A stretch of 64,000 nt of DNA, taken from assembly GCA_964613215.1 (NCBI GenBank), contig CAZTHK010000014.1:23216-87215 (forward strand). Direction: 5' to 3'. Under the pieces are notes generated by a model. The model was not told the origin of the DNA. It searched no databases and saw nothing but the letters and a program-made list of their open reading frames with translations. Source of the stretch: an uncultured bacterium (lineage in GTDB: Bacteria > Krumholzibacteriota > Krumholzibacteriia > Krumholzibacteriales > CAZTHK01). Of this stretch, positions 1 through 64,000 are shown in pieces. The position numbers and the translations under genes are program-made. Numbering within the stretch: the first letter of the stretch is position 1; each line of letters begins with the position of its first letter.

Positions 1-2885
1 AGACTGAGAAGATTCTTAGCTTCAGGAGAATCTATTCCTATCAGTTTTTCCTTCAGCTGATCCACCCTGGCACGCTGATTCTTGATATCCTCCTCGGTCT
101 TCTGGGGATCGGATTTGATCTGCTGGACCAGGTCCCGGCCTACTTCCGGGGCCAGCTCATCCAGCAGTTCCATGGCGTAGCCCCTCTGCTTGTCCAGGGC
201 CAGACGCATTCCGAAACCGAATTCGGCCACATCCTCGAACAGGGAGTTGTTCCAGGCCACACCCCGGCCGTCCCTGTTCTTGGCCCAGGGGGTGGCGGGC
301 AGGTTGCCCCCGTATATGGAACTGCATCCGGTAGCGTTACCTATCAGGGCACGGTCTCCAAACAGCTGGGTGAGCAGCTTGACGTAGGGTGTTTCTCCGC
401 ATCCTGCACAGGCACCGCTGAATTCGAACAGAGGCTCCAGGAATTGGACTCCCCTGGTGCTGGTACGCTTGACCTTCTCCCTGTCGATATAGGGAATGGA
501 CTGGAAGAATTTCCAGTTCTCCTTCTCCTCTTCCCGGATGGGAGGCTGCGGTTCCATGTTTATTGCTTTCCTGTCAGGATTTTCCTTATCCACTCCGGGG
601 CAGTGCTTCACACACAGGCCGCACTGGGTGCAGTCCTCTGGTGATACCTGGACGGTGTATTTCATTCCCTTGAAATCCTTGCCCTTTGCACCGGTAGACT
701 TGAATGAACCGGGGGCGTCGGAAAGAATGTCCGGATCGTATACCTTTGACCTGATTACCGCGTGGGGGCAGATAAGTACACATCTGCCGCACTGGGTACA
801 GAGCTCAGGTTGCCATACCGGTATCTCCAGGGCTATGTTACGCTTTTCCCAGCAGGTGGTGCCGCTGGGGAAGGTACCGTCCGGATCGAATGCACTTACC
901 GGCAGATCATCACCCTCCTTGGCTATCATCCGGCCGATTACGTTGCGCACATATTCGGGAGCCTCATCCGGAACGGGGGGCAGCATCTCTTTATCGCTGG
1001 TTACATGATCGGGATAATCAATCTGATGAAGGTTCTCAGGAGCTTTGTCCACCGCCTGATAGTTCATATCCAGGATCTTTTCTCCCTTGCTGCCATATGC
1101 CTTCCGGATGAATTCCTTTATCCTGTCTATGGCTTCCTCCCTGGGGATGACATCACTGAGAATGAAGAAGCAGGTCTGCATGATGGTGTTGATTCTGGCT
1201 CCCAGCCCTATCTCCCTGGCGATCTTGTAAGCGTCGATTACGTAGAATTCGAGCTCCTTGTCGATGATCTGCTGCTGGACATGCCCGGGCAGCTGGTTCC
1301 AGGTTTCATCAGCCGGATACGGGCTGTTGAGCAGGAAGGTGCTCTTCGGTTCAGCAACCTTGAGGATATCGATCTTTTCCAGGAACTGGAACTGATGACA
1401 GCCGACAAAGTTAGCACTCTGCAGCTGATAGGGCGAGGGTATCGGATTGGGCCCGAAGCGAAGGTGGGAAACCGTCATGGAACCGGCTTTCCTGGAGTCG
1501 TAGACGAAGTATCCCTGGCTGTAGTTATCCGTCTCCTCACCGATAATCTTTATGGAGTTCTTGTTGGCACTGACAGTACCGTCGGAACCGAGACCATAGA
1601 ATATGGCCCGGGTTTGCTCCGGCTTGTCTATAATGTAACCGCGATCATAATCTATACTGGTTTTTGATACATCATCCTCTATCCCCACGGTGAAGTGGTT
1701 TTTGGGTTTTTCCTTCTTCATTTCGTCGAAAACGCTCTTGACCATGGCGGGGGTGAATTCCTTTGAGGAGAGTCCGTAACGTCCTCCCACCACTGCGGGA
1801 AACTCATCAAATTTACCATTACCGGAGGCCTTGTTCTCGAACAGGGCCGAGATAATATCCTCATACATAGGCTCGCCCAGGCTTCCCGGTTCCTTGGTCC
1901 GGTCCAGAGCACAGATGCTTTTTGCCGTGGAGGGCAGGGCGTCGATGAAGTGCCGGTTGGAGAAGGGACGGTACAGCCGGACCTTGATCAATCCCACCTT
2001 TTCTCCCTTTTCCACCAGATGATCAACCGTTTCGTGGACGGTTTCAGCACCGGAACCCATTATCACTATAACCCGGTCGGCATCCGGCGCTCCCTCATAC
2101 TGGAACAGTTCATACTTCCTTCCCACTACCTTTTCGAATCTCTTCATCACCTCTTCGACTATACCGGGACATTTCTGATAGAAGGGATTTATTGTTTCCC
2201 TGGCCTGGAAGAATGTATCGGGATTCTGAGCGGTTCCCCTTATTACCGGCCGGTCGGGGGTAAGAGCTCGATCGCGGTGGGCCAGAATGAAATCATCATT
2301 GATCATGGCCTTGAAATCTTCATCATCCAGCAGCTCCACCTTGGCGATCTCGTGGGAGGTGCGGAAACCATCGAAGAAATGCAGGAAGGGCACCCGTGAT
2401 TCCAGGCTGGCAGCTCCCGATATGAGTGCCAGATCCATGGCTTCCTGGACCGAACACGAAGAGACCAGACCGAATCCGGTGGTTCTGACAGCCATAACAT
2501 CACTGTGGTCGCCGAATATGGAAAGGGCATGAGTGGCCACTGTACGGGCGGAGACATTGAACAGGGCGGGAGTAAGCTCTCCCGCTATCTTGAACATGTT
2601 TGGTACCATCAACAGGAGTCCCTGGGAGGCGGTAAATGTGGTGGTAAGCCCGCCCCTCTGAACCGAGCCGTGCACCGCTCCGGCAGCTCCCGCTTCGCTC
2701 TGCATCTCGGTGACCGAGGGCACGGTACCCCATATATTGGTCCGGCCTTCAGCAGACCACTTATCCGCCAGCTCACCCATTGGCGATGATGGAGTAATCG
2801 GGTAAATAGCAACCACTTCACTGATCTTATGGGCTGAATATGCAGTAGCCTCATTCCCATCAATGGTAACCTTTTTCCTTGTCAT
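1..2885 (-). CDS. nifJ: pyruvate:ferredoxin (flavodoxin) oxidoreductase, single-polypeptide NifJ/PFOR type; the C-terminal part runs off the window
   Basis: My own minus-strand translation from the ATG at 2885 gives MTRKKVTIDGNEATAYSAHKISEVVAIYPITPSSPMGE... and stays open to position 1. A GGAGGAAGAGG run lies just upstream, and there is an in-frame alternative ATG at 2900. The product contains two 4Fe-4S ferredoxin motifs, CTQCGRCVLICP (about 752-803) and CTQCGLCVKHCP (about 596-640), plus the TPP-domain GACAGCGETPY. It is missing from the ORF track because there is no stop codon inside the window. Every listed ORF in 1-2900 is in another frame. Confidence 0.9.
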   Translation of the reverse strand, partial: MTRKKVTIDGNEATAYSAHKISEVVAIYPITPSSPMGELADKWSAEGRTNIWGTVPSVTEMQSEAGAAGAVHGSVQRGGLTTTFTASQGLLLMVPNMFKIAGELTPALFNVSARTVATHALSIFGDHSDVMAVRTTGFGLVSSCSVQEAMDLALISGAASLESRVPFLHFFDGFRTSHEIAKVELLDDEDFKAMINDDFILAHRDRALTPDRPVIRGTAQNPDTFFQARETINPFYQKCPGIVEEVMKRFEKVVGRKYELFQYEGAPDADRVIVIMGSGAETVHETVDHLVEKGEKVGLIKVRLYRPFSNRHFIDALPSTAKSICALDRTKEPGSLGEPMYEDIISALFENKASGNGKFDEFPAVVGGRYGLSSKEFTPAMVKSVFDEMKKEKPKNHFTVGIEDDVSKTSIDYDRGYIIDKPEQTRAIFYGLGSDGTVSANKNSIKIIGEETDNYSQGYFVYDSRKAGSMTVSHLRFGPNPIPSPYQLQSANFVGCHQFQFLEKIDILKVAEPKSTFLLNSPYPADETWNQLPGHVQQQIIDKELEFYVIDAYKIAREIGLGARINTIMQTCFFILSDVIPREEAIDRIKEFIRKAYGSKGEKILDMNYQAVDKAPENLHQIDYPDHVTSDKEMLPPVPDEAPEYVRNVIGRMIAKEGDDLPVSAFDPDGTFPSGTTCWEKRNIALEIPVWQPELCTQCGRCVLICPHAVIRSKVYDPDILSDAPGSFKSTGAKGKDFKGMKYTVQVSPEDCTQCGLCVKHCPGVDKENPDRKAINMEPQPPIREEEKENWKFFQSIPYIDREKVKRTSTRGVQFLEPLFEFSGACAGCGETPYVKLLTQLFGDRALIGNATGCSSIYGGNLPATPWAKNRDGRGVAWNNSLFEDVAEFGFGMRLALDKQRGYAMELLDELAPEVGRDLVQQIKSDPQKTEEDIKNQRARVDQLKEKLIGIDSPEAKNLLS

Positions 2886-2960
2886 AACCTCTTCCTCCAT
2901 TAATCTTGATTGACAAAAAAACATTATTATACTGTTTATTGCGGCTGCAGTGTATACTAA

Positions 2961-3033
2961 ATTAACATTTATAATTTAAATGTCGAGCAAAAAAGTCCAG
3001 CTGGTTGACAATTAACATTTATTTAACTAATGT
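2961..3033. promoter_or_regulatory. two copies of ATTAACATTTAT-N6-AATGT, each containing the inverted repeat ACATT-N9-AATGT, spaced exactly 50 bp apart in the nifJ / glmM divergent intergenic region; candidate operator pair
   Basis: The exact 12-mer ATTAACATTTAT occurs at 2961-2972 and 3011-3022. AATGT follows at the same offset in both copies (2979-2983 and 3029-3033). The first copy forms the longer palindrome ACATTTA-TAATT-TAAATGT (2965-2983). The second copy overlaps the putative glmM promoter. Confidence 0.4.
3005..3033 (+). promoter_or_regulatory. putative sigma-70 promoter of the glmM-glmS-ridA operon
   Basis: TTGACA (3005-3010), a 17-nt spacer, then TAATGT (3028-3033), about 50 nt upstream of the glmM-like start. 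Confidence 0.4.
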
Positions 3034-3086
3034 AAGGTTCTGAAAGGTAATATCTGGTTTTTCGTTTGAATAAAGGGGCCCGGCTG

Positions 3087-4436
3087 ATGACTGATTCTCT
3101 GATGATGAGTGTTTCCGGAGTGAGGGGGCTGGTAGGCGGGGATATGAATCCGGAGGTGGCTGCCCGTTTCTCCGCAGCTTTTGCCGGCACTATGGAGGGG
3201 GGATGCGTAGTGGTGGGAAGGGATACCCGTCCATCAGGAATCTACCTCTCCAGGGCGGTTATAACAGCTCTGCAGTTCTGCGGTTTCGATGTTATCGATC
3301 TGGGGATTGCAGCTACACCGACGGTGGAGATAATGGTAAGGGAGAGGGAGGCTTCGGGCGGGGTCATAGTTACCGCCAGCCATAACGGGCCCGAATGGAA
3401 TGCCCTCAAGCTGCTGAATGAAGGGGGGGAATTTCTGGACAGTAATACCATGAACACGGTGATAGAGAGAGCTACCGGTGGGGAAAGTCTGTTTGTGGAT
3501 ACCGGCAGGTACGGGGGGGCGGAAACAGACCCCGGCGGTGACCGGATTCACATTGGAAGGATAGTGAAACAGGAGATTATTGACCCTGAGGCAATAAAGG
3601 CAGCCGGTTTCCGGGTGGTGGTGGATTGTGTAAATGGGGCCGGCAGCAAAATAGCTCCCGCACTGCTGAGGGAACTGGGAGTGGAGGTGGTGGAGCTTTT
3701 CACCGATTTCGATTCGCCCTTTCCCCACGTTCCCGAACCCCGGCCGGAGAATCTTTACGATATCTCGGCTGCGGTGGTAAAACATTCCGCCCATCTGGGA
3801 TTTGCCTGCGACCCCGATGCCGACCGTCTGGTGCTGGTGGATGAGAGGGGGGAGGTATGCAGCGAAGAGCTTACCCTGGCTCTGGCTGCAGAGTGTGTGC
3901 TCAGAAGGAAGAAGGGACCGGTGGTGGCAAATTTATCATCCAGCAGATATATCGATCATATTGCAGAAAAGCACGGGGTGGAGGTATACCGCTCCAAGGT
4001 GGGAGAGGCCAATGTCACCGCCATGATGAAGGAGGTAGGTGCGGTGGTGGGTGGAGAGGGTAACGGAGGAGTAATATATCCTCCTTTTCATTACGGCAGG
4101 GATGCCATGACCGGGATGGCCCTGATACTTCAGCTGCTTGCTGGTGAGAAGGCATCCCTCAGAGGGATGGTCTCCAGCATGCCCCCTTACAGTATTGTGA
4201 AGACCAAGATAACCTTTGAACAGGATCTCACCGGATATTACCATATATTAAAAAAATCATTTTCCGGGAGGGTAATCGACCTGGATGGAATAAGAATTGA
4301 TATGGAAGAAGGGTGGGTCCATATCCGGGAATCCAATACTGAGCCGGTGGTAAGGATTATTGCCGAATCCGAAAGGGAGGAGGAGGCCCGGGATATGGTA
4401 GAGAGGGCTGAACAGCTGTTGACCGGTGGTGAATAA
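3087..4436 (+). CDS. glmM: phosphoglucosamine mutase-like enzyme of the alpha-D-phosphohexomutase (PGM/PMM) superfamily
   Basis: The product has an active-site Ser loop TASHNGPEWN, a metal loop FACDPDADRL and a sugar loop GGEGNGG. It sits immediately upstream of glmS. The ORF is open from the TTG at 3066; the ATG at 3087 is preferred (MTDSLMMSVSGVRG). Confidence 0.8.
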   Translation: MTDSLMMSVSGVRGLVGGDMNPEVAARFSAAFAGTMEGGCVVVGRDTRPSGIYLSRAVITALQFCGFDVIDLGIAATPTVEIMVREREASGGVIVTASHNGPEWNALKLLNEGGEFLDSNTMNTVIERATGGESLFVDTGRYGGAETDPGGDRIHIGRIVKQEIIDPEAIKAAGFRVVVDCVNGAGSKIAPALLRELGVEVVELFTDFDSPFPHVPEPRPENLYDISAAVVKHSAHLGFACDPDADRLVLVDERGEVCSEELTLALAAECVLRRKKGPVVANLSSSRYIDHIAEKHGVEVYRSKVGEANVTAMMKEVGAVVGGEGNGGVIYPPFHYGRDAMTGMALILQLLAGEKASLRGMVSSMPPYSIVKTKITFEQDLTGYYHILKKSFSGRVIDLDGIRIDMEEGWVHIRESNTEPVVRIIAESEREEEARDMVERAEQLLTGGE

Positions 4437-4453
4437 ATAATAGAGGAGTTCTA

Positions 4454-6286
4454 ATGTGTGGTATAATCGGATATATCGGAAAAAGTAATAATGTAGGGAA
4501 TATATTGATAGAGGGGCTCAAGAGGCTGGAATACAGGGGATACGACTCGGCAGGAATATCCATCGTTCGTGATGGTAAAATGGTTTGGGAGAAGAATGCC
4601 GGTAAGATAGCCGCTCTGGAACAGAAACTTATTGACCGTGATATTTCCGGAAAATTGGGAATCGCCCATACCAGGTGGGCCACCCACGGAGAACCAACCC
4701 GGACCAACGCCCATCCCCACTTCGACTGTAAAGGCGGAATAGCCCTGGTCCATAACGGTATTATCGAAAACTACCAGACATTGAAAAAGTCACTTATCTC
4801 GGAGGGACATAAGTTTGTCACCGATACGGATACAGAGGTGCTGGCGCACCTGATCGAAAGGTATTATCACGGTGATGATCTCGAATATGCTGTTCAGGAA
4901 GCGCTCAAGATGGTTGACGGCACCTACGGCCTGCTGGTGGTATCGGTTTCGGAACCGGACAAGATTGTGGGAGCCCGCAACGGTTCCCCTGTGGTAGTGG
5001 GAGTGGGGGCGGGGGAATACTTCATAGCCAGTGATGTGGCGGCGATTCTTAAGCATACCGACCGGGTTATCTATCTGGAAGACCAGCAGATGATAGTTGC
5101 CAACAGGGATAATTTTGAGACCATGACCATAGAGAATGAATCGGTGGTTCATAATATTCAGAAGATCGACTGGGATCTGGAAATGATAGAGAAGAGCGGT
5201 TTTCCTCATTTCATGCTCAAGGAGATATTCGAACAGCCCGAGACGATCAAGAATGCCATGAGGGGCAGGTTGATAAGGGGAACCGGTGAAGCCAAGCTGG
5301 GCGGGATTACCATGGCCGAAGATGAACTGAGAGATATCAGAAGGATTATTCTGATAGGTTGCGGAACCAGCTGGCATGCCGCCCTGATTGGCGAATATAT
5401 GCTGGAGGAGAAGTGCAGGATACCGGTGGAGGTGGAGTATGCCAGCGAGTTTCGTTACCGGAATCCCATCATGGAGGATGGGACCCTGGTATTTGCCATA
5501 AGCCAGTCGGGTGAAACGGTGGATACTCTGGCTGCCCTGCGGGAGGCGGAAAATCGCAGCGCCCGCTGTATGGGGATCTGTAATGTGGTGGGAAGCACCA
5601 TCGCCCGTGAATCCCACGGTGGTGTATATATACACGCCGGACCGGAAATAGGGGTTGCCTCTACCAAGGCTTTTACCTCTCAGATAACCGTCCTCAGCCT
5701 GCTGGCGTTGAAGCTGGGAAGGATGAGAAACATATCCAGTGCCGAGGGTAAGGGGATAGTGGAAGCGCTGGAGAAGATACCTTCGCAGGCTTCTAACATT
5801 CTGGATGGAGACGGAGAGATCAAGGAGATAGCCAACAAGTACTGCCAGCATAATAATTTCCTCTACCTGGGAAGGGGGGCCAATTACCCCGTAGCCCTGG
5901 AGGGAGCCCTGAAACTGAAGGAGATCTCATACGTTCATGCGGAAGGTTATCCCGCCGCCGAGATGAAACACGGGCCCATCGCCCTGATAGATGACAGTAT
6001 GCCGGTGGTGTTCATATGTCCCCGGGACAGTGCCTATCAGAAGATAGTGGGTAACATAGCGGAGGTTAGAGCCAGAAAGGGAAAGATCATCGCGGTAACC
6101 GACGAAGGGAATGATGAGATGGCGGATATGGCCGATCACGTTATTTATATTCCCAAGACCCTCGATTTTCTGTATCCCCTGCTGGCGGTAATACCACTTC
6201 AGTTGATTGCATATCATATTGCGGTATTGAGGGGTTGTGACGTGGATCAGCCCAGGAATCTGGCCAAGAGTGTTACGGTTGAGTAG
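4454..6286 (+). CDS. glmS: glutamine--fructose-6-phosphate aminotransferase (isomerizing)
   Basis: It has the N-terminal nucleophile MCGIIGYIG, two SIS domains, a C-terminal ...AKSVTVE and a 610-aa length, all typical of GlmS. Confidence 0.97.
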   Translation: MCGIIGYIGKSNNVGNILIEGLKRLEYRGYDSAGISIVRDGKMVWEKNAGKIAALEQKLIDRDISGKLGIAHTRWATHGEPTRTNAHPHFDCKGGIALVHNGIIENYQTLKKSLISEGHKFVTDTDTEVLAHLIERYYHGDDLEYAVQEALKMVDGTYGLLVVSVSEPDKIVGARNGSPVVVGVGAGEYFIASDVAAILKHTDRVIYLEDQQMIVANRDNFETMTIENESVVHNIQKIDWDLEMIEKSGFPHFMLKEIFEQPETIKNAMRGRLIRGTGEAKLGGITMAEDELRDIRRIILIGCGTSWHAALIGEYMLEEKCRIPVEVEYASEFRYRNPIMEDGTLVFAISQSGETVDTLAALREAENRSARCMGICNVVGSTIARESHGGVYIHAGPEIGVASTKAFTSQITVLSLLALKLGRMRNISSAEGKGIVEALEKIPSQASNILDGDGEIKEIANKYCQHNNFLYLGRGANYPVALEGALKLKEISYVHAEGYPAAEMKHGPIALIDDSMPVVFICPRDSAYQKIVGNIAEVRARKGKIIAVTDEGNDEMADMADHVIYIPKTLDFLYPLLAVIPLQLIAYHIAVLRGCDVDQPRNLAKSVTVE

Positions 6287-6327
6287 AATAAAGCGGATCC
6301 CCGGATGGGGGAAAGAAGGAGGAATAT

Positions 6328-6711
6328 ATGAAGGAGGTTATCAGTACAGGGTCGGCTCCATCAGCAATCGGAGCATACAGCCAGGCTGTCCGGGCGGGTG
6401 AATTTCTGTTTATATCGGGACAACTGGGTATTGACCCTTCCACCGGTGAGATGGCTGGGGAGGGGATAGGTGATCAGGTGAGGAGGGCCCTGCTTAACAT
6501 AGAGGCAATTCTGGAGGAGGGGGGCGCCTCCATGGAGGCGCTGGTTAAGACTACCGTGCTCCTCAAGTCGATTGATGATTTCAAGGTTGCCAACGAGGTA
6601 TACGGAGAGTTTTTTGAACAGGATCCCCCCGCCCGGGCGGCATTCCAGGCAGCCGGACTGCCCCTGGATGCCCTGGTGGAGATAGAAGCTATCGCCCACC
6701 TGGGTGGATAA
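6328..6711 (+). CDS. ridA: RidA/YjgF family reactive-intermediate deaminase
   Basis: 127 aa, with APSAIGAYSQAV...FISGQLGIDP...EIEAIA typical of the family. Confidence 0.9.
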   Translation: MKEVISTGSAPSAIGAYSQAVRAGEFLFISGQLGIDPSTGEMAGEGIGDQVRRALLNIEAILEEGGASMEALVKTTVLLKSIDDFKVANEVYGEFFEQDPPARAAFQAAGLPLDALVEIEAIAHLGG

Positions 6712-6732
6712 CCCTGTCAGAGTGATCCATTG

Positions 6733-6830
6733 CGGGAATGGATGGGTTCTGGTGGACCCCGGGGACTTCAAATCCCTCTGCCGGATGCTGAAACCATCCG
6801 GGGTGGGTTCGATTCCCACACATTCCCGCC
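6733..6830 (+). tRNA. selC: tRNA-Sec (anticodon UCA), selC
   Basis: 98 nt. The acceptor pairs GGGAATG(G) with (A)CATTCCC, followed by discriminator G and an encoded CCA. The D-stem is 6 bp (GGGTTC/GGACCC) with a 4-nt loop TGGT. The anticodon loop is CTTCAAA. The long variable arm has a perfect 7-bp stem CCGGATG/CATCCGG. The T-arm is GTGGG-TTCGATT-CCCAC. Confidence 0.85.
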
Positions 6831-6947
6831 AGTTATTTGTTACGGGCTGATCAGAAAGAGGCTTTTTACTATCATGAGGTCAGGTTGGTGAAGGGGAGAA
6901 ATTATTCTAAAATTCCAGAAATCGCCTTCAGGACAGGGCTGTTTTTT

Positions 6948-7562
6948 ATGCTGGTGGCGGGGGTGGTGATTGCAGGGGGGAATGCCTCCGCCTGGTATAA
7001 CGGTATCGATTCAACCCGGGCGGGAAGGGAGGAGGGCAGGGATACTCTGGCCGCCCCCTCTGCAGACAACCTGGTATCGCCCGGTCAGGAACTGGGGGTG
7101 AGTGAACTCAAGAATATACTTACCGATCAGACCGGAGGAATTCCGGAAACTCGGAGGAACTGGCACAACAGCAAGAATGCCAGGGTGGCCATGCTCTGTA
7201 CCCTGTTGTTTCCCGGACTGGGCCAGATGTATAATGAGCGCCCGGTGAAAGCGGTGATAGCCTGCGGACTGGAGGTTTTCTACCTCCACCAGATACTCCG
7301 TAACCGCAGGCTTGCCATCAGGGAGAGGAAGGTGCGGGACAGCTACGACAAAAGCGCCCAACCCTACAGGTGGAGTGAACATGACTGGTGGTACAATGAG
7401 TACAGGGAGAGATCGATCGACTGGGTATGGTGGTCATCCGGGCTGATGGTGGCACTGTTGATAGATTCCTATGTAGATGCCAAGCTTCATGATATGAATT
7501 TCAGCATCGAGAAATATTCCTCCGGGGGGGGTGGAGGAATCAGTTTGTCCTTTGATTTCTGA
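6948..7562 (+). CDS. membrane protein with a DUF5683-like motif (LFPGLGQMYNERPVKA)
   Basis: The ORF is open from the TTG at 6837, directly abutting selC. The first in-frame ATG is at 6948 (MLVAGVVIAGG...). It has hydrophobic segments and the PGLGQ.YN motif that I recall from DUF5683 proteins. The start is uncertain. Confidence 0.6.
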   Translation: MLVAGVVIAGGNASAWYNGIDSTRAGREEGRDTLAAPSADNLVSPGQELGVSELKNILTDQTGGIPETRRNWHNSKNARVAMLCTLLFPGLGQMYNERPVKAVIACGLEVFYLHQILRNRRLAIRERKVRDSYDKSAQPYRWSEHDWWYNEYRERSIDWVWWSSGLMVALLIDSYVDAKLHDMNFSIEKYSSGGGGGISLSFDF

Positions 7563-7673
7563 TTAGTTATGTGCTGCCCGGCCAGTAGAGTTGTAATGAG
7601 TATGATGGATGTTTTTTTGAAACTTGTTATTGTAATATTAGTAATTGATGACTGATTCAGCAGGGAGACAGAT

Positions 7674-8285
7674 ATGACCAAGGGGAAAAAGGGTAAGATG
7701 GAGAAATCAAAGTTAAGGGAATATGCTGAGATAATTGTTACCTCGGTGGTACTGGCACTGATTGTGCGGGCACTGCTTATTCAGAGCTATCATATTCCAT
7801 CGGAGTCGATGAAGGATACCCTGTTGAAGGGTGATTTTCTCTTTGCCAATAAGTTCATCTACGGAGCCAAGATACCCTTTATTGATGCCCGCATGCCCAG
7901 GGTGAGGGATCCAAAACCGGGGGATGTGGTTATATTCAAGTTTCCCGGTGACGGCGAGACCGACTATATCAAAAGGTGTGTGGCAGTGGAGGGGCAATCG
8001 GTTGAGCTTAAGGGGAAGAACCTCTACGTGGATGGTAAGAAGGTGGAAGAGGATTACGCAAAATATGTAGGCGGAAATAATAAAATGCGTGATTTCGGGC
8101 CGGTGGTGGTACCGGAGAGTCATATATTCGTGCTGGGTGATAACCGGGACAGGAGTTATGATTCCAGATACTGGGGACCCCTGGATATGAAGTACATCCG
8201 GGGAAAGGCAATGTTTCTCTATTTTTCTGTTGATTATGACAGACACTGGTTGCGATTTGGAAGAATCGGCGATCTGATAAGATAA
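7674..8285 (+). CDS. lepB: signal peptidase I
   Basis: It has an N-terminal TM segment, the catalytic Ser region IPSESMKDTL, and GDNRDRSYDSRYWGP. Confidence 0.95.
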   Translation: MTKGKKGKMEKSKLREYAEIIVTSVVLALIVRALLIQSYHIPSESMKDTLLKGDFLFANKFIYGAKIPFIDARMPRVRDPKPGDVVIFKFPGDGETDYIKRCVAVEGQSVELKGKNLYVDGKKVEEDYAKYVGGNNKMRDFGPVVVPESHIFVLGDNRDRSYDSRYWGPLDMKYIRGKAMFLYFSVDYDRHWLRFGRIGDLIR

Positions 8286-8367
8286 ACTGCCCTGCTCCGG
8301 GTGTCTTTATCCCGGTGATATTCTTTCAGGGGGCATCCTATTTGCATGTAAAAATATCCGGCTATTC

Positions 8368-8396
8368 TTGACATTTGTTCTGTGAATATCTAAATT
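8368..8396 (+). promoter_or_regulatory. putative sigma-70 promoter of the hrcA-grpE-dnaK-dnaJ operon
   Basis: TTGACA (8368-8373), a 17-nt spacer, then TAAATT (8391-8396). Confidence 0.5.
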
Positions 8397-8407
8397 TCAG
8401 CGAGGAT

Positions 8408-8434
8408 ATAGCAGACCTCAGCGTTGAGTGCCAA
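8408..8434 (+). promoter_or_regulatory. degenerate CIRCE-like inverted repeat (candidate HrcA operator)
   Basis: The sequence is aTAGCAgaC-N9-GAGTGCcAA, against the CIRCE consensus TTAGCACTC-N9-GAGTGCTAA (left half 6/9, right half 8/9, correct 9-nt spacer). It lies between the putative -10 element and the hrcA start. Confidence 0.35.
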
Positions 8435-8436
8435 AT

Positions 8437-9468
8437 ATGGAAAGTATGAACATAACAGACAGTTACGATTCCGAAATGCTCAAGAGGGTTATAGATCTAT
8501 ATATATCGACCGGTAAACCGGTAAGCTCCAGGGGGGTAAAGGATGCCTGCAACCTGGATGTGAGCAGTGCCAAGATCCGCATGATCATGCATGAGCTCGA
8601 AGAGAAGGGGTTGCTTTATAAGCCCCATGTATCCTCGGGCAGAATACCAACGGATCTGGGGTACAGGGTGTATGTGAATGAGATAGAGGGGGAGAACTAC
8701 CTCAGCGGCAGGTTGATAGAGATGATAGCCACCCGGCTGAGGCAGGACTGGTTTGATGTAAGAGAGGTTATGTCAAGGACTTCACGCTTGCTCAGCGATC
8801 TTACCAGTTATATGGGATTGATAATGGGCAAGTTTTCTCCATCCCTCATCGTGGAGGGGGTAAAGATTTACCGGCGCGAGGGGAGAAGGGGGGTGGTGGT
8901 GCTCAAGCTGAAAAATCTGGATAAAAGGTTAATCTATATAGAATTTAACAGAAGATATTCACCATATGTTATCGATTACGCAGTGCAGATGATAAATGAG
9001 AATATCGTGGGTTACAGTATGGAGGAGGCGGTAAGAAGACTCAAATCCATAACGGGCAACAGGGTGGGTGATGAGAGTGAAATTACAGATCTGGTTTCCC
9101 GGGAGCTGGATCAGCTCTTCAGTTCATCTGTAGACTTAATGTATCACTTTGAGAACAGCCTCGATGAGATTGCAACTATAGAACTTAACAACCCTGATAC
9201 TTTGAAGAATCTGGTAAAGATCATGGGAGAGAGAGGACTTCTGGTGGACCTGATGAGAGGGAGGATGAGGAAGGAGCTGATGGTTACCATAGGCAGCGAG
9301 AATAAGATAAAGGAGCTGGAAGATTTCTCCATAGTGACCAAGAGATTTACCACTCCGGCGGGAAATGGACTGCTGGGTGTATTGGGTCCCACCCGTATGA
9401 GCTATGGGATGGTTATGGAATTACTGCGTTGTTTCGCAGACCAGCTTACCATGTTCCGGATGAGGTAG
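8437..9468 (+). CDS. hrcA: heat-inducible transcription repressor HrcA
   Basis: It has an N-terminal winged-helix region (...ISTGKPVSSRGV...LEEKGLLYKPHVSSGRIPTDLGYRVYV) and heads a grpE-dnaK-dnaJ operon. The ORF is open from the GTG at 8428; ATG candidates are 8437 and 8446. Confidence 0.9.
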   Translation: MESMNITDSYDSEMLKRVIDLYISTGKPVSSRGVKDACNLDVSSAKIRMIMHELEEKGLLYKPHVSSGRIPTDLGYRVYVNEIEGENYLSGRLIEMIATRLRQDWFDVREVMSRTSRLLSDLTSYMGLIMGKFSPSLIVEGVKIYRREGRRGVVVLKLKNLDKRLIYIEFNRRYSPYVIDYAVQMINENIVGYSMEEAVRRLKSITGNRVGDESEITDLVSRELDQLFSSSVDLMYHFENSLDEIATIELNNPDTLKNLVKIMGERGLLVDLMRGRMRKELMVTIGSENKIKELEDFSIVTKRFTTPAGNGLLGVLGPTRMSYGMVMELLRCFADQLTMFRMR

Positions 9469-9504
9469 AGAAAAGTTGAGCAAATTTTAAGGGAGGACAT
9501 AGTA

Positions 9505-10251
9505 TTGAGTAGCACGGATAGAAAGAATGGAAGTATGGATGAACCCGTTGAGGAGAGAGGACCGGAGGAGGGTGAAGAGAAAAACGCGAAAAGCGAACAG
9601 GCCGGAGAGGTGCAGGTTGAAGGGGAGGGTGGTGTGAAAACACAGGCGGGTGGGGAATCTACTTCCGGAAAGACCGAAAGTGAAAAGAAAGATTATACCA
9701 AATTGAAAAAGGGGAAGATTATCGAACTTCTGGCAAAGAAGAACAGGATGCTGGAACAGCAGGAGGAACAGATAGAGAAAATCGCAGAAGATTTTAAAAA
9801 GAAGGAAGATAGACTGTTACGCCTGGCTGCTGAATTTGATAATTACAAGAAAAGAACCAGACGGGAATGGGAATTGCATAAAAAGAGGGCGGGATCAGAT
9901 CTGGTACTGGATTTATTGCCGGTTCTGGATGATTTTGAAAGGGCTCTGGAAGCGTCAGGCGATACCGATGACAGATTTTATAAGGGGGTGGAGATGATCT
10001 GCCAGAGTATGGTAGAGACCCTCCAGCGGAAGGGATTGGAGAGGATAGATGCTCTGGGGCGGAAATTTGATCCCCAACTTCATGAGGCGATGGCAGAGGT
10101 AGAGAGTGAGGAAGTTGAACCGGGATGTGTGTCGAATGTGATCCAGGAGGGATATTTATTTCACGGTCAGCTTTTAAGGCCGGTTAAGGTGTTGGTAGCG
10201 AAAGAGAAAGAGGATGGCGAAGAGGAAGAGGGGGAAGGCGCCGGATTATAA
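9505..10251 (+). CDS. grpE: nucleotide exchange factor GrpE, with acidic N- and C-terminal extensions
   Basis: The core LRLAAEFDNYKKRTRRE...LLPVLDDFERAL...FDPQLHEAM...GYLFHGQLLRPVKV is present. The start is the TTG at 9505, or the ATG at 9535. Confidence 0.93.
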   Translation: MSSTDRKNGSMDEPVEERGPEEGEEKNAKSEQAGEVQVEGEGGVKTQAGGESTSGKTESEKKDYTKLKKGKIIELLAKKNRMLEQQEEQIEKIAEDFKKKEDRLLRLAAEFDNYKKRTRREWELHKKRAGSDLVLDLLPVLDDFERALEASGDTDDRFYKGVEMICQSMVETLQRKGLERIDALGRKFDPQLHEAMAEVESEEVEPGCVSNVIQEGYLFHGQLLRPVKVLVAKEKEDGEEEEGEGAGL

Positions 10252-10276
10252 TGCAGAATTAAGATAAGGGGATAAT

Positions 10277-12088
10277 ATGAGCAAAATAATAGGAATCGAT
10301 CTTGGAACTACCAATTCATGCATATCTATTCTGGAGGGAGACGAACCTGTTATAGTTCCCAATGCCGAAGGAGGCCGTACCACTCCATCGGTGGTGGCTC
10401 TGGCCAAGAACAATGAGCGTATGGTTGGCCATCTGGCCAAGAGGCAGGCCATCACCAATCCCGAGAATACTGTTTACTCCATAAAGCGTTTTATAGGAAG
10501 GCTTTACTCTGAAGCTGAAGAGGAGCTCGAGAAGGTCAGTTACCCTGTGGAGAAGGGTAAGAATGATGAGATTCTGATCAAGTTAAAGGATAAATCATAC
10601 CGTCCCCCCGAAATATCGGCAATAATATTGAGGGCATTGAAGGAGTATGCCGAGGACTATGTGGGCGAGGAGATAAAGGAGGCGGTGATAACCGTTCCGG
10701 CCTACTTCAACGATTCACAGAGACAGGTGACCAAGGATGCCGGAAAAATAGCAGGTCTGAAGGTCAAAAGGATAGTCAATGAACCCACTGCAGCAGCTCT
10801 GGCATATGGCCTGGACAAGGAGAAGGCCGAGAAGATAGCGGTTTACGACTTTGGGGGGGGAACATTCGATATCTCCATCCTGGAACTCAGTGAAGGGGTC
10901 TACCAGGTGAAATCGACCAGTGGAGATACCATGCTGGGAGGAGATGACATAGACCGGGTGGTAATCGACTGGATAATCGAGAAATTCAAGGAGATCAGCG
11001 GTGTTGATCTGACCAATGAGAAGATGGCGGTGCAAAGAATTCATGAGGCTGCTGAGAAGGCAAAATGCGAGCTCAGTTCCATGCACGAGACCAACGTCAA
11101 CCTGCCCTTCATATGTGCGGATGAAGAAGGGCCCAAGCATCTGGATATGACGCTGACCAGGGCGGAGATGGAGAAACTGATACTTCCCATCGTACAGAAG
11201 ACCGCAGAACCCTGTAAGACGGCCATCAAGGATGCCGGGATCGAGCGGGGTGATATAGACGAGATTATTCTGGTAGGCGGCTCCACCAGGATTCCGGCGG
11301 TACGAAGGATGGTCAGGGATTTCTTCGGTAAGGAGGCACACAGGGGAGTCAATCCCGATGAGGTGGTGGCCATGGGGGCCGCTATACAGGGTGGTGTGCT
11401 CAGCGGGGATGTGGATGAGATACTGCTGCTGGATGTTACACCGCTCAGTCTGGGGATTGAAACACTGGGTGGCTTGATGACCACTCTGATAGAAAGGAAT
11501 ACCACCATCCCCTGTAAGAAGAGCCAGATCTTCTCCACCGCCACGGATAATCAACCGGCGGTGAGTATCCATGTGCTTCAGGGGGAGAGGGAGATGGCCA
11601 GGGATAACCGCACCCTGGCCCGGTTCGATCTGGTGGGGATGCCTCCTGCTCCCAGGGGGGTGCCACAGATAGAGGTATCCTTCGATATCGATGCCAACGG
11701 TATTGTGCATGTATCCGCCAAGGACCTGGGGACAGGCAAGGAGCAGAAAATCGAGATAAAGGTATCCAGCGGACTGTCGGATGAGGAGATCGAGAGGATG
11801 ATAGAGGAGGCGGAGGAGTTTGCCGTGGAGGATGAGATCAGGAGGGAGAAGGTCAAGGTTTTAACTGAAGCCGAGATACTGATTTACTCCACTGAACAGA
11901 CCCTGGAGGAGCACGGTGAGAATATCGATAAGGAGGACAGGGAAAATATCGAATCATCCCTGTCCGATTTGAAAGAGAAGCTTGAATCCGGTGAAGATCC
12001 GGATGAAATCAGGAAATCCACTGAAAAGCTGTCGACTGCTGTTTACAAAATAGCAGAATTAATGTATAACACTACTACAGAGAAATAA
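10277..12088 (+). CDS. dnaK: molecular chaperone DnaK (Hsp70)
   Basis: [15 protein letters not shown]..., [12 protein letters not shown]-type motif ([13 protein letters not shown]), [13 protein letters not shown]-type motif. Confidence 0.98.
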
Positions 12089-12217
12089 AACCACCGCTGA
12101 TCGGCGGCGGGAGTGTATGAGCTGATTGCAGCAGGCCAGTTCCTGTGGCGGCCTGATTGGCATTGGATATTAGGTAATATCATAGCCTTGATTTATCCAT
12201 GGTGAGTGATTGGGTTT

Positions 12218-13375
12218 ATGGAGAAGAAAGATTACTATGATGTACTCGGTGTCAGCCGGGATGCATCCAACGATGAAATTAAGAAGGCTTACCGCAAACT
12301 TGCCCTGAAGTACCACCCGGACAAGAATCCCGGGAATAAGGAAGCTGAACAGAAGTTCAAGGAAGCCACCCAGGCCTACGAAGTTCTCAAGGACAAGGAT
12401 AAACGGGCCAGGTACGACCAGTTCGGCCATGCCGGAGTATCCGGCGCAGCCGGCGGGGGAGGTTATGGCGGCGATTTCTCGGGGGGGTTTGATATCAGCG
12501 ATGCCCTCCGTGCATTTATGCGTGATTTCGGAGGCTTCGGCGGATTCGATGATTTCTTCGGCGCCACCGGAAGAACGGGAAGGAGGGGGAGGCGGAGAAC
12601 CACAGTAGAGAGGGGAAATAATCTCAAGGTAAAGCTGAAACTGACCCTCAGGGAGGTAGCCGGGGAGGTCAGAAAGAAGATCAAGGTCAACCGGATGGTA
12701 AGATGCCCGAAATGCGGTGGTAGCGGAGCCGGGGAGGGCACTTCCAAGCAGACCTGTCCTTCCTGCAACGGCACCGGAGAATTGAGGCAGGTTTCCAAGT
12801 CCCTGTTCGGCCAGTTTGTAAATGTTAGCACCTGCCCCAGGTGCCGGGGTTCGGGGGACATCATAAGCGATCCCTGCACCGAGTGCAGCGGTAGCGGAAG
12901 GGTCAGAGATACCAGAGAGGTTGAGGTGAGGATACCTGCAGGAGTGACATCCGGCAACTACATTACCCTGGAGGGGCAGGGTGATGTGGGTCCCAGAGGC
13001 GGACCTTCCGGCGACCTGATAATAGTAATAGAGGAGCAGGAGGATGATGTTTTTGAAAGGCACGGGGATGATATTCTGTGCGATTACCCCATCTCTTTCT
13101 CCAAGCTGGCTCTGGGTGCCCGTATTGAGGTTCCCACCCTCAGTGGCAAAGCGGCGTTGAAGGTTCCTCCCGGCACTCACTCACATAAGATATTCCGGCT
13201 GAAAGGAAAGGGCATCCCCCATCTTCATTCCCATGGCCGCGGCGACCAGCTGGTGAGACTGGTTGCCTGGACTCCCCAGGATCTGAGTGGCAAGGAGAAG
13301 GAGCTCTTCGAGAAGATAGAGGAAGAGGTAAGAGACAGGCCTCCTGAGTGCGGGAAGAAGATTTATTCCAGGTAG
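12218..13375 (+). CDS. dnaJ: molecular chaperone DnaJ
   Basis: It has a J-domain (KDYYDVLGV...KYHPDKN), a G/F-rich linker and four CxxCxGxG zinc motifs. The ATG at 12218 lies within an ORF open from the GTG at 12206. Confidence 0.97.
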
Positions 13376-13542
13376 TCTTTAAACCGGCATTTACCTGCGG
13401 CGGCGTTGGATATGCTGCCTGGGAGCAGAAGGGCTTTTCCCGGAATTCAATAAGCATTGAATAGTACTTGTCTGAAAAGTGCGGGGTATTTTTCTGCAGG
13501 TTATGGAGCCATATATAACTAAACCGTAAAATCAACATCATT

Positions 13543-14271
13543 ATGTCCAGTGAGCGGTACTTTAAAATCGATCCCGGTTCGGTCAGGAATGGAAGAGTCT
13601 GTTTAACCGGCGGTGAGTTTCATCATCTCAGCAGGGTGTCGGGCTTCACAGAGGGAGATGAGTTGATGCTGCTGGATGGGGAGGGCGGGTTGTACAGGGC
13701 TGAGATTGAAAAGATTTCTTCCCAAAGTGCCGATTTAAGGGTGGTATCATCCCGCCCGGCCCGGGAGCCTCCTCCCTTCTGTCTTGCCCTGGCTGTAATA
13801 AGAGCTGGAAGGATGGATATGGCGGTGGAGAAGTGTGTGGAGGTAGGCCTGAGAAGGATTATACCATTCACCTGCCGGAGAAGTGTCTGGTCGGGAGGAG
13901 GGGAAAAGGCTGCCGGAAAGGTAAAGAGACTCTCCAGAAAGGTAGAGGCTGTCTGCAAGCAGAGCGGACAGGCCTGTTTTCCACGGGTGGAAGGGTTGCT
14001 GGATTTTGAATCGCTGTTGGAGGAACTGGACAATTATCAGAGGATACTGCTGGCTGACAGGGACGGAGAGAGGATGGAGGGAAGGGAAGGGAGGGCGCCG
14101 GATGAAAGAACTCTTGGTATAGTCGGACCGGAAGGGGGGTTGACCCCGGAAGAGAAAAAGTTACTTATGGATAAGGGAGTGATACCCGTTTCACTCGGCG
14201 GCAACAGGCTTAGAAGCGAAACTGCAGCAATCTCCCTGGTGGTTTGCATGCATTCTGGATACTCCTGGTAA
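13543..14271 (+). CDS. rsmE: 16S rRNA (uracil1498-N3)-methyltransferase RsmE
   Basis: It has a PUA-like N-terminus, a GPEGGLTPEE motif and a C-terminal SLGGNRLRSETAA. Confidence 0.9.
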   Translation: MSSERYFKIDPGSVRNGRVCLTGGEFHHLSRVSGFTEGDELMLLDGEGGLYRAEIEKISSQSADLRVVSSRPAREPPPFCLALAVIRAGRMDMAVEKCVEVGLRRIIPFTCRRSVWSGGGEKAAGKVKRLSRKVEAVCKQSGQACFPRVEGLLDFESLLEELDNYQRILLADRDGERMEGREGRAPDERTLGIVGPEGGLTPEEKKLLMDKGVIPVSLGGNRLRSETAAISLVVCMHSGYSW

Positions 14272-14610
14272 GATACTATCACTGCCCGGGTTCACGGCAA
14301 AGCATGTATTCAAGTTGGCCTTTCAGGAATATATCGCATCACGGGTGGATAGGCTGACCGGTCCTTATAATGAGGAGAAGGCACAGCTGCATGTATAAAT
14401 CAGTTGATACCGCCGGTGCCCGGACAATATATTGTAGCAAACAAATGAGACCGGAAGGTAGCAGTGCACTCCCGAGCAGGGGGCGATGTTGACACCCGGA
14501 TAAAATTATTGTAGCCTCAGAATTTTACTGCTGATTTACAGCAATTGACAGGATAGCTTTCCGGCAGTTATATTAGATTTGAATCCGGACCGGCAGAGGG
14601 GGGTTAATCC

Positions 14611-15075
14611 ATGGAAAAGAAGGATAATGGGAAGATCACAGATGCAATCCGGGATGATCTTAAAAAGTCCTTGAAGAAGAAGGATAAGAAGAGGATAAGT
14701 GTCCTGCGGATGATGCTCAATGCATTGAACAATAAAAAGATTGAAAAGGGAGAGGAGTTATCCCGGGATGATGAACTGGCTGAGCTTTCTTCCTATGCCA
14801 GGAAGCGTAAGGAATCCATAAAGGAGTACCTTAAAGGGGGGAGGGATGACCTGGTAGAAGAGGAGAAGGGGGAACTGGAGATAGTGATGTCCTATCTTCC
14901 CCAACAGTTGTCCGAAGAGGAGATAGAGCGGGAAGCCGGCAGGATCATAGAGGAGCTGGACGCCGGCGGGATGAGTGATATGGGTAAGGTGATGGGAAAG
15001 ATGATGTCAGAGTTCAAGGGGCGGGCGGATGGCAGGATGGTCAATAGAATAGTGTCGAGAATGTTGAAGGACTGA
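14611..15075 (+). CDS. yqeY: GatB/YqeY domain-containing protein
   Basis: 154 aa, with ...RISVLRMMLNALNNK...YLPQQLSEEEI...GMSDMGKVMGKMM, characteristic of YqeY. Confidence 0.85.
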   Translation: MEKKDNGKITDAIRDDLKKSLKKKDKKRISVLRMMLNALNNKKIEKGEELSRDDELAELSSYARKRKESIKEYLKGGRDDLVEEEKGELEIVMSYLPQQLSEEEIEREAGRIIEELDAGGMSDMGKVMGKMMSEFKGRADGRMVNRIVSRMLKD

Positions 15076-15077
15076 TT

Positions 15078-15692
15078 ATGGAACTGGTTACGGTGGCAAG
15101 GATTATAATCATAGGTATACTTCTGGTTTTCTTTGTTTCCGGTATGCGAAGGGGGTTTATACGTCAGTGCCTGGCCATCATCGGCATAGTGGCAGCGTTT
15201 GTGGGGGCATTTTATCTGGCTCACCACCTGGCTGGAGTATTTACAGAGCAGTTTGGACTCTCCTACAAACCATCGGTGATCATTTCGGCGGTGGTTCTGT
15301 TTGTGGGAATAATCATCGGATTTCATTTTGCCGGTATTACTATTCAGAAGCTGATAGATATTACCCCCCTGGGTATGTTCGACCGGATCGGCGGTGCAGC
15401 TCTGGGGGCTGTCAAGGGAGTGTTGTTCGTGAGTCTTCTGCTGATCATAATTTTATCCCTGCCCCTCCCGGAGGATATATCGGAGAGATTAGAAAGCGAT
15501 ACCATGGTCCGGGTGATTTATCCGGTTTTGCCTGCCTTCTTCGATCTGGTTCTTTCCGCTTTTCCCTCTGACCTCGATTTTGAGGAGGTAATAGATGAAA
15601 ACAGGGCCGGCCGGGCGGTGGACCAGATGAAGAAGAAAGCATCGGAGATAGAAGAAAAGGTGGATCTCCGGAAGAAGAAACTGGTAAATTAG
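15078..15692 (+). CDS. cvpA: CvpA family membrane protein
   Basis: It has four hydrophobic segments and GGALGAVKGVLFVSLLL typical of colicin V production protein homologues. Confidence 0.8.
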   Translation: MELVTVARIIIIGILLVFFVSGMRRGFIRQCLAIIGIVAAFVGAFYLAHHLAGVFTEQFGLSYKPSVIISAVVLFVGIIIGFHFAGITIQKLIDITPLGMFDRIGGAALGAVKGVLFVSLLLIIILSLPLPEDISERLESDTMVRVIYPVLPAFFDLVLSAFPSDLDFEEVIDENRAGRAVDQMKKKASEIEEKVDLRKKKLVN

Positions 15693-15756
15693 GCCCATCC
15701 GCTGGAACCGGGGCAGATATATTTACCTTTAAAAGCGATTGAATTCTTTTTATATC

Positions 15757-18165
15757 ATGGATAATGCCGGGTATATGGGCATGGATGAGAAACTTCCAGA
15801 GGAACTGAAGCACGCCCGGAAGAAGCTGGAATTCGACTCTGTGGTGGAGATAATGGTTGATTATGCTCACTCCCAGAGGACCAGGAGTGATCTTTTCTCC
15901 ATGCAGCCGTTGGATTCTACCGAAAGGGTGGAAACAAGCCAGAGGGAGATCATGGAGCTGGTGAAGCTTCATGAAATGGGAAGGGAGATACCCCTCTCAG
16001 GCTGGCTGGACAGTTATGAATTATTAAAATCAGTACGGGATGCCGGTGCCGTAGCAACCGCAGAAGAGCTGGTAAAGATTTCTGAGGCAGAGACAAGGTG
16101 CCGGAAAGTAAAGGATTTTCTGAATGATAACCGTGATGAAGCAGGGCTTATTTCCCGCTATTCGGAGGGGATCGATATCGATTGTCATTTTACAGGCAGG
16201 GTTGCAGAGGTAATCGGAGATGATTATGAGGTACTGGACAGTGCCAGCCGTGAGCTGAGGGTGATAAGGAGGGGGATATCGGCATTGAGGGATAATTTGC
16301 GGAAGAAATCGGCGGATTTCATAGCCAGAAAGGGGGGAGGAGAGGGGTATGAATTCGTCACCGTAAGAGGGGAGAGGTTTGTGGTTTCCCTTCCCCGTCA
16401 TCAAGCTTCTTCAGTTAAGGGGATAGTCCATCAGGAGAGCAGCAGCGGTGCCTCACTCTATATCGAACCTATAGAATTTGTAGCTGAAAATAACAAACTG
16501 GAATCTCTTGTTCAGGATGAAAAAAGAGAAGTTCAGCGCATACTGGGAGAGCTGACCGGCTATATTTTCGAGGAACGGGAGCGTTTTCTGAAAAATCAGG
16601 ATGTTCTGAAATGTCTGGATATTATCAACTCAAAGGCACTTTTTGCCAGAAGATTCAGGTGTTCCCGACCCCGTCATGAGGATGGAGGCCGGCTTAATCT
16701 CAGGGAGGCCAGACATCCGCTGCTGGAGAAGAGATTCTCGGAGGAGGGAAGGGCGGAATCACTTCAACCCCTGGATTTCGACTGTGAACGTGAAACATGG
16801 TCAGTAGTTATATCCGGTCCCAATGCCGGGGGAAAGACGGTGGCTCTCAAGACGGTGGGATTGCTGGTAATGATGGACCGGGCAGGTTTGCCGGTGCCCG
16901 CTCTGGACGGAAGTATTATACCGCCCTGCCGGGGTGTGTTTGTGGATATAGGAGATGATCAATCCATAGAAAAATCACTGAGCACCTTCTCCTCCAGGAT
17001 CAGGAGGCTGGATATTATCACTCAGCTGGCCGGGCCGGATTCTCTGGTCCTTATCGATGAGGTGGGGGATGGGACGGATCCGGATGAGGGGGCTGCCCTG
17101 GCTGAAGCGGCACTGGATTATTTCGTGGATCAGAGGGTGAAAACAATTGTAACTACTCATATGAGAAGGCTCAAGATCTGGGCTCATGTGAAAGAGGGAG
17201 CCTTGAATGCCACCCTTGAGTTCGATCAGGAGAGCCTTAAACCCCTGTTCAGGCTCAGGTTGGGTGTTCCGGGCAGGAGCTGGGGGATAGAGGTTGCGGG
17301 AAGGTTGGGGCTGTCGGGGGAGATTGTATCCAGGGCCAGGGATATAGTTGGGTCCCAGGCTACCCGGATGGAGGAACTGCTGACATATCTGGAGGAGACC
17401 AAGCAGGCCCTGGATAGGGAGAGGGAGGAGATTTCCTCCCGGGAGAAATATCTGGACCAACTGGTAAGCTCCTACAATGAGCTTACCCGTGATTTCAGGG
17501 ATAAGAAGGATAAAATGGCCCGGGAGGCCCGGGAGGAGGCACTGAATATAGTTTCCACTACCAGAAGGGATATGGAAAATCTGATCAGAAAGATACGTTC
17601 GAGCAGCGCCGAGAGGGGTGTTATAAAGGAAGCAAAATCGGAGATAGAGAAGTCTGGTGAGGGACTGGAAGAGAAGCTGGAAAAAGCCAGGGATAGTACA
17701 CCCTTGGATTTTGACCGGATAAAGCCCGGTATGTGGTGTGAAATCGAGAAGCTGGGCAAGAGGGGCAGGGTGGTGTCAAAAGCTGGTAAGTCAAGGGTTT
17801 TCCTGGAACTTATGGGGGGCGTAAGGGTAGAAACAAGGGTGAAGGAACTTATTCCCTGTGAAAAGCCGCGGGAGAAGGGAAGGCCTTCTTCTGCCTCCTG
17901 GTCGGCCGGCGAATTCAAACCGGTATCGAAGGAATTGATGGTGAGGGGGATGGACAGAATGGAAGCACTGGAGAAGGTGGATATGTTCGTGGACCGGGCT
18001 GTGCTGCAGGGTTTAAGAAAGGTTACCATAATTCACGGGATCGGCAGGGGGATTCTCAGGCAGGCTATCTACAAAAAACTGAAGGATGATCCCCGGGTCG
18101 CATCGGTACACCCGGGTGAACCGGCACTGGGTGGGGATGGAGTAGCAGTGGTTGAACTCAAGTGA
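15757..18165 (+). CDS. mutS2: endonuclease MutS2 (MutS domain plus C-terminal Smr domain)
   Basis: It has a Walker A motif SGPNAGGKTV, DEVGDGTDPDEGAAL, a coiled-coil linker and a C-terminal Smr domain (ELMVRGMDRMEALEKV...IIHGIGRGILRQAI). The ORF is open from the TTG at 15739; ATG candidates are 15757 and 15781. Confidence 0.93.
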   Translation: MDNAGYMGMDEKLPEELKHARKKLEFDSVVEIMVDYAHSQRTRSDLFSMQPLDSTERVETSQREIMELVKLHEMGREIPLSGWLDSYELLKSVRDAGAVATAEELVKISEAETRCRKVKDFLNDNRDEAGLISRYSEGIDIDCHFTGRVAEVIGDDYEVLDSASRELRVIRRGISALRDNLRKKSADFIARKGGGEGYEFVTVRGERFVVSLPRHQASSVKGIVHQESSSGASLYIEPIEFVAENNKLESLVQDEKREVQRILGELTGYIFEERERFLKNQDVLKCLDIINSKALFARRFRCSRPRHEDGGRLNLREARHPLLEKRFSEEGRAESLQPLDFDCERETWSVVISGPNAGGKTVALKTVGLLVMMDRAGLPVPALDGSIIPPCRGVFVDIGDDQSIEKSLSTFSSRIRRLDIITQLAGPDSLVLIDEVGDGTDPDEGAALAEAALDYFVDQRVKTIVTTHMRRLKIWAHVKEGALNATLEFDQESLKPLFRLRLGVPGRSWGIEVAGRLGLSGEIVSRARDIVGSQATRMEELLTYLEETKQALDREREEISSREKYLDQLVSSYNELTRDFRDKKDKMAREAREEALNIVSTTRRDMENLIRKIRSSSAERGVIKEAKSEIEKSGEGLEEKLEKARDSTPLDFDRIKPGMWCEIEKLGKRGRVVSKAGKSRVFLELMGGVRVETRVKELIPCEKPREKGRPSSASWSAGEFKPVSKELMVRGMDRMEALEKVDMFVDRAVLQGLRKVTIIHGIGRGILRQAIYKKLKDDPRVASVHPGEPALGGDGVAVVELK

Positions 18166-18174
18166 GGGAACGGG

Positions 18175-19968
18175 ATGATTCCAGAGGAAGTTATCCAGGA
18201 AATAAGGGACAGGACCGACATAGTTGAAGTAATCGGTTCTGTGGTTAATCTTCAGCGTAAGGGGCAGAATTATGTGGCTCTGTGTCCTTTCCACCAGGAC
18301 AAGAAGCCCAGCTTTACGGTTAGTCCGCGGAAACAGATATATCACTGTTTCGGCTGCCACAGGGGAGGAAATGTCATTAATTTCCTGATGGAGTATGAGG
18401 GGACCGGTTTTGTGGATGTGGTCAGGAGACTTGGCAGGGATGCTGGTGTAGAGGTGGAACAGTATCTCAAGAAGGATAAGGTTCGAAGCAGCCGCTTTCA
18501 GCGTTTTTACAGGGCCATGGAGTTCGCAGCCGGGTTCTACCAGAAAGCTCTGAATAGCAGGAAAGATGCCGGTAAGGCAAAGCAATATTTAAAGAAAAGG
18601 GGAATCAGTTCAGGGACGGTAGATGAATTTTCCATAGGTTTTGCTCCCTCCGGGTGGGATAATCTGGAGAAAGCCGCAACCAGGGAGGGTATCGGGCTGG
18701 AGACCCTCCTGAAGCTTGATCTGGTAAGAAAGAACAGGAGGGGGGGCGGACAGCATGATTATTTCCGTAACAGGCTGATATTTCCAATTAAGTCGCTATC
18801 CAGGAGGTATGTAGGGCTGGCCGGAAGGGTTCTGGATGATTCAGAGCCTAAATACCTTAATTCATCAGAGAGCCCCATATATTCCAAGGGAAAAATTTTA
18901 TATGGACTGGCTGATTCCAGGGAAAATATAAGAAAAAGCGGTAATGTTATATTGGTAGAGGGTTACATGGATTACTTAATGTTATGGGATAAAAATATCC
19001 GGAATGCGGCGGCGGTTTGCGGTACAGCTTTAACAAAAGAACAGGCCGGTATACTTGCGAGGCTGGCAAAACGTGTATATATTATAAATGATGGAGACGA
19101 AGCTGGTACCAGGGCAGCGGTAAGGGCTGCCGACCAGTTGATAGGAGAAGAGTTAGAAGTTCAGATAGTAAAACTGCCCCGGCGAGAGGATCCGGATAGT
19201 TTTGTAAAGAAGCATGGAGCAGATGCGTTGAAGAGCAGGATGCGTTCTGCTCCGAATTATTTTAGCTATCTCAGAGAGGAAGCTGAGAGAGGAAAGAATA
19301 AGACCTACAGGAGGAATCAGGTTATAAAACATCTGCTAAATTCTGTCGAAAGAGTCAGGGATCCCATTCGAAGGGAATTGTATTACCAGGAAATATCGGA
19401 ATTATTCAAGGTTCCCGTGGATGCATTGAGGAATGGAGCATCCTTCCGTGGCGGGGTTGAGAGGGGAAGGGGCAGAAGGAAGACAGTATCCGGCAAGAGC
19501 AACAAGCGGGAAGAATTTCAAAAGATAATTTTTCGTATTGCTCTGGAGAATAAGAATTTCGCCGAAATCCTGCTGAACGGGATCGAGATGGAGGTTCTGG
19601 AGGGGGAACTGTACCGCAAGCTTTTTAGCATGATTGACCAGGCGGTAGATAGTAATATTGATATTGGAGATTCAGCATTCCTCGGCAGTATAGATGAACC
19701 GGAGTTAGCCAGATTTGTTTCCGAACTGGCGTTGATGGACCTGCCCCCCGGCCCTGTCGAAAGCTTCCTGGTGGATACCATGATCTGGTTGAAATCGGCA
19801 TGGCTCAGGGACAGGAAAGATCATCTTAAAATGAAGTTAACTGAACTCGAGGAGGATGGCAAGAGTGAATCAGAAGAGGCTGTAAGAATCGTAGAGGATT
19901 ACAGGGACGTGACAAAAAAGTTGAAGAGTTTTTGTCCAGGGGAAGGAAGAGAATCAAATGAATCTTGA
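18175..19968 (+). CDS. dnaG: DNA primase
   Basis: It has a zinc-finger [25 protein letters not shown] and a TOPRIM region ([10 protein letters not shown]...IINDGDEAG). It overlaps the rpoD start by 11 nt. Confidence 0.96.
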
Positions 19969-21703
19969 AAGATTTGATCAGATCTTGGTCGAGCTTAGAA
20001 GGAAGCAGGATAAAAAAGGCTACGTACTGAACGAAGAGATCAGCAATTTGATCGATGAGAGTTTCTCTACGGAGGATATAATAAGTCTCTACGACAGGCT
20101 GAGTTCCGAGGGTATTGAATTCTTCGATTCTCAGGATAAAGCCAGGATGAAGATTGAGGCGCGGAAAAAACGCCGGAAGAAGGAGAAGGAAAAGGATAAA
20201 AAGCTCCTTCGTTCCAAGGTTAAATATGATGATCCGGTTAGAATGTATCTTCGGGAGATGGGAAAGGTGCCCCTGTTGGACCGGGAGGGGGAGATTAAAA
20301 TAGCCAAGAGGATAGAGAGGGGAAATTTAAAAATCAAAGAGGCGGTGTTGAGTCTGGATTTTACCACCAGGCAACTTCAGAGGTGTGTTGAGGCTGTGGA
20401 GGATGAAGAAATGAAGCTGAAGCATATTATCAAATTGGAAGAGGGTGGATTGCATCCCCATTTTTCCAGCGAGAAGGAGAAGAGAAAATATATCTCTATT
20501 CTCAAGAAAATAGTGAAGATGCGGGACGAGCTCTCGGATCTGGAGACAAAACTGAATAAGAGGATCAGTAAGAAGAAGGCGGGGGAATGCCGGCGCAAGA
20601 TGGAACGGACCAGGAAGAAGCTCCAGAGTGAGTATAGTAAGTTTGAACTCCGGCCCGCCTTTCTGGAGAAGCTGGTTGCCAGTATCAGGGATATTTTAGG
20701 CAGAATGGAAAAGCCGCATAAAAAAATCTCCCAGTTCGAGGAATTAACCGGAATGACCTGTGAGGAGATGGAGGAGGTGCTGGACCAGGTTAAAAATTCG
20801 AAGAAAAAGAAGAAAATTGAAAAGCAACTTAACTGGTCGGTGAAGCAACTGAAAGGGTTTCATGTAAAATTAAAGGAGCTTAAGAGGGAGTGCAGGAGGA
20901 TCGAGAGGGAAGAGAATATCAATTATCAGACCCTGAAGAGTATTATAAGGGATATAAGGCAGGGTGAGCATGAAGCCGAAAAGGCCAAGCAGGAGATGAT
21001 AGAGGCAAATGTGAGACTGGTTATCTCAATTGCCAAGCGGTATACCAACAGGGGCCTGGAATTCCTGGACCTGATTCAGGAGGGTAACAGCGGCCTTATG
21101 AGGGCGGTGGATAAGTTCGATTACCGCAAGGGATACAAGTTCAGTACCTATGCCACCTGGTGGATCAGGCAGGCCATAACCAGGGCTATTGCTGATCAGG
21201 CTCGTACCATAAGGGTTCCCGTTCACATGATCGAGGCAATAAACAAGGTTTCCCGTACCCAGAGGGAACTTGTTCAGGACTATGGAAGGGAACCGACTCC
21301 TGAGGAGGTAGCCAGGCGTCTGAACTATCCGGTGGGAAAGGTCAAGAGTGTGATGAAGGCGAGTATGGAACCGGTTTCACTGGACCGTCCTATCGGAGAT
21401 GACGAGGACAGCCATTTCAAGGATTTTATCGAGGACGACTCCACCTTCCTTCCCGACCATACGGCAGCTCATTCCATGCTCAAGGACCAGGTTGCCAAGG
21501 TGTTAGCCACCCTGACCCCCCGGGAGGAGAAGGTAGTAAGATTGAGATTCGGACTGGGAGACGGAACCCCCAGAACCCTGGAGGAAGTTGGAACCATATT
21601 CAAGGTAACCCGGGAGAGGGTCAGACAGATAGAGGCCAAGGCCCTTAAGAAACTCATGCATCCCAGCAGGAGCAGAAAGCTTAAGGGTTATATTGATGTT
21701 TAA
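19958..21703 (+). CDS. rpoD: RNA polymerase sigma factor RpoD (sigma-70)
   Basis: It has region 2 ([49 protein letters not shown]) and region 4 ([27 protein letters not shown]). Confidence 0.98.
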
Positions 21704-21776
21704 TGGAAAAATTGTTGAATTCCCGGTACCATCATGTTAGATTCTGTTTTGCCGTATTTTGGATTGAATGGATCAG

Positions 21777-21852
21777 GGGCCCATAGCTCAGTCGGTAGAG
21801 CTACCGGCTCATAACCGGTTGGTCACAGGTTCGAGTCCTGTTGGGCCCACCA
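21777..21852 (+). tRNA. tRNA with anticodon CAU (elongator Met or lysidine-modified Ile2; not an initiator)
   Basis: GGGCCCA acceptor pairs with TGGGCCC, followed by A and CCA. It has a D-arm AGCTCAGTCGGTAGAGCT, anticodon stem-loop ACCGG-CTCATAA-CCGGT and T-arm CAGGTTCGAGTCCTG. Position 1-72 is a G-C pair and the anticodon stem lacks the three G-C pairs of an initiator tRNA. Confidence 0.9.
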
Positions 21853-21865
21853 GAATAGAAGGTTA

Positions 21866-21900
21866 CCCCTCCGGTTTAGATGCCGGAGGGGGCTTTTTTT
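21866..21900 (+). terminator. rho-independent terminator after rpoD and tRNA(CAU)
   Basis: It has a perfect 9-bp stem CCCCTCCGG / CCGGAGGGG (21866-21874 and 21883-21891), followed by a CTTTTTTT run to 21900. Confidence 0.85.
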
Positions 21901-22167
21901 GCCCATCCATTTTCATCACTACCCATATAGATTGCAGTATTTTTCAACTCTTTCCCCTGCAATCAGATAGGTTCATCTGGCAGTTTATATCCGGGTCCGG
22001 ATTTTGCGTATTAAGTTTAGCAATTAAGGGCGGTTGGATGCCCGGCAGAAATGCATCTGAGCTAAAATTGTAATTGCATGAATATCAAACAGTTGGATGG
22101 ATAGATCGAAAAATGATGAGTCCCCGGTCATCTTTATGACCCCATTATTGCAAGCAGAGGAGTTAAA

Positions 22168-23286
22168 ATGCAAAAATTATGGCTGAGGAAGACCCTTCTT
22201 CTGGTATTGATGATAATATCATTTATTTATTTTCAGATACATTCCTGTTCAGAGGAGGGAATAATCGGTCCGGGTGGAGAGAATGGTGGAAAAGGGATAA
22301 ACATAGATAACAAGATCTGCCTGCCCAGGGATATCTATTTTGTAGATGAGAGCTTTGGATGGGTGGTGGGAGCAGCTGGAACAGCCATGTATACAGTTGA
22401 CGGAGGAGAAAACTGGAGTGGAGTGAGTCTGGAGGATTATAACCTGAGAGGGGTATTTTTTCTCGATCAGGTAAAGGGCTGGATAGTGGGGGAAGACGGG
22501 TCGATATTGAGAACCACGGAGGGAGGAATTGAATGGGACAGGATAACTTTTAACGGTTATCCTCAGGATACCGATCTGTATATGGTGGAATTCATGAATG
22601 ACACCCTGGGTTTCATTCATGGATACGGGGGAGTCTACCGGAGTGAAGACGGAGGGATGAACTGGGAGAATTACTGGTTGCCGGTGGTGCCCTACCGGGG
22701 TTCCTGGGGTATGAGTATGGTGGATGAACAGAGAGGATACCTGCTGGGAAGCAGATGGACTCAATCGGATCCCAATCTTATCTACAGGACTGATGATGGC
22801 GCATTGAGCTGGTCAGGAGTGGAGGGATCAAAATCTTCTGTGCTGGAAGCAGTGATGGAAATTGATTTTGTGGATGACACTACCGGATGGACCGGGGGAA
22901 ATACTATCAAAAAGACTGTCAACGGGGGAGATGGCTGGGAAACTCAGCTGGAATCGGCACATGTGAGGGAATTTTCATTGCTCAGCAGTGAGCGTGGGTT
23001 TGCTGTCGGTGGGCTGAAAATTCTGAAGACCGCGGATGGCGGGGAGACCTGGAATGATGTGACCCCCCCGGATGAAGGGATAAAGGATCTCAGGAGTGTA
23101 CACTTTCTCGATAAAGACACCGGTTGGGTTCTGGGATGGGGATACGATAAGCAGATGGAGGGCAAGATACTCAAACACACTCTGATATTGAAAACGGAAG
23201 ATGGAGGAAACAGCTGGAAGATCAGGAACTTCTACTTCGATTATTCCGGTATGAGCGGAGACCCCACTCAGGCAGATTCAATATGA
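22168..23286 (+). CDS. BNR/Asp-box repeat beta-propeller lipoprotein (Ycf48/sialidase-like fold)
   Basis: It has a signal peptide with a lipobox-like IHSC. Seven DGG..W-type repeats are present (VDGGENW, TEGGIEW, EDGGMNW, DDGALSW, VNGGDGW, ADGGETW, EDGGNSW). Confidence 0.75.
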   Translation: MQKLWLRKTLLLVLMIISFIYFQIHSCSEEGIIGPGGENGGKGINIDNKICLPRDIYFVDESFGWVVGAAGTAMYTVDGGENWSGVSLEDYNLRGVFFLDQVKGWIVGEDGSILRTTEGGIEWDRITFNGYPQDTDLYMVEFMNDTLGFIHGYGGVYRSEDGGMNWENYWLPVVPYRGSWGMSMVDEQRGYLLGSRWTQSDPNLIYRTDDGALSWSGVEGSKSSVLEAVMEIDFVDDTTGWTGGNTIKKTVNGGDGWETQLESAHVREFSLLSSERGFAVGGLKILKTADGGETWNDVTPPDEGIKDLRSVHFLDKDTGWVLGWGYDKQMEGKILKHTLILKTEDGGNSWKIRNFYFDYSGMSGDPTQADSI

Positions 23287-23638
23287 TTAAGATCTGATTA
23301 ATCCGGCAATATTATTTGCAAACTCCGACCCTTCCAGGAATTTCATGCCGCTGGCAATGGTTATGGCGGAATAGAATTTTCCAGACAGAAACATTTTCAA
23401 TTGTATACCCCGGCGGAAAAAAAAGAAAAAATTCCTGATAAAATAGCTTGACCCCTGATTATATTATGTTATACCATTTGTTCTTTATTTGGCAAAAATC
23501 TGATGGCTTAAGATGATATGTAAAAAGGAAAGATGATCACGGCACTATACAAGTTAAATTCAAAGAAATCCAGAAGATATTGGCGAATAATGCTTTCCGG
23601 AAGGGAGGCATTTTTGTTTGCTGATGAAAGGTGAATGT

Positions 23639-24385
23639 ATGTCAGTAGAAGAGGATATCCAGTTATTGATAAAATTGGTTCAGAAGGATAGGGAAGTCAA
23701 GAAGAAGAAGAAGCTTCTGGAGAATAATCCTCCCGGGATCGAGGAGATCGACAGAAAGATTAATCTGATGAACCAGAAGTTGGCCGAGAGTAAGAATAAG
23801 CTGGAGAAGCTTGCCAAGGAGAAGCGCAGTCTGGAGCGGGATATCGAAAGCCATAATCAGAAGATCGAAAATGAGAAGGTCAAGCAGCAGGCAGTCAAGT
23901 CCAACAGGGAATTCAGGGCCATGAACGCAGAGATTGATTACCTGAATAAACTGGTAGACCGTGATGAATCCCGTATACTGGAGATCCTGGAAGAAACCGA
24001 AAAGAGAAGGCGTGAGATAGATCAGCTGAATAAGAATGTGAAGACCCAGATCGAAGATCTGGAGGCCCGGAAATCGCGACTGGAGAGTGAGCTGGTTGAC
24101 AGCAGGGAATCATTGCAGATACTGGAGGATGAGAAGAAGAGGATACTGCCTCATCTCTCCGACCGGGTAAGAAAGAAGTATAACCGGATCCTGAGGGTTA
24201 AGGGTGATTCCGGAGTGGCCAATCTGGTGGATGATGTCTGCCATGGCTGTTACAGCAGGGTACCCCCTCAGCAGGCTCATGAAGTAAGGAAGAACAATCA
24301 GATAATTACTTGTGAGACATGTGGCAGGATCCTGGTTCACTATCCCGAAGGAAGGATGGACGGGGGGAAGGAGGAAGATGGGTAA
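23639..24385 (+). CDS. coiled-coil protein with C-terminal C4 zinc ribbon (COG1579/DUF164-type)
   Basis: A long heptad-rich coiled coil is followed by CHGCYSRVPPQQ...ITCETCGRIL. The ORF is open from the TTG at 23618; the ATG at 23639 is preceded by AAAGGTGA. Its stop overlaps the rnhA start (ATGGGTAA). Confidence 0.75.
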   Translation: MSVEEDIQLLIKLVQKDREVKKKKKLLENNPPGIEEIDRKINLMNQKLAESKNKLEKLAKEKRSLERDIESHNQKIENEKVKQQAVKSNREFRAMNAEIDYLNKLVDRDESRILEILEETEKRRREIDQLNKNVKTQIEDLEARKSRLESELVDSRESLQILEDEKKRILPHLSDRVRKKYNRILRVKGDSGVANLVDDVCHGCYSRVPPQQAHEVRKNNQIITCETCGRILVHYPEGRMDGGKEEDG

Positions 24386-24986
24386 AATAAAAAAGCTGCT
24401 GCTTCATCTTTCCCGGGGAGGGAGTATCGATAGTGGCTGGAGAAAGGCTGGATATTCCTCCCTGTCGCTGGCCCGGCAGGCATTGAAGAAGCTGGCTGAA
24501 GAGATACCGGTGGAAGGAGATACCGCCGGTAAATTTTTATATCAGCAGGATGTGAGTGGGGTGGAGAGGCGGGTGGAAGAGGTAGTAGTATATACAGATG
24601 GAGCTTCCAGAGGAAATCCCGGTCCATCAGCGGTGGCCGCTGTAGCCTATCTTCCCTCCGGTGAGATGCTTACCACCTCGGCAAAAAAGATCGGGAAAGC
24701 TACCAACAATGTAGCCGAGTACCTGGCGGTTATCCAGGGATTGAAGCTGGCCCGGGCACTCAAGGCCGCCCGGGTAGAGGTCCGGCTGGACAGCGAACTG
24801 GTGGCCAAACAGATATCGGGGGAATACAGAATGAAAAGTCCGTTGCTTAGACCCCTGCTTACCAGGATAAGAAGGCTGTGCCGCTATTTTAAGAGCTGTA
24901 AATTCAAAAAGATTCCCCGGGAAGACAACCACGAGGCGGATAGAATCGCATCGGCCGTATTGAAGGATAAGCCACCGGAAAATTAA
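24378..24986 (+). CDS. rnhA: ribonuclease HI family protein with an N-terminal extension of about 70 aa
   Basis: It has the DEDD-type core VVYTDGASRGNPGPSA...NNVAEYLAVIQGL...LDSELV...NHEADRIA. The ATG at 24378 follows GGAGGAAG and lies inside an ORF open from 24312. Confidence 0.85.
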   Translation: MGKIKKLLLHLSRGGSIDSGWRKAGYSSLSLARQALKKLAEEIPVEGDTAGKFLYQQDVSGVERRVEEVVVYTDGASRGNPGPSAVAAVAYLPSGEMLTTSAKKIGKATNNVAEYLAVIQGLKLARALKAARVEVRLDSELVAKQISGEYRMKSPLLRPLLTRIRRLCRYFKSCKFKKIPREDNHEADRIASAVLKDKPPEN

Positions 24987-25000
24987 AATTTTTCTCTCTT

Positions 25001-25029
25001 TTGACCTTTACTTCCCCCCGTGTTATATT
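25001..25029 (+). promoter_or_regulatory. putative sigma-70 promoter of rnpB
   Basis: TTGACC (25001-25006), a 17-nt spacer, then TATATT (25024-25029), about 35 nt upstream of the RNase P RNA P1 stem. Confidence 0.5.
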
Positions 25030-25064
25030 TCATTTTAAATATGGTTTCATAACTTGAAGTATCG

Positions 25065-25428
25065 GGCGGAGTGGATCAGGTGATCGCGGGCATATAAGAT
25101 GTGCCCGAGGAAAGTCCGAGCTCCACAGGGCAGGACGCTGGATAACGTCCAGTGAGGGTGACCTTAAGGAAAGTGCCACAGAAAAGATACCGCCCTCGAA
25201 GGAGGGTAAGGGTGAAAGGGTGAGGTAAGAGCTCACCAGTGATAATGGCGACATTATCAGCTAGGTAAACCCCGTCCGGAGAAAGACCAAAAAGAAGAGG
25301 AGAAGTGGCCCGCTTCGTTTGACTCTTGGGTGGGTCGATTGAGGCCGGCGGTAACGCCGGTCCCAGATAAATGATCACCATCTTCCCGCAAGGGGAGAAC
25401 AGAACTCGGCTTACAGATCCGCTCCGCC
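25065..25428 (+). ncRNA. rnpB: RNase P RNA, bacterial type A
   Basis: Universally conserved blocks are present: GAGGAAAGTCCGAGCTCCACAGGGCAGG, AAGGGTGAAAGGGTGAGGTAAGAGCTCACCAG and ACAGAACTCGGCTTACAG. The P1 stem pairs GGCGGAGTGGATC (5') with GATCCGCTCCGCC (3'). The ends are approximate to within a few nt. Confidence 0.93.
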
Positions 25429-25465
25429 GGTGATATATCAGGATATAACAGCAGAAGGGCAATCA

Positions 25466-27172
25466 ATGCCGGTATGGAGAGCCAGGACCGTCGAACCTGA
25501 GACCGTCAGAAGGCTGGCAAGTGAGATGGTAATATCGCCACTGAAGGCGAGGATCCTGGCGGTATGCGGAATCAGAGGTGCTGATCAGGCAGCCAGGTAT
25601 CTATTTCCTTCCTTCAGCTATCTTCACGATCCATTCGAATTCAATGAGATGAAGAGGGCTGTCTACGCAATAAACCGGGCAATTCAGGAGGGTCAGAGGA
25701 TTCTTATCCACGGTGATTACGATGCCGATGGGATATGCGGTACCGCCCTTCTGTATAATGCTCTTAAGAAAATGGGAGCGGATGTTCACTATTTTATCCC
25801 CAACCGGGAAAAAGACGGATACGGGCTGGCCAGAAGGGTGATGGAGAGGGGTATGAAAGTAGGCCTGGGGATGGTGATCTCGGTTGATTGCGGATCCAGC
25901 GACAGGGAGGTGGTTTCCTGCCTGAGGGATGGCGGCGTGTCTGTTATTATCACCGATCATCATGAAATAGGGCAGAGGGTGCCTGAAGCAACCGCATTTA
26001 TTAATCCCAAACTTAACAGTGAGAACTATCCATACCAGAATCTTGCCGGAGTGGGGGTGGCTTTCAAGCTGCTGCAGGGACTGGAGAAACAGATGGGGCT
26101 GGATCTGGATCTGGAAAGAATGCTGGATATTGTTGCCATAGGTACATTGGGTGACTATGTCGATCTGGATGGGGAAAACAGAATTCTGGTCAAACTTGGT
26201 ATGGAGGTGCTGAAGGAATGGAACAGGCCGGGTCTTGAGGCTCTGCGTGAGATCAGCGGCCTGGACCGTGACAGTTCCTCGGCCCGGCGTATTTGCTATT
26301 CCATAATACCGAGGCTCAACTCCACCGGAAGGATTTCCAGCGCCAGGGAAGCAGTGGAGCTGCTCTCCACTCATGATGTGGATGAAGCCGGAAGGATTGC
26401 CCGGAAGATCGAAGAGAAGAACAGACAGCGCAAGAATCACGACAGTGTGGTTACCGAAGAGGCAAGTTACCTGGCGGATATTACTATAAAAAGGGGGGAT
26501 CCTGCTGCTCTGGTTTTTTCATCCTCCTCCTGGCACGAGGGAGTAGTGGGAATAGGCGCTTCCCGGCTGGCGGAGCAGTATAACCGGGTAGCCGCCCTGA
26601 TAGCGGTAAAGGAAAAGCTGGGAAAGGGTTCGGTAAGGTCACCCGGGGGAATAAATATCAAGGAGGTGCTGGACAGGTGTTCTAACTACCTGATGGAGTT
26701 CGGGGGGCATAAGGAAGCCGGGGGATTCACCATATCAGTGGAGGATATTCCGGAGTTTCAGATGTTCTTCGAACAGATAGTGACCGAGCTGGCGGGGGAT
26801 GAAGGAATCAGGGAGAGGAGTATGATTTTCGACGGGGAACTCAATCTGAGTGAATGTACCCTGGATTTGGTTTCCTTCATGGAAGGCCTGGAACCGTTCG
26901 GTCCACGGAATCCCGAACCTGTTTTTCTGATAAGGAGCCTGGAGGCTCTGCCCGGAAGCCGGGAGGTAGGGAAGGGACATCTGAAGCTGGTGGTGGCCCA
27001 CCCCGGTGGAGGGGGATGTGATATGATAGGGTTTTCCCTGGCAGAACGGTGGTCTCCCCGCCGACTGACCGGTAAGTGGATAGATATAGTGGGTCATCTC
27101 AGGAGGAACTGCTACCGGGGAATAGAAAAACCACAGATCGAAATAAGGGATATTCGGTATTCTGAAGGCTAG
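25466..27172 (+). CDS. recJ: single-stranded-DNA-specific exonuclease RecJ
   Basis: It has DHH family motifs ILIHGDYDADGICG, DCGS and ITDHH, plus a DHHA1 region GGHKEAGGF. The ATG at 25466 lies within an ORF open from the GTG at 25430, which would overlap rnpB. Confidence 0.93.
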   Translation: MPVWRARTVEPETVRRLASEMVISPLKARILAVCGIRGADQAARYLFPSFSYLHDPFEFNEMKRAVYAINRAIQEGQRILIHGDYDADGICGTALLYNALKKMGADVHYFIPNREKDGYGLARRVMERGMKVGLGMVISVDCGSSDREVVSCLRDGGVSVIITDHHEIGQRVPEATAFINPKLNSENYPYQNLAGVGVAFKLLQGLEKQMGLDLDLERMLDIVAIGTLGDYVDLDGENRILVKLGMEVLKEWNRPGLEALREISGLDRDSSSARRICYSIIPRLNSTGRISSAREAVELLSTHDVDEAGRIARKIEEKNRQRKNHDSVVTEEASYLADITIKRGDPAALVFSSSSWHEGVVGIGASRLAEQYNRVAALIAVKEKLGKGSVRSPGGINIKEVLDRCSNYLMEFGGHKEAGGFTISVEDIPEFQMFFEQIVTELAGDEGIRERSMIFDGELNLSECTLDLVSFMEGLEPFGPRNPEPVFLIRSLEALPGSREVGKGHLKLVVAHPGGGGCDMIGFSLAERWSPRRLTGKWIDIVGHLRRNCYRGIEKPQIEIRDIRYSEG

Positions 27173-27220
27173 TCAGTTTTTTTATCTCATCGATATAATC
27201 AGTTCAAGGGAGTGAAGTGC

Positions 27221-27673
27221 ATGAGAGTGGTAATTCAGAGAGTCTCCGGAGCCTCCGTGGAGGTGGATGAAGGGATGGTGTCCTCCATTGGCAATGGTAT
27301 AGTTGTTCTGGCAGCTTTCAAGTCGGGCGAAACGGATGAGGAAATGGACTGGATGGCCAGAAAATGCCTTCAGCTGAGGATTTTCGAAGACAGCGAGGGC
27401 AAGATGAACCGCTCGGTACTGGATGAACAGGGAGAGGTGCTGGTAGTGTCGCAGTTCACCCTGTTCGGCAACTGCCGCAAGGGAAGGAGGCCTGCTTACA
27501 CCAGGAGTGCTCCCGCTGGTGAGGCATCAGGTTTATACCGTAAATTCCTGGAGATAATGAATGGATATTACGACCGGGTCTCAGAGGGTGTTTTCGGTGC
27601 CAGGATGAAGGTGAGTCTGGTAAATAACGGGCCGGTAACCCTGATAATCGACCGGGAAGCGGAAGACCTGTAG
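27221..27673 (+). CDS. dtd: D-aminoacyl-tRNA deacylase
   Basis: MRVVIQRVSGASV...VSQFTLFGNCRKGRRP...VSLVNNGPVTLIID is characteristic of Dtd. Confidence 0.93.
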   Translation: MRVVIQRVSGASVEVDEGMVSSIGNGIVVLAAFKSGETDEEMDWMARKCLQLRIFEDSEGKMNRSVLDEQGEVLVVSQFTLFGNCRKGRRPAYTRSAPAGEASGLYRKFLEIMNGYYDRVSEGVFGARMKVSLVNNGPVTLIIDREAEDL

Positions 27674-27685
27674 GAGGAATCAACG

Positions 27686-28294
27686 GTGAATCCATTTTTA
27701 CCCACCCATCTCCAGGAGCGGCTTGTTCTTGCATCGGCATCAGCCAGGCGCAAAAGTATTCTGGAGAGTCTGGGTTTTCAGTTCGAGATAATCCCCCCCC
27801 GCATAGAGGAGGATGTAATCTGGGATGATCCGGAGAGGAGAGCGGTTCTCCTGGCCGAATTAAAGGGTGTGGAGGTACAGCGTAACCGGCCCCGGAGCAC
27901 TATAGTGGCGGCGGATACCATAGTATCTTGTAATGGGGATATACTGGGCAAGCCGGGAACCGACAGGGAGGCGGCCGGAATGATGGAAACCCTCTCCGGG
28001 CGGTCGCATCAGGTAATAACCGGAGTGGTTCTTCTTCATCCTCCCAGTCATCGCATAACCGGCTGCCGCAGTACTACAGTATTTTTCAAGGAACTCAGCG
28101 GAATAGAGATAGAGCAGTATATCGATACCGGGGAACCGTTCGGTAAGGCCGGAGGTTATGCCATCCAGGGTTATGCCTCTGCTTTTGTGGAGGGAATAGA
28201 GGGTTGTTTCTTCAATGTGGTAGGCCTGCCGGTCTTCTGCCTGTTCAGCATGTTCAGAGAGTTGGAGGGGAGAGTGTATGAGGAAAGGCAATGA
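27686..28294 (+). CDS. maf: Maf family nucleoside triphosphate pyrophosphatase
   Basis: LVLASASARRKSIL...AADTIV...KAGGYAIQG motifs. GTG start. Confidence 0.9.
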   Translation: MNPFLPTHLQERLVLASASARRKSILESLGFQFEIIPPRIEEDVIWDDPERRAVLLAELKGVEVQRNRPRSTIVAADTIVSCNGDILGKPGTDREAAGMMETLSGRSHQVITGVVLLHPPSHRITGCRSTTVFFKELSGIEIEQYIDTGEPFGKAGGYAIQGYASAFVEGIEGCFFNVVGLPVFCLFSMFRELEGRVYEERQ

Positions 28295-28312
28295 TATGGA
28301 AAGGGAGGGTAC

Positions 28313-28732
28313 ATGAGTACGTTTCAATCGGAAATAAGACTTTCAACTGAAGGAGACGGATCCATAGTGGATATCACCGGTAGGGTAAAGTCGGTGGTGG
28401 AAGAGAGTGGTGTGGTGGACGGTCAGCTGCTCGTTTTTGTGCCCGGATCAACCGGGGCGATTACCACCATAGAATACGAACCGGGATTGTTGAAAGATAT
28501 GCCGGAGTTTTTTGAGAAGCTGATTCCTTCGGGAGTTGAATATAATCACGATGCCACCTGGGGTGACGGAAACGGGTTTTCCCACCTTCGCGCAGCCCTG
28601 GTAGGGCCTTCACTGACTGTGCCGGTTTCCGGAGGAGAACCGTTGCTGGGGACCTGGCAGCAGATAGTATTCCTGGAATTCGACAACAGGCCCAGGCAGA
28701 GAAAGATACATATAAATATAACGGGGGAATAG
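28313..28732 (+). CDS. yjbQ: YjbQ/UPF0047 family protein (secondary thiamine-phosphate synthase enzyme)
   Basis: 139 aa, with GSTGAITTIEYEPGL...YNHDATWGDGNGFSHLRAAL...PLLGTWQQIVFLEFD. Confidence 0.88.
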   Translation: MSTFQSEIRLSTEGDGSIVDITGRVKSVVEESGVVDGQLLVFVPGSTGAITTIEYEPGLLKDMPEFFEKLIPSGVEYNHDATWGDGNGFSHLRAALVGPSLTVPVSGGEPLLGTWQQIVFLEFDNRPRQRKIHINITGE

Positions 28733-28737
28733 CTGCT

Positions 28738-29883
28738 ATGGAATTTCTGGAAAAGAATGGCCGGAGAGTGCTTCCAACCGTACAGTATGCCGGGGGTGTG
28801 ATCAGAATAATAGATCAGAGCCTTCTTCCCCAACAGGAAGTTATCATCTCCGTGGAGGATGTTGCGGAGATGGCTGAATGTATCGTTAATATGAAGATAA
28901 GAGGTGCTCCGGCCATAGGTATAGCTGCGGCTTTCGGGATTCTGCTTTCTGTGGAAAACTGCCTCAGAATGGAGATGGGTCCTCCGGAGGGCGGTTTTTT
29001 CGATCAGAACAGGGAGATGAGGCCATTCCCCGGCGGTCAGGCCGATCCGGACAGAATGAGGGAAGAGGCAATGAAAGCGTCCCGTATTCTGGAGAAGACC
29101 AGGCCCACAGCGGTAAACCTCTTCTGGGCAATAAGGAGGATGAGAGCTGTGATATCCGATCAGTCCATCAGTGATCCCCTTGATCTGGCCGGGAGGTTAA
29201 GCGGAGAGGCTTTTAATATATATAACCGGGAGCTGGAACGGGAATTCAGGATAGGGGATCACGGCGCTCCCCTGATAGAGGATGGAATGAGTGTTATGAC
29301 TCACTGCAATGCCGGGGGTCTTGCCACTGCCGGCTATGGTACCGCTCTGGGGGTACTCAACCGGGCCAGGGAGAAGGGCAGAAAATTCTCCGTATTTGCA
29401 GGTGAGACCAGGCCACTGCTCCAGGGGGCCCGATTGACTGCCTGGGAGCTCATCGGAAGAGATATCGAAGTGACTCTGCTGTGTGACAACGCTGCCCCCT
29501 CACTTTTCCGGTCTGGAGAGGTGGATGCAGTGATAGTAGGTGCAGACCGGATAGCGGCCAACGGGGATGTGGTCAATAAGGTCGGAACCCTGGGACTGGC
29601 GGTACTCTGTCACAGATACGGAAAACCCTTCTATGTAGCTGCTCCCCGGTCGACTTTCGATCTTAGCCTGGACAGTGGTGAAGTGATACCCATAGAGATA
29701 AGGCTGGGGGAAGAGGTGACGGTCTATCAGGGTAACCGTACCGCTCCCCGGGCGGTTGAGGTGTACAATCCCGCTTTCGACTGTACTGCGGCCGAACTGG
29801 TTACCGCCATAATTACTGAGGAGGGAGTAATCAGGGATCCCGCCGGTACTGATATAAAGTCATTTCTGGGTGAGGAGGATTAA
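28738..29883 (+). CDS. mtnA: S-methyl-5-thioribose-1-phosphate isomerase (eIF-2B alpha/beta/delta family)
   Basis: IRGAPAIG..., ETRPLLQGARLTAWEL, VIVGADRIAANGDVVNKVGT and PFYVAAPRSTFD motifs. Confidence 0.88.
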   Translation: MEFLEKNGRRVLPTVQYAGGVIRIIDQSLLPQQEVIISVEDVAEMAECIVNMKIRGAPAIGIAAAFGILLSVENCLRMEMGPPEGGFFDQNREMRPFPGGQADPDRMREEAMKASRILEKTRPTAVNLFWAIRRMRAVISDQSISDPLDLAGRLSGEAFNIYNRELEREFRIGDHGAPLIEDGMSVMTHCNAGGLATAGYGTALGVLNRAREKGRKFSVFAGETRPLLQGARLTAWELIGRDIEVTLLCDNAAPSLFRSGEVDAVIVGADRIAANGDVVNKVGTLGLAVLCHRYGKPFYVAAPRSTFDLSLDSGEVIPIEIRLGEEVTVYQGNRTAPRAVEVYNPAFDCTAAELVTAIITEEGVIRDPAGTDIKSFLGEED

Positions 29884-30017
29884 AAATAATAAATGAACGG
29901 AAAGATGAACCGGATGGGAATGTTTGACAGGGTTGGGCTAATGGCCGGATACTGCACCACATAAGCACGGCAGGCCGGCAGAATTGCTGTTTTAACTCCG
30001 TATCGTACAATATGGAC

Positions 30018-30046
30018 TTGACAAAAGGGAGTTAAGAATTTAAGTT
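30018..30046 (+). promoter_or_regulatory. putative sigma-70 promoter of rplM-rpsI
   Basis: TTGACA (30018-30023), a 17-nt spacer, then TAAGTT (30041-30046). Confidence 0.45.
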
Positions 30047-30091
30047 TAATTGTTTAATTCCCAATGTAATGTGTGATTCTGGAGGAGAGGA

Positions 30092-30523
30092 ATGAAAAGA
30101 ACCACAATAATCAAGAAGGATCAGGTTGACAGAAAATGGTTGCTGGTGGATGCGGAGGGAAAGACCCTGGGCCGACTCGCTTCGAGGATTGCTACAATTC
30201 TGAGGGGCAAGAATAAACCTTCATTTGTTCCCTTTATGGATGTGGGGGATTTTGTAGTGGTGATAAATGCCGATAATATAGTATTTACCGGAAACAAGCT
30301 GATGGATAAAAAATACTGGCGTCACAGGGGCTATCCGGGTGGACTGAAGAGATTTAACCTGAAGCAAATCATGGAAAAGGATCCCACTTTCGTGCTCAGG
30401 AATGCAGTGAAGGGTATGCTTCCCCATAACCGCCTGGGCAGAAGGCAGATTAAAAAATTGAAAATCTATGCAGGGCCGGATCATCCCCATCAGGCCCAGA
30501 AACCGGAGAAGGTAGAGGTATAG
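30092..30523 (+). CDS. rplM: 50S ribosomal protein L13
   Basis: ...[26 protein letters not shown]...VVVINA...[12 protein letters not shown]. Confidence 0.97.
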
Positions 30524-30561
30524 GCAGAGTTAATTATCAAAGCCGGAGAGGAGGTGGTAAA

Positions 30562-30954
30562 TTGGCCAAGGAATTGTACCATGCTATAGGCAGAAGAAAG
30601 TCGGCTGTGGCGCGCGTTTTCCTGAGTGAAGGAAAGGGAAAGATTGTTATAAACAACAAGAGTATGGACCACTATCTCAACCGCGACAGTCTGAAGATGA
30701 CGGTAACACAACCTTTCGCCGTTACGGGGACGGAAGGTCAGTATGATGTTAAGGCTACCATAAGCGGGGGAGGGCTTTCGGCTCAGGCCGGAGCACTCAG
30801 GCTGGGTATAGCCAGGGCAATGCTGGATTATGACGAGAGTTTTAAGAGGGCGTTGAAGAAGAATGGACTGCTGACCAGAGATCCCAGGAGAAAGGAACGC
30901 AAGAAGTACGGTCAGCCCGGACGTAGAAAGAAGTTCCAGTTCTCCAAGAGATAA
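30562..30954 (+). CDS. rpsI: 30S ribosomal protein S9
   Basis: ...GRRKSAVARV...GGGLSAQAGALRLGIARAL-type motif...LTRDPRRKERKKYG...KFQFSKR. TTG start. Confidence 0.96.
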   Translation: MAKELYHAIGRRKSAVARVFLSEGKGKIVINNKSMDHYLNRDSLKMTVTQPFAVTGTEGQYDVKATISGGGLSAQAGALRLGIARAMLDYDESFKRALKKNGLLTRDPRRKERKKYGQPGRRKKFQFSKR

Positions 30955-31155
30955 TGTAAAAGAACACACATCTCTTCTATAGCCCAGGGTGTTCCCGGGC
31001 GGTACTCATCCAAATTGCGGAGGAGGGGTACTTTGATTTTCAGGTTTATGCCGTTCGGTAGAAGTGGCTGATACTGTACCGGAACGGCCGGAACGCTGCG
31101 GGAATTTACAGCTATAATTACAGAAGAGATGGAGGATTAACCTGAGGAGGGAAAT

Positions 31156-31983
31156 TTGAAATTAACCATAAAAGATATGCTCAAGGCTGGGGTTCATTTT
31201 GGCCATCAGAAGAAGAGATGGAATCCCAAGATGAAGTCCTTTATTTATAAAGAGCAGAACGGCATCTATATAATAGATCTCACCAAAACAAAGAAGATGC
31301 TGGAGGAGGCCTGCAATCATGTCAGGGAGGTGGCCGCTCAGGGCAGGAAGATCATATTTGTGGGGACCAAGAGACAGGCCAAGGACATAGTCAGGGAGGA
31401 AGCGGAAAGATGCGGGATGTATTATGTGAGCGAGAGGTGGCTGGGAGGAACCCTGACCAACTTTCAGACCATAAAGAACAGCATCCACAAGCTGTTAGAT
31501 CTGGAAGCAATGGAGCAGGATGGACGGCTGGAAAAGTTGCCCAAAAAAGAGATACTGGAGGTAAGAAGGAAGAAAGAGAAGCTCCTCAAAATGCTTTCCG
31601 GGATAAGGGATATGAAGAAGATCCCGGCTTCCCTTATCATTATCGATACCATAAAAGAGGATATTGCGGTGAGGGAGGCCAAAAAGCTGGGGCTTCCCAT
31701 TGTTGCCACCGTGGATACCAACTGTGATCCCTATGAGATAGATTATCCGGTGCCGGCCAATGATGACGCCATTCGTTCCATCAGGTTATTCGCCGGCGCG
31801 CTGGCGGATGCCATAGAGGAGGGGGTGGCTCTGTATAACAAGAGCAGGGAGGCGGGGGAAAAGGCCGCCAGGACAGCGGAACAGAAATCAGAAGATAAGA
31901 AGAAGAGAGGGGACAGGGAAAGCAGGAAATCCACCCCGGAGAAAGAGAAAACCAGGCCAGACCGCAAGGAAAGCCAGAAATAA
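31156..31983 (+). CDS. rpsB: 30S ribosomal protein S2, with a basic/acidic C-terminal tail
   Basis: [19 protein letters not shown]..., [27 protein letters not shown] start. Confidence 0.96.
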
Positions 31984-32004
31984 TATCAACCTGGAGGGAT
32001 CTAG

Positions 32005-32601
32005 ATGAAGATTACACCCAAGATGGTAAAGGAACTTCGTGACAAAACCGGTGTTGGAATGATGGATTGCAAGAAGGCCCTGGAGAAATCCGAAGGGGAT
32101 ATGGAAGAAGCCATTGTTCATCTCAGAGAAAAGGGATTGTCCAAGGCAGCCAAGAAGTCGGGAAGGGAGGCCAAGGAGGGAAGGATATTCAGCTATGTAC
32201 ATCCCGGATCCAGGCTGGCGGTTATGGTGGAGATAAATTGTGAGACAGAATTCGTGGCTCGAACCGATGATTTTGGAGAGCTTGGCAATAATGTAGCCAT
32301 GCAGGTTGCTGCATTGTCTCCTATGGCTATCCGTAGGGAAGATCTGGATCGGGAAACCATCCAGAAGGAGAAGGAAATCTACAGTAATCAGGCTGTTCAG
32401 GCTGGAAAACCGGAAGAGATAGTGGACCGGATAGTGGAAGGCAAGATGGAAAAGTTCTATCAGGAAAACTGCCTTATGGAACAGAAGTTCGTCAAGAACG
32501 ATGATCTTACTGTAGAGGAGCTGGTGAAGACTGTGATCGGGAAGCTGGGAGAGAACATGGTAATTCGGAGGTTTTGCCGGTTTGAAGTGGGGGAGGAGTA
32601 A
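32005..32601 (+). CDS. tsf: translation elongation factor Ts
   Basis: VKELRDKTGVGMMDCKKAL...EINCETDFVAR-type motif (EINCETEFVART). This is the short (198 aa) form. Confidence 0.95.
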   Translation: MKITPKMVKELRDKTGVGMMDCKKALEKSEGDMEEAIVHLREKGLSKAAKKSGREAKEGRIFSYVHPGSRLAVMVEINCETEFVARTDDFGELGNNVAMQVAALSPMAIRREDLDRETIQKEKEIYSNQAVQAGKPEEIVDRIVEGKMEKFYQENCLMEQKFVKNDDLTVEELVKTVIGKLGENMVIRRFCRFEVGEE

Positions 32602-32643
32602 TTCTGAAAGTTGCTTTATTAAGGATGCTGTGATATTTTTGGG

Positions 32644-32672
32644 CGCAGGAGTTCCGGTTCCTGCGTCTTTTT
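32644..32672 (+). terminator. rho-independent terminator or attenuator between tsf and pyrH
   Basis: The stem CGCAGGA (32644-32650) pairs with TCCTGCG (32659-32665) across an 8-nt loop, followed by TCTTTTT. Confidence 0.6.
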
Positions 32673-32688
32673 GTGAAAGGAGTGTTGG

Positions 32689-33402
32689 ATGAACAGATGT
32701 CCCGGGATTAACAGGATGCTCCTCAAGGTGAGCGGCGAAGTTTTCAAGAGTGAGTCTGACAGTGTCGACTTCAACAAGGTGGAATCCTTCGCCGGTGATC
32801 TGGACTCCGCCTACCGTACCGGAACGGAGATTGCCGTGGTGGTGGGTGGAGGTAACATTATAAGGGGGGGGCTGATCAGTGGTATCGGAGTGGAGAGGGT
32901 AACCGCGGATTATATGGGTATGCTGGGAACTATTATTAACGCCCTGGCTCTGGACAGTGCTCTTAACCGGTTGGGAGTGGAATCCCTGGTGATGACATCA
33001 ATGTCCATGGAACAGCTGGCTGAACCCTACGTGAGAAGAAACGCTATCAGGTATCTGGATGAGGGAAGGCTTATTATACTGGCCGGGGGTACCGGAAATC
33101 CCTACTTTACCACCGACACGGCAGCAGCTCTGAGAGCGGCAGAGATCAAGGCCGATTGTCTCTTCAAGGGAACCAAGGTGGATGGTATCTACAAATCAGA
33201 TCCGGTAGAAAATCCCGAAGCTGAAAGGTATAAGGAACTGAAATACACCGATGTTCTCCGGGATAATCTCGGTGTCATGGACGCAGCTGCGGTGGCCCTG
33301 TGCCGGGATAACAGCATTCCCATTATTGTTTTCAACATTCTGGAATCCGGCAACATCAGAAAGGTTATAGAAGGAGAAGAGCTGGGAACGATCGTATACT
33401 AA
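32689..33402 (+). CDS. pyrH: UMP kinase
   Basis: MLLKVSGE..., VVVGGGNIIRG, TADYMGMLGTIINAL, GGTGNPYFTTDTAAALRA. Confidence 0.96.
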   Translation: MNRCPGINRMLLKVSGEVFKSESDSVDFNKVESFAGDLDSAYRTGTEIAVVVGGGNIIRGGLISGIGVERVTADYMGMLGTIINALALDSALNRLGVESLVMTSMSMEQLAEPYVRRNAIRYLDEGRLIILAGGTGNPYFTTDTAAALRAAEIKADCLFKGTKVDGIYKSDPVENPEAERYKELKYTDVLRDNLGVMDAAAVALCRDNSIPIIVFNILESGNIRKVIEGEELGTIVY

Positions 33403-33413
33403 GGAGGTATCAG

Positions 33414-33977
33414 ATGGATCCGGTGGATGAGATATTCAAGGAAGCCGAAGACCACATGAAGAAGACCCTGCAGTTAAGCGAGGATGAACTGGCTACTATC
33501 AGAACCGGCAAGGCTTCGCCTGCCATACTGGACAGTGTGAAGGTGGATTATTACGGCAGCAGGGTGCCACTGAATCAGGTCGCCAATGTTTCGGTGCCCG
33601 ATCCCAAACTGATCGTCATAAAACCATGGGAAAAGCCGATGGTGCCGGAGATTGCCAAAGCTATACAGACTGCCGATCTCGGTCTGAATCCCCAGAGTGA
33701 TGCCGGTATTATACGTATTCCCCTTCCCTCTCTGACCGAGGAACGGAGGCGGGAACTGGCCAAAGGTGTGAACAACAAAGTCGAGGAAGCCAAGATTGCG
33801 ATAAGGAATATAAGGAGAAACGCCAACGATAAATTGAATAAGCTGGAGAAGGATCATCAGATTTCGGAGGACGACTGCCACAGGTTTCAGGATGATATTC
33901 AGGAACTCACCGACAGGTACACAGAAAAGCTGGATCAGATACTGGAGGCCAAGAATAAGGAGATAATGGAATTTTAA
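33414..33977 (+). CDS. frr: ribosome recycling factor
   Basis: ...LATIRTGKASPAILD...VKPWEK...IRIPLPSLTEERRRELAK. Confidence 0.96.
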   Translation: MDPVDEIFKEAEDHMKKTLQLSEDELATIRTGKASPAILDSVKVDYYGSRVPLNQVANVSVPDPKLIVIKPWEKPMVPEIAKAIQTADLGLNPQSDAGIIRIPLPSLTEERRRELAKGVNNKVEEAKIAIRNIRRNANDKLNKLEKDHQISEDDCHRFQDDIQELTDRYTEKLDQILEAKNKEIMEF

Positions 33978-34006
33978 TCCTTCCCGGCTGAACAGGCAGC
34001 GATTGT

Positions 34007-34786
34007 ATGAGTGACCAGATAGATCGTGATATTGAGAAATTAAGGGGCCGTCAGTGCCTGCCCCGGCATGTAGCCATAATAATGGATGGTAACGGCCGCT
34101 GGGCCAGAAAGCGAAACCTCCCCCGCCTGGCCGGTCACAAGGAGGGAAGGGAGTCGGTCAGGGCTGTAGTGAGGACATCCGCCCGGCTGGGTATTTCATT
34201 CCTTTCCCTTTTTACCTTTTCACTGGAGAACTGGAAGAGGCCTCCCTCCGAAGTGAAGGGGTTGATGCATTTCCTGAAGCAGGTTCTGTACTCCGAATAT
34301 CTGGAGCTGAATCAGAACAATATCAGGCTGGAGGCAACCGGCAGGCTGGAACTGCTACCTCCCCCCACCCTGGAAGCACTGCAGGATACCATGAATAAGC
34401 TGTCCGGCAACGACGGAATGGTTTTAAATCTATGTATAAGCTACGGTGGAAGGGCCGAGATAGTAGACGCAGCGGTGAAAATGGCGGAATCGGCAATGGC
34501 TGGCCATACCGATATTAATTCCATCGATCAGGAGGGGTTCAGGAGATTCCTGTACCAGCCCGGAATGCCGGATCCTGATCTGTTGATCAGGACCAGCGGG
34601 GAAAAGCGAATAAGCAATTTTCTGCTGTGGCAGATTGCCTACAGCGAAATTCTGGTGACTGATGTTCTCTGGCCGGAGTTCAGGGAAAAGGAACTGATTT
34701 GGGCGGTAAGGGAATATCTTACCCGGGAAAGAAGGTTCGGTGGCATTTCTTCCGGAGGGGAAAATGGTTGCAGAGAGCGGAGATAA
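34007..34786 (+). CDS. uppS: di-trans,poly-cis-undecaprenyl-diphosphate synthase
   Basis: HVAIIMDGNGRWA..., FSLENWKRP, IRTSGEKRISNFLLWQIAYSE. Confidence 0.96.
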   Translation: MSDQIDRDIEKLRGRQCLPRHVAIIMDGNGRWARKRNLPRLAGHKEGRESVRAVVRTSARLGISFLSLFTFSLENWKRPPSEVKGLMHFLKQVLYSEYLELNQNNIRLEATGRLELLPPPTLEALQDTMNKLSGNDGMVLNLCISYGGRAEIVDAAVKMAESAMAGHTDINSIDQEGFRRFLYQPGMPDPDLLIRTSGEKRISNFLLWQIAYSEILVTDVLWPEFREKELIWAVREYLTRERRFGGISSGGENGCRERR

Positions 34787-35633
34787 AAAGGAAAAAGGCA
34801 GAAGCGGAGGATCGCTGTTTAAGAGGATACTGGCCTCTGTTATTTTTCTTCCCTGTCTTTTTATTATAACCCGCCGGGGGGGGTTCTACTATGTTATGCT
34901 GATAGATATAATGATTCTGGTGGGACTGTGGGAGTTCTACCGGATGATGGAGGCCAAGGGGCTGCGGCCCTATAAAGTTATAGGGATTCTCAGCGGTATC
35001 GCCCTCTCCTGGTATATCTATTTTCATCAGGGTATATATGCCAACTTCTTTCTGAGTATTGTTTTTATCGGGATAATGTCCCTGGAGCTGGTGCGGCGGG
35101 AGCGAAGATTCGCCACCTATCATATTTCGGTTACCATATTCGGAGTTTTCTACGTTGCCTGGCTGGGCGGCCATCTTATCCTTCTCAGGGAGTTGCCCCA
35201 TCTGAAAGGACTGGATTACCAGCTCGGTTTTTCATACGTTATGATAGTGTTTATCATGACCTGGAGTTACGATACCGGTGCCTATACGGTGGGAAAACTT
35301 ATAGGCAGGCGCAAGATATTCCCCTCCATATCACCCGGAAAGACATTAGAGGGTCTTCTGGGAGGATTGGTCTTTTCGGTGGCGGGTATCCTGGTCGCAC
35401 GTTTTTTGATAGCCGGTTATTTGAGCATCTTTCAGGCGGTGGTACTGGCTGTCATTTCGTCCCTGGTGGGACAGGTAGGTGATCTGGTGGAGTCTATGAT
35501 AAAGAGAGATGCCCGGATAAAGGATTCTTCCGCCACCATCCCCGGCCACGGGGGAGTGCTGGACCGGTTCGATTCCATGCTTTTTACCTCCCCTCTTATT
35601 TACTATATTCTAAGATATTTTATCGTTAAGTGA
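34764..35633 (+). CDS. cdsA: phosphatidate cytidylyltransferase
   Basis: It is polytopic, with the C-terminal signature SMIKRDARIKDSSATIPGHGGVLDRFDS. The ATG at 34764 lies within an ORF open from the GTG at 34740. It overlaps the uppS 3' end by 23 nt. Confidence 0.92.
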   Translation: MVAESGDKKEKGRSGGSLFKRILASVIFLPCLFIITRRGGFYYVMLIDIMILVGLWEFYRMMEAKGLRPYKVIGILSGIALSWYIYFHQGIYANFFLSIVFIGIMSLELVRRERRFATYHISVTIFGVFYVAWLGGHLILLRELPHLKGLDYQLGFSYVMIVFIMTWSYDTGAYTVGKLIGRRKIFPSISPGKTLEGLLGGLVFSVAGILVARFLIAGYLSIFQAVVLAVISSLVGQVGDLVESMIKRDARIKDSSATIPGHGGVLDRFDSMLFTSPLIYYILRYFIVK

Positions 35634-35720
35634 TATGGGCATGACATATGCGTAATTTATTAATTTTATTGGGAACAGAGTTTAATACAGGGGCGGAAGA
35701 ATAGAACAGGGGTAAAGGAA

Positions 35721-36884
35721 TTGAAAAATATCCTGATTCTTGGCAGCACCGGCTCGATAGGTAGATCGGCCATAGATGTTATTCTCAAGGATCCCCGGAA
35801 CTTCCGGGTAGCCGGCCTTGCAGCGGGAGAAAACGTGGATGAAATGGAGAGGCAGTTGAAGCTGTTTCCCCGGGCTGTCTTCTCCATGAAGGATGACCGG
35901 TCGGTGGCGGCACTGGAGGAGAGGGATTACTCCCTGGGCAAGAGGGCCGCCGGGGTGGGCCAGAAAGGAATAGAGAGGCTTATTAAGGAGACTTCGCCGG
36001 ATCTGGTGGTTAACGCCCTGGTGGGCATATCCGGTCTCAGGCCGACCCTCTCCGCCCTGGAGAGTGGCTGTAAGGTTGCTCTGGCCAATAAGGAAGCTCT
36101 GGTAACAGGGGGGGAGCTTATTTCATCACTGGGTGATGCGGTGAGGGAGAATATCATTCCGGTGGATAGTGAGCATTTCTCCATATCCAGATGTATCAGA
36201 GGGTATCGCGGTGAGGTGGAGGAGATTATACTGACTGCATCAGGGGGGCCGTTTTTCGGGAGGGAGCTGTCATCTCTGAAGGATGTCACTGTGGATGAGG
36301 TGCTGGATCATCCCACCTGGAATATGGGAAAGAAGGTTACCATCGACTCCGCCCTTATGCTTAACAAGGGGTTGGAGGTGATAGAAGCACACTACCTTTT
36401 TGATTTTCCCCTGGACCGGATAAAGGTGGTTATTCATCCCCAGTCCAGGGTTCATTCATTCATCCGCCTTTCCGATGGTTCCCTGCTGGCCCATCTCAGT
36501 CCTCCCGATATGAGGCTGCCTTTAATGAGTGCTCTTTATTACCCTGAAATTAATCCATTCCATTGGAATGATCTCTCCCTGGATCATCTCTACAACCTGG
36601 AATTCCATCCCTTCGATAAGGAGAGGTTTCCCGCCTTCGAGCTGGCTATCAGAGCCATCCGCCTGGGTGGTACCGCTCCCACCGTGCTGAATGCGGCGGA
36701 TGAGTTGGCGGTGGAGGCCTTCCTGGGAGGAAGGATAGGATTCCTGGACATTATCTCCTGGATCGGCGAAGCCCTTTCCGCACACCGGACCGGAGAGATA
36801 AATAGAATCGAAGATATTCTGGAAGCAGACCGGTGGACCAGGGAGTTCATATCCCGCAGTCACAGCGAGTCTGTATTGAATTAG
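35721..36884 (+). CDS. dxr: 1-deoxy-D-xylulose 5-phosphate reductoisomerase
   Basis: ILILGSTGSIG..., LANKEALV, PVDSEHFSI, HPTWNMGKKVTIDSALMLNKGLEVIEAH. TTG start. Confidence 0.96.
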   Translation: MKNILILGSTGSIGRSAIDVILKDPRNFRVAGLAAGENVDEMERQLKLFPRAVFSMKDDRSVAALEERDYSLGKRAAGVGQKGIERLIKETSPDLVVNALVGISGLRPTLSALESGCKVALANKEALVTGGELISSLGDAVRENIIPVDSEHFSISRCIRGYRGEVEEIILTASGGPFFGRELSSLKDVTVDEVLDHPTWNMGKKVTIDSALMLNKGLEVIEAHYLFDFPLDRIKVVIHPQSRVHSFIRLSDGSLLAHLSPPDMRLPLMSALYYPEINPFHWNDLSLDHLYNLEFHPFDKERFPAFELAIRAIRLGGTAPTVLNAADELAVEAFLGGRIGFLDIISWIGEALSAHRTGEINRIEDILEADRWTREFISRSHSESVLN

Positions 36885-36894
36885 CGGAGGAATT

Positions 36895-38229
36895 ATGCTG
36901 TCCACAATAATAGCCTTTCTTGTGGTTATAGCCATCGTGGTTTTCGTGCATGAGATGGGACATTTTCTGGTGGCCAAGTTAAACCGGGTTTATGTGATAA
37001 CATTCTCCTTCGGCTTCGGCCCGAAACTTATAAGGCAGAAGATCGGCGAAACGGAGTACGCAGTATCCATACTTCCGCTGGGAGGTTACGTTAAATTCGC
37101 CGGGGAGTCTGAGGATGAGGATGAGGAGGATTCCATTGAACAACAGATCCCGGAGAAGCGGCTGTACCGGGGCAAGAGCCCCCTGCAGAAGATGTCCGTA
37201 GTGGTAGCCGGGCCTGTGATGAATGCTATGTTGGCCCTGGTTTTTCTTGTGGGACTGGTTATGATGCAGGGGCTGCAGGTAAATCCGGAGACTGTAGTAA
37301 AGAAAATGGAGCGGGGAGGTCCGGCCGACAGAGCCGGTATCAGGCCCGGGGACAGGCTGATTTCCATAAATGGAGAGAAGGTGGACTACTGGGAGGAGAT
37401 TTACCAGCTCACTCATTTTGACCGGGAAGAGGATAATATATTTGTTCTGGCCAGAGACGGAGATACCTTGAGGGCAAATTTCCGTCCCCTGTTCAATCGG
37501 GAGAGTAAACAGTGGGAGTTGGGAATGAGCTCCTCGCCAAAACCACGGATAGGTAAGGTTAAAAAGGGAAGTCCTGCTGATAAAGCGGGTATAAAGGCGG
37601 GGGCGGTAATACTCTCCGTAAATGATACCACCATATCCACCTTCCGGGAGCTCACTGAATTCATTCATCCCCATCCGGAGGATTCTCTGAAGATAACCTG
37701 GGAGTATAAGGGGGAGATATATTCCGATATAATCATTCCGGAATCCCAGCAGGGAGCTGAGCAGGGAGAGGAGATCAAAGTGGTGCAGGTGGGCCAGATA
37801 GGGGTAAGGTCATATTCGGAGAAGGTGCCGGTTTCCTTCACCCGGGCAATCCGTTATGCCGCCGGGTATCTTAAGGCTCTGACGGTGATGATAATAGATT
37901 TTCTGTATAAGCTGATAACCGGAAAGGCCCCCTTCGAGGCTCTGGGAGGACCGGTCAAAATAGGTGCCATGGCGGGAGACATGCTTCGCTGGGGACTGGA
38001 CCGGCTGGTTTACTTTATCGCTTTCTTCTCTCTCAATCTGGCTATATTCAATCTGATTCCGCTTCTGCCATTTGACGGGGGACACTTCGTTCTTCACCTT
38101 TTCGAGTTTGTTACCGGCAGGGAGATAAATGAAAGGATCAAGGGAATATTCATGCAGATTGGGATAGTTATCTTTGTAATATTAATGGCCTTTATTATTG
38201 CAATGGATATCTTCAATCTGTTCAGGTGA
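36895..38229 (+). CDS. rseP: RIP (site-2) zinc metalloprotease RseP
   Basis: It has HEMGH in the first TM segment, two PDZ-like segments (GIRPGDRLISING, GIKAGAVILSVND) and a C-terminal NLIPLLPFDGGH. Confidence 0.93.
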   Translation: MLSTIIAFLVVIAIVVFVHEMGHFLVAKLNRVYVITFSFGFGPKLIRQKIGETEYAVSILPLGGYVKFAGESEDEDEEDSIEQQIPEKRLYRGKSPLQKMSVVVAGPVMNAMLALVFLVGLVMMQGLQVNPETVVKKMERGGPADRAGIRPGDRLISINGEKVDYWEEIYQLTHFDREEDNIFVLARDGDTLRANFRPLFNRESKQWELGMSSSPKPRIGKVKKGSPADKAGIKAGAVILSVNDTTISTFRELTEFIHPHPEDSLKITWEYKGEIYSDIIIPESQQGAEQGEEIKVVQVGQIGVRSYSEKVPVSFTRAIRYAAGYLKALTVMIIDFLYKLITGKAPFEALGGPVKIGAMAGDMLRWGLDRLVYFIAFFSLNLAIFNLIPLLPFDGGHFVLHLFEFVTGREINERIKGIFMQIGIVIFVILMAFIIAMDIFNLFR

Positions 38230-38231
38230 GA

Positions 38232-38606
38232 TCACCTTTGATTCTGAGCCTCCCGCCTTCGAATCAGGGTATTTATTCTGTTATATACAGCCAGCCAGCG
38301 CTGGGGATTCTGTTTCAGTTTATCCAGTGTTCTGACCACCCTTACACTGTCGGTCCGGTTTTTGAGCTGAAACAACTTTTTTTCAAGTTTTTCCTGATTA
38401 TCTTGAAGATCGCCTTCAATTTTGGTTATTTTCATGTAGGTAGTTACAAGATAACGTTCATCCGGTGTGAGAGTCTGATTCTTCTTCTGGGAAACACTAT
38501 CTTCCGGAACGCATGAGGAAAGAATAACCAGCAGTACAACCGTGACTACTGGTAAGTGCTTAAAAGGCAGTGATGATAGAGGGGTATTCATATCAGTTCG
38601 CCGCAT
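38232..38606 (-). CDS. small hypothetical lipoprotein
   Basis: It has a signal peptide with the lipobox LSSC (VVLLVILSSCVPE), followed by a charged helical region. It is convergent with rseP. The start may be the internal ATG at 38591. Confidence 0.5.
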   Translation of the reverse strand: MRRTDMNTPLSSLPFKHLPVVTVVLLVILSSCVPEDSVSQKKNQTLTPDERYLVTTYMKITKIEGDLQDNQEKLEKKLFQLKNRTDSVRVVRTLDKLKQNPQRWLAVYNRINTLIRRREAQNQR

Positions 38607-38687
38607 CCGGGATGATTATTCTGGGTCTCCTTATAAGAGCCGTAATTAACTGCCGGCTGCTGGATAGGATACAGATTGGGTGTGTGG

Positions 38688-40622
38688 ATGTCAAATTCAA
38701 TAATTAACGGTTTTAAACGCCCCGGGGGCGGATTTCTCTTCATACCGGCATGCTGCCTGTCTGTTCTGCTTTTTTCCTCCCCCCTCTTTTCTCAGGATTT
38801 TGGTATGAATCTTCCGGTGGTGGAGAGGATAGTAATTCTGGGTAACAAGACCTACGATGATAACACCTTGAAGGAAAAGATGCGTACCAGGGAGAAGAGA
38901 TTCTATCACTTCATCAAACAGCCGAGATTCCGCAGTGATTTTCTAAAACGGGATGTGGATGCCATCAAAACCTTTTACCAGCACAATGGGTTTTTCGGTG
39001 TTGAGGTAGAGATAGATGAAGTGAAGAGGGACCGCAAGAATAATACTGTGAGTATCAGGATAATGATTAATGAGGGACCGCAGACCATAGTAAGAGATTT
39101 GAGTTTTACTCCTCAGAAAGTGGTGGAGAGTGAAGAGTTGCGGGAAGGTATCAAGCTCAGGGAGGGCCAGCCCTATAATCCGAACTTGCTGGAGGTAGAC
39201 CGGTATACCATTTTCAGAAAGTTTTTTGAAAAAGGCTATCTGGGGGCGAGCATCCAGGGAGAGGTGAAAGTGGATTCTTACAGGGTTGGTATCGATTGGA
39301 AGATAGAGCCCGGAGATCCGCTGAGAATAAGGGGAATAGCCATAAAGGGCAACACCGGGGTAAGGGAGGGTTTGGTCAGAAGGGAGCTGACCATCCGGGG
39401 AGGGGAGTATTTCGATCTCAGGAGGGTGCTGGAGAGCAAGCAGAATCTCTATGACACCGGCTATTTCGCTTCGGTGGAGATAGATCCGGTAAATATCGAT
39501 ATGGCCAGCAGGGAGGTGGACCTGCAGATCAAGGTGAGGGAGAGGGATATGGGTTATCTGGAAACAGGTTTGGGAGTGGGAAATGTTCATGGAAACAGGG
39601 TATTCGCCGAGTGGGGACAGCGCAACCTGCTGGGAAGGGGTTATGCCCTGAACCTGAAGACGGATTATGCATTTCGTCTGTTCGAGGAGGGTGAAATATC
39701 ATTCTCCAGGATAGATATGGAGAGGAGCTACTATCACCACGAGGGGGAACTGCGGTTTCCCCATATATTTTCAACCTGGAATACCTTTGCCATGGGTGCC
39801 ATGTATGAGAATGACCAGACCGTGGAGCCGGCCCAGGTTAAGGTTTCCAGCTATAGAGCCAATATTTCCCGGATGTATTCCCGCAAAACTACCCTGCTGC
39901 TGGGATATTCCTACGAAAGGGTCACCCGGCTGGGGGTTCCTGAAGAGAGGGAAAAATCCAGAAGGAGATCACTGCATTTTTCATATAACAGGGACACCAG
40001 GGACTTCTATTTTAATCCCCGCAGGGGAAAATATGTGGCAGTGGAGGGAAGGTATGCCGGTGGTTTCCTGGGGGGGGAGGACCATTACTATTCCCTGGTG
40101 AGTTCATTCCAGAATTATACGGCATTACCCTGGAAGACTGTTTTTGCCTACAGGTTAAGAGCTGGTTTCAGTGAACCATTCGGAGAAAGCCGGGACAGGG
40201 GAATACCAATAGAGAGCCGTTTCTTTATGGGAGGGGGTAATTCGGTAAGGGGTTACAAGGAGAATTCCATCGGGCCGATGGATCAGGGCGGCAATCCCTT
40301 CGGAGGAAGAATCATGCTGCTTACCAATATGGAATTTAGATTTCCCATCCCCTTCTTTTCAGCCGTGAATATCAGCGGGGCAGCTTTTCTGGACGGAGGA
40401 AATGTCTGGAGGAATCTGGATGAGATACAACCGGGACAGTTCAGCATTACGGATCTGGACGAAGATGTTTCCGCCCTCCACTACAGATACAGTTATGGAT
40501 TCGGAATCAGGTATAATACCCCTCTGGGGCCGATAAGACTGGATGTTGGTTTCCCCCTGACGGTGACGGATGATATGGATTATAACTCGTGGATACATAT
40601 AAGCCTGGGACAGATTTTCTGA
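38688..40622 (+). CDS. bamA: Omp85-family outer membrane protein assembly factor (BamA/TamA-like, apparently three POTRA domains)
   Basis: It has a signal peptide, three POTRA-like units (starting near VERIVILGN, IVRDLSF and IRGIAIKGN), then a surface-antigen barrel with FFMGGGNSVRGY, NMEFRFPI, GAAFLDGGNVW and a C-terminal GQIF. The ATG at 38688 lies within an ORF open from the TTG at 38676. It occupies the canonical position after rseP. Confidence 0.85.
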   Translation: MSNSIINGFKRPGGGFLFIPACCLSVLLFSSPLFSQDFGMNLPVVERIVILGNKTYDDNTLKEKMRTREKRFYHFIKQPRFRSDFLKRDVDAIKTFYQHNGFFGVEVEIDEVKRDRKNNTVSIRIMINEGPQTIVRDLSFTPQKVVESEELREGIKLREGQPYNPNLLEVDRYTIFRKFFEKGYLGASIQGEVKVDSYRVGIDWKIEPGDPLRIRGIAIKGNTGVREGLVRRELTIRGGEYFDLRRVLESKQNLYDTGYFASVEIDPVNIDMASREVDLQIKVRERDMGYLETGLGVGNVHGNRVFAEWGQRNLLGRGYALNLKTDYAFRLFEEGEISFSRIDMERSYYHHEGELRFPHIFSTWNTFAMGAMYENDQTVEPAQVKVSSYRANISRMYSRKTTLLLGYSYERVTRLGVPEEREKSRRRSLHFSYNRDTRDFYFNPRRGKYVAVEGRYAGGFLGGEDHYYSLVSSFQNYTALPWKTVFAYRLRAGFSEPFGESRDRGIPIESRFFMGGGNSVRGYKENSIGPMDQGGNPFGGRIMLLTNMEFRFPIPFFSAVNISGAAFLDGGNVWRNLDEIQPGQFSITDLDEDVSALHYRYSYGFGIRYNTPLGPIRLDVGFPLTVTDDMDYNSWIHISLGQIF

Positions 40623-40637
40623 TGAGGATGAAGTTTA

Positions 40638-43600
40638 ATGGTTAAGCGAATTCTGGAATCCAAAGTAATGCCCTGGCTTTCCCTGTTGACAGGTTTGATA
40701 GTAACCATCTTCATCATGGCTGTGATCCTGATACATACTGACTTCTTCGCTGCCAATACCGGCCGCCTTCTTTCCAGATTCATGTTCGGCGGAACAGACT
40801 TCTCCCTCTCCATAGATGAAATGGGTGGAAATAGCGTCAGTAACATAGAACTCAGGGGAGTGGTTATCAGGTACCGGGGGGAGGAATTCTCATTTGATCT
40901 GCTCCGGGTAGACAGGATAAGGATGGAATATAACCTGGTTTCGGTTTTTCAGGATAACCCATCCATTCATGAACTGATATTGGATAATCCAAGGGTTTGG
41001 CTGAAACCCGATTCAACCGGCAATCAAATTCTACCCTGGGGGGAGGGGGATAACGGAACCGGTGGTTTTCCCCGTTTTACCGTAGGAAGGTTGGAGATAG
41101 ATAAGGGGCAGGTAATTGTCCAGGGACGGGAGAAGGCTGAAGTGGTGAAGGAGATTTCCATGATCTGCGCGGTCAATTCCACTTCCAGTGAGGTATCCCT
41201 GGATGTGGTGGAGAGCAGTGCCACCAGTGTAAGAGGGGAGATGAGTCTTGAAAAGCTGACTGGCAGAATAAATGTGATAAGAAAAGATAGCTGGGAAAAG
41301 CCGGAGGGAAGACAACCGGGATACCAGATACTGCTGAGCGGATTGAGGGTTGAACTGGAGGATTCCAGATTGAGCCTGGACGGCAGGATAAATCCGGATC
41401 CCCTGGATTTGGGGATTAGTGTTAATGCCAGCCCGGCCAATATAGCTGAACTGGCCGACGTAGTGGGTATTGAAACATCTCACCGTGGCGAGATAGAGGG
41501 CAAATTCCTTCTCCGGGGGAGGCCGGACAGCCTTCAGATAGAAGGAAACTGCCATGGTGTTTTTTCCGGCTACGCCATGGAGAATCTCACTACCCGGTTG
41601 TATATAGATGAATCGGGGATAAGGGTTATGAACGTAGACGGCCAGGTGAACGGAATATCCATCAGTGGTTCGGCATTCTATTCTCTTAATGAACCGGAAA
41701 CATTCTATACCCGGCTGGGTGTTAATGAAATGGATCTGTCCCGGGGTGTGGTTCAGGGTGTTGATCTGCCCCCCACCAATTTTAACGGAGAATTGAAACT
41801 CACTTATCTTCCCGGCAGTGAGGATCTTACCTTCAACTTTGAGCTGGGGGAAGGCCATCTGGATGGTCTCCCCTTTAATAATGGTTTTTTCAGCGCTGAA
41901 TATTCGGGGGGGGTGCTTTCCATAGAAAGACTGATGCTGTCGGATCAGTCTCACTGGATGGATTCCCACGGGAAAATATGGGGAAAGGACAGTCTCAGAG
42001 TATTCTTCGAGGTAAAATGCGAGAAGGATGATACACTCTTCTCCTACTTTGATATCCAGGATTACAGAGCTGATGTGAATCTGAACTGTGTCTGGCAGGG
42101 AAACCTTGACAGCTGGAAGCTGCGTGCCAGCGGTTCCTGTCAGAGACTCGACTACAGCCATGCCTGCGTGGACAGTGGAGGAATCAAGCTGGTGATCGAC
42201 AAGAAGGACAGTTATGGTGTGCTTTTCGATCTGGAGGCGGACAGCTGCGAAGTGGGTTCATACGGTTTCGGGGGGATGAATTTATCACTGGACTATCTTA
42301 ACGGTGTAACCCAGATTAAAAAACTCTATCTGGAGAAGAAAGACCTGAATCTGGATATTATTGCCAGGGTGGTAAACAGGAATGATTCTACCATAGTCGA
42401 TATGGAGGAATTGTCCATGAATGCCCTGGGTGAGAAATGGTTGGGGGGCGGGGAATTCAGTGTGGTTTCCACTGATTCGCTGGTACAGTTCAGAGATCTT
42501 CAGTTGCATTCCAGGAAGGGAGCGGTATATCTGGATGGCAGATTCGACCGGGGGGACAGCCTTCTGGATGGTGAATTGGAGGTGGAGCGTCTGGATATGG
42601 CCCTGCTTAACAGGGCTGAGGTGGCACCGGATACACTGGGGGGTCAGGGAAGGGGTGTTTTCAAATTCAGCGGTCCGCTGGATAGTCCGGATATCTCTGC
42701 CCATTTTGGAATTACCGGAGGATGGTATGATACTCTGCAGGTTGATTCCCTGGAGGTAGCGGGGGAGTGGCGGGATAAAAAATTACTGCTGGATAGCCTG
42801 ATTATCACAACCCCCCGGGGTTATGTCAGAGGAGGGGGGGAGATAGTTGGAGTGGACACCGGTGAGTTGTACCGCAGGGGTGCGGAGGCACTTGAGCAAT
42901 CGATTTCCCGGCTGTCATTCCACTGTGAGGGGATGGAGATTTCCCCTATACTGGGGTTGATGGAACAATCCCGGCCTTCGCAGGGGTACTTCTCCGGCAA
43001 TATTATCCTTTCCGATTCGACCTTCCATCCCCGGCTCAGATTGGATGGCACCATCAGCGAAATGTATATATCCTCGGTGTATATTCCCGCCGTGGAGGTT
43101 AATATCACCGCAGACCGGAATGCTTTGGACCTGGAAGGGACAGTACATATATCACAGAACAGCACCGGTAGTCTTAAGGGCTACATTCCCCTGAAGAAAA
43201 AGAATTTCTTCTATAAGGTCGATAGGGACAGGGACTTCTCCCTGCAGCTGGAAATAGCACAGTCGGATTTCGGCAATGCTCCAGAATTAACCCGTTTTAT
43301 TGCAGAGTCATCGGGAGGGTTTTCCATGAACCTTGGTATTGCCGGCAGGTGGGAACAACCCAGTATCAACGGCGAATTTATTCTGGATGATGCCGCCCTC
43401 AGGCTCTCCGGAATGGGAGAGTATTTTCACCAGGTTAATTCCAGAATCACCCTGGATGACAGCGTTGTCAGTATAGAAAAGATGGAGGGGAAGGAAGGAA
43501 AAGAGGGTGAGTTCGAATGCCGGGGAAATATATTCCTCCGCGGCTGGAAACCGGAGAAATACCAGCTCAGAGCCAGTCTGGACAATATTCTGATAACCAG

Positions 43601-44552
43601 CGTGCCGGATATAATGGCTGGAGTCAGCGGTGATCTCACTGTGGGCATGGATACCCTGGCGGGAGGGAAAATAGTACCACTGATAGGAGGCCAGCTGGAA
43701 GTGAAAAGAGGTGAAATATACTATGATCTAAATGATTTTTCGTCGGAGCAGGGAAGCGCCACCATGGCGCCGCCCTCCTGGGTCGCCAGTGTGGATCTGG
43801 ATATTCCGGGTAATGTGTGGCTTAAAACGCCTGATGCGAAGATAGAACTTCAGGGAGAGGTCACCCTGAACCACGATCAGAGGGGAGACTATCTCAGGGG
43901 GAGGCTCCGCCTGTTGAGAGGATGGTATAATGTCTATAACAACAAGTTTCATATTAAGTCGGGGGAACTTGACTTTGTTCATGCCAGGGGATTCCGCCCG
44001 GTGGTGGATATTCAGGCCGAGACCAGGGATCCCCAGGGCAAGAAGATATACCTGAATCTGGTGTGGAATCAGGATGATGTGGAGCCCAGGCTGTCTCTGA
44101 GCCATGAAGACCCGGGATACAGCGAGACCGATATCTGGAAGATGCTGGGGGGGGGAGTGGTAGCTTCGTCCGAAGAGGGAAGTACCAGCTGGGATGCGGT
44201 AAGTACAGCTCAGAACCTGGCCGCAAATTATATAGAAAGGGTGTTGAATTCCCAGATGGAGGGTGTGACCATCGAGGTGGAATCGGCCGGTGGGAAGGCG
44301 GTAGGGGGAAGTTTCGAAGAGGAAGAAACCATGATTGCTGTTGGAAAGTACCTATCCGAAGGATTGTATGTGAAGTACAAGCAGGGGCTGTCCATCTCTT
44401 CAGCCAAACAGATAGAGGTGGAATACAGAATAAGTGATCTCTTTCTGATACGCTCCCAGATAATAAGGTATTCGGAGAAAGCGCTGAAGAGTGAGAGCCA
44501 GCGGGCCGGTGACGAGGTAAATGTGGATATTAAATTAAGATGGGAATTCTAG
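40638..44552 (+). CDS. tamB: translocation and assembly module protein TamB (AsmA-like, DUF490 C-terminus)
   Basis: 1304 aa, with a single N-terminal TM anchor, a long beta-rich repetitive body and a C-terminal GKYLSEGLYVKYKQGLS...VEYRISDLFLIRSQ typical of TamB. Confidence 0.85.
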   Translation: MVKRILESKVMPWLSLLTGLIVTIFIMAVILIHTDFFAANTGRLLSRFMFGGTDFSLSIDEMGGNSVSNIELRGVVIRYRGEEFSFDLLRVDRIRMEYNLVSVFQDNPSIHELILDNPRVWLKPDSTGNQILPWGEGDNGTGGFPRFTVGRLEIDKGQVIVQGREKAEVVKEISMICAVNSTSSEVSLDVVESSATSVRGEMSLEKLTGRINVIRKDSWEKPEGRQPGYQILLSGLRVELEDSRLSLDGRINPDPLDLGISVNASPANIAELADVVGIETSHRGEIEGKFLLRGRPDSLQIEGNCHGVFSGYAMENLTTRLYIDESGIRVMNVDGQVNGISISGSAFYSLNEPETFYTRLGVNEMDLSRGVVQGVDLPPTNFNGELKLTYLPGSEDLTFNFELGEGHLDGLPFNNGFFSAEYSGGVLSIERLMLSDQSHWMDSHGKIWGKDSLRVFFEVKCEKDDTLFSYFDIQDYRADVNLNCVWQGNLDSWKLRASGSCQRLDYSHACVDSGGIKLVIDKKDSYGVLFDLEADSCEVGSYGFGGMNLSLDYLNGVTQIKKLYLEKKDLNLDIIARVVNRNDSTIVDMEELSMNALGEKWLGGGEFSVVSTDSLVQFRDLQLHSRKGAVYLDGRFDRGDSLLDGELEVERLDMALLNRAEVAPDTLGGQGRGVFKFSGPLDSPDISAHFGITGGWYDTLQVDSLEVAGEWRDKKLLLDSLIITTPRGYVRGGGEIVGVDTGELYRRGAEALEQSISRLSFHCEGMEISPILGLMEQSRPSQGYFSGNIILSDSTFHPRLRLDGTISEMYISSVYIPAVEVNITADRNALDLEGTVHISQNSTGSLKGYIPLKKKNFFYKVDRDRDFSLQLEIAQSDFGNAPELTRFIAESSGGFSMNLGIAGRWEQPSINGEFILDDAALRLSGMGEYFHQVNSRITLDDSVVSIEKMEGKEGKEGEFECRGNIFLRGWKPEKYQLRASLDNILITSVPDIMAGVSGDLTVGMDTLAGGKIVPLIGGQLEVKRGEIYYDLNDFSSEQGSATMAPPSWVASVDLDIPGNVWLKTPDAKIELQGEVTLNHDQRGDYLRGRLRLLRGWYNVYNNKFHIKSGELDFVHARGFRPVVDIQAETRDPQGKKIYLNLVWNQDDVEPRLSLSHEDPGYSETDIWKMLGGGVVASSEEGSTSWDAVSTAQNLAANYIERVLNSQMEGVTIEVESAGGKAVGGSFEEEETMIAVGKYLSEGLYVKYKQGLSISSAKQIEVEYRISDLFLIRSQIIRYSEKALKSESQRAGDEVNVDIKLRWEF

Positions 44553-44620
44553 CGGTGTAATCTTCTTGAAGTGGGGCTGGTTTAAACATATTTTATAGAT
44601 GTAATCGAACTGAAGGGAAC

Positions 44621-47600
44621 ATGTTGAGAAGAAGAATCAAAGATGCCCTCATTATATATGCGGCTGTGGCAGTGATGCTTGCAGTGGTCCATTCTCCCGC
44701 CAATTCCCAGGGTGTGTATTTCGGGAAGAACAAGGTTCAGTACAAGGACTTCCAGTGGAAAATACTCAAAACACCCCACTTTGACATTCACTTCAATGAA
44801 GGTTACCGGAAGCTGGCCGCCCGTACAGCTGTGGTCCTGGAGCACGGTTATAAAAAGCTCTCCCTGGATTTCAACCATGGTATCCCATGGAGGATACCGG
44901 TAATACTGTATGGGAGCCATTCCGATTTCCAGCAAACCAACGTCACCTGGAGTCTTATTCCGGAGGGCGTACAGGCCTTCGCTGAGCCCACTCACAAACG
45001 GATAGTGCTTCATTACAGCGGCTCGAATAACTCCTTTACTCATACAGCAATACATGAGCTGACCCATATATTCGAATTCGATATCATCTACGGAAGCCTG
45101 CTTAAATCGGTCTTCTCCAGAACCATGCTGTTCGGGGTGCCCCTCTGGTTCATGGAGGGGATCTCCGAGTACTACTCCATCGGCTACGATAGAGAGGCAG
45201 AGATGTTCATGCGGGATGCCACCGTATTCGGCTATCTTCCCTACAGCCTCGACTATGCCAGGGGCTATATGGTCTATAAAGCGGGGCAGAGTGTTTTAGA
45301 ATATATCAACAGGATATACGGCCCCGAAAAGGTCATAGAGATCATGGATAATACCGGCTATATGAGATCTCTGGAGCGGGCCCTTAAGACATCCATAGGA
45401 ATATCTACCGAGGAGCTCACCCGCAAGTGGAAGAAGGATCTCAGAAGAAGATACTGGGGGCTTTATGCCGACAGGAAGGAACCGGAGGCCTACGGGAGGA
45501 GGCTGACCGATCATATCAAGGGTCATCATTACATGAACACCAAACCTGTTTTCTCTCCAGACGGAGAGGCTATAGTATTCTATTCCGACAGGAAGGGGCT
45601 GGACGGAATCTATCTTATCAATGCAATAACCGGTGAGATAGAGAAACATCTCATTACCGGCTCCATGTCAGTGGAATTCGAATCCATCCGCAGTATGAAA
45701 TCATCACTTACCTTCAGCCCGGATGGTTCCATGATCACTTTCGTGGCTAAATCGGATGGAAGGGACCGGCTGTTTATCCTGGATGTAGAGGATGGCGATA
45801 CCCGGAGAAAGATAGATTTGCCCCTGGATTTCTTCTACAGCCCGGCCTGGTCCCCCGGGGGGAACAGAATAGCGATGGTAGGGTGTGTGAAAGGACAGAC
45901 GGACCTGTTCATATATAATATGGAAAACGGGAGGGTTAAGCAGATAACCGATAATGTGGATAACGAGAGTGATCCGGCATGGTTTCCGGATGGTTCGGAG
46001 ATATTGTACAGCCGTTCACCCATGACCATGAAGGAGCCGGTTTTCAGAACGGACAGTGCCGGTGTGGAAAGGCTGGCTGGTATAGATTTTCAGTCGCTGG
46101 ACAATGTCAGGTATACGGAGGGAGATATCTGGAGTGTGAATGCGGTTACCGGGGAACAAAGGGAGTGTATAGCCACCAGCGGTAACGACAGCAGCCCCCT
46201 GGTCATATCCGGAGGAAAGGAGATAATTTTTACCTCCGATGAGAGTGGTATTACCAACCTTTACCGGGGAAGCCTGGAGATGGGAAGTTATTACCGGTTT
46301 ACCGATGTACTGGGAGGTCTGTTTGAGCCGGACTACGCTGAAGAGGATGACAGACTGGTTTTCTCCGCTTTTAACACCGCCGGGTACGATCTGTTTATCA
46401 TGGATAACTTCAGCCGGAAGGTTCAGAGATCATATTCCACCGGTGGTCCTGTAGTGGCTGCTACTGCAGAGGAGGAAAGCAATCTGGAGGAGGTAGAAAA
46501 ACCAGGCCGGTCGGATACTACCATCTCCCGGCCGGTCGGGTCCGAAGATGTGGCGGCAGCTGTTGACACCACTGGTTTGACTGGAAATGAAGAGGTTGAG
46601 GTTCCCCCGGAGGAGGATGAAGTAACCGGTTCAATCTCCGGGGAGGTGGAGCTGGCAGAGAAGAGGGCAACTCAAATATCCCGGCCCGGCAATGATTATC
46701 CGGCTCCGGATGATTATTCGCCGGTATCGGTGGATGTTGATGCCGAGGATGTTCATCCGGATAGCCTGAAAGCAGCGAAAAAGAGGATGAAGAAGAGAGT
46801 GGGAACAGTGGAGCCATACCAGATCGAGTTTTCCCCCGATTATATTGGGAACGGAATGGGGCTGTTCTTCTCCACAGGTTTCGGGTTCGGCCTTATGAAC
46901 CAGATAGCTTTCAGCGATCTGCTGGGCGATCATCACATGTTTCTGTCTTTCAATATTTACAGATCACTGGAGGATAGTGATTTTCTGTTTTCCTACTACT
47001 ATCTCAAGAACAGGATAGACTATGCAGTGGGGGTATTCCAGTTCAACAATTATCTTAACTCCAGGGGGACCTCTATAGGGGAGACCTTCACCGATTACAG
47101 GTATTTCACCGAACGGAATTATGGCCTGTTCGGTATGGTTAGCTTCCCCTTTTCCACCTTCGACAGGGTAGACCTGGAGTTTCAAGGCTTTATTTCAGAG
47201 AGGCGCTTCTTCGATTATGTCCAGTATGACGAATACGGTTACACTATCATTCCCGGAGAGGAATCCAAACGGAGGCTTTTTCAGCCCACTATCTCCTTCG
47301 TTCATGATTCGGCTTACTTCGGGTCCTTCGGCCCGGTAATTGGTTCCAGATGGATGGCCAGTGTTTCCAGGTCCATTTCCTTCTCCGGCAGTGATGTTTC
47401 CAGAACCACCGCCTATCTGGACTACCGTAAGTATCTTCCCCTGTTCTACAGAAATTATCTGGCCTTCAGGGCTATCGGTGCCATCAGCGAGGGGGACGAC
47501 CAGAGATACTTTTATCTGGGCGGACCCATGACCATGAGGGGATATGACTATCTACAGTTCTCCGGGCCCAGAATGATGCTGTTCAACCTGGAGTACCGCT

Positions 47601-47905
47601 TTCCCATGATAGATCAACTGGTTTTCGGCTGGCCCGGAAGGTGGGGTATAAGTAATATCGGTGGAACACTTTTTCTGGACAGCGGGGCGGTGTGGGGGGA
47701 GGGCACCTTCAAAGAAAGATTACCGGCCGGTATCGAATCCAGGACCATAGGGGGGTTGGATGAATATGAATTCTACAGTGATTTTGGTCTGGGTTTCTAT
47801 CTCAGATTTGGTTATTTGATATTGAATTTCCAGCTGGGCTGGCCCACCGATTTCTCCAGGACCGGGGAGCCGGTATTCCACTTTTACATTGGTCCTCAAT
47901 TCTAA
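44621..47905 (+). CDS. chimeric outer-membrane protein: HExxH zincin (Peptidase_MA-like) domain + PD40/TolB-like beta-propeller + acidic linker + Omp85-type beta-barrel
   Basis: It has a signal peptide, HELTH (45053-45067) with a downstream WFMEGISEYY, and repeated FSPDG/WSPGG/WFPDG propeller motifs. The C-terminal barrel has LGGPMTMRGYDY, NLEYRFPM, GGTLFLDSGAVW and a terminal ...IGPQF, which parallels the upstream Omp85. Confidence 0.8.
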   Translation: MLRRRIKDALIIYAAVAVMLAVVHSPANSQGVYFGKNKVQYKDFQWKILKTPHFDIHFNEGYRKLAARTAVVLEHGYKKLSLDFNHGIPWRIPVILYGSHSDFQQTNVTWSLIPEGVQAFAEPTHKRIVLHYSGSNNSFTHTAIHELTHIFEFDIIYGSLLKSVFSRTMLFGVPLWFMEGISEYYSIGYDREAEMFMRDATVFGYLPYSLDYARGYMVYKAGQSVLEYINRIYGPEKVIEIMDNTGYMRSLERALKTSIGISTEELTRKWKKDLRRRYWGLYADRKEPEAYGRRLTDHIKGHHYMNTKPVFSPDGEAIVFYSDRKGLDGIYLINAITGEIEKHLITGSMSVEFESIRSMKSSLTFSPDGSMITFVAKSDGRDRLFILDVEDGDTRRKIDLPLDFFYSPAWSPGGNRIAMVGCVKGQTDLFIYNMENGRVKQITDNVDNESDPAWFPDGSEILYSRSPMTMKEPVFRTDSAGVERLAGIDFQSLDNVRYTEGDIWSVNAVTGEQRECIATSGNDSSPLVISGGKEIIFTSDESGITNLYRGSLEMGSYYRFTDVLGGLFEPDYAEEDDRLVFSAFNTAGYDLFIMDNFSRKVQRSYSTGGPVVAATAEEESNLEEVEKPGRSDTTISRPVGSEDVAAAVDTTGLTGNEEVEVPPEEDEVTGSISGEVELAEKRATQISRPGNDYPAPDDYSPVSVDVDAEDVHPDSLKAAKKRMKKRVGTVEPYQIEFSPDYIGNGMGLFFSTGFGFGLMNQIAFSDLLGDHHMFLSFNIYRSLEDSDFLFSYYYLKNRIDYAVGVFQFNNYLNSRGTSIGETFTDYRYFTERNYGLFGMVSFPFSTFDRVDLEFQGFISERRFFDYVQYDEYGYTIIPGEESKRRLFQPTISFVHDSAYFGSFGPVIGSRWMASVSRSISFSGSDVSRTTAYLDYRKYLPLFYRNYLAFRAIGAISEGDDQRYFYLGGPMTMRGYDYLQFSGPRMMLFNLEYRFPMIDQLVFGWPGRWGISNIGGTLFLDSGAVWGEGTFKERLPAGIESRTIGGLDEYEFYSDFGLGFYLRFGYLILNFQLGWPTDFSRTGEPVFHFYIGPQF

Positions 47906-47942
47906 TAAAATATGAACAGTTGTTTGCCGGGATGATACGGAT

Positions 47943-50090
47943 ATGAGTAAACTTAATCCGCAACAGAAAAAGGCCGTAGAAACCACAGAGGGGCCGGTTC
48001 TGGTACTGGCTGGAGCAGGCAGCGGAAAGACCAGAGTGCTCACCGAGAGGGTGGCTCACCTGATAAGGGACCTGGGAGTTTCCCCGGCCCGTATTCTGGC
48101 TTTTACCTTTACCAATAAAGCGGCCGGAGAGATGAGAGCCAGGGTACACAGGCTTCTGGGTACCCGGGATTTACCATTCTGGGTGGGTACCTTTCATGCC
48201 ACCGGGGTAAGGATACTAAGAAAAGAGGCGGATTATCTTAACTTCGGGAGGGATTTCGCCATCTATGACCAGGATGATTCCACCGCCCTGATAAAGGAGA
48301 TAGTAAAGAGTAAAAACTGGAGTCTGGATGAATGTTCCCCCCGGGTGTTCAGGGATAGAATATCCAGATGGAAGAACTCGCTGGTTACACCGGAGGAGGC
48401 GGCTGATAAGGCGGCCGACCGCCAGGATGAACTTCAGGCTGTGATTTACCGCAGCTATACGGCTGCCCTGGAGCGCTGCAATGCTCTGGATTTCGATGAT
48501 CTGATCACCAGGGTGGTAGAGCTGTTTACCGCCCATCCCAGGGTCAAGGAGAGATATGCCAGGCAGTTCCGCTATGTTCACGTGGATGAGTTTCAGGATA
48601 CCAATAAGATTCAGATGCTGATGATTGATCTTCTCTCCTCCCGCCACCGGAATCTTTTCGTGGTGGGTGACGATGATCAGGCCATATACGGATGGAGGGG
48701 TGCCACGGTGGAAAATATACTTCAGTTCGACCGGATATACAGTGATGTGCTTACCATCAGGCTGGAGGAGAATTACCGTTCCACCAATACCATACTGAGA
48801 GCTGCCAACAGTCTTATCTCCTGTAACCAGGGCAGGAAGGGAAAAAGTCTGTGGTCTGCAGGTGAAGAGGGGGAGCCTATAGAAATATATCAGGTGATGG
48901 ATGAAGAAGATGAGGGAAGGGTGGTCAGGGAGAAGATAATGGAACTTATCAGAAGGGGCTGGAGCAGAAATGATATTGCGGTGCTGTACCGTACCAATGC
49001 CCAGTCCAGGGCTCTGGAGAAGGCTATGAGGGAAGGGGGGCTGGCCTATCAGATAGTGGGTGGTACCAGGTTTTATGAACGGATGGAGATCAGGGATCTG
49101 CTGGGATATCTCAAAGTTATAAACAATCCCCGGGATGAGGTGAATTTCCGGAGAATCGTTAAAGTCCCCAGGAGGGGCATAGGGGCTGCCACCCTTGAAA
49201 AAATCGGGAAGGCATCCGGTGGAGAGAGCACGCTTCCGGCAATAAAGAAGAAGGAGGTACTGGCTGCCATTCCTTCCGCCCGGCGGAAGAGGGTGAAGAA
49301 GTTCTCCAGCATGATGAGCAGGCTGGAGCTGGAGTCCCGGACCGAAACGGTGGATCAGCTGCTTCGTTCGGTTATAGAAGAAACCGGTTATCGGCAATAT
49401 CTGGAGGGTGACCCCTCTACCGCCCAGAACCGTAAGGAGAACGTGGATGAACTCCTGGTGGAGACCAGGCGGTTCGTGGAGTCATCGGAAGATAAGAGCC
49501 TGGCCGCCTTCCTGGAAGAGATTGCCCTGATCAGCGATATAGATACCATGAAAGAGGACCAGTCGGTCTCGCTGATGACCCTGCATAATTCAAAGGGGCT
49601 TGAATTCAGGGGGGTCTTTATTACCGGAATGGAAGAGGGGCTGTTGCCCCATTATTCCAGTTTCGAGTCCACCGCTGAGCTGGAGGAGGAGAGGAGACTA
49701 TTCTATGTGGGGATGACCAGAACCAGGGAAAAGCTTTATCTCTTATGCTCGGATAACCGGATGAGATACGGAAGCTGGGAGGGAAGCCGGCCATCCCGTT
49801 TTCTGGATGAGATACGGGATCATTGCCTGGTACAGAAGGAGACCGGGGATATACCATCTCTGGGAATGGACGCTCTCAGCTCCATGGGACAGGAGATTGC
49901 GCAGGACAGGAGGGTGAGCTCCCGGAACAGCCGCTACCGGGTGGGAGCCCGGATCGATCATCCCGCCTTCGGGAGGGGGAGGATAAGCAAACTGGAAGGA
50001 GGTGGTGATGACCTGATGGTAACGGTCAAATTCGACGGCAGACCCCCCAAGAAATTCCTGGCCAGGTATGCTCCCTTCCGGTTTGTATGA
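47943..50090 (+). CDS. uvrD: ATP-dependent DNA helicase, UvrD/PcrA family
   Basis: It has LNPQQKKAV, Walker A AGAGSGKT, DEFQDTN, VGDDDQAIYGWRGA, helicase motifs V/VI (TLHNSKGLEF, YVGMTRTRE) and a C-terminal Tudor-like HPAFGRG. Confidence 0.95.
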   Translation: MSKLNPQQKKAVETTEGPVLVLAGAGSGKTRVLTERVAHLIRDLGVSPARILAFTFTNKAAGEMRARVHRLLGTRDLPFWVGTFHATGVRILRKEADYLNFGRDFAIYDQDDSTALIKEIVKSKNWSLDECSPRVFRDRISRWKNSLVTPEEAADKAADRQDELQAVIYRSYTAALERCNALDFDDLITRVVELFTAHPRVKERYARQFRYVHVDEFQDTNKIQMLMIDLLSSRHRNLFVVGDDDQAIYGWRGATVENILQFDRIYSDVLTIRLEENYRSTNTILRAANSLISCNQGRKGKSLWSAGEEGEPIEIYQVMDEEDEGRVVREKIMELIRRGWSRNDIAVLYRTNAQSRALEKAMREGGLAYQIVGGTRFYERMEIRDLLGYLKVINNPRDEVNFRRIVKVPRRGIGAATLEKIGKASGGESTLPAIKKKEVLAAIPSARRKRVKKFSSMMSRLELESRTETVDQLLRSVIEETGYRQYLEGDPSTAQNRKENVDELLVETRRFVESSEDKSLAAFLEEIALISDIDTMKEDQSVSLMTLHNSKGLEFRGVFITGMEEGLLPHYSSFESTAELEEERRLFYVGMTRTREKLYLLCSDNRMRYGSWEGSRPSRFLDEIRDHCLVQKETGDIPSLGMDALSSMGQEIAQDRRVSSRNSRYRVGARIDHPAFGRGRISKLEGGGDDLMVTVKFDGRPPKKFLARYAPFRFV

Positions 50091-50152
50091 CCGGGGATGG
50101 TGTATACTGCTGATTAAGCTGTGATAAAATTCAGTCTGATTCAATGGAGCTT

Positions 50153-50182
50153 ATCCAACCCTCCCGCCGGTCAGGGTTGGAT
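50153..50182 (+). terminator. putative terminator hairpin after uvrD
   Basis: It has a perfect 10-bp stem ATCCAACCCT / AGGGTTGGAT with a 10-nt loop, followed by the A/T-rich ATATTCTATT, which is a weak U-tract. Confidence 0.5.
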
Positions 50183-50479
50183 ATATTCTATTACCTGATG
50201 GTTTAGCATGATCCATCCGCCGGCGATGCTGAAAGCCGCAGGCGGCCGCACATTTGTCTCATCTCTACCTCATTTTCGAATGTGCTACTTGCTCCCGAAT
50301 TGCTGTAGTTGAAAGTGGTCTGAATCTTCTACCTTCCTGGTGACAGTCCGTTGAGAGTGCAGGTAAGATCCAGGGAAAAATCAAACCTGGAGACGGGGGT
50401 GGCATGATCGAAAAGGTATGCCTTCTCCTGTCGCGCCAGGATTTTTCCCTCCCCTGATTCCGCCCTCTCCGGAATGAGG

Positions 50480-50507
50480 TTGACACGGTTGAGCCATTGT
50501 ATATAGT
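50480..50507 (+). promoter_or_regulatory. putative sigma-70 promoter of gatCAB
   Basis: TTGACA (50480-50485), a 16-nt spacer, then TATAGT (50502-50507), about 70 nt upstream of gatC. Confidence 0.4.
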
Positions 50508-50574
50508 ATCCCTTCTACGGAAGAAATAATGGAGGTATGGCTTATGCCTGCACCGAATCCGGAGGAATAAAACC

Positions 50575-50868
50575 ATGAAACTCAGCGATGAAGAATTGAA
50601 GAATATCGAAAAGCTGGCCAGTGTAAAGCTGGAGGGAGAAGCCCGGGAGAGGCTTAAAAGCCAGCTGTCCGGAATCATAGATTTTGTTAAAAAACTTGAG
50701 AAGATCGATACCTCCGGATATTCACCCAGGGCATATGTGGGAGACTTCCAACCGGTGCTGAGGGAGGATGAGGTTAAGGAATCCCTGGACCGTGGCGGGG
50801 TGCTGGAGCAGGCCCCGGACAGCGAGAAGGGCATGTTCAGGGTACCTCCGGTAATCGACAGGGAGTAA
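50575..50868 (+). CDS. gatC: Asp-tRNA(Asn)/Glu-tRNA(Gln) amidotransferase subunit C
   Basis: 97 aa, with ...IEKLASVKLEGEA...QLSGIIDFVKKL...D. It is followed by gatA and gatB. Confidence 0.93.
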   Translation: MKLSDEELKNIEKLASVKLEGEARERLKSQLSGIIDFVKKLEKIDTSGYSPRAYVGDFQPVLREDEVKESLDRGGVLEQAPDSEKGMFRVPPVIDRE

Positions 50869-50910
50869 CCCTCTGTATTTTCCAGCGAAAAACCGGCCGG
50901 AAAAATAATC

Positions 50911-52374
50911 ATGAATAATAAAAGCAATTATACTGTTTCAGCCTTATTGAAGAAGTACCGGAGTGGCGAGTTAAGTCCCCGGGAAATAATTGAAGACTGT
51001 TTCCGCCGGATTGATAGGCAGGATGAGGGTATTAACGCCTTTCTTCGCCTGTCCCGGAAGAAAGCCCTGGAGAGGGCGGTAAGGCTGGAGGATTTGGACC
51101 CGGGTCTTCCCCTTTACGGAATACCGGTGGCGGTTAAGGATAACATCTGTACCAGGGGGGAGGTTACCTCCTGCGGTTCCAGGATACTGGAAGGCTACAG
51201 TCCTCCCTACAGTGCCACTGTGGTGAAACGGCTGGAGGAGGCGGGAGCTGTGGTAGTGGGAAAGACCAATATGGATGAATTCGCCATGGGTTCATCCTGT
51301 GAAAACTCCGCCTTCGGCCCAACTGCCAATCCGCATGACACCACCCGTGCTCCGGGAGGTTCCAGCGGCGGTTCTGCGGCGGCGGTGGCGGCGGAAATGG
51401 TCCCGGTGGCTCTGGGTTCCGATACCGGCGGTTCGATAAGACAACCGGCCTCCTTCTGTGGTGTGGTTGGTTTCAAGGGCACCTATGGCAGGGTTTCCCG
51501 TTACGGACTGGTAGCTTTTGCCAGCAGCCTGGACCAGATAGGCCCCATAACCGGGAATGTGGCCGACTGTGCCGCAGTGATGGAGGTGATAGGGGGACAT
51601 GATCCCGGCGATGCCACCACCATACCGGAGGAGTGCCCGATCCTTGGGGAAGAACTGGACAGGGGATGGGAGGGGGTAAGTGTGGGTGTTCCCTCTTCAA
51701 TGGGTGAGTGGGATATAGATGAGACGGTCAGAGAGGTCACCGAAAACACAATCAGCCGTATGAAAGAGAGTGGGGTTGAGGTCAGAGAGATAAAACTGCC
51801 CGATCTGGAGGCTACCATAGGCTGCTACTACATTCTTGCCACAGCGGAGGCCTCCTCCAATCTGGCCCGTTACGACGGGGTGAGATACGGTCTGCGGGTG
51901 GAGGGAAGAACCCTGGAGGAGATGTACCGGCAGACCAGGGGAGAGGGATTCGGCGAAGAGGTAAAGAGAAGAATTCTTCTGGGAACCTATGTGCTTTCGG
52001 CAGGTTATTACGAGGCTTACTATGCCAGGGCTCAGAAGGTCAAGGCGCTGTTATGCGACAGTTACATGCAGCTTTTCCGGGAGGTGGACCTGGTTCTGCT
52101 GCCCACCTCGCCCACCCCGGCTTTCCGGCTGGGTGAAAAGCTGGATGACCCGGTGGCCATGTATCTCTCCGATATCTTTACCACCACCGCCAATATTGCC
52201 GGGTTGCCGGCCATATCGATACCGGGCGGTCATTCGCCGGATGGACTGCCGGTGGGGCTTCAGCTGCTGGCGGGATGGGGAGGGGAGAAGATGGTGATAA
52301 GGGGAGCGGCTGCACTGGAGAGAATGTTTCAAACCGGTGAATCTCCGGGTGATAATGGGGGTAAGTATGAATAA
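50911..52374 (+). CDS. gatA: Asp-tRNA(Asn)/Glu-tRNA(Gln) amidotransferase subunit A
   Basis: It has the amidase signature GGSSGGSAAAVAA...GSDTGGSIRQPASFCG. Confidence 0.97.
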   Translation: MNNKSNYTVSALLKKYRSGELSPREIIEDCFRRIDRQDEGINAFLRLSRKKALERAVRLEDLDPGLPLYGIPVAVKDNICTRGEVTSCGSRILEGYSPPYSATVVKRLEEAGAVVVGKTNMDEFAMGSSCENSAFGPTANPHDTTRAPGGSSGGSAAAVAAEMVPVALGSDTGGSIRQPASFCGVVGFKGTYGRVSRYGLVAFASSLDQIGPITGNVADCAAVMEVIGGHDPGDATTIPEECPILGEELDRGWEGVSVGVPSSMGEWDIDETVREVTENTISRMKESGVEVREIKLPDLEATIGCYYILATAEASSNLARYDGVRYGLRVEGRTLEEMYRQTRGEGFGEEVKRRILLGTYVLSAGYYEAYYARAQKVKALLCDSYMQLFREVDLVLLPTSPTPAFRLGEKLDDPVAMYLSDIFTTTANIAGLPAISIPGGHSPDGLPVGLQLLAGWGGEKMVIRGAAALERMFQTGESPGDNGGKYE

Positions 52375-53803
52375 TATGGAATGGGAACCTGTAATCGGGC
52401 TGGAGGTACACGCCCAGCTTCTTACCCGGAGCAAGATATTCTGCAGCTGCTCTGCCACCTACGGGGCTGAACCCAATACCCAGACCTGTCCGGTCTGCCT
52501 CGGTTTGCCCGGAGCGTTGCCGGTACTGAACCGGGGCGCTGTAACCATGGCGATGAAGATGGCCCTGGCCCTTCACTGCAGCATAGCCGGTGAAAGTGTT
52601 TTTGCCAGAAAGAACTATTTCTATCCGGACTGCCCCAAGAATTACCAGATATCCATGTTCGATAAGCCGCTCTGCGGAGAGGGATATCTGGAGATAGAGA
52701 ATGAGCAAAGCAACAGAAGAATCGGCATTGAGCGTATCCATCTGGAGGACGACGCCGGCAAGCTGCTCCATCAGCAGGGTGGGTCCAGCCTGGTGGATTT
52801 CAACCGGTGCGGGGTGCCCCTGATAGAGATTGTCAGTCATCCTGATATGAGATCGCCTGAGGAAGCCGGCAAATACCTCCGGAGGCTCCGGCAGATTCTG
52901 AGGTATCTGGAGATATGCGATGGTAATATGGAGGAGGGAAGCCTCCGTTGTGATGTGAATGTTTCCCTGAGGAAGAAGGGGGATGAGGAGATGGGAACAA
53001 AAACGGAGATTAAGAATCTCAATTCATTCAAGGCGGTGGAGACCGGCATCCGCTTCGAGATTGAGCGTCAGAGAAAGGTGCTGGAGGAGGGAGGCCAGAT
53101 CGAGCAGGTTACCAATCTCTGGGATTCAGACAGAAAGCGCCTGGTTATGATGAGGTCGAAGGAATATGCTCACGATTACCGCTATTTCCCCGAGCCCGAC
53201 CTGCTTCCCCTGCGGGTGGACCGGAAATGGATAGAGAAGGTCAAAGAGGATATGCCCGAACTTCCCCTGGATAGAAAGAAGAGGTTTATCAGCCAGTACG
53301 AACTTTCCCCCTATGACGCCGGTGTTCTGACCGCCGAGGGTGGCATAGCAGACTATTTCGAGAAGGTGGTGGAACATGCGGGAGATCCCGGGATCTGTTC
53401 CAACTGGGTGATGAGGGAAGTGATGGCGGAGCTCAAGGCGGCTAAAAGCAGTATAGAGGATTTTCCCGTTCGGCCGGTCAGGCTGGCCGGTCTGATTAGG
53501 CTGATCCGTGAGGACGTAATCAGCAGCACAGCGGGTGGTGATGTGTTCAGGGAGATGGTAAAATCCGGTGAAGCAGCGGAGAAGGTAGTGGAAAAACTGG
53601 GGTTGAAGCAGATAAGCTCTGAGGATGAACTCGAATCCATGGTGGATAAGGTCTTGGATGATCATTCCGAAGAGGTCAGCCGCTACCGGGAGGGGGAGAA
53701 GAAGCTGCTGGGATTTTTCATAGGGCAGGTTATGAGGGAGAGCAGGGGGAAGGCAAATCCTAAACTTACCAATCAGATGATCAGAAACAAACTGGAGGAC
53801 TGA
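52367..53803 (+). CDS. gatB: Asp-tRNA(Asn)/Glu-tRNA(Gln) amidotransferase subunit B
   Basis: WEPVIGLEVHAQL..., SKIFC, NYFYPD.PKNYQIS, and a C-terminal YqeY-like tail. The ATG at 52367 overlaps the gatA stop by 8 nt; the ORF is open from 52337. Confidence 0.96.
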   Translation: MNNMEWEPVIGLEVHAQLLTRSKIFCSCSATYGAEPNTQTCPVCLGLPGALPVLNRGAVTMAMKMALALHCSIAGESVFARKNYFYPDCPKNYQISMFDKPLCGEGYLEIENEQSNRRIGIERIHLEDDAGKLLHQQGGSSLVDFNRCGVPLIEIVSHPDMRSPEEAGKYLRRLRQILRYLEICDGNMEEGSLRCDVNVSLRKKGDEEMGTKTEIKNLNSFKAVETGIRFEIERQRKVLEEGGQIEQVTNLWDSDRKRLVMMRSKEYAHDYRYFPEPDLLPLRVDRKWIEKVKEDMPELPLDRKKRFISQYELSPYDAGVLTAEGGIADYFEKVVEHAGDPGICSNWVMREVMAELKAAKSSIEDFPVRPVRLAGLIRLIREDVISSTAGGDVFREMVKSGEAAEKVVEKLGLKQISSEDELESMVDKVLDDHSEEVSRYREGEKKLLGFFIGQVMRESRGKANPKLTNQMIRNKLED

Positions 53804-53807
53804 TATT

Positions 53808-54323
53808 TCAGTATCTCCTGATTCCCGCCATTATTCTCCATCCCCCCATAAGTGATATAATCAGCGGTATTGAAGCGTAGGCTATCCAGAGGATAGCAGT
53901 ATCGGCGGATTCGATACGGGATAACCACCAGGCGATGGTGTTTACCAGGCTGACGGATGCTCTCATTATATCAAGGTGGAGTTTTGAGATACCGTACCAC
54001 AGGTAATCCCGGAAAAGGTACAGGGGGATGCAGCCTGTCAGTATAAGCATTGAGATCGCAACAGGGAGCAGGGGCAGGCGCTGGAGCAGGGGTTCTCCAG
54101 CCCCCCCGGTCAGCCGGGCGGATACGGCCTCTGCCATGGCTGATCCCGGGGGAACCTGTTTGTTTCTCGAGCTCAGTGATTCTTCCAGGCCTGTATAAAT
54201 ACTGTAGAGTTCACTGCAGCGGCTGCAACCGGAGATGTGCTTCAGTGCTTCTTCCCTTTCCCTTCCGCTAAGTTCCCCTGCCGCCAGCCTGATAATGCTT
54301 TCTTCCGGGAAATTACACTTCAT
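53808..54323 (-). CDS. membrane-anchored anti-sigma factor with a ZAS motif (H-x3-C-x2-C)
   Basis: The N-terminus is MKCNFPEE...ALKHISGCSRCSELY, where the ZAS motif reads H-ISG-C-SR-C. Two or three TM segments follow. It lies immediately downstream of an ECF sigma gene. Confidence 0.75.
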   Translation of the reverse strand: MKCNFPEESIIRLAAGELSGREREEALKHISGCSRCSELYSIYTGLEESLSSRNKQVPPGSAMAEAVSARLTGGAGEPLLQRLPLLPVAISMLILTGCIPLYLFRDYLWYGISKLHLDIMRASVSLVNTIAWWLSRIESADTAILWIAYASIPLIISLMGGWRIMAGIRRY

Positions 54324-54421
54324 ATGATTCCTAGCCTTTATCGATGTGGCCCTTTTTACTGACTATCATAAATTTTATTCTCGCCTGTATTAATGTTAAT
54401 CCTGTAATTAAACATATTCAA

Positions 54422-55000
54422 TCAAATCCCCTCACCGCCGGAGAAATCTTTTAGAGCCACCATCCGTGCCAGCTCCTTCTTCGCCCTGAAGAGGTAAGTT
54501 TTAACCGTTCCCACCGGGATATCCATGATCTCTGCTATCTCCAGATAGGATTTTTCCCCCATGTACCTGAGTTCGATAACCAGCCTGTGATTGCGGGAGA
54601 GGCCTGAGATAAGTTCATCCAGGTGGCTCCTGAGTTCCCCCATCTCACATAGGCGGGAGGGTGAAGCCTCCCTTGATTCAAGCTGTATCTCATCTACATT
54701 ACTATCAGTTATACGATTCATATCATGTACTGAATCAAGTGCTCTGTTTCTTGCAATCCTGTAGATCCAGGTGGAAAACTTCGAATCACCCCTGAATGTA
54801 TCCAGCCTGGTATACACCCTTATGAATACCTCCTGGACCACATCGTCGACCATCGAATGATTTCCCATTACCGCCCTTGCCACAGAGTAAACCAGGGGGG
54901 CGTATTCTTCCACCAGTTTACTGAAAGCACTTTCACTTCCCCTCCTTGCTTTCTCTATAAGGTTGCTGTCTTTCATTCTGATCGGATCCGGATCTTCCAT
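54422..55000 (-). CDS. ECF-type RNA polymerase sigma factor
   Basis: It has region 2 (FSKLVEEYAPLVYSVARAVMGNHSMVDDVVQEVFIRVY...FSTWIYRIARNRALD) and region 4 (SYLEIAEIMDIPVGTVKTYLFRAKKEL). The ATG at 55000 (MEDPDPIRMKD...) lies within an ORF open to 55240, whose first 80 aa look non-coding. Confidence 0.88.
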   Translation of the reverse strand: MEDPDPIRMKDSNLIEKARRGSESAFSKLVEEYAPLVYSVARAVMGNHSMVDDVVQEVFIRVYTRLDTFRGDSKFSTWIYRIARNRALDSVHDMNRITDSNVDEIQLESREASPSRLCEMGELRSHLDELISGLSRNHRLVIELRYMGEKSYLEIAEIMDIPVGTVKTYLFRAKKELARMVALKDFSGGEGI

Positions 55001-55169
55001 GATTATAAGACTGTTCAAGTGGAAATTTTGTTTCAGGTAATTATCCCACCGCCGGAAAAATAAAAAAACCAGAAAAAATGAAACATCCGGTGCAGAAAGG
55101 CAGTCACAGAACTGAAGACAGATTGGAATAGACGAGGCAGCCGTCAGATTTATGAAAGGAGTACCGGTC

Positions 55170-55571
55170 ATGTTAGATATTGAGCCTGGTGTTATAGCAA
55201 TTCTGATACCCATACTGGTGGTGATAGGGGTATTTGCCACTGTAATCGTGGGAATCTACAGCGAGAACAGCAGAAAGGAACTGGCCCACAAGGAGAGGCT
55301 GATTGCCATGGAGAAGGGTCTGCCCATACCCCGGGAGAAGGAGGAGAGGGTAAGGCCGCGCTATCTTTCCCTCCGGGCCTGGGGCCTGGTGATGACCTTT
55401 CTGGGTGTGGCGGTGGTCATAGGGATAGCAGCCGAAGCGGGTTTGAAGCATGGTCTGTGGGGACTCTGCCCCCTTGCCATAGGTGCAGCGCTGCTGGTGT
55501 CGGCCATCGGTGAGAAGAAGGACCTTCAAAGAAGGAAGCATAAGGAGATGGAGCGATCGCAGGATACATAA
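55170..55571 (+). CDS. small membrane protein, divergent from the ECF sigma gene (possibly DUF6249-like)
   Basis: It has three hydrophobic segments separated by a charged helix (RKELAHKERLIAMEKGLPIP). The ATG at 55170 is preceded by AAAGGAG; the ORF is open from the ATG at 55152. Confidence 0.6.
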   Translation: MLDIEPGVIAILIPILVVIGVFATVIVGIYSENSRKELAHKERLIAMEKGLPIPREKEERVRPRYLSLRAWGLVMTFLGVAVVIGIAAEAGLKHGLWGLCPLAIGAALLVSAIGEKKDLQRRKHKEMERSQDT

Positions 55572-55875
55572 CTTCTTGTTCAGCCGGGCCGGTACTGCTC
55601 GCCGTCTATCCAGAAAAGGGTAGATGGTCAGGATTTTGATCATGCTGAATGTACCAGGATCTTATCTCGAATAGAGGCAACCTGATTTGAAGGTACACCG
55701 GTCAGGCCCCTGACCGGCCTGGAGGCGCATTATCAGCAGTCAGTCCGGTTTGATGGGAAGAGATCCGGGTTTGCATCAGGCAAGTCAATTGATAATGTCG
55801 AATAAATGGATAAAAAGCCTGGGATATTTTTCGTATTGCATCCCTCCCCCGGTATGATTCTGGTATAAAAAGGCT

Positions 55876-56244
55876 TTATTCGTGTGTTCCCTCCATGCGG
55901 CCGGTGACGCCGGGATTGCTGATGGTCAGCGACTGTTCTGTTCCCGCCTCCGCCGGATCCGGAACACTGGCCAGTGTTGTGCAGGCCGCCCAATTATCCC
56001 CGGTGATCGCCGCCGGTGAGTGGCGCATATCGTACCGCGCTGCTGTGCCCGAATCCCCGTCGTCGCCTGGTGCCGTCCAGGTGACCGTCATGGTGGTGTC
56101 AGTGCTGGAGGCGATATAGAGATCACTGATGGCAGACGGAGGTGTGGTGTCACCTCCGGACCCACCGGGAGAGGCGGGGTCGTCGTCGCGGCAGGCGGAG
56201 AGGGTCAGTAGCACCAGGATCACAGTGACAGTGCGGAGTTTCAT
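55876..56244 (-). CDS. lipoprotein with a single, apparently C-terminally truncated fibronectin type III-like domain
   Basis: The ATG at 56244 follows GGAGGA. It has the lipobox LTLSAC, then DTTPPSAISDLYIASSTDTTMTVTWTAPGDDGDSGTAARYDMRHS..., and ends shortly after LTISNPGVTG. All five Arg codons are CGN, unlike native genes. Confidence 0.6.
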   Translation of the reverse strand: MKLRTVTVILVLLTLSACRDDDPASPGGSGGDTTPPSAISDLYIASSTDTTMTVTWTAPGDDGDSGTAARYDMRHSPAAITGDNWAACTTLASVPDPAEAGTEQSLTISNPGVTGRMEGTHE

Positions 56245-56434
56245 GGATTTTCCTCCCGGAAAGAATGGATGTGGCATGGGATACATTAACGCTCTTATTC
56301 CCTCGCAGTCAATATCTTACTACCTTTGCACCTTCCGATCAGGCGGATAATTAACCGCTGCCGTTTTTTCAAAATATGTATCAATTTTATGGAAAGTAAT
56401 ATAATCTGAAGATACCAGAAAGGGAGGTATTGTC

Positions 56435-57889
56435 ATGGCAGACAAAGATCGAAAACCCACAACCAATGATGCGGGTATTCCGGTAGCCAGCGACGAGTAT
56501 TCGCTAACCGTCGGGCCGGATGGTCCCGTCCTGCTCCACGATCATTACCTGGTCGAGCAGATGGCCAATTTCAACCGTGAGATGATTCCGGACCGCCAGC
56601 CCCATGCAAAGGGGTCGGGGGCTTTCGGTTATTTCGAGGTGACCAAAGATGTAAGCGCCTATACCAGGGCGGCTCTGTTTCAACCGGGCACCAGAACCGA
56701 CGTTCTGGCCCGGTTTTCCACAGTAGCCGGCGAAAGCGGCAGCCCCGACACCTGGAGGGACGTGCGCGGCTTTGCACTCAAGTTCTATACCACCGAAGGC
56801 AACTACGACATGGTGGGGAACAACACACCGGTTTTCTTCATACGTGATCCCATGAAGTTCCAGGACTTCATCCATTCTCAGAAGCGCCGTGCGGATAGCG
56901 GCCTTAGGGATAACGACATGCAGTGGGACTTCTGGACCCTGTCTCCGGAATCCGCTCATCAGGTCACCATACTGATGAGTGACCGGGGCATCCCCGGGAG
57001 CTACCGGCACATGAACGGCTACACCAGCCACACCTATATGTGGGTCAACGCCGAAGGGGAACGCTTCTGGGTAAAATACCACTTCAAGACTGACCAGGGT
57101 ATCGAATTCCTTGCTCAGGAGGAGGGTGACCGTATCGCCGGTGAAGACGCCGATTATCACCGCCGTGACCTTTTTGATGCAATCAAGCGTAAAGACTACC
57201 CCAGCTGGACACTGAAAGTTCAGATCATGCCCTTCGAAGAGGCAAAGGACTACCGGTTCAATCCCTTCGATCTGACCAAGGTCTGGCCTCACGGCGACTA
57301 TCCGGTGCAGGAAGTTGGCAGGTTGACACTGAACCGCAATCCCTCCGACTTCCATACCGAGATCGAACAGGCGGCTTTCGAGCCGAACAACCTGGTACCG
57401 GGTATAGGCCCCAGCCCGGACAAGATGCTGCTTGCCCGGCTGGTTTCCTACGCTGACGCCCACCGGGCGCGCCTGGGGGTGAACTACAAGCAGATCCCGG
57501 TGAACCGGCCGAAAAGCCCTGTACACAGCTACAGCAAAGGCGGTACCATGCGGATGGATAACGTTTCCGATCCCGTTTACAAGCCCAACTCCAAGGGTGG
57601 CCCCGAGGCCGACCCGGAGCGCTACCCCGAGCAGGCTGTCTGGAGTGCCAGCGGTGAGTTCATCCGCTCAGCCTACACCAGACGCAAGGATGATGATGAC
57701 TTTGTCCAGCCGCGAGCCCTGATACGGGAGGTGATGGATGATGCACAGCGTGACCGGCTGGTATCTAACGTGACCGGGCATCTTAAGAACGGAGTAACCG
57801 GGCCGGTCCTTGAGCGTGCTTTCCAGTACTGGCGCAATATCGACAGGGGGATTGGCGACCGTATTGCCGGGGGAGTAAAGGAAGACTGA
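56435..57889 (+). CDS. katA: monofunctional heme catalase (small-subunit type)
   Basis: 484 aa. The distal His region is [23 protein letters not shown], the proximal Tyr region is [14 protein letters not shown], and [12 protein letters not shown] is present. Confidence 0.95.
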
Positions 57890-58091
57890 TCCCGGTGTGC
57901 CTTGATGGAGATCAACAGATAGCTTCAATATGACTAAAACTGTTTACGAAGGGATGTAATTGGCCCGCTGCTGAGAAGGGTTTTGTTATCCTGAAAAATG
58001 TGACCGGTAGATGGTAAGCTGAATATAAGTATGGGAAGGGGTGGGACTGAATTAAAACAGGGGAAAACTTTTTTCTGGAAAGGAGCTGGAG

Positions 58092-58229
58092 ATGGGCAAG
58101 GCTGGCGAAAAACCCGGAAAAGGTACTTACAGATGCAATAAATGCGGTGAAACGGTGGTATTGAACGACGATGATAGGTTGCCTCAATGCCCCACCTGTG
58201 ATTGCACAGAGTATGTTCGTTTCAAGTAA
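58092..58229 (+). CDS. 45-aa zinc-ribbon protein (CxxC...CxxC), below the ORF-track size cutoff
   Basis: My own translation is MGKAGEKPGKGTYRCNKCGETVVLNDDDRLPQCPTCDCTEYVRFK. AAAGGAGCTGGAG lies directly upstream of the ATG. A GTGAGAG/CTCTCAC hairpin (58231-58249) follows the stop. Confidence 0.55.
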   Translation: MGKAGEKPGKGTYRCNKCGETVVLNDDDRLPQCPTCDCTEYVRFK

Positions 58230-58570
58230 GGTGAGAGAGTAACTCTCACTCGCAAACTTTTGTGTCTCTCGTTTCAGTGAAAGGGCCACGGGCCTGGCGG
58301 CACTTTGTGGATACTTTTCTCTGTTTTCTCTCTGCGCAGTGACATGGCAAGTGGAAGAAGTTCTTATTATTGAAGTGGTTAAAGCGGCAGCACATCAAAG
58401 CAATATGGGCATGAGCGTGGAAATCGCAGCTCCCGCCTCGGGCTCGCTCTTTCTGCCCCTTTCGGGGCCGAAAACCATGCCCGCTCACCCTGCGGAGGGT
58501 TTTGAAACACCAGGCACCGGAACAATGGGGATCGAATAAAACCGGGGAAAATCCAAGCCCTTGTTAATGG

Positions 58571-58599
58571 TGGAATAAAATATCTATATATGTTATAAT
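58571..58599 (+). promoter_or_regulatory. putative extended -10 promoter for the secreted-protein gene at 58642
   Basis: It has TGTTATAAT (TG at 58591-58592, TATAAT at 58594-58599) with a weak -35 TGGAAT at 58571-58576. Confidence 0.4.
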
Positions 58600-58641
58600 G
58601 ATTCTGTTATCGCGGGTATATAAAATACAGGAGGGGAAATT

Positions 58642-59298
58642 ATGAGTGTATTCAGAATCCTTACTCTATTTGTCATGGTGATGATACTGATGCCGGTTGC
58701 TCCGGTATCAGCTGAACTAAGCAGTATTCATCTCGATTCCGACACGGAGCTGATGGAGTATCTCTCCGATACTTTATTTGTTTCAGAGGGAAGGATAGGT
58801 GATCTGGGAGGGAATGCCACTTTCGAGCTGGACCTGGGCCAGAGTACCGGTTCGCCGGCTGAAACTGCACAGTACAACTGGCAGAACGGAGTGGCGGAAC
58901 CCTTTACCATCAACTATGACAGCAGCACAGATGTGGTTACCTTTACCCTGGGTGGAGAGACACTTCAGTATACCACCTCCTATTCCTGCTTCGACGCAGT
59001 ATTTGTACGTGGCCGTGCTGTGGATGCCGGAAGCATCATCAACGTCACCGATCTGGTAATAGATGGTGAAAATGTGAACGACAGCGTTGAGGCCGCCGGT
59101 TCCGGAGGGCTGGACATCCTGCTGATATACGGAGTCGACCTGATGGATGGATTCACCATCAGTGGTACTGCCACACTGTCCTGGATGGGTGATCCACCTA
59201 CCAACTCCAGGCTGGCTTTTCAGGTAAAAATCGCCAGATCTGCTGTTATCGGCACTGAAAGCAGCAGCTGGGGAGAGGTAAAGGCGCTTTATCGCTAA
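58642..59298 (+). CDS. secreted protein of unknown function with the C-terminal ESSSWGEVKALYR tail
   Basis: It has a signal peptide MSVFRILTLFVMVMILMPVAPVSA and a beta-rich body. The C-terminal 15 aa are GTESSSWGEVKALYR (59251-59295). GGAGGGG lies 6 nt upstream of the ATG. Confidence 0.75.
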   Translation: MSVFRILTLFVMVMILMPVAPVSAELSSIHLDSDTELMEYLSDTLFVSEGRIGDLGGNATFELDLGQSTGSPAETAQYNWQNGVAEPFTINYDSSTDVVTFTLGGETLQYTTSYSCFDAVFVRGRAVDAGSIINVTDLVIDGENVNDSVEAAGSGGLDILLIYGVDLMDGFTISGTATLSWMGDPPTNSRLAFQVKIARSAVIGTESSSWGEVKALYR

Positions 59299-59329
59299 AT
59301 TTTTTCTCTGCCGTCCCTGTACGGTAATC

Positions 59330-59368
59330 TACTGCTGCCGGGTTCCTGCCCGGTGGCAGTATTTTATT
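59330..59368 (+). terminator. rho-independent terminator
   Basis: It has a 13-bp stem TACTGCTGCCGGG / CCCGGTGGCAGTA (two G-U pairs) with a 6-nt loop, followed by TTTTATT. Confidence 0.7.
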
Positions 59369-59534
59369 ATCGGATACGGGCATGAGCGTGGATGACAGAT
59401 AAAATAATTTTTTTCTGGAAGAGTTCCCCGGGGGATGATATACTCCGAATCATCAGTCAGAGGACGGTGATGGAAAACCGGATGCCGGAAAGGCCGTTTG
59501 CGATAGCCGGTATCCCGTAGAGTGAAGGAGGAGG

Positions 59535-60182
59535 ATGATGATGAGGAATGTTTGCCAGATCAGTATGACTGTTGTTTTTCTTCCCGTTTTAATTCTTTCT
59601 ATTTCAACTGCTTCTCAGTCACAGGTTATGATCAACGAGTTCATGCCGGATCCCGCCACCGACTGGGATGGAGACGGTGAAGTAAATTACCGTGATGACG
59701 AATGGGTTGAGATAAAGAACAGGGGAGACAGTGCGGTGGATCTATCCGGCTATCTTCTCGCCGATGGTATTGAAGAGCCCCAGTGGCGATACGGATTGGC
59801 GGGACAACTGATGCCCGGAGAGGTGCTGGTGGTTTTCGGAAGTGATTCCAGGGCCTGGGAGGAGTCCAATCAGTTTCCCAGGTATGGATTGAGCCTGAAT
59901 AACAGTGGTGACCGGATTTCAGTGTTCCGGGTAGAGAACGGGGATACTGTATGCATCCATTACTATACCTACCAGGATGAGGTGGTTGGCGATGACAGAT
60001 CGGTGGGAATCAGTGCCGATCCACAGGAGGGTTGGGTAGTCTTCGATGCCTACAGTCCCTGTGATGGCGCCTGTGGAATCCCCGGCAGCGGATGTATACC
60101 CACTCCCGGCTCCCCCAACCAGTGTACCACCGGAGTGGAATCGGAAAGCTGGGGGAGCATTAAACAGAAGTTCAGCCGTTGA
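59535..60182 (+). CDS. secreted lamin-tail-domain (LTD) protein with the C-terminal ESESWGSIKQKFSR tail
   Basis: It has a signal peptide, then INEFMPDP...DEWVEIKNRGDSAVDLSGYLLAD, which is the LTD signature. A Cys-rich segment follows. The C-terminal 16 aa are GVESESWGSIKQKFSR (60132-60179). Confidence 0.8.
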   Translation: MMMRNVCQISMTVVFLPVLILSISTASQSQVMINEFMPDPATDWDGDGEVNYRDDEWVEIKNRGDSAVDLSGYLLADGIEEPQWRYGLAGQLMPGEVLVVFGSDSRAWEESNQFPRYGLSLNNSGDRISVFRVENGDTVCIHYYTYQDEVVGDDRSVGISADPQEGWVVFDAYSPCDGACGIPGSGCIPTPGSPNQCTTGVESESWGSIKQKFSR

Positions 60183-60305
60183 GCGGCATGAATGAAGCAA
60201 AGTAATATTCAGACTGTATCTTTTTAATAGATATTCCATCACCGTCCCTGTTTATTTGAATTGTACTTTGCTTAAAATTTCACTTTTTGCTAATATTATT
60301 CAGTT

Positions 60306-62000
60306 ATGGAAATAGAAGAGAAGAAACAAGAAAATACCCGGATGGAAAACTGCTGGGAGTTCAACCACTGTCAGGATAAGGACTGTCCCGCCTACGGCCG
60401 TGAAAACTCTCCCTGCTGGGAGATAACCGGTCACCGCTGCCGTGACCGGGTCTTCCCCAGGGTGGAAGAGAAGTTGATCAGGTGTTGTTTCAACTGTGAC
60501 TACTTCAAGATGATCAAGACAAGGGTGAAGGGGAGAAGATGGGTTGATATAACTCTCCTGGAGACCATGGAGGATGCTCTGAAAAGGTCCTCCCGCTATT
60601 CCAATAAGGTGGAGGATCTCTATATGGAGGTGATCAGAAGGAGCAAGTTGATGAATCTGCTGGGAGAGGTCAGCAGGATCATCGCACGCCTGGACAAGGA
60701 AGAGGATATCATGCTGGCCATCCTTACCGTGATTACGGCCAAGGAGGGTCTGGGGTTTAACCGCGCCTTCGTGTTCATGCATGGTCCCGAACTGGGGATA
60801 CTAAGGGGAAAATACGCCCTGGGGCCATCCACCTATGAGGAAGCTGAAAATATCTGGAGGATCCTGAACCGGGATTCATCTATTTCTCTGGAGAAACTGG
60901 TGAGCAAGGGGCAGAAGCTTCACTTCCTGCGTAACAGTCCTCTTACCAGCATGACCCGCCAGCTGGCACTGCCAACCTCCAATCAGGACAGCGTTATTAC
61001 CAGAGGCATGCACGAGGTGAGATTTCTCAGCCGGAATGAGCTGAATAACAGATCGGATATAGAAGTGGCTACAGCCCTGGGGCTGGAGGGTTTCTGTGTC
61101 TGTCCCATTGCCACAGACGAGGACAAGCTGGGACTGCTGATAGTGGATAATATCTTCACCGGCAAGAAGATTACCGCTGAGGACGCCCACCTGCTGGAGA
61201 TGATAACCAGTCACGCCAGTACATCTCTGAGGGCGGCTCAACTTAAGGAGTCCCTGGACCGGAATGTCAGGAGCCTTAAGGATACTTACAGAAAATTAAA
61301 GATGAACGAAGAAAGAATGATGAAGGCGGAGAGACTTGCCATATCGGGAGAGTTAACCTCATCGGTTATCCACGAGATCAAGAATCCTCTGGTGGCCATA
61401 GGGGGATTCGCCAGGAATCTCTACTATTCCCATAGTCTCAACGAAGCTGACCGGAACAAAGCCGAGATAATTATGAAGGAATCACTGCGGCTGGAGAAAT
61501 ATCTGGAAAAGCTCCAGAGGAGAGTGGGTGAGTTGAATCTGGAGGAGACCGACGTAAACCAGGTTCTGGAAGATGGGTGCCAGTTGATTTCCAGTGATCT
61601 GGAAAGCAACAATATCGAAATGGTTAAGAGTTACCATCCCGATCTTCCGAGCTGCCAGCTGGATGTGGTTAAAATTCACGAGGTAGTGCTGAATATACTG
61701 CAGAATGCCATGGATGCGGTGGGCCGGGATGGCAAGATAAAAGTGGAATCGAAGAAGGATAAACAGGGCAATATTATCATAGAGATCCATGACGACGGGG
61801 TGGGTATCAGTCGAAGTGACAGGGAGAGGATATTTACTCCATTCTTTACCACCAAGGACAAGGGATCGGGTCTTGGTCTGGCCTTTGCCCAGAAGATAAT
61901 TAAAGCACACCGGGGGGATATCTCAGTGGAAAGCATCCCCGATGAAGGCACAATCTTCAGAATAACACTGCCTCCCATGGAGGAGAAAAGGGAAGATTAA
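60306..62000 (+). CDS. sensor histidine kinase: cysteine-rich (two-CW-like) N-terminal domain + GAF-like domain + HisKA + HATPase_c
   Basis: The N-terminus is NCWEFNHCQDKDCPAYGRENSPCWEITGHRCRD...CCFNCDYF. It has an H-box SSVIHEIKNPL, an N-box LNILQNAMDA, G1 HDDGVGI and G2 GSGLGLAFA. It has no TM segments, and no adjacent response regulator. Confidence 0.85.
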   Translation: MEIEEKKQENTRMENCWEFNHCQDKDCPAYGRENSPCWEITGHRCRDRVFPRVEEKLIRCCFNCDYFKMIKTRVKGRRWVDITLLETMEDALKRSSRYSNKVEDLYMEVIRRSKLMNLLGEVSRIIARLDKEEDIMLAILTVITAKEGLGFNRAFVFMHGPELGILRGKYALGPSTYEEAENIWRILNRDSSISLEKLVSKGQKLHFLRNSPLTSMTRQLALPTSNQDSVITRGMHEVRFLSRNELNNRSDIEVATALGLEGFCVCPIATDEDKLGLLIVDNIFTGKKITAEDAHLLEMITSHASTSLRAAQLKESLDRNVRSLKDTYRKLKMNEERMMKAERLAISGELTSSVIHEIKNPLVAIGGFARNLYYSHSLNEADRNKAEIIMKESLRLEKYLEKLQRRVGELNLEETDVNQVLEDGCQLISSDLESNNIEMVKSYHPDLPSCQLDVVKIHEVVLNILQNAMDAVGRDGKIKVESKKDKQGNIIIEIHDDGVGISRSDRERIFTPFFTTKDKGSGLGLAFAQKIIKAHRGDISVESIPDEGTIFRITLPPMEEKRED

Positions 62001-62236
62001 CCCTCCGGCCTTATATCATGCCTCCGCACCCCGGCCGGGCTGATATATTTTCAGGGAACAATTGACAATAAAGGAGATATGCTTTATTCTACTGATTCCT
62101 GTAATTTCTTGCTCTGTTTTGATTAAAACTCTGGCAGAGCCATTCTGAACAAAGGAGGTGCGGGCAGGACGCTCCACTTCCGTACCGATACTTTTATACA
62201 GGTTTGATTCTTCTTGCGCCATGGAGTGGATTATAT

Positions 62237-62761
62237 ATGGTGGAGAAAACCGGAACTTTTCAGGTATATACCGGAAATGGCAAGGGTAAGACCACTGCAG
62301 CTGTGGGACAGGCGGTGCGGGCGGTGGGACACGGCTGGAAGGTACTGATGATACAGTTCATGAAGGGGAGGCTATACGGCGAACTGGCCGCATCCAGGAA
62401 GATGGAGGGTTTTATTATAGAACAGCATGGCAGGGATGAGTTTGTGAACCCAAAAAATCCGGCCCAGGTGGACAGGGATCTGGCAGAGAAGGGATGGAAG
62501 AGGGGGGTAGAGGCGGTGAAGAGTGGGGAGTGGGATATGATCATTCTGGATGAGATAAATGTGGCCATCGATTTCGGATTGATCGAAGCGGACAGGGTGA
62601 TAGAGCTTATAAAAAACAGGCCGGAATCACTGGAGCTTATCTTTACCGGGAGATATGTTCCCCTCCGGGTGATGGAGCTGGCGGACACAGTTACCGAGAT
62701 GATTGAGATAAAACATCACTACCGCAAGGGAATTGAATCGAGGGAGGGAATAGAGTACTGA
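62237..62761 (+). CDS. cobO: cob(I)yrinic acid a,c-diamide (cob(I)alamin) adenosyltransferase, CobO/BtuR type
   Basis: VYTGNGKGKTTAAVGQAVRAVGHGWKVLMIQFMKG...ILDEINVAI...ELIFTGR. The ATG at 62237 lies within an ORF open from the TTG at 62204. Confidence 0.9.
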   Translation: MVEKTGTFQVYTGNGKGKTTAAVGQAVRAVGHGWKVLMIQFMKGRLYGELAASRKMEGFIIEQHGRDEFVNPKNPAQVDRDLAEKGWKRGVEAVKSGEWDMIILDEINVAIDFGLIEADRVIELIKNRPESLELIFTGRYVPLRVMELADTVTEMIEIKHHYRKGIESREGIEY

Positions 62762-62770
62762 AAACCCGGA

Positions 62771-63784
62771 ATGAGCAGCCAGACAGGTTTGAAATGCACG
62801 GCGGATATACAGCGTAGAGGTAGCATATTGGAAATAAAGGATCTTATAACCGGTTTCCAGGAGGGTAAGGTAGCTGCGGCAGCCCGGCTTATATCCGTAA
62901 TCGAGGATGGCGGCGAAGAAGCGGAGAAGGCCATGGATGCTATCTTTCACCGGGTCAACGGAGTCCCCCGGCTGGGTTTTACCGGTCCCCCGGGAGCAGG
63001 CAAGAGCACCCTGGTTTATAACCTTACCGGACTGTACCGGGCCAGGGATAAGAAGATTGGTATTATTGCAGTAGATCCCACCAGTCCGTTCAGCGGGGGA
63101 GCACTTCTGGGCGACCGGATCAGGATGCAGAAACTTTCGGGGGACAGCGGGGTTTTTGTCAGGAGCCTGGCCAGCCGGGGCAGTCTGGGGGGTATTTCAA
63201 ACTGCACCGACGATGTTGCCGATCTGATGGATGCATTCGGAAAGGATATGGTGTTAATAGAAACGGTGGGAGTGGGGCAGTCCGAACTGGAGGTGGCAGA
63301 TAAGGCTCATACCGTGGTGGTGGTTCTGGTTCCGGAATCGGGAGATGGAATTCAGGCCATGAAGGCCGGACTTATGGAAATCGGTGATATCTTCGTGATG
63401 AACAAATCGGACCACCCCGACGCAGAGATGGCAGCCAGGGAGCTGGAAGAGGTGCTGAGGATGAAAGAGGTAGGGGAGGGGGGGTGGAGGCCGCCGGTGG
63501 TATTGACTTCGGCATTGGAGAAAAAGGGAACCGGGCAGCTTATCCACGGAATAGATAAACATCAGAAGCATCTCAAGGAAAAGGGCGGATTCGAGACAAA
63601 GAGGAGGAGCATCCTTTGCTCCCGGGTAAAGAGCGCTTTCATGGATAAGGTGGAGAAGAAATTTCTGGATGATCCCCAGGTGGAAGAGATAATGAACCGG
63701 CAGATGGAGGAGGTCTACCGTGGAGATCTATCCCCCTACCGGGTGGTCAGGGAACTGGAGGGGATGCTGGGAATCAGGGGATAA
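62771..63784 (+). CDS. meaB: methylmalonyl-CoA mutase-associated GTPase MeaB (ArgK family)
   Basis: It has the P-loop GPPGAGKSTL, plus VDPTSPFSGGALLGDRIRM, FVRSLASRGSLGG, ETVGVGQSE and MNKSD. Confidence 0.93.
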   Translation: MSSQTGLKCTADIQRRGSILEIKDLITGFQEGKVAAAARLISVIEDGGEEAEKAMDAIFHRVNGVPRLGFTGPPGAGKSTLVYNLTGLYRARDKKIGIIAVDPTSPFSGGALLGDRIRMQKLSGDSGVFVRSLASRGSLGGISNCTDDVADLMDAFGKDMVLIETVGVGQSELEVADKAHTVVVVLVPESGDGIQAMKAGLMEIGDIFVMNKSDHPDAEMAARELEEVLRMKEVGEGGWRPPVVLTSALEKKGTGQLIHGIDKHQKHLKEKGGFETKRRSILCSRVKSAFMDKVEKKFLDDPQVEEIMNRQMEEVYRGDLSPYRVVRELEGMLGIRG

Positions 63785-63935
63785 GAGTTTGCTGATTATT
63801 TAACTGCCGGCGGGAAAAGTTTTAGCTGAACAACCGGAGGAATTTTGATAGAATGCAGTTTCCATGAAGACACTTTCTAATTATATAGCCGAAAAGTGAC
63901 AGGTACACCGGTAAGGTTAGAAAAGTGAGGACCCC

Positions 63936-64000
63936 ATGAGTGATAACAGTGATGAGTTGAAAAAGGCCAGGAAAAGATACCGTGAGGAGTACGGTAAGCA
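63936..64000 (+). CDS. 5' end of an unidentified gene (context suggests an acyl-CoA/methylmalonyl-CoA mutase subunit)
   Basis: The ATG at 63936 is preceded by GTGAGGA. The translation is MSDNSDELKKARKRYREEYGK... and runs off the window. The product guess rests only on the cobO-meaB context. Confidence 0.3.
   Translation, partial: MSDNSDELKKARKRYREEYGK

Follow-up and report, generated by a model that had tools for sequence, protein, structure and literature searches.

BamA and TamA have a 16-strand barrel with an L6 (V)RG(F/Y) lid, a strand-13 FxDxG lock, and a C-terminal aromatic residue, and in known Omp85 structures the lid and lock motifs fill the barrel lumen. POTRA domains are present in the PlpD and TpsB systems; TamB docks on those of TamA, and bamA-tamB is a known gene pairing. 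Propellers of the PD40/TolB type are typical periplasmic modules.

Heinz and Lithgow (Front Microbiol 5:370, 2014; PMC4104836) divided the bacterial Omp85/TpsB proteins into ten subfamilies, one of them the "WD40-like" proteins, for which their set comprised about 60 UniProt entries from taxa other than the one studied here. For these members, Table S3 of that paper gives BamA/TamA barrel matches, TolB propeller matches, and "best aminopeptidase hit" templates (1z5h, 4ar1, 3qnf, 4fgm, and 4kxd). The main text treats only the propeller, as a "BamA-BamB fusion," and the peptidase is confined to the supplementary table. A 2024 paper (PMC11358297) states that the subfamily has "divergent WD40 and peptidase domains."

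We present here a gene encoding a 1094-aa protein, located in a 64,000-nucleotide stretch of DNA (the window) from an uncultured Krumholzibacteriota bacterium. By domain comparison with Tables S2 and S3 of PMC4104836, it is a member of the WD40-like subfamily: a TolB-like propeller with PD40 repeats (PF07676) precedes a PF01103-type Omp85 barrel without POTRA domains, and an additional zincin domain is located N-terminally. As in the catalogued members, TolB is the best match of the propeller, M1 aminopeptidase and collagenase templates resemble the N-terminal domain, and BamA/TamA resemble the barrel; the protein differs in being a Krumholzibacteriota-type member with a barrel too divergent for PF01103. 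A first-pass annotation had suggested an uncharacterized outer membrane biogenesis or quality-control component, or a protease anchored by an Omp85 barrel, and overstated the novelty. The architecture is not new, having been catalogued in 2014 and restated in PMC11358297, but no functional characterization was found in the literature. The "Metallo" subfamily (PF00149 plus PF01103, PMC4104836) is likewise POTRA-less with an N-terminal metallo-enzyme, but PF00149 is a calcineurin-like metallophosphoesterase fold rather than an HExxH zincin, and a propeller is lacking.

Domain architecture and predicted peptidase

A signal peptide is followed by a gluzincin domain, a TolB-like propeller, an acidic linker predicted to be disordered, and a 16-strand Omp85 barrel (Table 1). 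The AF2 model of the full-length protein has a pLDDT of 81 and a pTM of 0.79 and places a single helix between linker and barrel. POTRA (PF07244) was not matched in the Pfam search and is absent from the families matched at an E value of ≤0.001 by 48 relatives; TIGR03303, TamA, and TamL were not matched in the NCBIfam search. The motifs quoted in the first-pass annotation were all located where it had placed them, and its central description, an Omp85 that lacks POTRA domains but includes a zincin domain and a TolB-like propeller, is borne out by the domain matches, the models, and the missing PF07244. Its expectation for the Pfam scan held for PF13485, PD40, and the lack of PF07244, while PF01103 was missed by the 1094-aa sequence. 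Conservation was assessed in 65 close homologs (set A1) and 87 distant homologs (set A2), down to ~26% identity.

Table 1 Features of the locus (positions in the window)
Feature	Nucleotides	Residues	Strand	Basis
bamA, with Omp85 barrel and 3 POTRA matches	38676..40622	648 aa	+	TIGR03303 348 bits (cutoff 297), PF01103 185 bits, POTRA 113 bits
tamB-like gene, directly upstream (68-nt gap)	40638..44552		+	PF04357 130 bits; lineage-specific linkage
ORF of the WD40-like (peptidase-propeller) Omp85 protein	44621..47905	1094 aa + stop	+	Full-length homologs
Predicted Sec signal peptide	44621..44710	1-30	+	Read from sequence; model helix 2-22, then low-pLDDT stretch
Gluzincin metallopeptidase domain	44723..45490	~35-290	+	Pfam Peptidase_MA_2, domain model, Foldseek
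HELTH, HExxH zinc-binding/catalytic motif (H145, E146, H149)	45053..45067	145-149	+	Invariant in 65/65 A1, 85/87 A2
WFMEGISEYY helix, probable third zinc ligand E179 or E183	45146..45175	176-185	+	Conservation
TolB-like PD40 beta-propeller	45518..46420	~300-600	+	PD40 and TolB matches, strand list
Four PD40-type repeats		311-324, 365-378, 410-421, 454-465	+	Located in sequence
Disordered acidic linker	46442..46714	608-698	+	pLDDT < 50; 23 D/E vs 6 K/R in 91 residues
Short basic helix immediately ahead of barrel strand 1	46757..46798	713-726	+	DSSP of model
Omp85-type 16-strand beta-barrel, C-terminal F (aa 1094)	46805..47902	729-1094	+	Model, Foldseek, family profile
Loop 6 "lid" LGGPMTMRGYDY (R973-G974-Y975), between strands 11 and 12	47516..47551	966-977	+	Conservation, model
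NLEYRFPM barrel motif		989-996	+	Located in sequence
Strand-13 "lock" GGTLFLDSGAVW, FLDSG (F1018-x-D1020-x-G1022)	47660..47695	1014-1025	+	Conservation, model

The N terminus reads by eye as a Sec signal peptide, as the first annotation had it, with a basic n-region (MLRRRIKD), the hydrophobic stretch ALIIYAAVAVMLAVV, SPANS/QG, and no lipobox Cys. The domain that follows scores 36.5 bits against Peptidase_MA_2 (PF13485) in the Pfam search, just over the cutoff of 32.4, and its model (pLDDT 87, pTM 0.85) resembles, by Foldseek, the peptidase domains of M9 collagenases as well as M1 aminopeptidases (E values of 8e-5 to 4e-3, TMq 0.5 to 0.6). The matches include 4ar1, 3qnf, and 4fgm, which are shared with Table S3; F3 factor appears in both lists as different entries (1z1w and 3q7j here versus 1z5h). 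All A1 sequences have W176, E179, G180, E183, and Y184, and E179 and E183 also occur in 85 of the 87 A2 sequences; overall, H145, E146, H149, E179, and E183 are intact in 150/152 homologs (65/65 and 85/87). If the M1 "NEG" motif is taken as a guide, the third zinc ligand is probably E179 or E183. The HExxH motif, the downstream Glu, and the score over threshold identify the domain, as judged from its sequence, as a predicted gluzincin (clan MA), and the Peptidase_MA-like layout noted earlier agrees with the conserved motif residues and the zincin fold.

The propeller comprises ~25 strands in the AF2 model, read as six 4-stranded blades. PD40 is matched at 64.3 bits (cutoff, 20.9) in the Pfam search, and the at least four PD40-type repeats listed earlier are present. 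TolB of the Tol-Pal system, with its six-bladed PD40 propeller, is the best match for aa ~300 to 600 in both sequence (E value of 4e-22 against TolB sequences in PDB) and fold (Foldseek E value of 3e-12); the Tricorn_N, Tricorn_2nd, and DPPIV_N models match as well. These TolB matches are confined to the propeller region, except for partial Foldseek overlaps at high rmsd, and the N-terminal TolA-binding domain of TolB was not recovered in NCBIfam, PDB-sequence, family-profile, or Foldseek searches. With 139.9 bits against TIGR02800 (NCBIfam), far under the equivalog cutoff of 343, and without a match to that domain, the protein would not be classed as TolB by sequence, and it differs from TolB in carrying the propeller on one chain with a protease and a barrel.

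The zincin domain could be a degenerate binding module in a noncatalytic scaffold, such as an envelope tether like TolB-Pal. The marginal Peptidase_MA_2 score and the likeness of the propeller to TolB, a nonenzymatic protein, favor this, but retention of HExxH with its catalytic Glu and the downstream Glu in nearly all homologs is unexpected for a dead enzyme, and both the TolB cutoff and the search for the TolB N-terminal domain failed. We regard a scaffold as very improbable.

Omp85 barrel and integrity of the gene

The C-terminal region was predicted as 16 long strands over aa 738 to 1092, with pLDDT mostly 75 to 95, in agreement with the 16-strand barrel expected earlier, and Foldseek matched it to BamA (8qn4_A and 5d0o_A, E value of 2e-8). 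The sequence itself is divergent: PF01103 was not matched at an E value of ≤0.1 in the Pfam search, phmmer with the barrel alone found nothing among PDB sequences, and NCBIfam Omp85_fam was matched weakly (22.8 bits; cutoff, 200). Among 48 divergent relatives, however, 37 match PF01103 (best E value, 4.7e-23), and the A2 family profile matches 9ccg_A over the whole barrel (2e-20), BamA 9pxj_A (1.4e-14), and Escherichia coli BamA (about 8e-11). The alignment of barrel motifs with the upstream Omp85 is real as well: BLASTP against the BamA of the window gives an E value of 5e-6 at 25% identity (strands 8 to 15 only), and hhalign gives a probability of 94% and an E value of 1e-7. Because the weak Omp85_fam match, PF01103 in the relatives, the family-profile matches, and the predicted barrel with its BamA fold matches agree, we assign the region as a predicted Omp85 barrel whose own sequence is too divergent for PF01103. 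The earlier Omp85 call stands on profile, relatives, and model, while the sequence of the protein itself misses the Pfam family.

RG(Y/F) is found at loop 6 in 65/65 A1 sequences, and the F/D/G of the lock, inside the strand spanning residues 1008 to 1025, is invariant in A1 and present in ≥90% of A2. Averaged over each part, conservation comes to 0.70 in the zincin domain, 0.69 in the barrel, and 0.62 in the propeller, rising to 0.79 at L6 and strands 12 to 13. Since the lid and lock are kept and the barrel is conserved like the catalytic domain, the barrel probably does more than anchor. Strand number, lid, lock, and C-terminal aromatic are shared with BamA and TamA, which differ from the 1094-aa protein in its lack of POTRA domains and its N-terminal enzyme and propeller.

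The linker matches the earlier description of an acidic segment. Across the family the equivalent region is hypervariable in length (22 to 203 aa) and sequence (conservation, 0.10 to 0.22), and the basic helix that follows is poorly conserved. The first-pass annotation had named the joining of two ORFs by assembly error as a concern, and a periplasmic peptidase-propeller gene and a noNterm Omp85 gene could have been fused by mis-assembly or frameshift in this low-complexity, unalignable linker. The ORF is, however, a single uninterrupted frame, and one tblastn segment covers aa 1 to 1094 at each of 16 related loci. It is not an assembly chimera, because >100 independent full-length homologs (~1040 to 1150 aa, with the same part order) can be aligned over their whole length; these come from NCBI, JGI, ENA, and Logan assemblies, and a fusion artifact is ruled out.

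Topology and proposed function

In the AF2 model, odd-to-even strand connections are long (n = 8; 7, 1, 14, 17, 9, 25, 24, and 8 residues) and even-to-odd connections are short (n = 7; 3, 2, 4, 7, 2, 5, and 2 residues). This pattern and the position of the RGY loop (L6 in BamA) are consistent with canonical Omp85 topology, in which the chain would enter strand 1 from the periplasm and the N-terminal module would therefore remain periplasmic.

We tentatively propose, with confidence a little short of even, that the protein is an outer membrane-tethered, periplasm-facing, propeller-gated metallopeptidase for envelope protein turnover or quality control. The Sec signal peptide would direct it to the periplasm and the barrel, with a C-terminal aromatic as in BAM substrates, to the outer membrane. 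The N-terminal module, tethered by a flexible acidic linker whose length varies, would be an active gluzincin, given the invariant HExxH and Glu, packed against the six-bladed propeller. By analogy with tricorn, DPP-IV, and acylaminoacyl peptidase, the propeller may bind or filter unfolded polypeptides and pass them to the active site. In these enzymes and in the F3 aminopeptidase that accompanies tricorn, a beta-propeller likewise adjoins a peptidase, but tricorn and the S9 enzymes are serine peptidases, F3 is a separate protein, and none is Omp85 anchored. The protein's likely task would be a housekeeping one, turning over or quality-controlling envelope proteins or peptides on the inner side of the outer membrane; the core-gene string around the gene and the very wide family spread were counted for a housekeeping character. 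BAM-associated proteases such as BepA may have a functional counterpart here within a single polypeptide. BepA is a zinc HExxH protease that works on outer membrane proteins from the periplasmic side of that membrane, but it is a separate soluble M48 protein with TPR, as opposed to Peptidase_MA_2 with PD40, and no sequence relation was detected by Pfam search. The Peptidase_MA_2 score only just over its cutoff was counted against a turnover or quality-control role.

Alternatively, the barrel could be a type V-like (Vd-like) translocator for its own zincin-propeller passenger, with the acidic linker running through the pore, and the displayed or secreted enzyme would supply nutrients by digesting extracellular proteins or peptides. 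The order of enzyme, disordered linker, helix, and barrel resembles that of autotransporters; secreted collagenases are among the best fold matches; and the neighbors of distant members are unrelated genes rather than biogenesis genes. PMC4104836 mentions export as one possibility for Omp85s fused to enzymes, and PlpD (type Vd secretion) is a precedent in that a single chain carries an enzyme domain ahead of an Omp85 barrel. PlpD, however, has a patatin lipase with POTRA between passenger and barrel, where the 1094-aa protein has zincin, propeller, and disordered linker; neither patatin nor POTRA was matched by Pfam, and the type Vd layout is not found. The modeled loop and turn pattern has strand 1 begin on the periplasmic side, the intact lid and lock would fill the lumen, the POTRA domains of PlpD and TpsB systems are missing, the linker is as short as 22 aa in the family, and a module of ~570 aa including the propeller would need unfolded passage. 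The gene also sits within a core housekeeping string in the Krumholzibacteriota/Latescibacterota lineage. We consider export unlikely; the PlpD precedent and the autotransporter-like layout with its long linker and short helix were both counted against a periplasmic placement.

Gene neighborhood and family distribution

The gene (X) lies in the string rpsB-tsf-pyrH-frr-uppS-cdsA-dxr-rseP-bamA-tamB-X-pcrA-gatCAB, which confirms the rseP-Omp85-tamB setting described before; the upstream Omp85 gene is BamA, scoring above the TIGR03303 cutoff. Adjacency to tamB was found in all Krumholzibacteriota/Latescibacterota lineage members examined (≥44% identity) and in that lineage only, and at locus L017 the tamB-X pair persists although bamA is not adjacent. 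The surrounding collinear block spans tens of kilobases and also holds pcrA, gatCAB, an LTD gene, and meaB, so the adjacency may be mere synteny. At all six distant loci examined (~25 to 36% identity), neither tamB nor bamA was near the gene. The tamB adjacency holds for the lineage, but too much function had been read into it earlier, and the bamA/tamB neighborhood is a contextual hint, the only one, of a biogenesis role. Its lineage-specific character within general synteny was also counted against turnover or quality control.

The protein could instead be an insertase or translocase paralog that handles clients as BamA and TamA do, with propeller and peptidase taking the place of POTRA and BamB as a platform for substrate docking or editing; in the Krumholzibacteriota/Latescibacterota lineage it may be the outer membrane partner of the adjacent TamB. 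The barrel conservation, the invariant lid and lock, and the tamB gene directly upstream throughout the lineage favor this, as does the comparison of the subfamily to a BamA-BamB fusion in PMC4104836. Against it, the POTRA docking site of TamB on TamA is missing here, bamA-tamB is already a pairing of its own, the distant loci lack both genes, pcrA and gatCAB share the block, and insertase function needs no invariant protease active site. We judge this distinctly unlikely. Still more doubtful is the specific version in which the lineage's protein is TamB's dedicated outer membrane partner or the third subunit of BamA-TamB, and the lid-lock barrel is an active gate throughout the subfamily. If the TamB partnership were true, it would be a TAM-like module equipped with its own editing protease, degrading clients or lipoproteins that fail assembly; subfamily-wide, the conserved lid-lock barrel would feed stalled outer membrane proteins to its own peptidase.

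The family extends well beyond the lineage: it has thousands of members spread over FCB-type phyla, with 1281 clusters at 50% identity in one count and >3700 proteins in another. A search from a KSB1 member of the family returned only MAG proteins.

Domain composition and barrel assignment

The target gene is a single ORF of 1094 codons plus a stop, in which all motifs quoted in the first-pass annotation were found at their positions (see the table). The N-terminus reads as a predicted Sec-type signal peptide, as had been claimed, with a basic stretch, then a hydrophobic core and SPANS/QG, and with the lipobox cysteine absent. The Pfam scan that the annotation had proposed matched PD40 (64.3 bits; cutoff, 20.9) and Peptidase_MA_2 (36.5 bits; cutoff, 32.4) and found no POTRA, but it missed PF01103.

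Features of the target protein and of its gene neighborhood in the window
Feature	Position (nt)	Strand	Target residues	Remarks
372-aa protein	22168-23286			YCF48/BNR-type (PSII_BNR, Sortilin-Vps10) propeller matches
rpsB, tsf, pyrH, frr, uppS, cdsA				upstream of dxr
dxr	35721-36884
rseP	36895-38229
124-aa ORF	38232-38606	-		between rseP and bamA, divergent from bamA
bamA	38676-40622			TIGR03303, 348 bits (> 297 cutoff); 3 POTRA matches
tamB-like gene	40638-44552			PF04357, 130 bits
Target	44621-47905	+		1094 aa
HELTH	45053-45067		145-149
WFMEGISEYY			176-185
PD40-type repeats (4)			311-324, 365-378, 410-421, 454-465
LGGPMTMRGYDY			966-977
NLEYRFPM			989-996
GGTLFLDSGAVW			1014-1025
Terminal Phe			C-terminal end
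pcrA/uvrD	47943-50090
220-aa ORF	50265-50927	-		without family; overlaps gatC
gatC	50575-50868	+		97-aa conserved ORF; tblastn E to 6e-27 in relatives; gatC position before gatA
gatA, gatB				downstream of gatC
LTD-domain gene	59535-60182
meaB	62771-63784

The claimed zincin domain and TolB-like propeller were upheld by Pfam, profile and fold matches. The zincin domain, modeled separately (residues 30-295; pLDDT, 87.2; pTM, 0.85), matched in Foldseek the peptidase domains of the clostridial M9 collagenases 7zoc, 4arf and 4ar1 and the M1 aminopeptidases F3 factor (1z1w), IRAP, ERAP1 (3qnf) and 4fgm, with E values of 8e-5 to 4e-3 and TMq of 0.5-0.6; by its modeled fold it is a gluzincin. All of H145, E146, H149, E179 and E183 are retained by 65/65 close homologs and by 85/87 divergent ones, which argues for a live predicted active site and contradicts a dead-enzyme scaffold, a reading that we consider very improbable. 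H149 and E179 are separated by 29 residues, a spacing presumably nearer that of M9 than that of M1.

Residues ~300 to 600 matched TolB by sequence (E, 4e-22), profile (E, 5e-30) and fold (Foldseek E, 3e-12). The DSSP strand list of the model gives ~25 strands, interpreted here as a six-bladed propeller with four strands per blade, like that of TolB. TolB itself is ruled out (TIGR02800, 139.9 versus a cutoff of 343), and the TolB N-terminal domain was not recovered for the target by any of the sequence, profile or fold searches. The linker that follows (residues 608-698) is disordered (pLDDT < 50) and acidic (23 D/E versus 6 K/R); it is the sole unconserved part of the protein, and the equivalent region ranges from 22 to 203 residues in the family.

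The Omp85 barrel stood on other evidence than a direct match. PF01103 was not matched by the target sequence at E ≤ 0.1, NCBIfam Omp85_fam reached only 22.8 bits, and the barrel alone found no PDB sequence with phmmer even at E ≤ 10. Since the PF01103 and phmmer/PDB searches were empty, the call was made at the level of family profiles and structure. Taken literally, the annotation's caution that the C-terminal region might not score as an Omp85 barrel is partly borne out; the assignment nevertheless holds. By BLASTP, residues 721-1094 align with the window BamA (E, 5e-6 across 224 residues) with motifs in register, and hhalign of the family profile with this BamA gives 94% probability (E, 1e-7). 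Among 48 full-length relatives (25-42% identical) from the divergent set of 87, Pfam matched PF01103 in 37 (best E, 4.7e-23), PD40 in 47 and Peptidase_MA_2 in 43, and no POTRA family was found. The profile of all 87 matched solved Omp85 barrels over the whole barrel length (9ccg_A, 2e-20), including BamA 9pxj_A (1.4e-14) and Escherichia coli BamA (~8e-11). The AlphaFold2 model of the target (65-sequence alignment; mean pLDDT, 81.3; pTM, 0.79) has the 16 long strands sought by the annotation (aa 738-1092), and its Foldseek matches include BamA within BAM complexes (8qn4_A and 5d0o_A; E, 2e-8). In the model and homologs, RG(Y/F) in the loop joining strands 11 and 12 and FxDxG on strand 13 are invariant; this "lid-lock" signature is an Omp85 motif defined from BamA and FhaC.

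Family and the WD40-like Omp85 subfamily

More than 100 full-length homologs (~1040-1150 aa) with the same part order were found in NCBI, JGI, ENA and Logan assemblies. These independent sequences refute an assembly chimera, the joining of two ORFs against which the annotation had warned, and leave it a negligible probability. The best matches are from Krumholzibacteriota (56-68% identity), which makes this the probable phylum of the window, and the family also occurs in Latescibacterota, Chitinivibrionia, KSB1, Zixiibacteriota, Eisenbacteria, TA06 and Glassbacteria (all source names). A barrel-only search gave 1281 clusters at 50% identity (E ≤ 1e-3), in which full-length matches were mostly 900-1170 aa with the matched part C-terminal, and the family totals thousands of proteins. 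Automatic annotations on members read "BamA/TamA family outer membrane protein," "PD40 domain-containing protein" and "peptidase MA family metallohydrolase."

The novelty implied for this architecture did not survive. Heinz and Lithgow (2014, PMC4104836) recognized ten bacterial subfamilies within the Omp85/TpsB superfamily, one of which, "WD40-like," has PD40 repeats and PF01103 without POTRA, and a propeller closest to TolB. For each WD40-like member, Table S3 of that paper names templates from BamA/TamA for the barrel and from TolB, together with a "best aminopeptidase hit" (1z5h, 4kxd, 4fgm, 4ar1 and 3qnf; Phyre2 confidence, ~99%); our searches recovered 4ar1, 3qnf and 4fgm independently, and the F3 factor as a different entry. 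A 2024 paper ascribes "divergent WD40 and peptidase domains" to the subfamily (PMC11358297), and a 2026 BAM review does not discuss it. A search from a KSB1 member for the cultured organisms of the 2014 list returned MAG proteins only. Matched by architecture and templates, the target joins this subfamily, catalogued in 2014, as a new and divergent member of Krumholzibacteriota type; the finding stands but does not represent a new kind of system. The description "uncharacterised" stands, as our literature search found no functional study or test of the subfamily. The WD40-like subfamily is very large, widely distributed and recorded since 2014, and its wide occurrence makes it a worthwhile experimental target.

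Orientation and possible role

In the model, long connections (7, 1, 14, 17, 9, 25, 24 and 8 residues) lead from odd to even strands, and short ones (3, 2, 4, 7, 2, 5 and 2) from even to odd. This points to a canonical Omp85 topology with strand 1 entered from the periplasm, and this topology (the loop pattern, with RGY between strands 11 and 12) by default places the zincin-propeller module on the periplasmic side, below the outer membrane. The pTM of 0.79, reached despite ~120 disordered residues, suggests that AlphaFold2 gives the module a definite placement with respect to the barrel. The passenger-linker-helix-barrel layout and the collagenase-like fold would also fit a module displayed at the surface or secreted, as in PlpD (a type Vd enzyme-Omp85 fusion) or an autotransporter, but the topology, the filled barrel lumen and the missing POTRA speak against this, and we think it unlikely.

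Our tentative reading is of a tethered periplasmic protease. A predicted Sec-exported protein would be held by its C-terminal Omp85 barrel, ending in Phe, and its N-terminal gluzincin, with the invariant active site, and TolB-like propeller would hang on a flexible tether of variable length in the periplasm beneath the outer membrane. Propeller-gated peptidases offer an analogy: the propeller may select or admit unfolded polypeptides, and the role may be envelope protein turnover or quality control beside BAM. The target would then be a one-chain analogue of BepA; in Proteobacteria the Omp85 barrel, propeller (BamB or TolB) and zinc protease (BepA) are separate proteins, whereas here they form a natural fusion. 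Its topology and substrate would reveal how outer-membrane proteostasis is organized in phyla without most BAM accessory proteins.

Conservation in the close set is 0.69 for the barrel versus 0.70 for the catalytic domain, and within the barrel it peaks at L6 and strands 12-13 (0.79); judged by sequence, the barrel is probably more than an anchor. That the target is a genuine insertase paralog or a TamB partner seems to us decidedly improbable.

Gene neighborhood and tamB linkage

The target lies in the rseP-Omp85-tamB string reported earlier, now named more exactly as dxr-rseP-bamA-tamB-X-pcrA, with X the target gene. This order is kept in Krumholzibacteriota-type loci (56-60% identity) where the contig reaches, and at 44-49% protein identity in loci L018, L024, L025 and L026. 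In one complete Latescibacterota genome (L017, CP070677.1), bamA is elsewhere, but X still follows a short gene with a tamB domain. This gene (8253-9878) encodes 541 aa versus ~1300 aa elsewhere and has addAB upstream on the opposite strand; it is a tamB that was truncated or split, or else a short paralog.

The adjacency is real in the lineage, but the annotation made too much of it as a hint to function. In related genomes the collinear block spans tens of kb and takes in pcrA, gatCAB, the LTD-domain gene and meaB, so tamB-X adjacency is not separable from general synteny. Neither tamB nor bamA was found near distant homologs (~25-36% identity) at L012, L019 (a short contig), L020 (Eisenbacteria), L021 (KSB1), L022 or L023, and family-wide tamB co-occurrence was rejected on these six loci. 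The linkage is lineage-specific and weak evidence of function, and it should not serve as a basis for a functional reading. Between bamA and pcrA, promoter and terminator scans each gave 12 sites (13.5 and 11.9, respectively, expected by chance) and were uninformative on operon structure.

Window positions ~31000-64000 are collinear with L024-L026 from dxr through gatCAB and the LTD gene to meaB, which, with target homologs 44-49% identical, is unusually long-range synteny for these candidate phyla. In MAG MFD04716.bin.2.305, rseP, bamA, tamB and pcrA at one locus (L008) each appear in several tblastn pieces, indicating frameshifts that are probably long-read indel errors; a second, partial target-pcrA-gatA copy lies on another contig (L013). 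The minus-strand ORF opposite gatC is probably spurious. The 372-aa propeller protein is surrounded by the housekeeping genes mutS2, dnaG, rpoD and recJ.

The window BamA is short (648 aa), with only three POTRA Pfam stretches and a TIGR03303 match beginning at model position 151. It is not a truncated gene call, because several stops interrupt the sequence upstream and the L007 BamA is likewise 648 aa long; on the same grounds, a 96-aa plus-strand ORF upstream was rejected as a lost N-terminal extension. The 124-aa ORF has a predicted signal peptide with a lipobox-like VILSSC and no Pfam family. Counterparts occupy the equivalent site in L001, L003 and L006-L010 (41-53% identity; E values as low as 1e-20), as well as in L025 (34% identity), and the ORF may encode a small, bamA-linked lipoprotein of the envelope.
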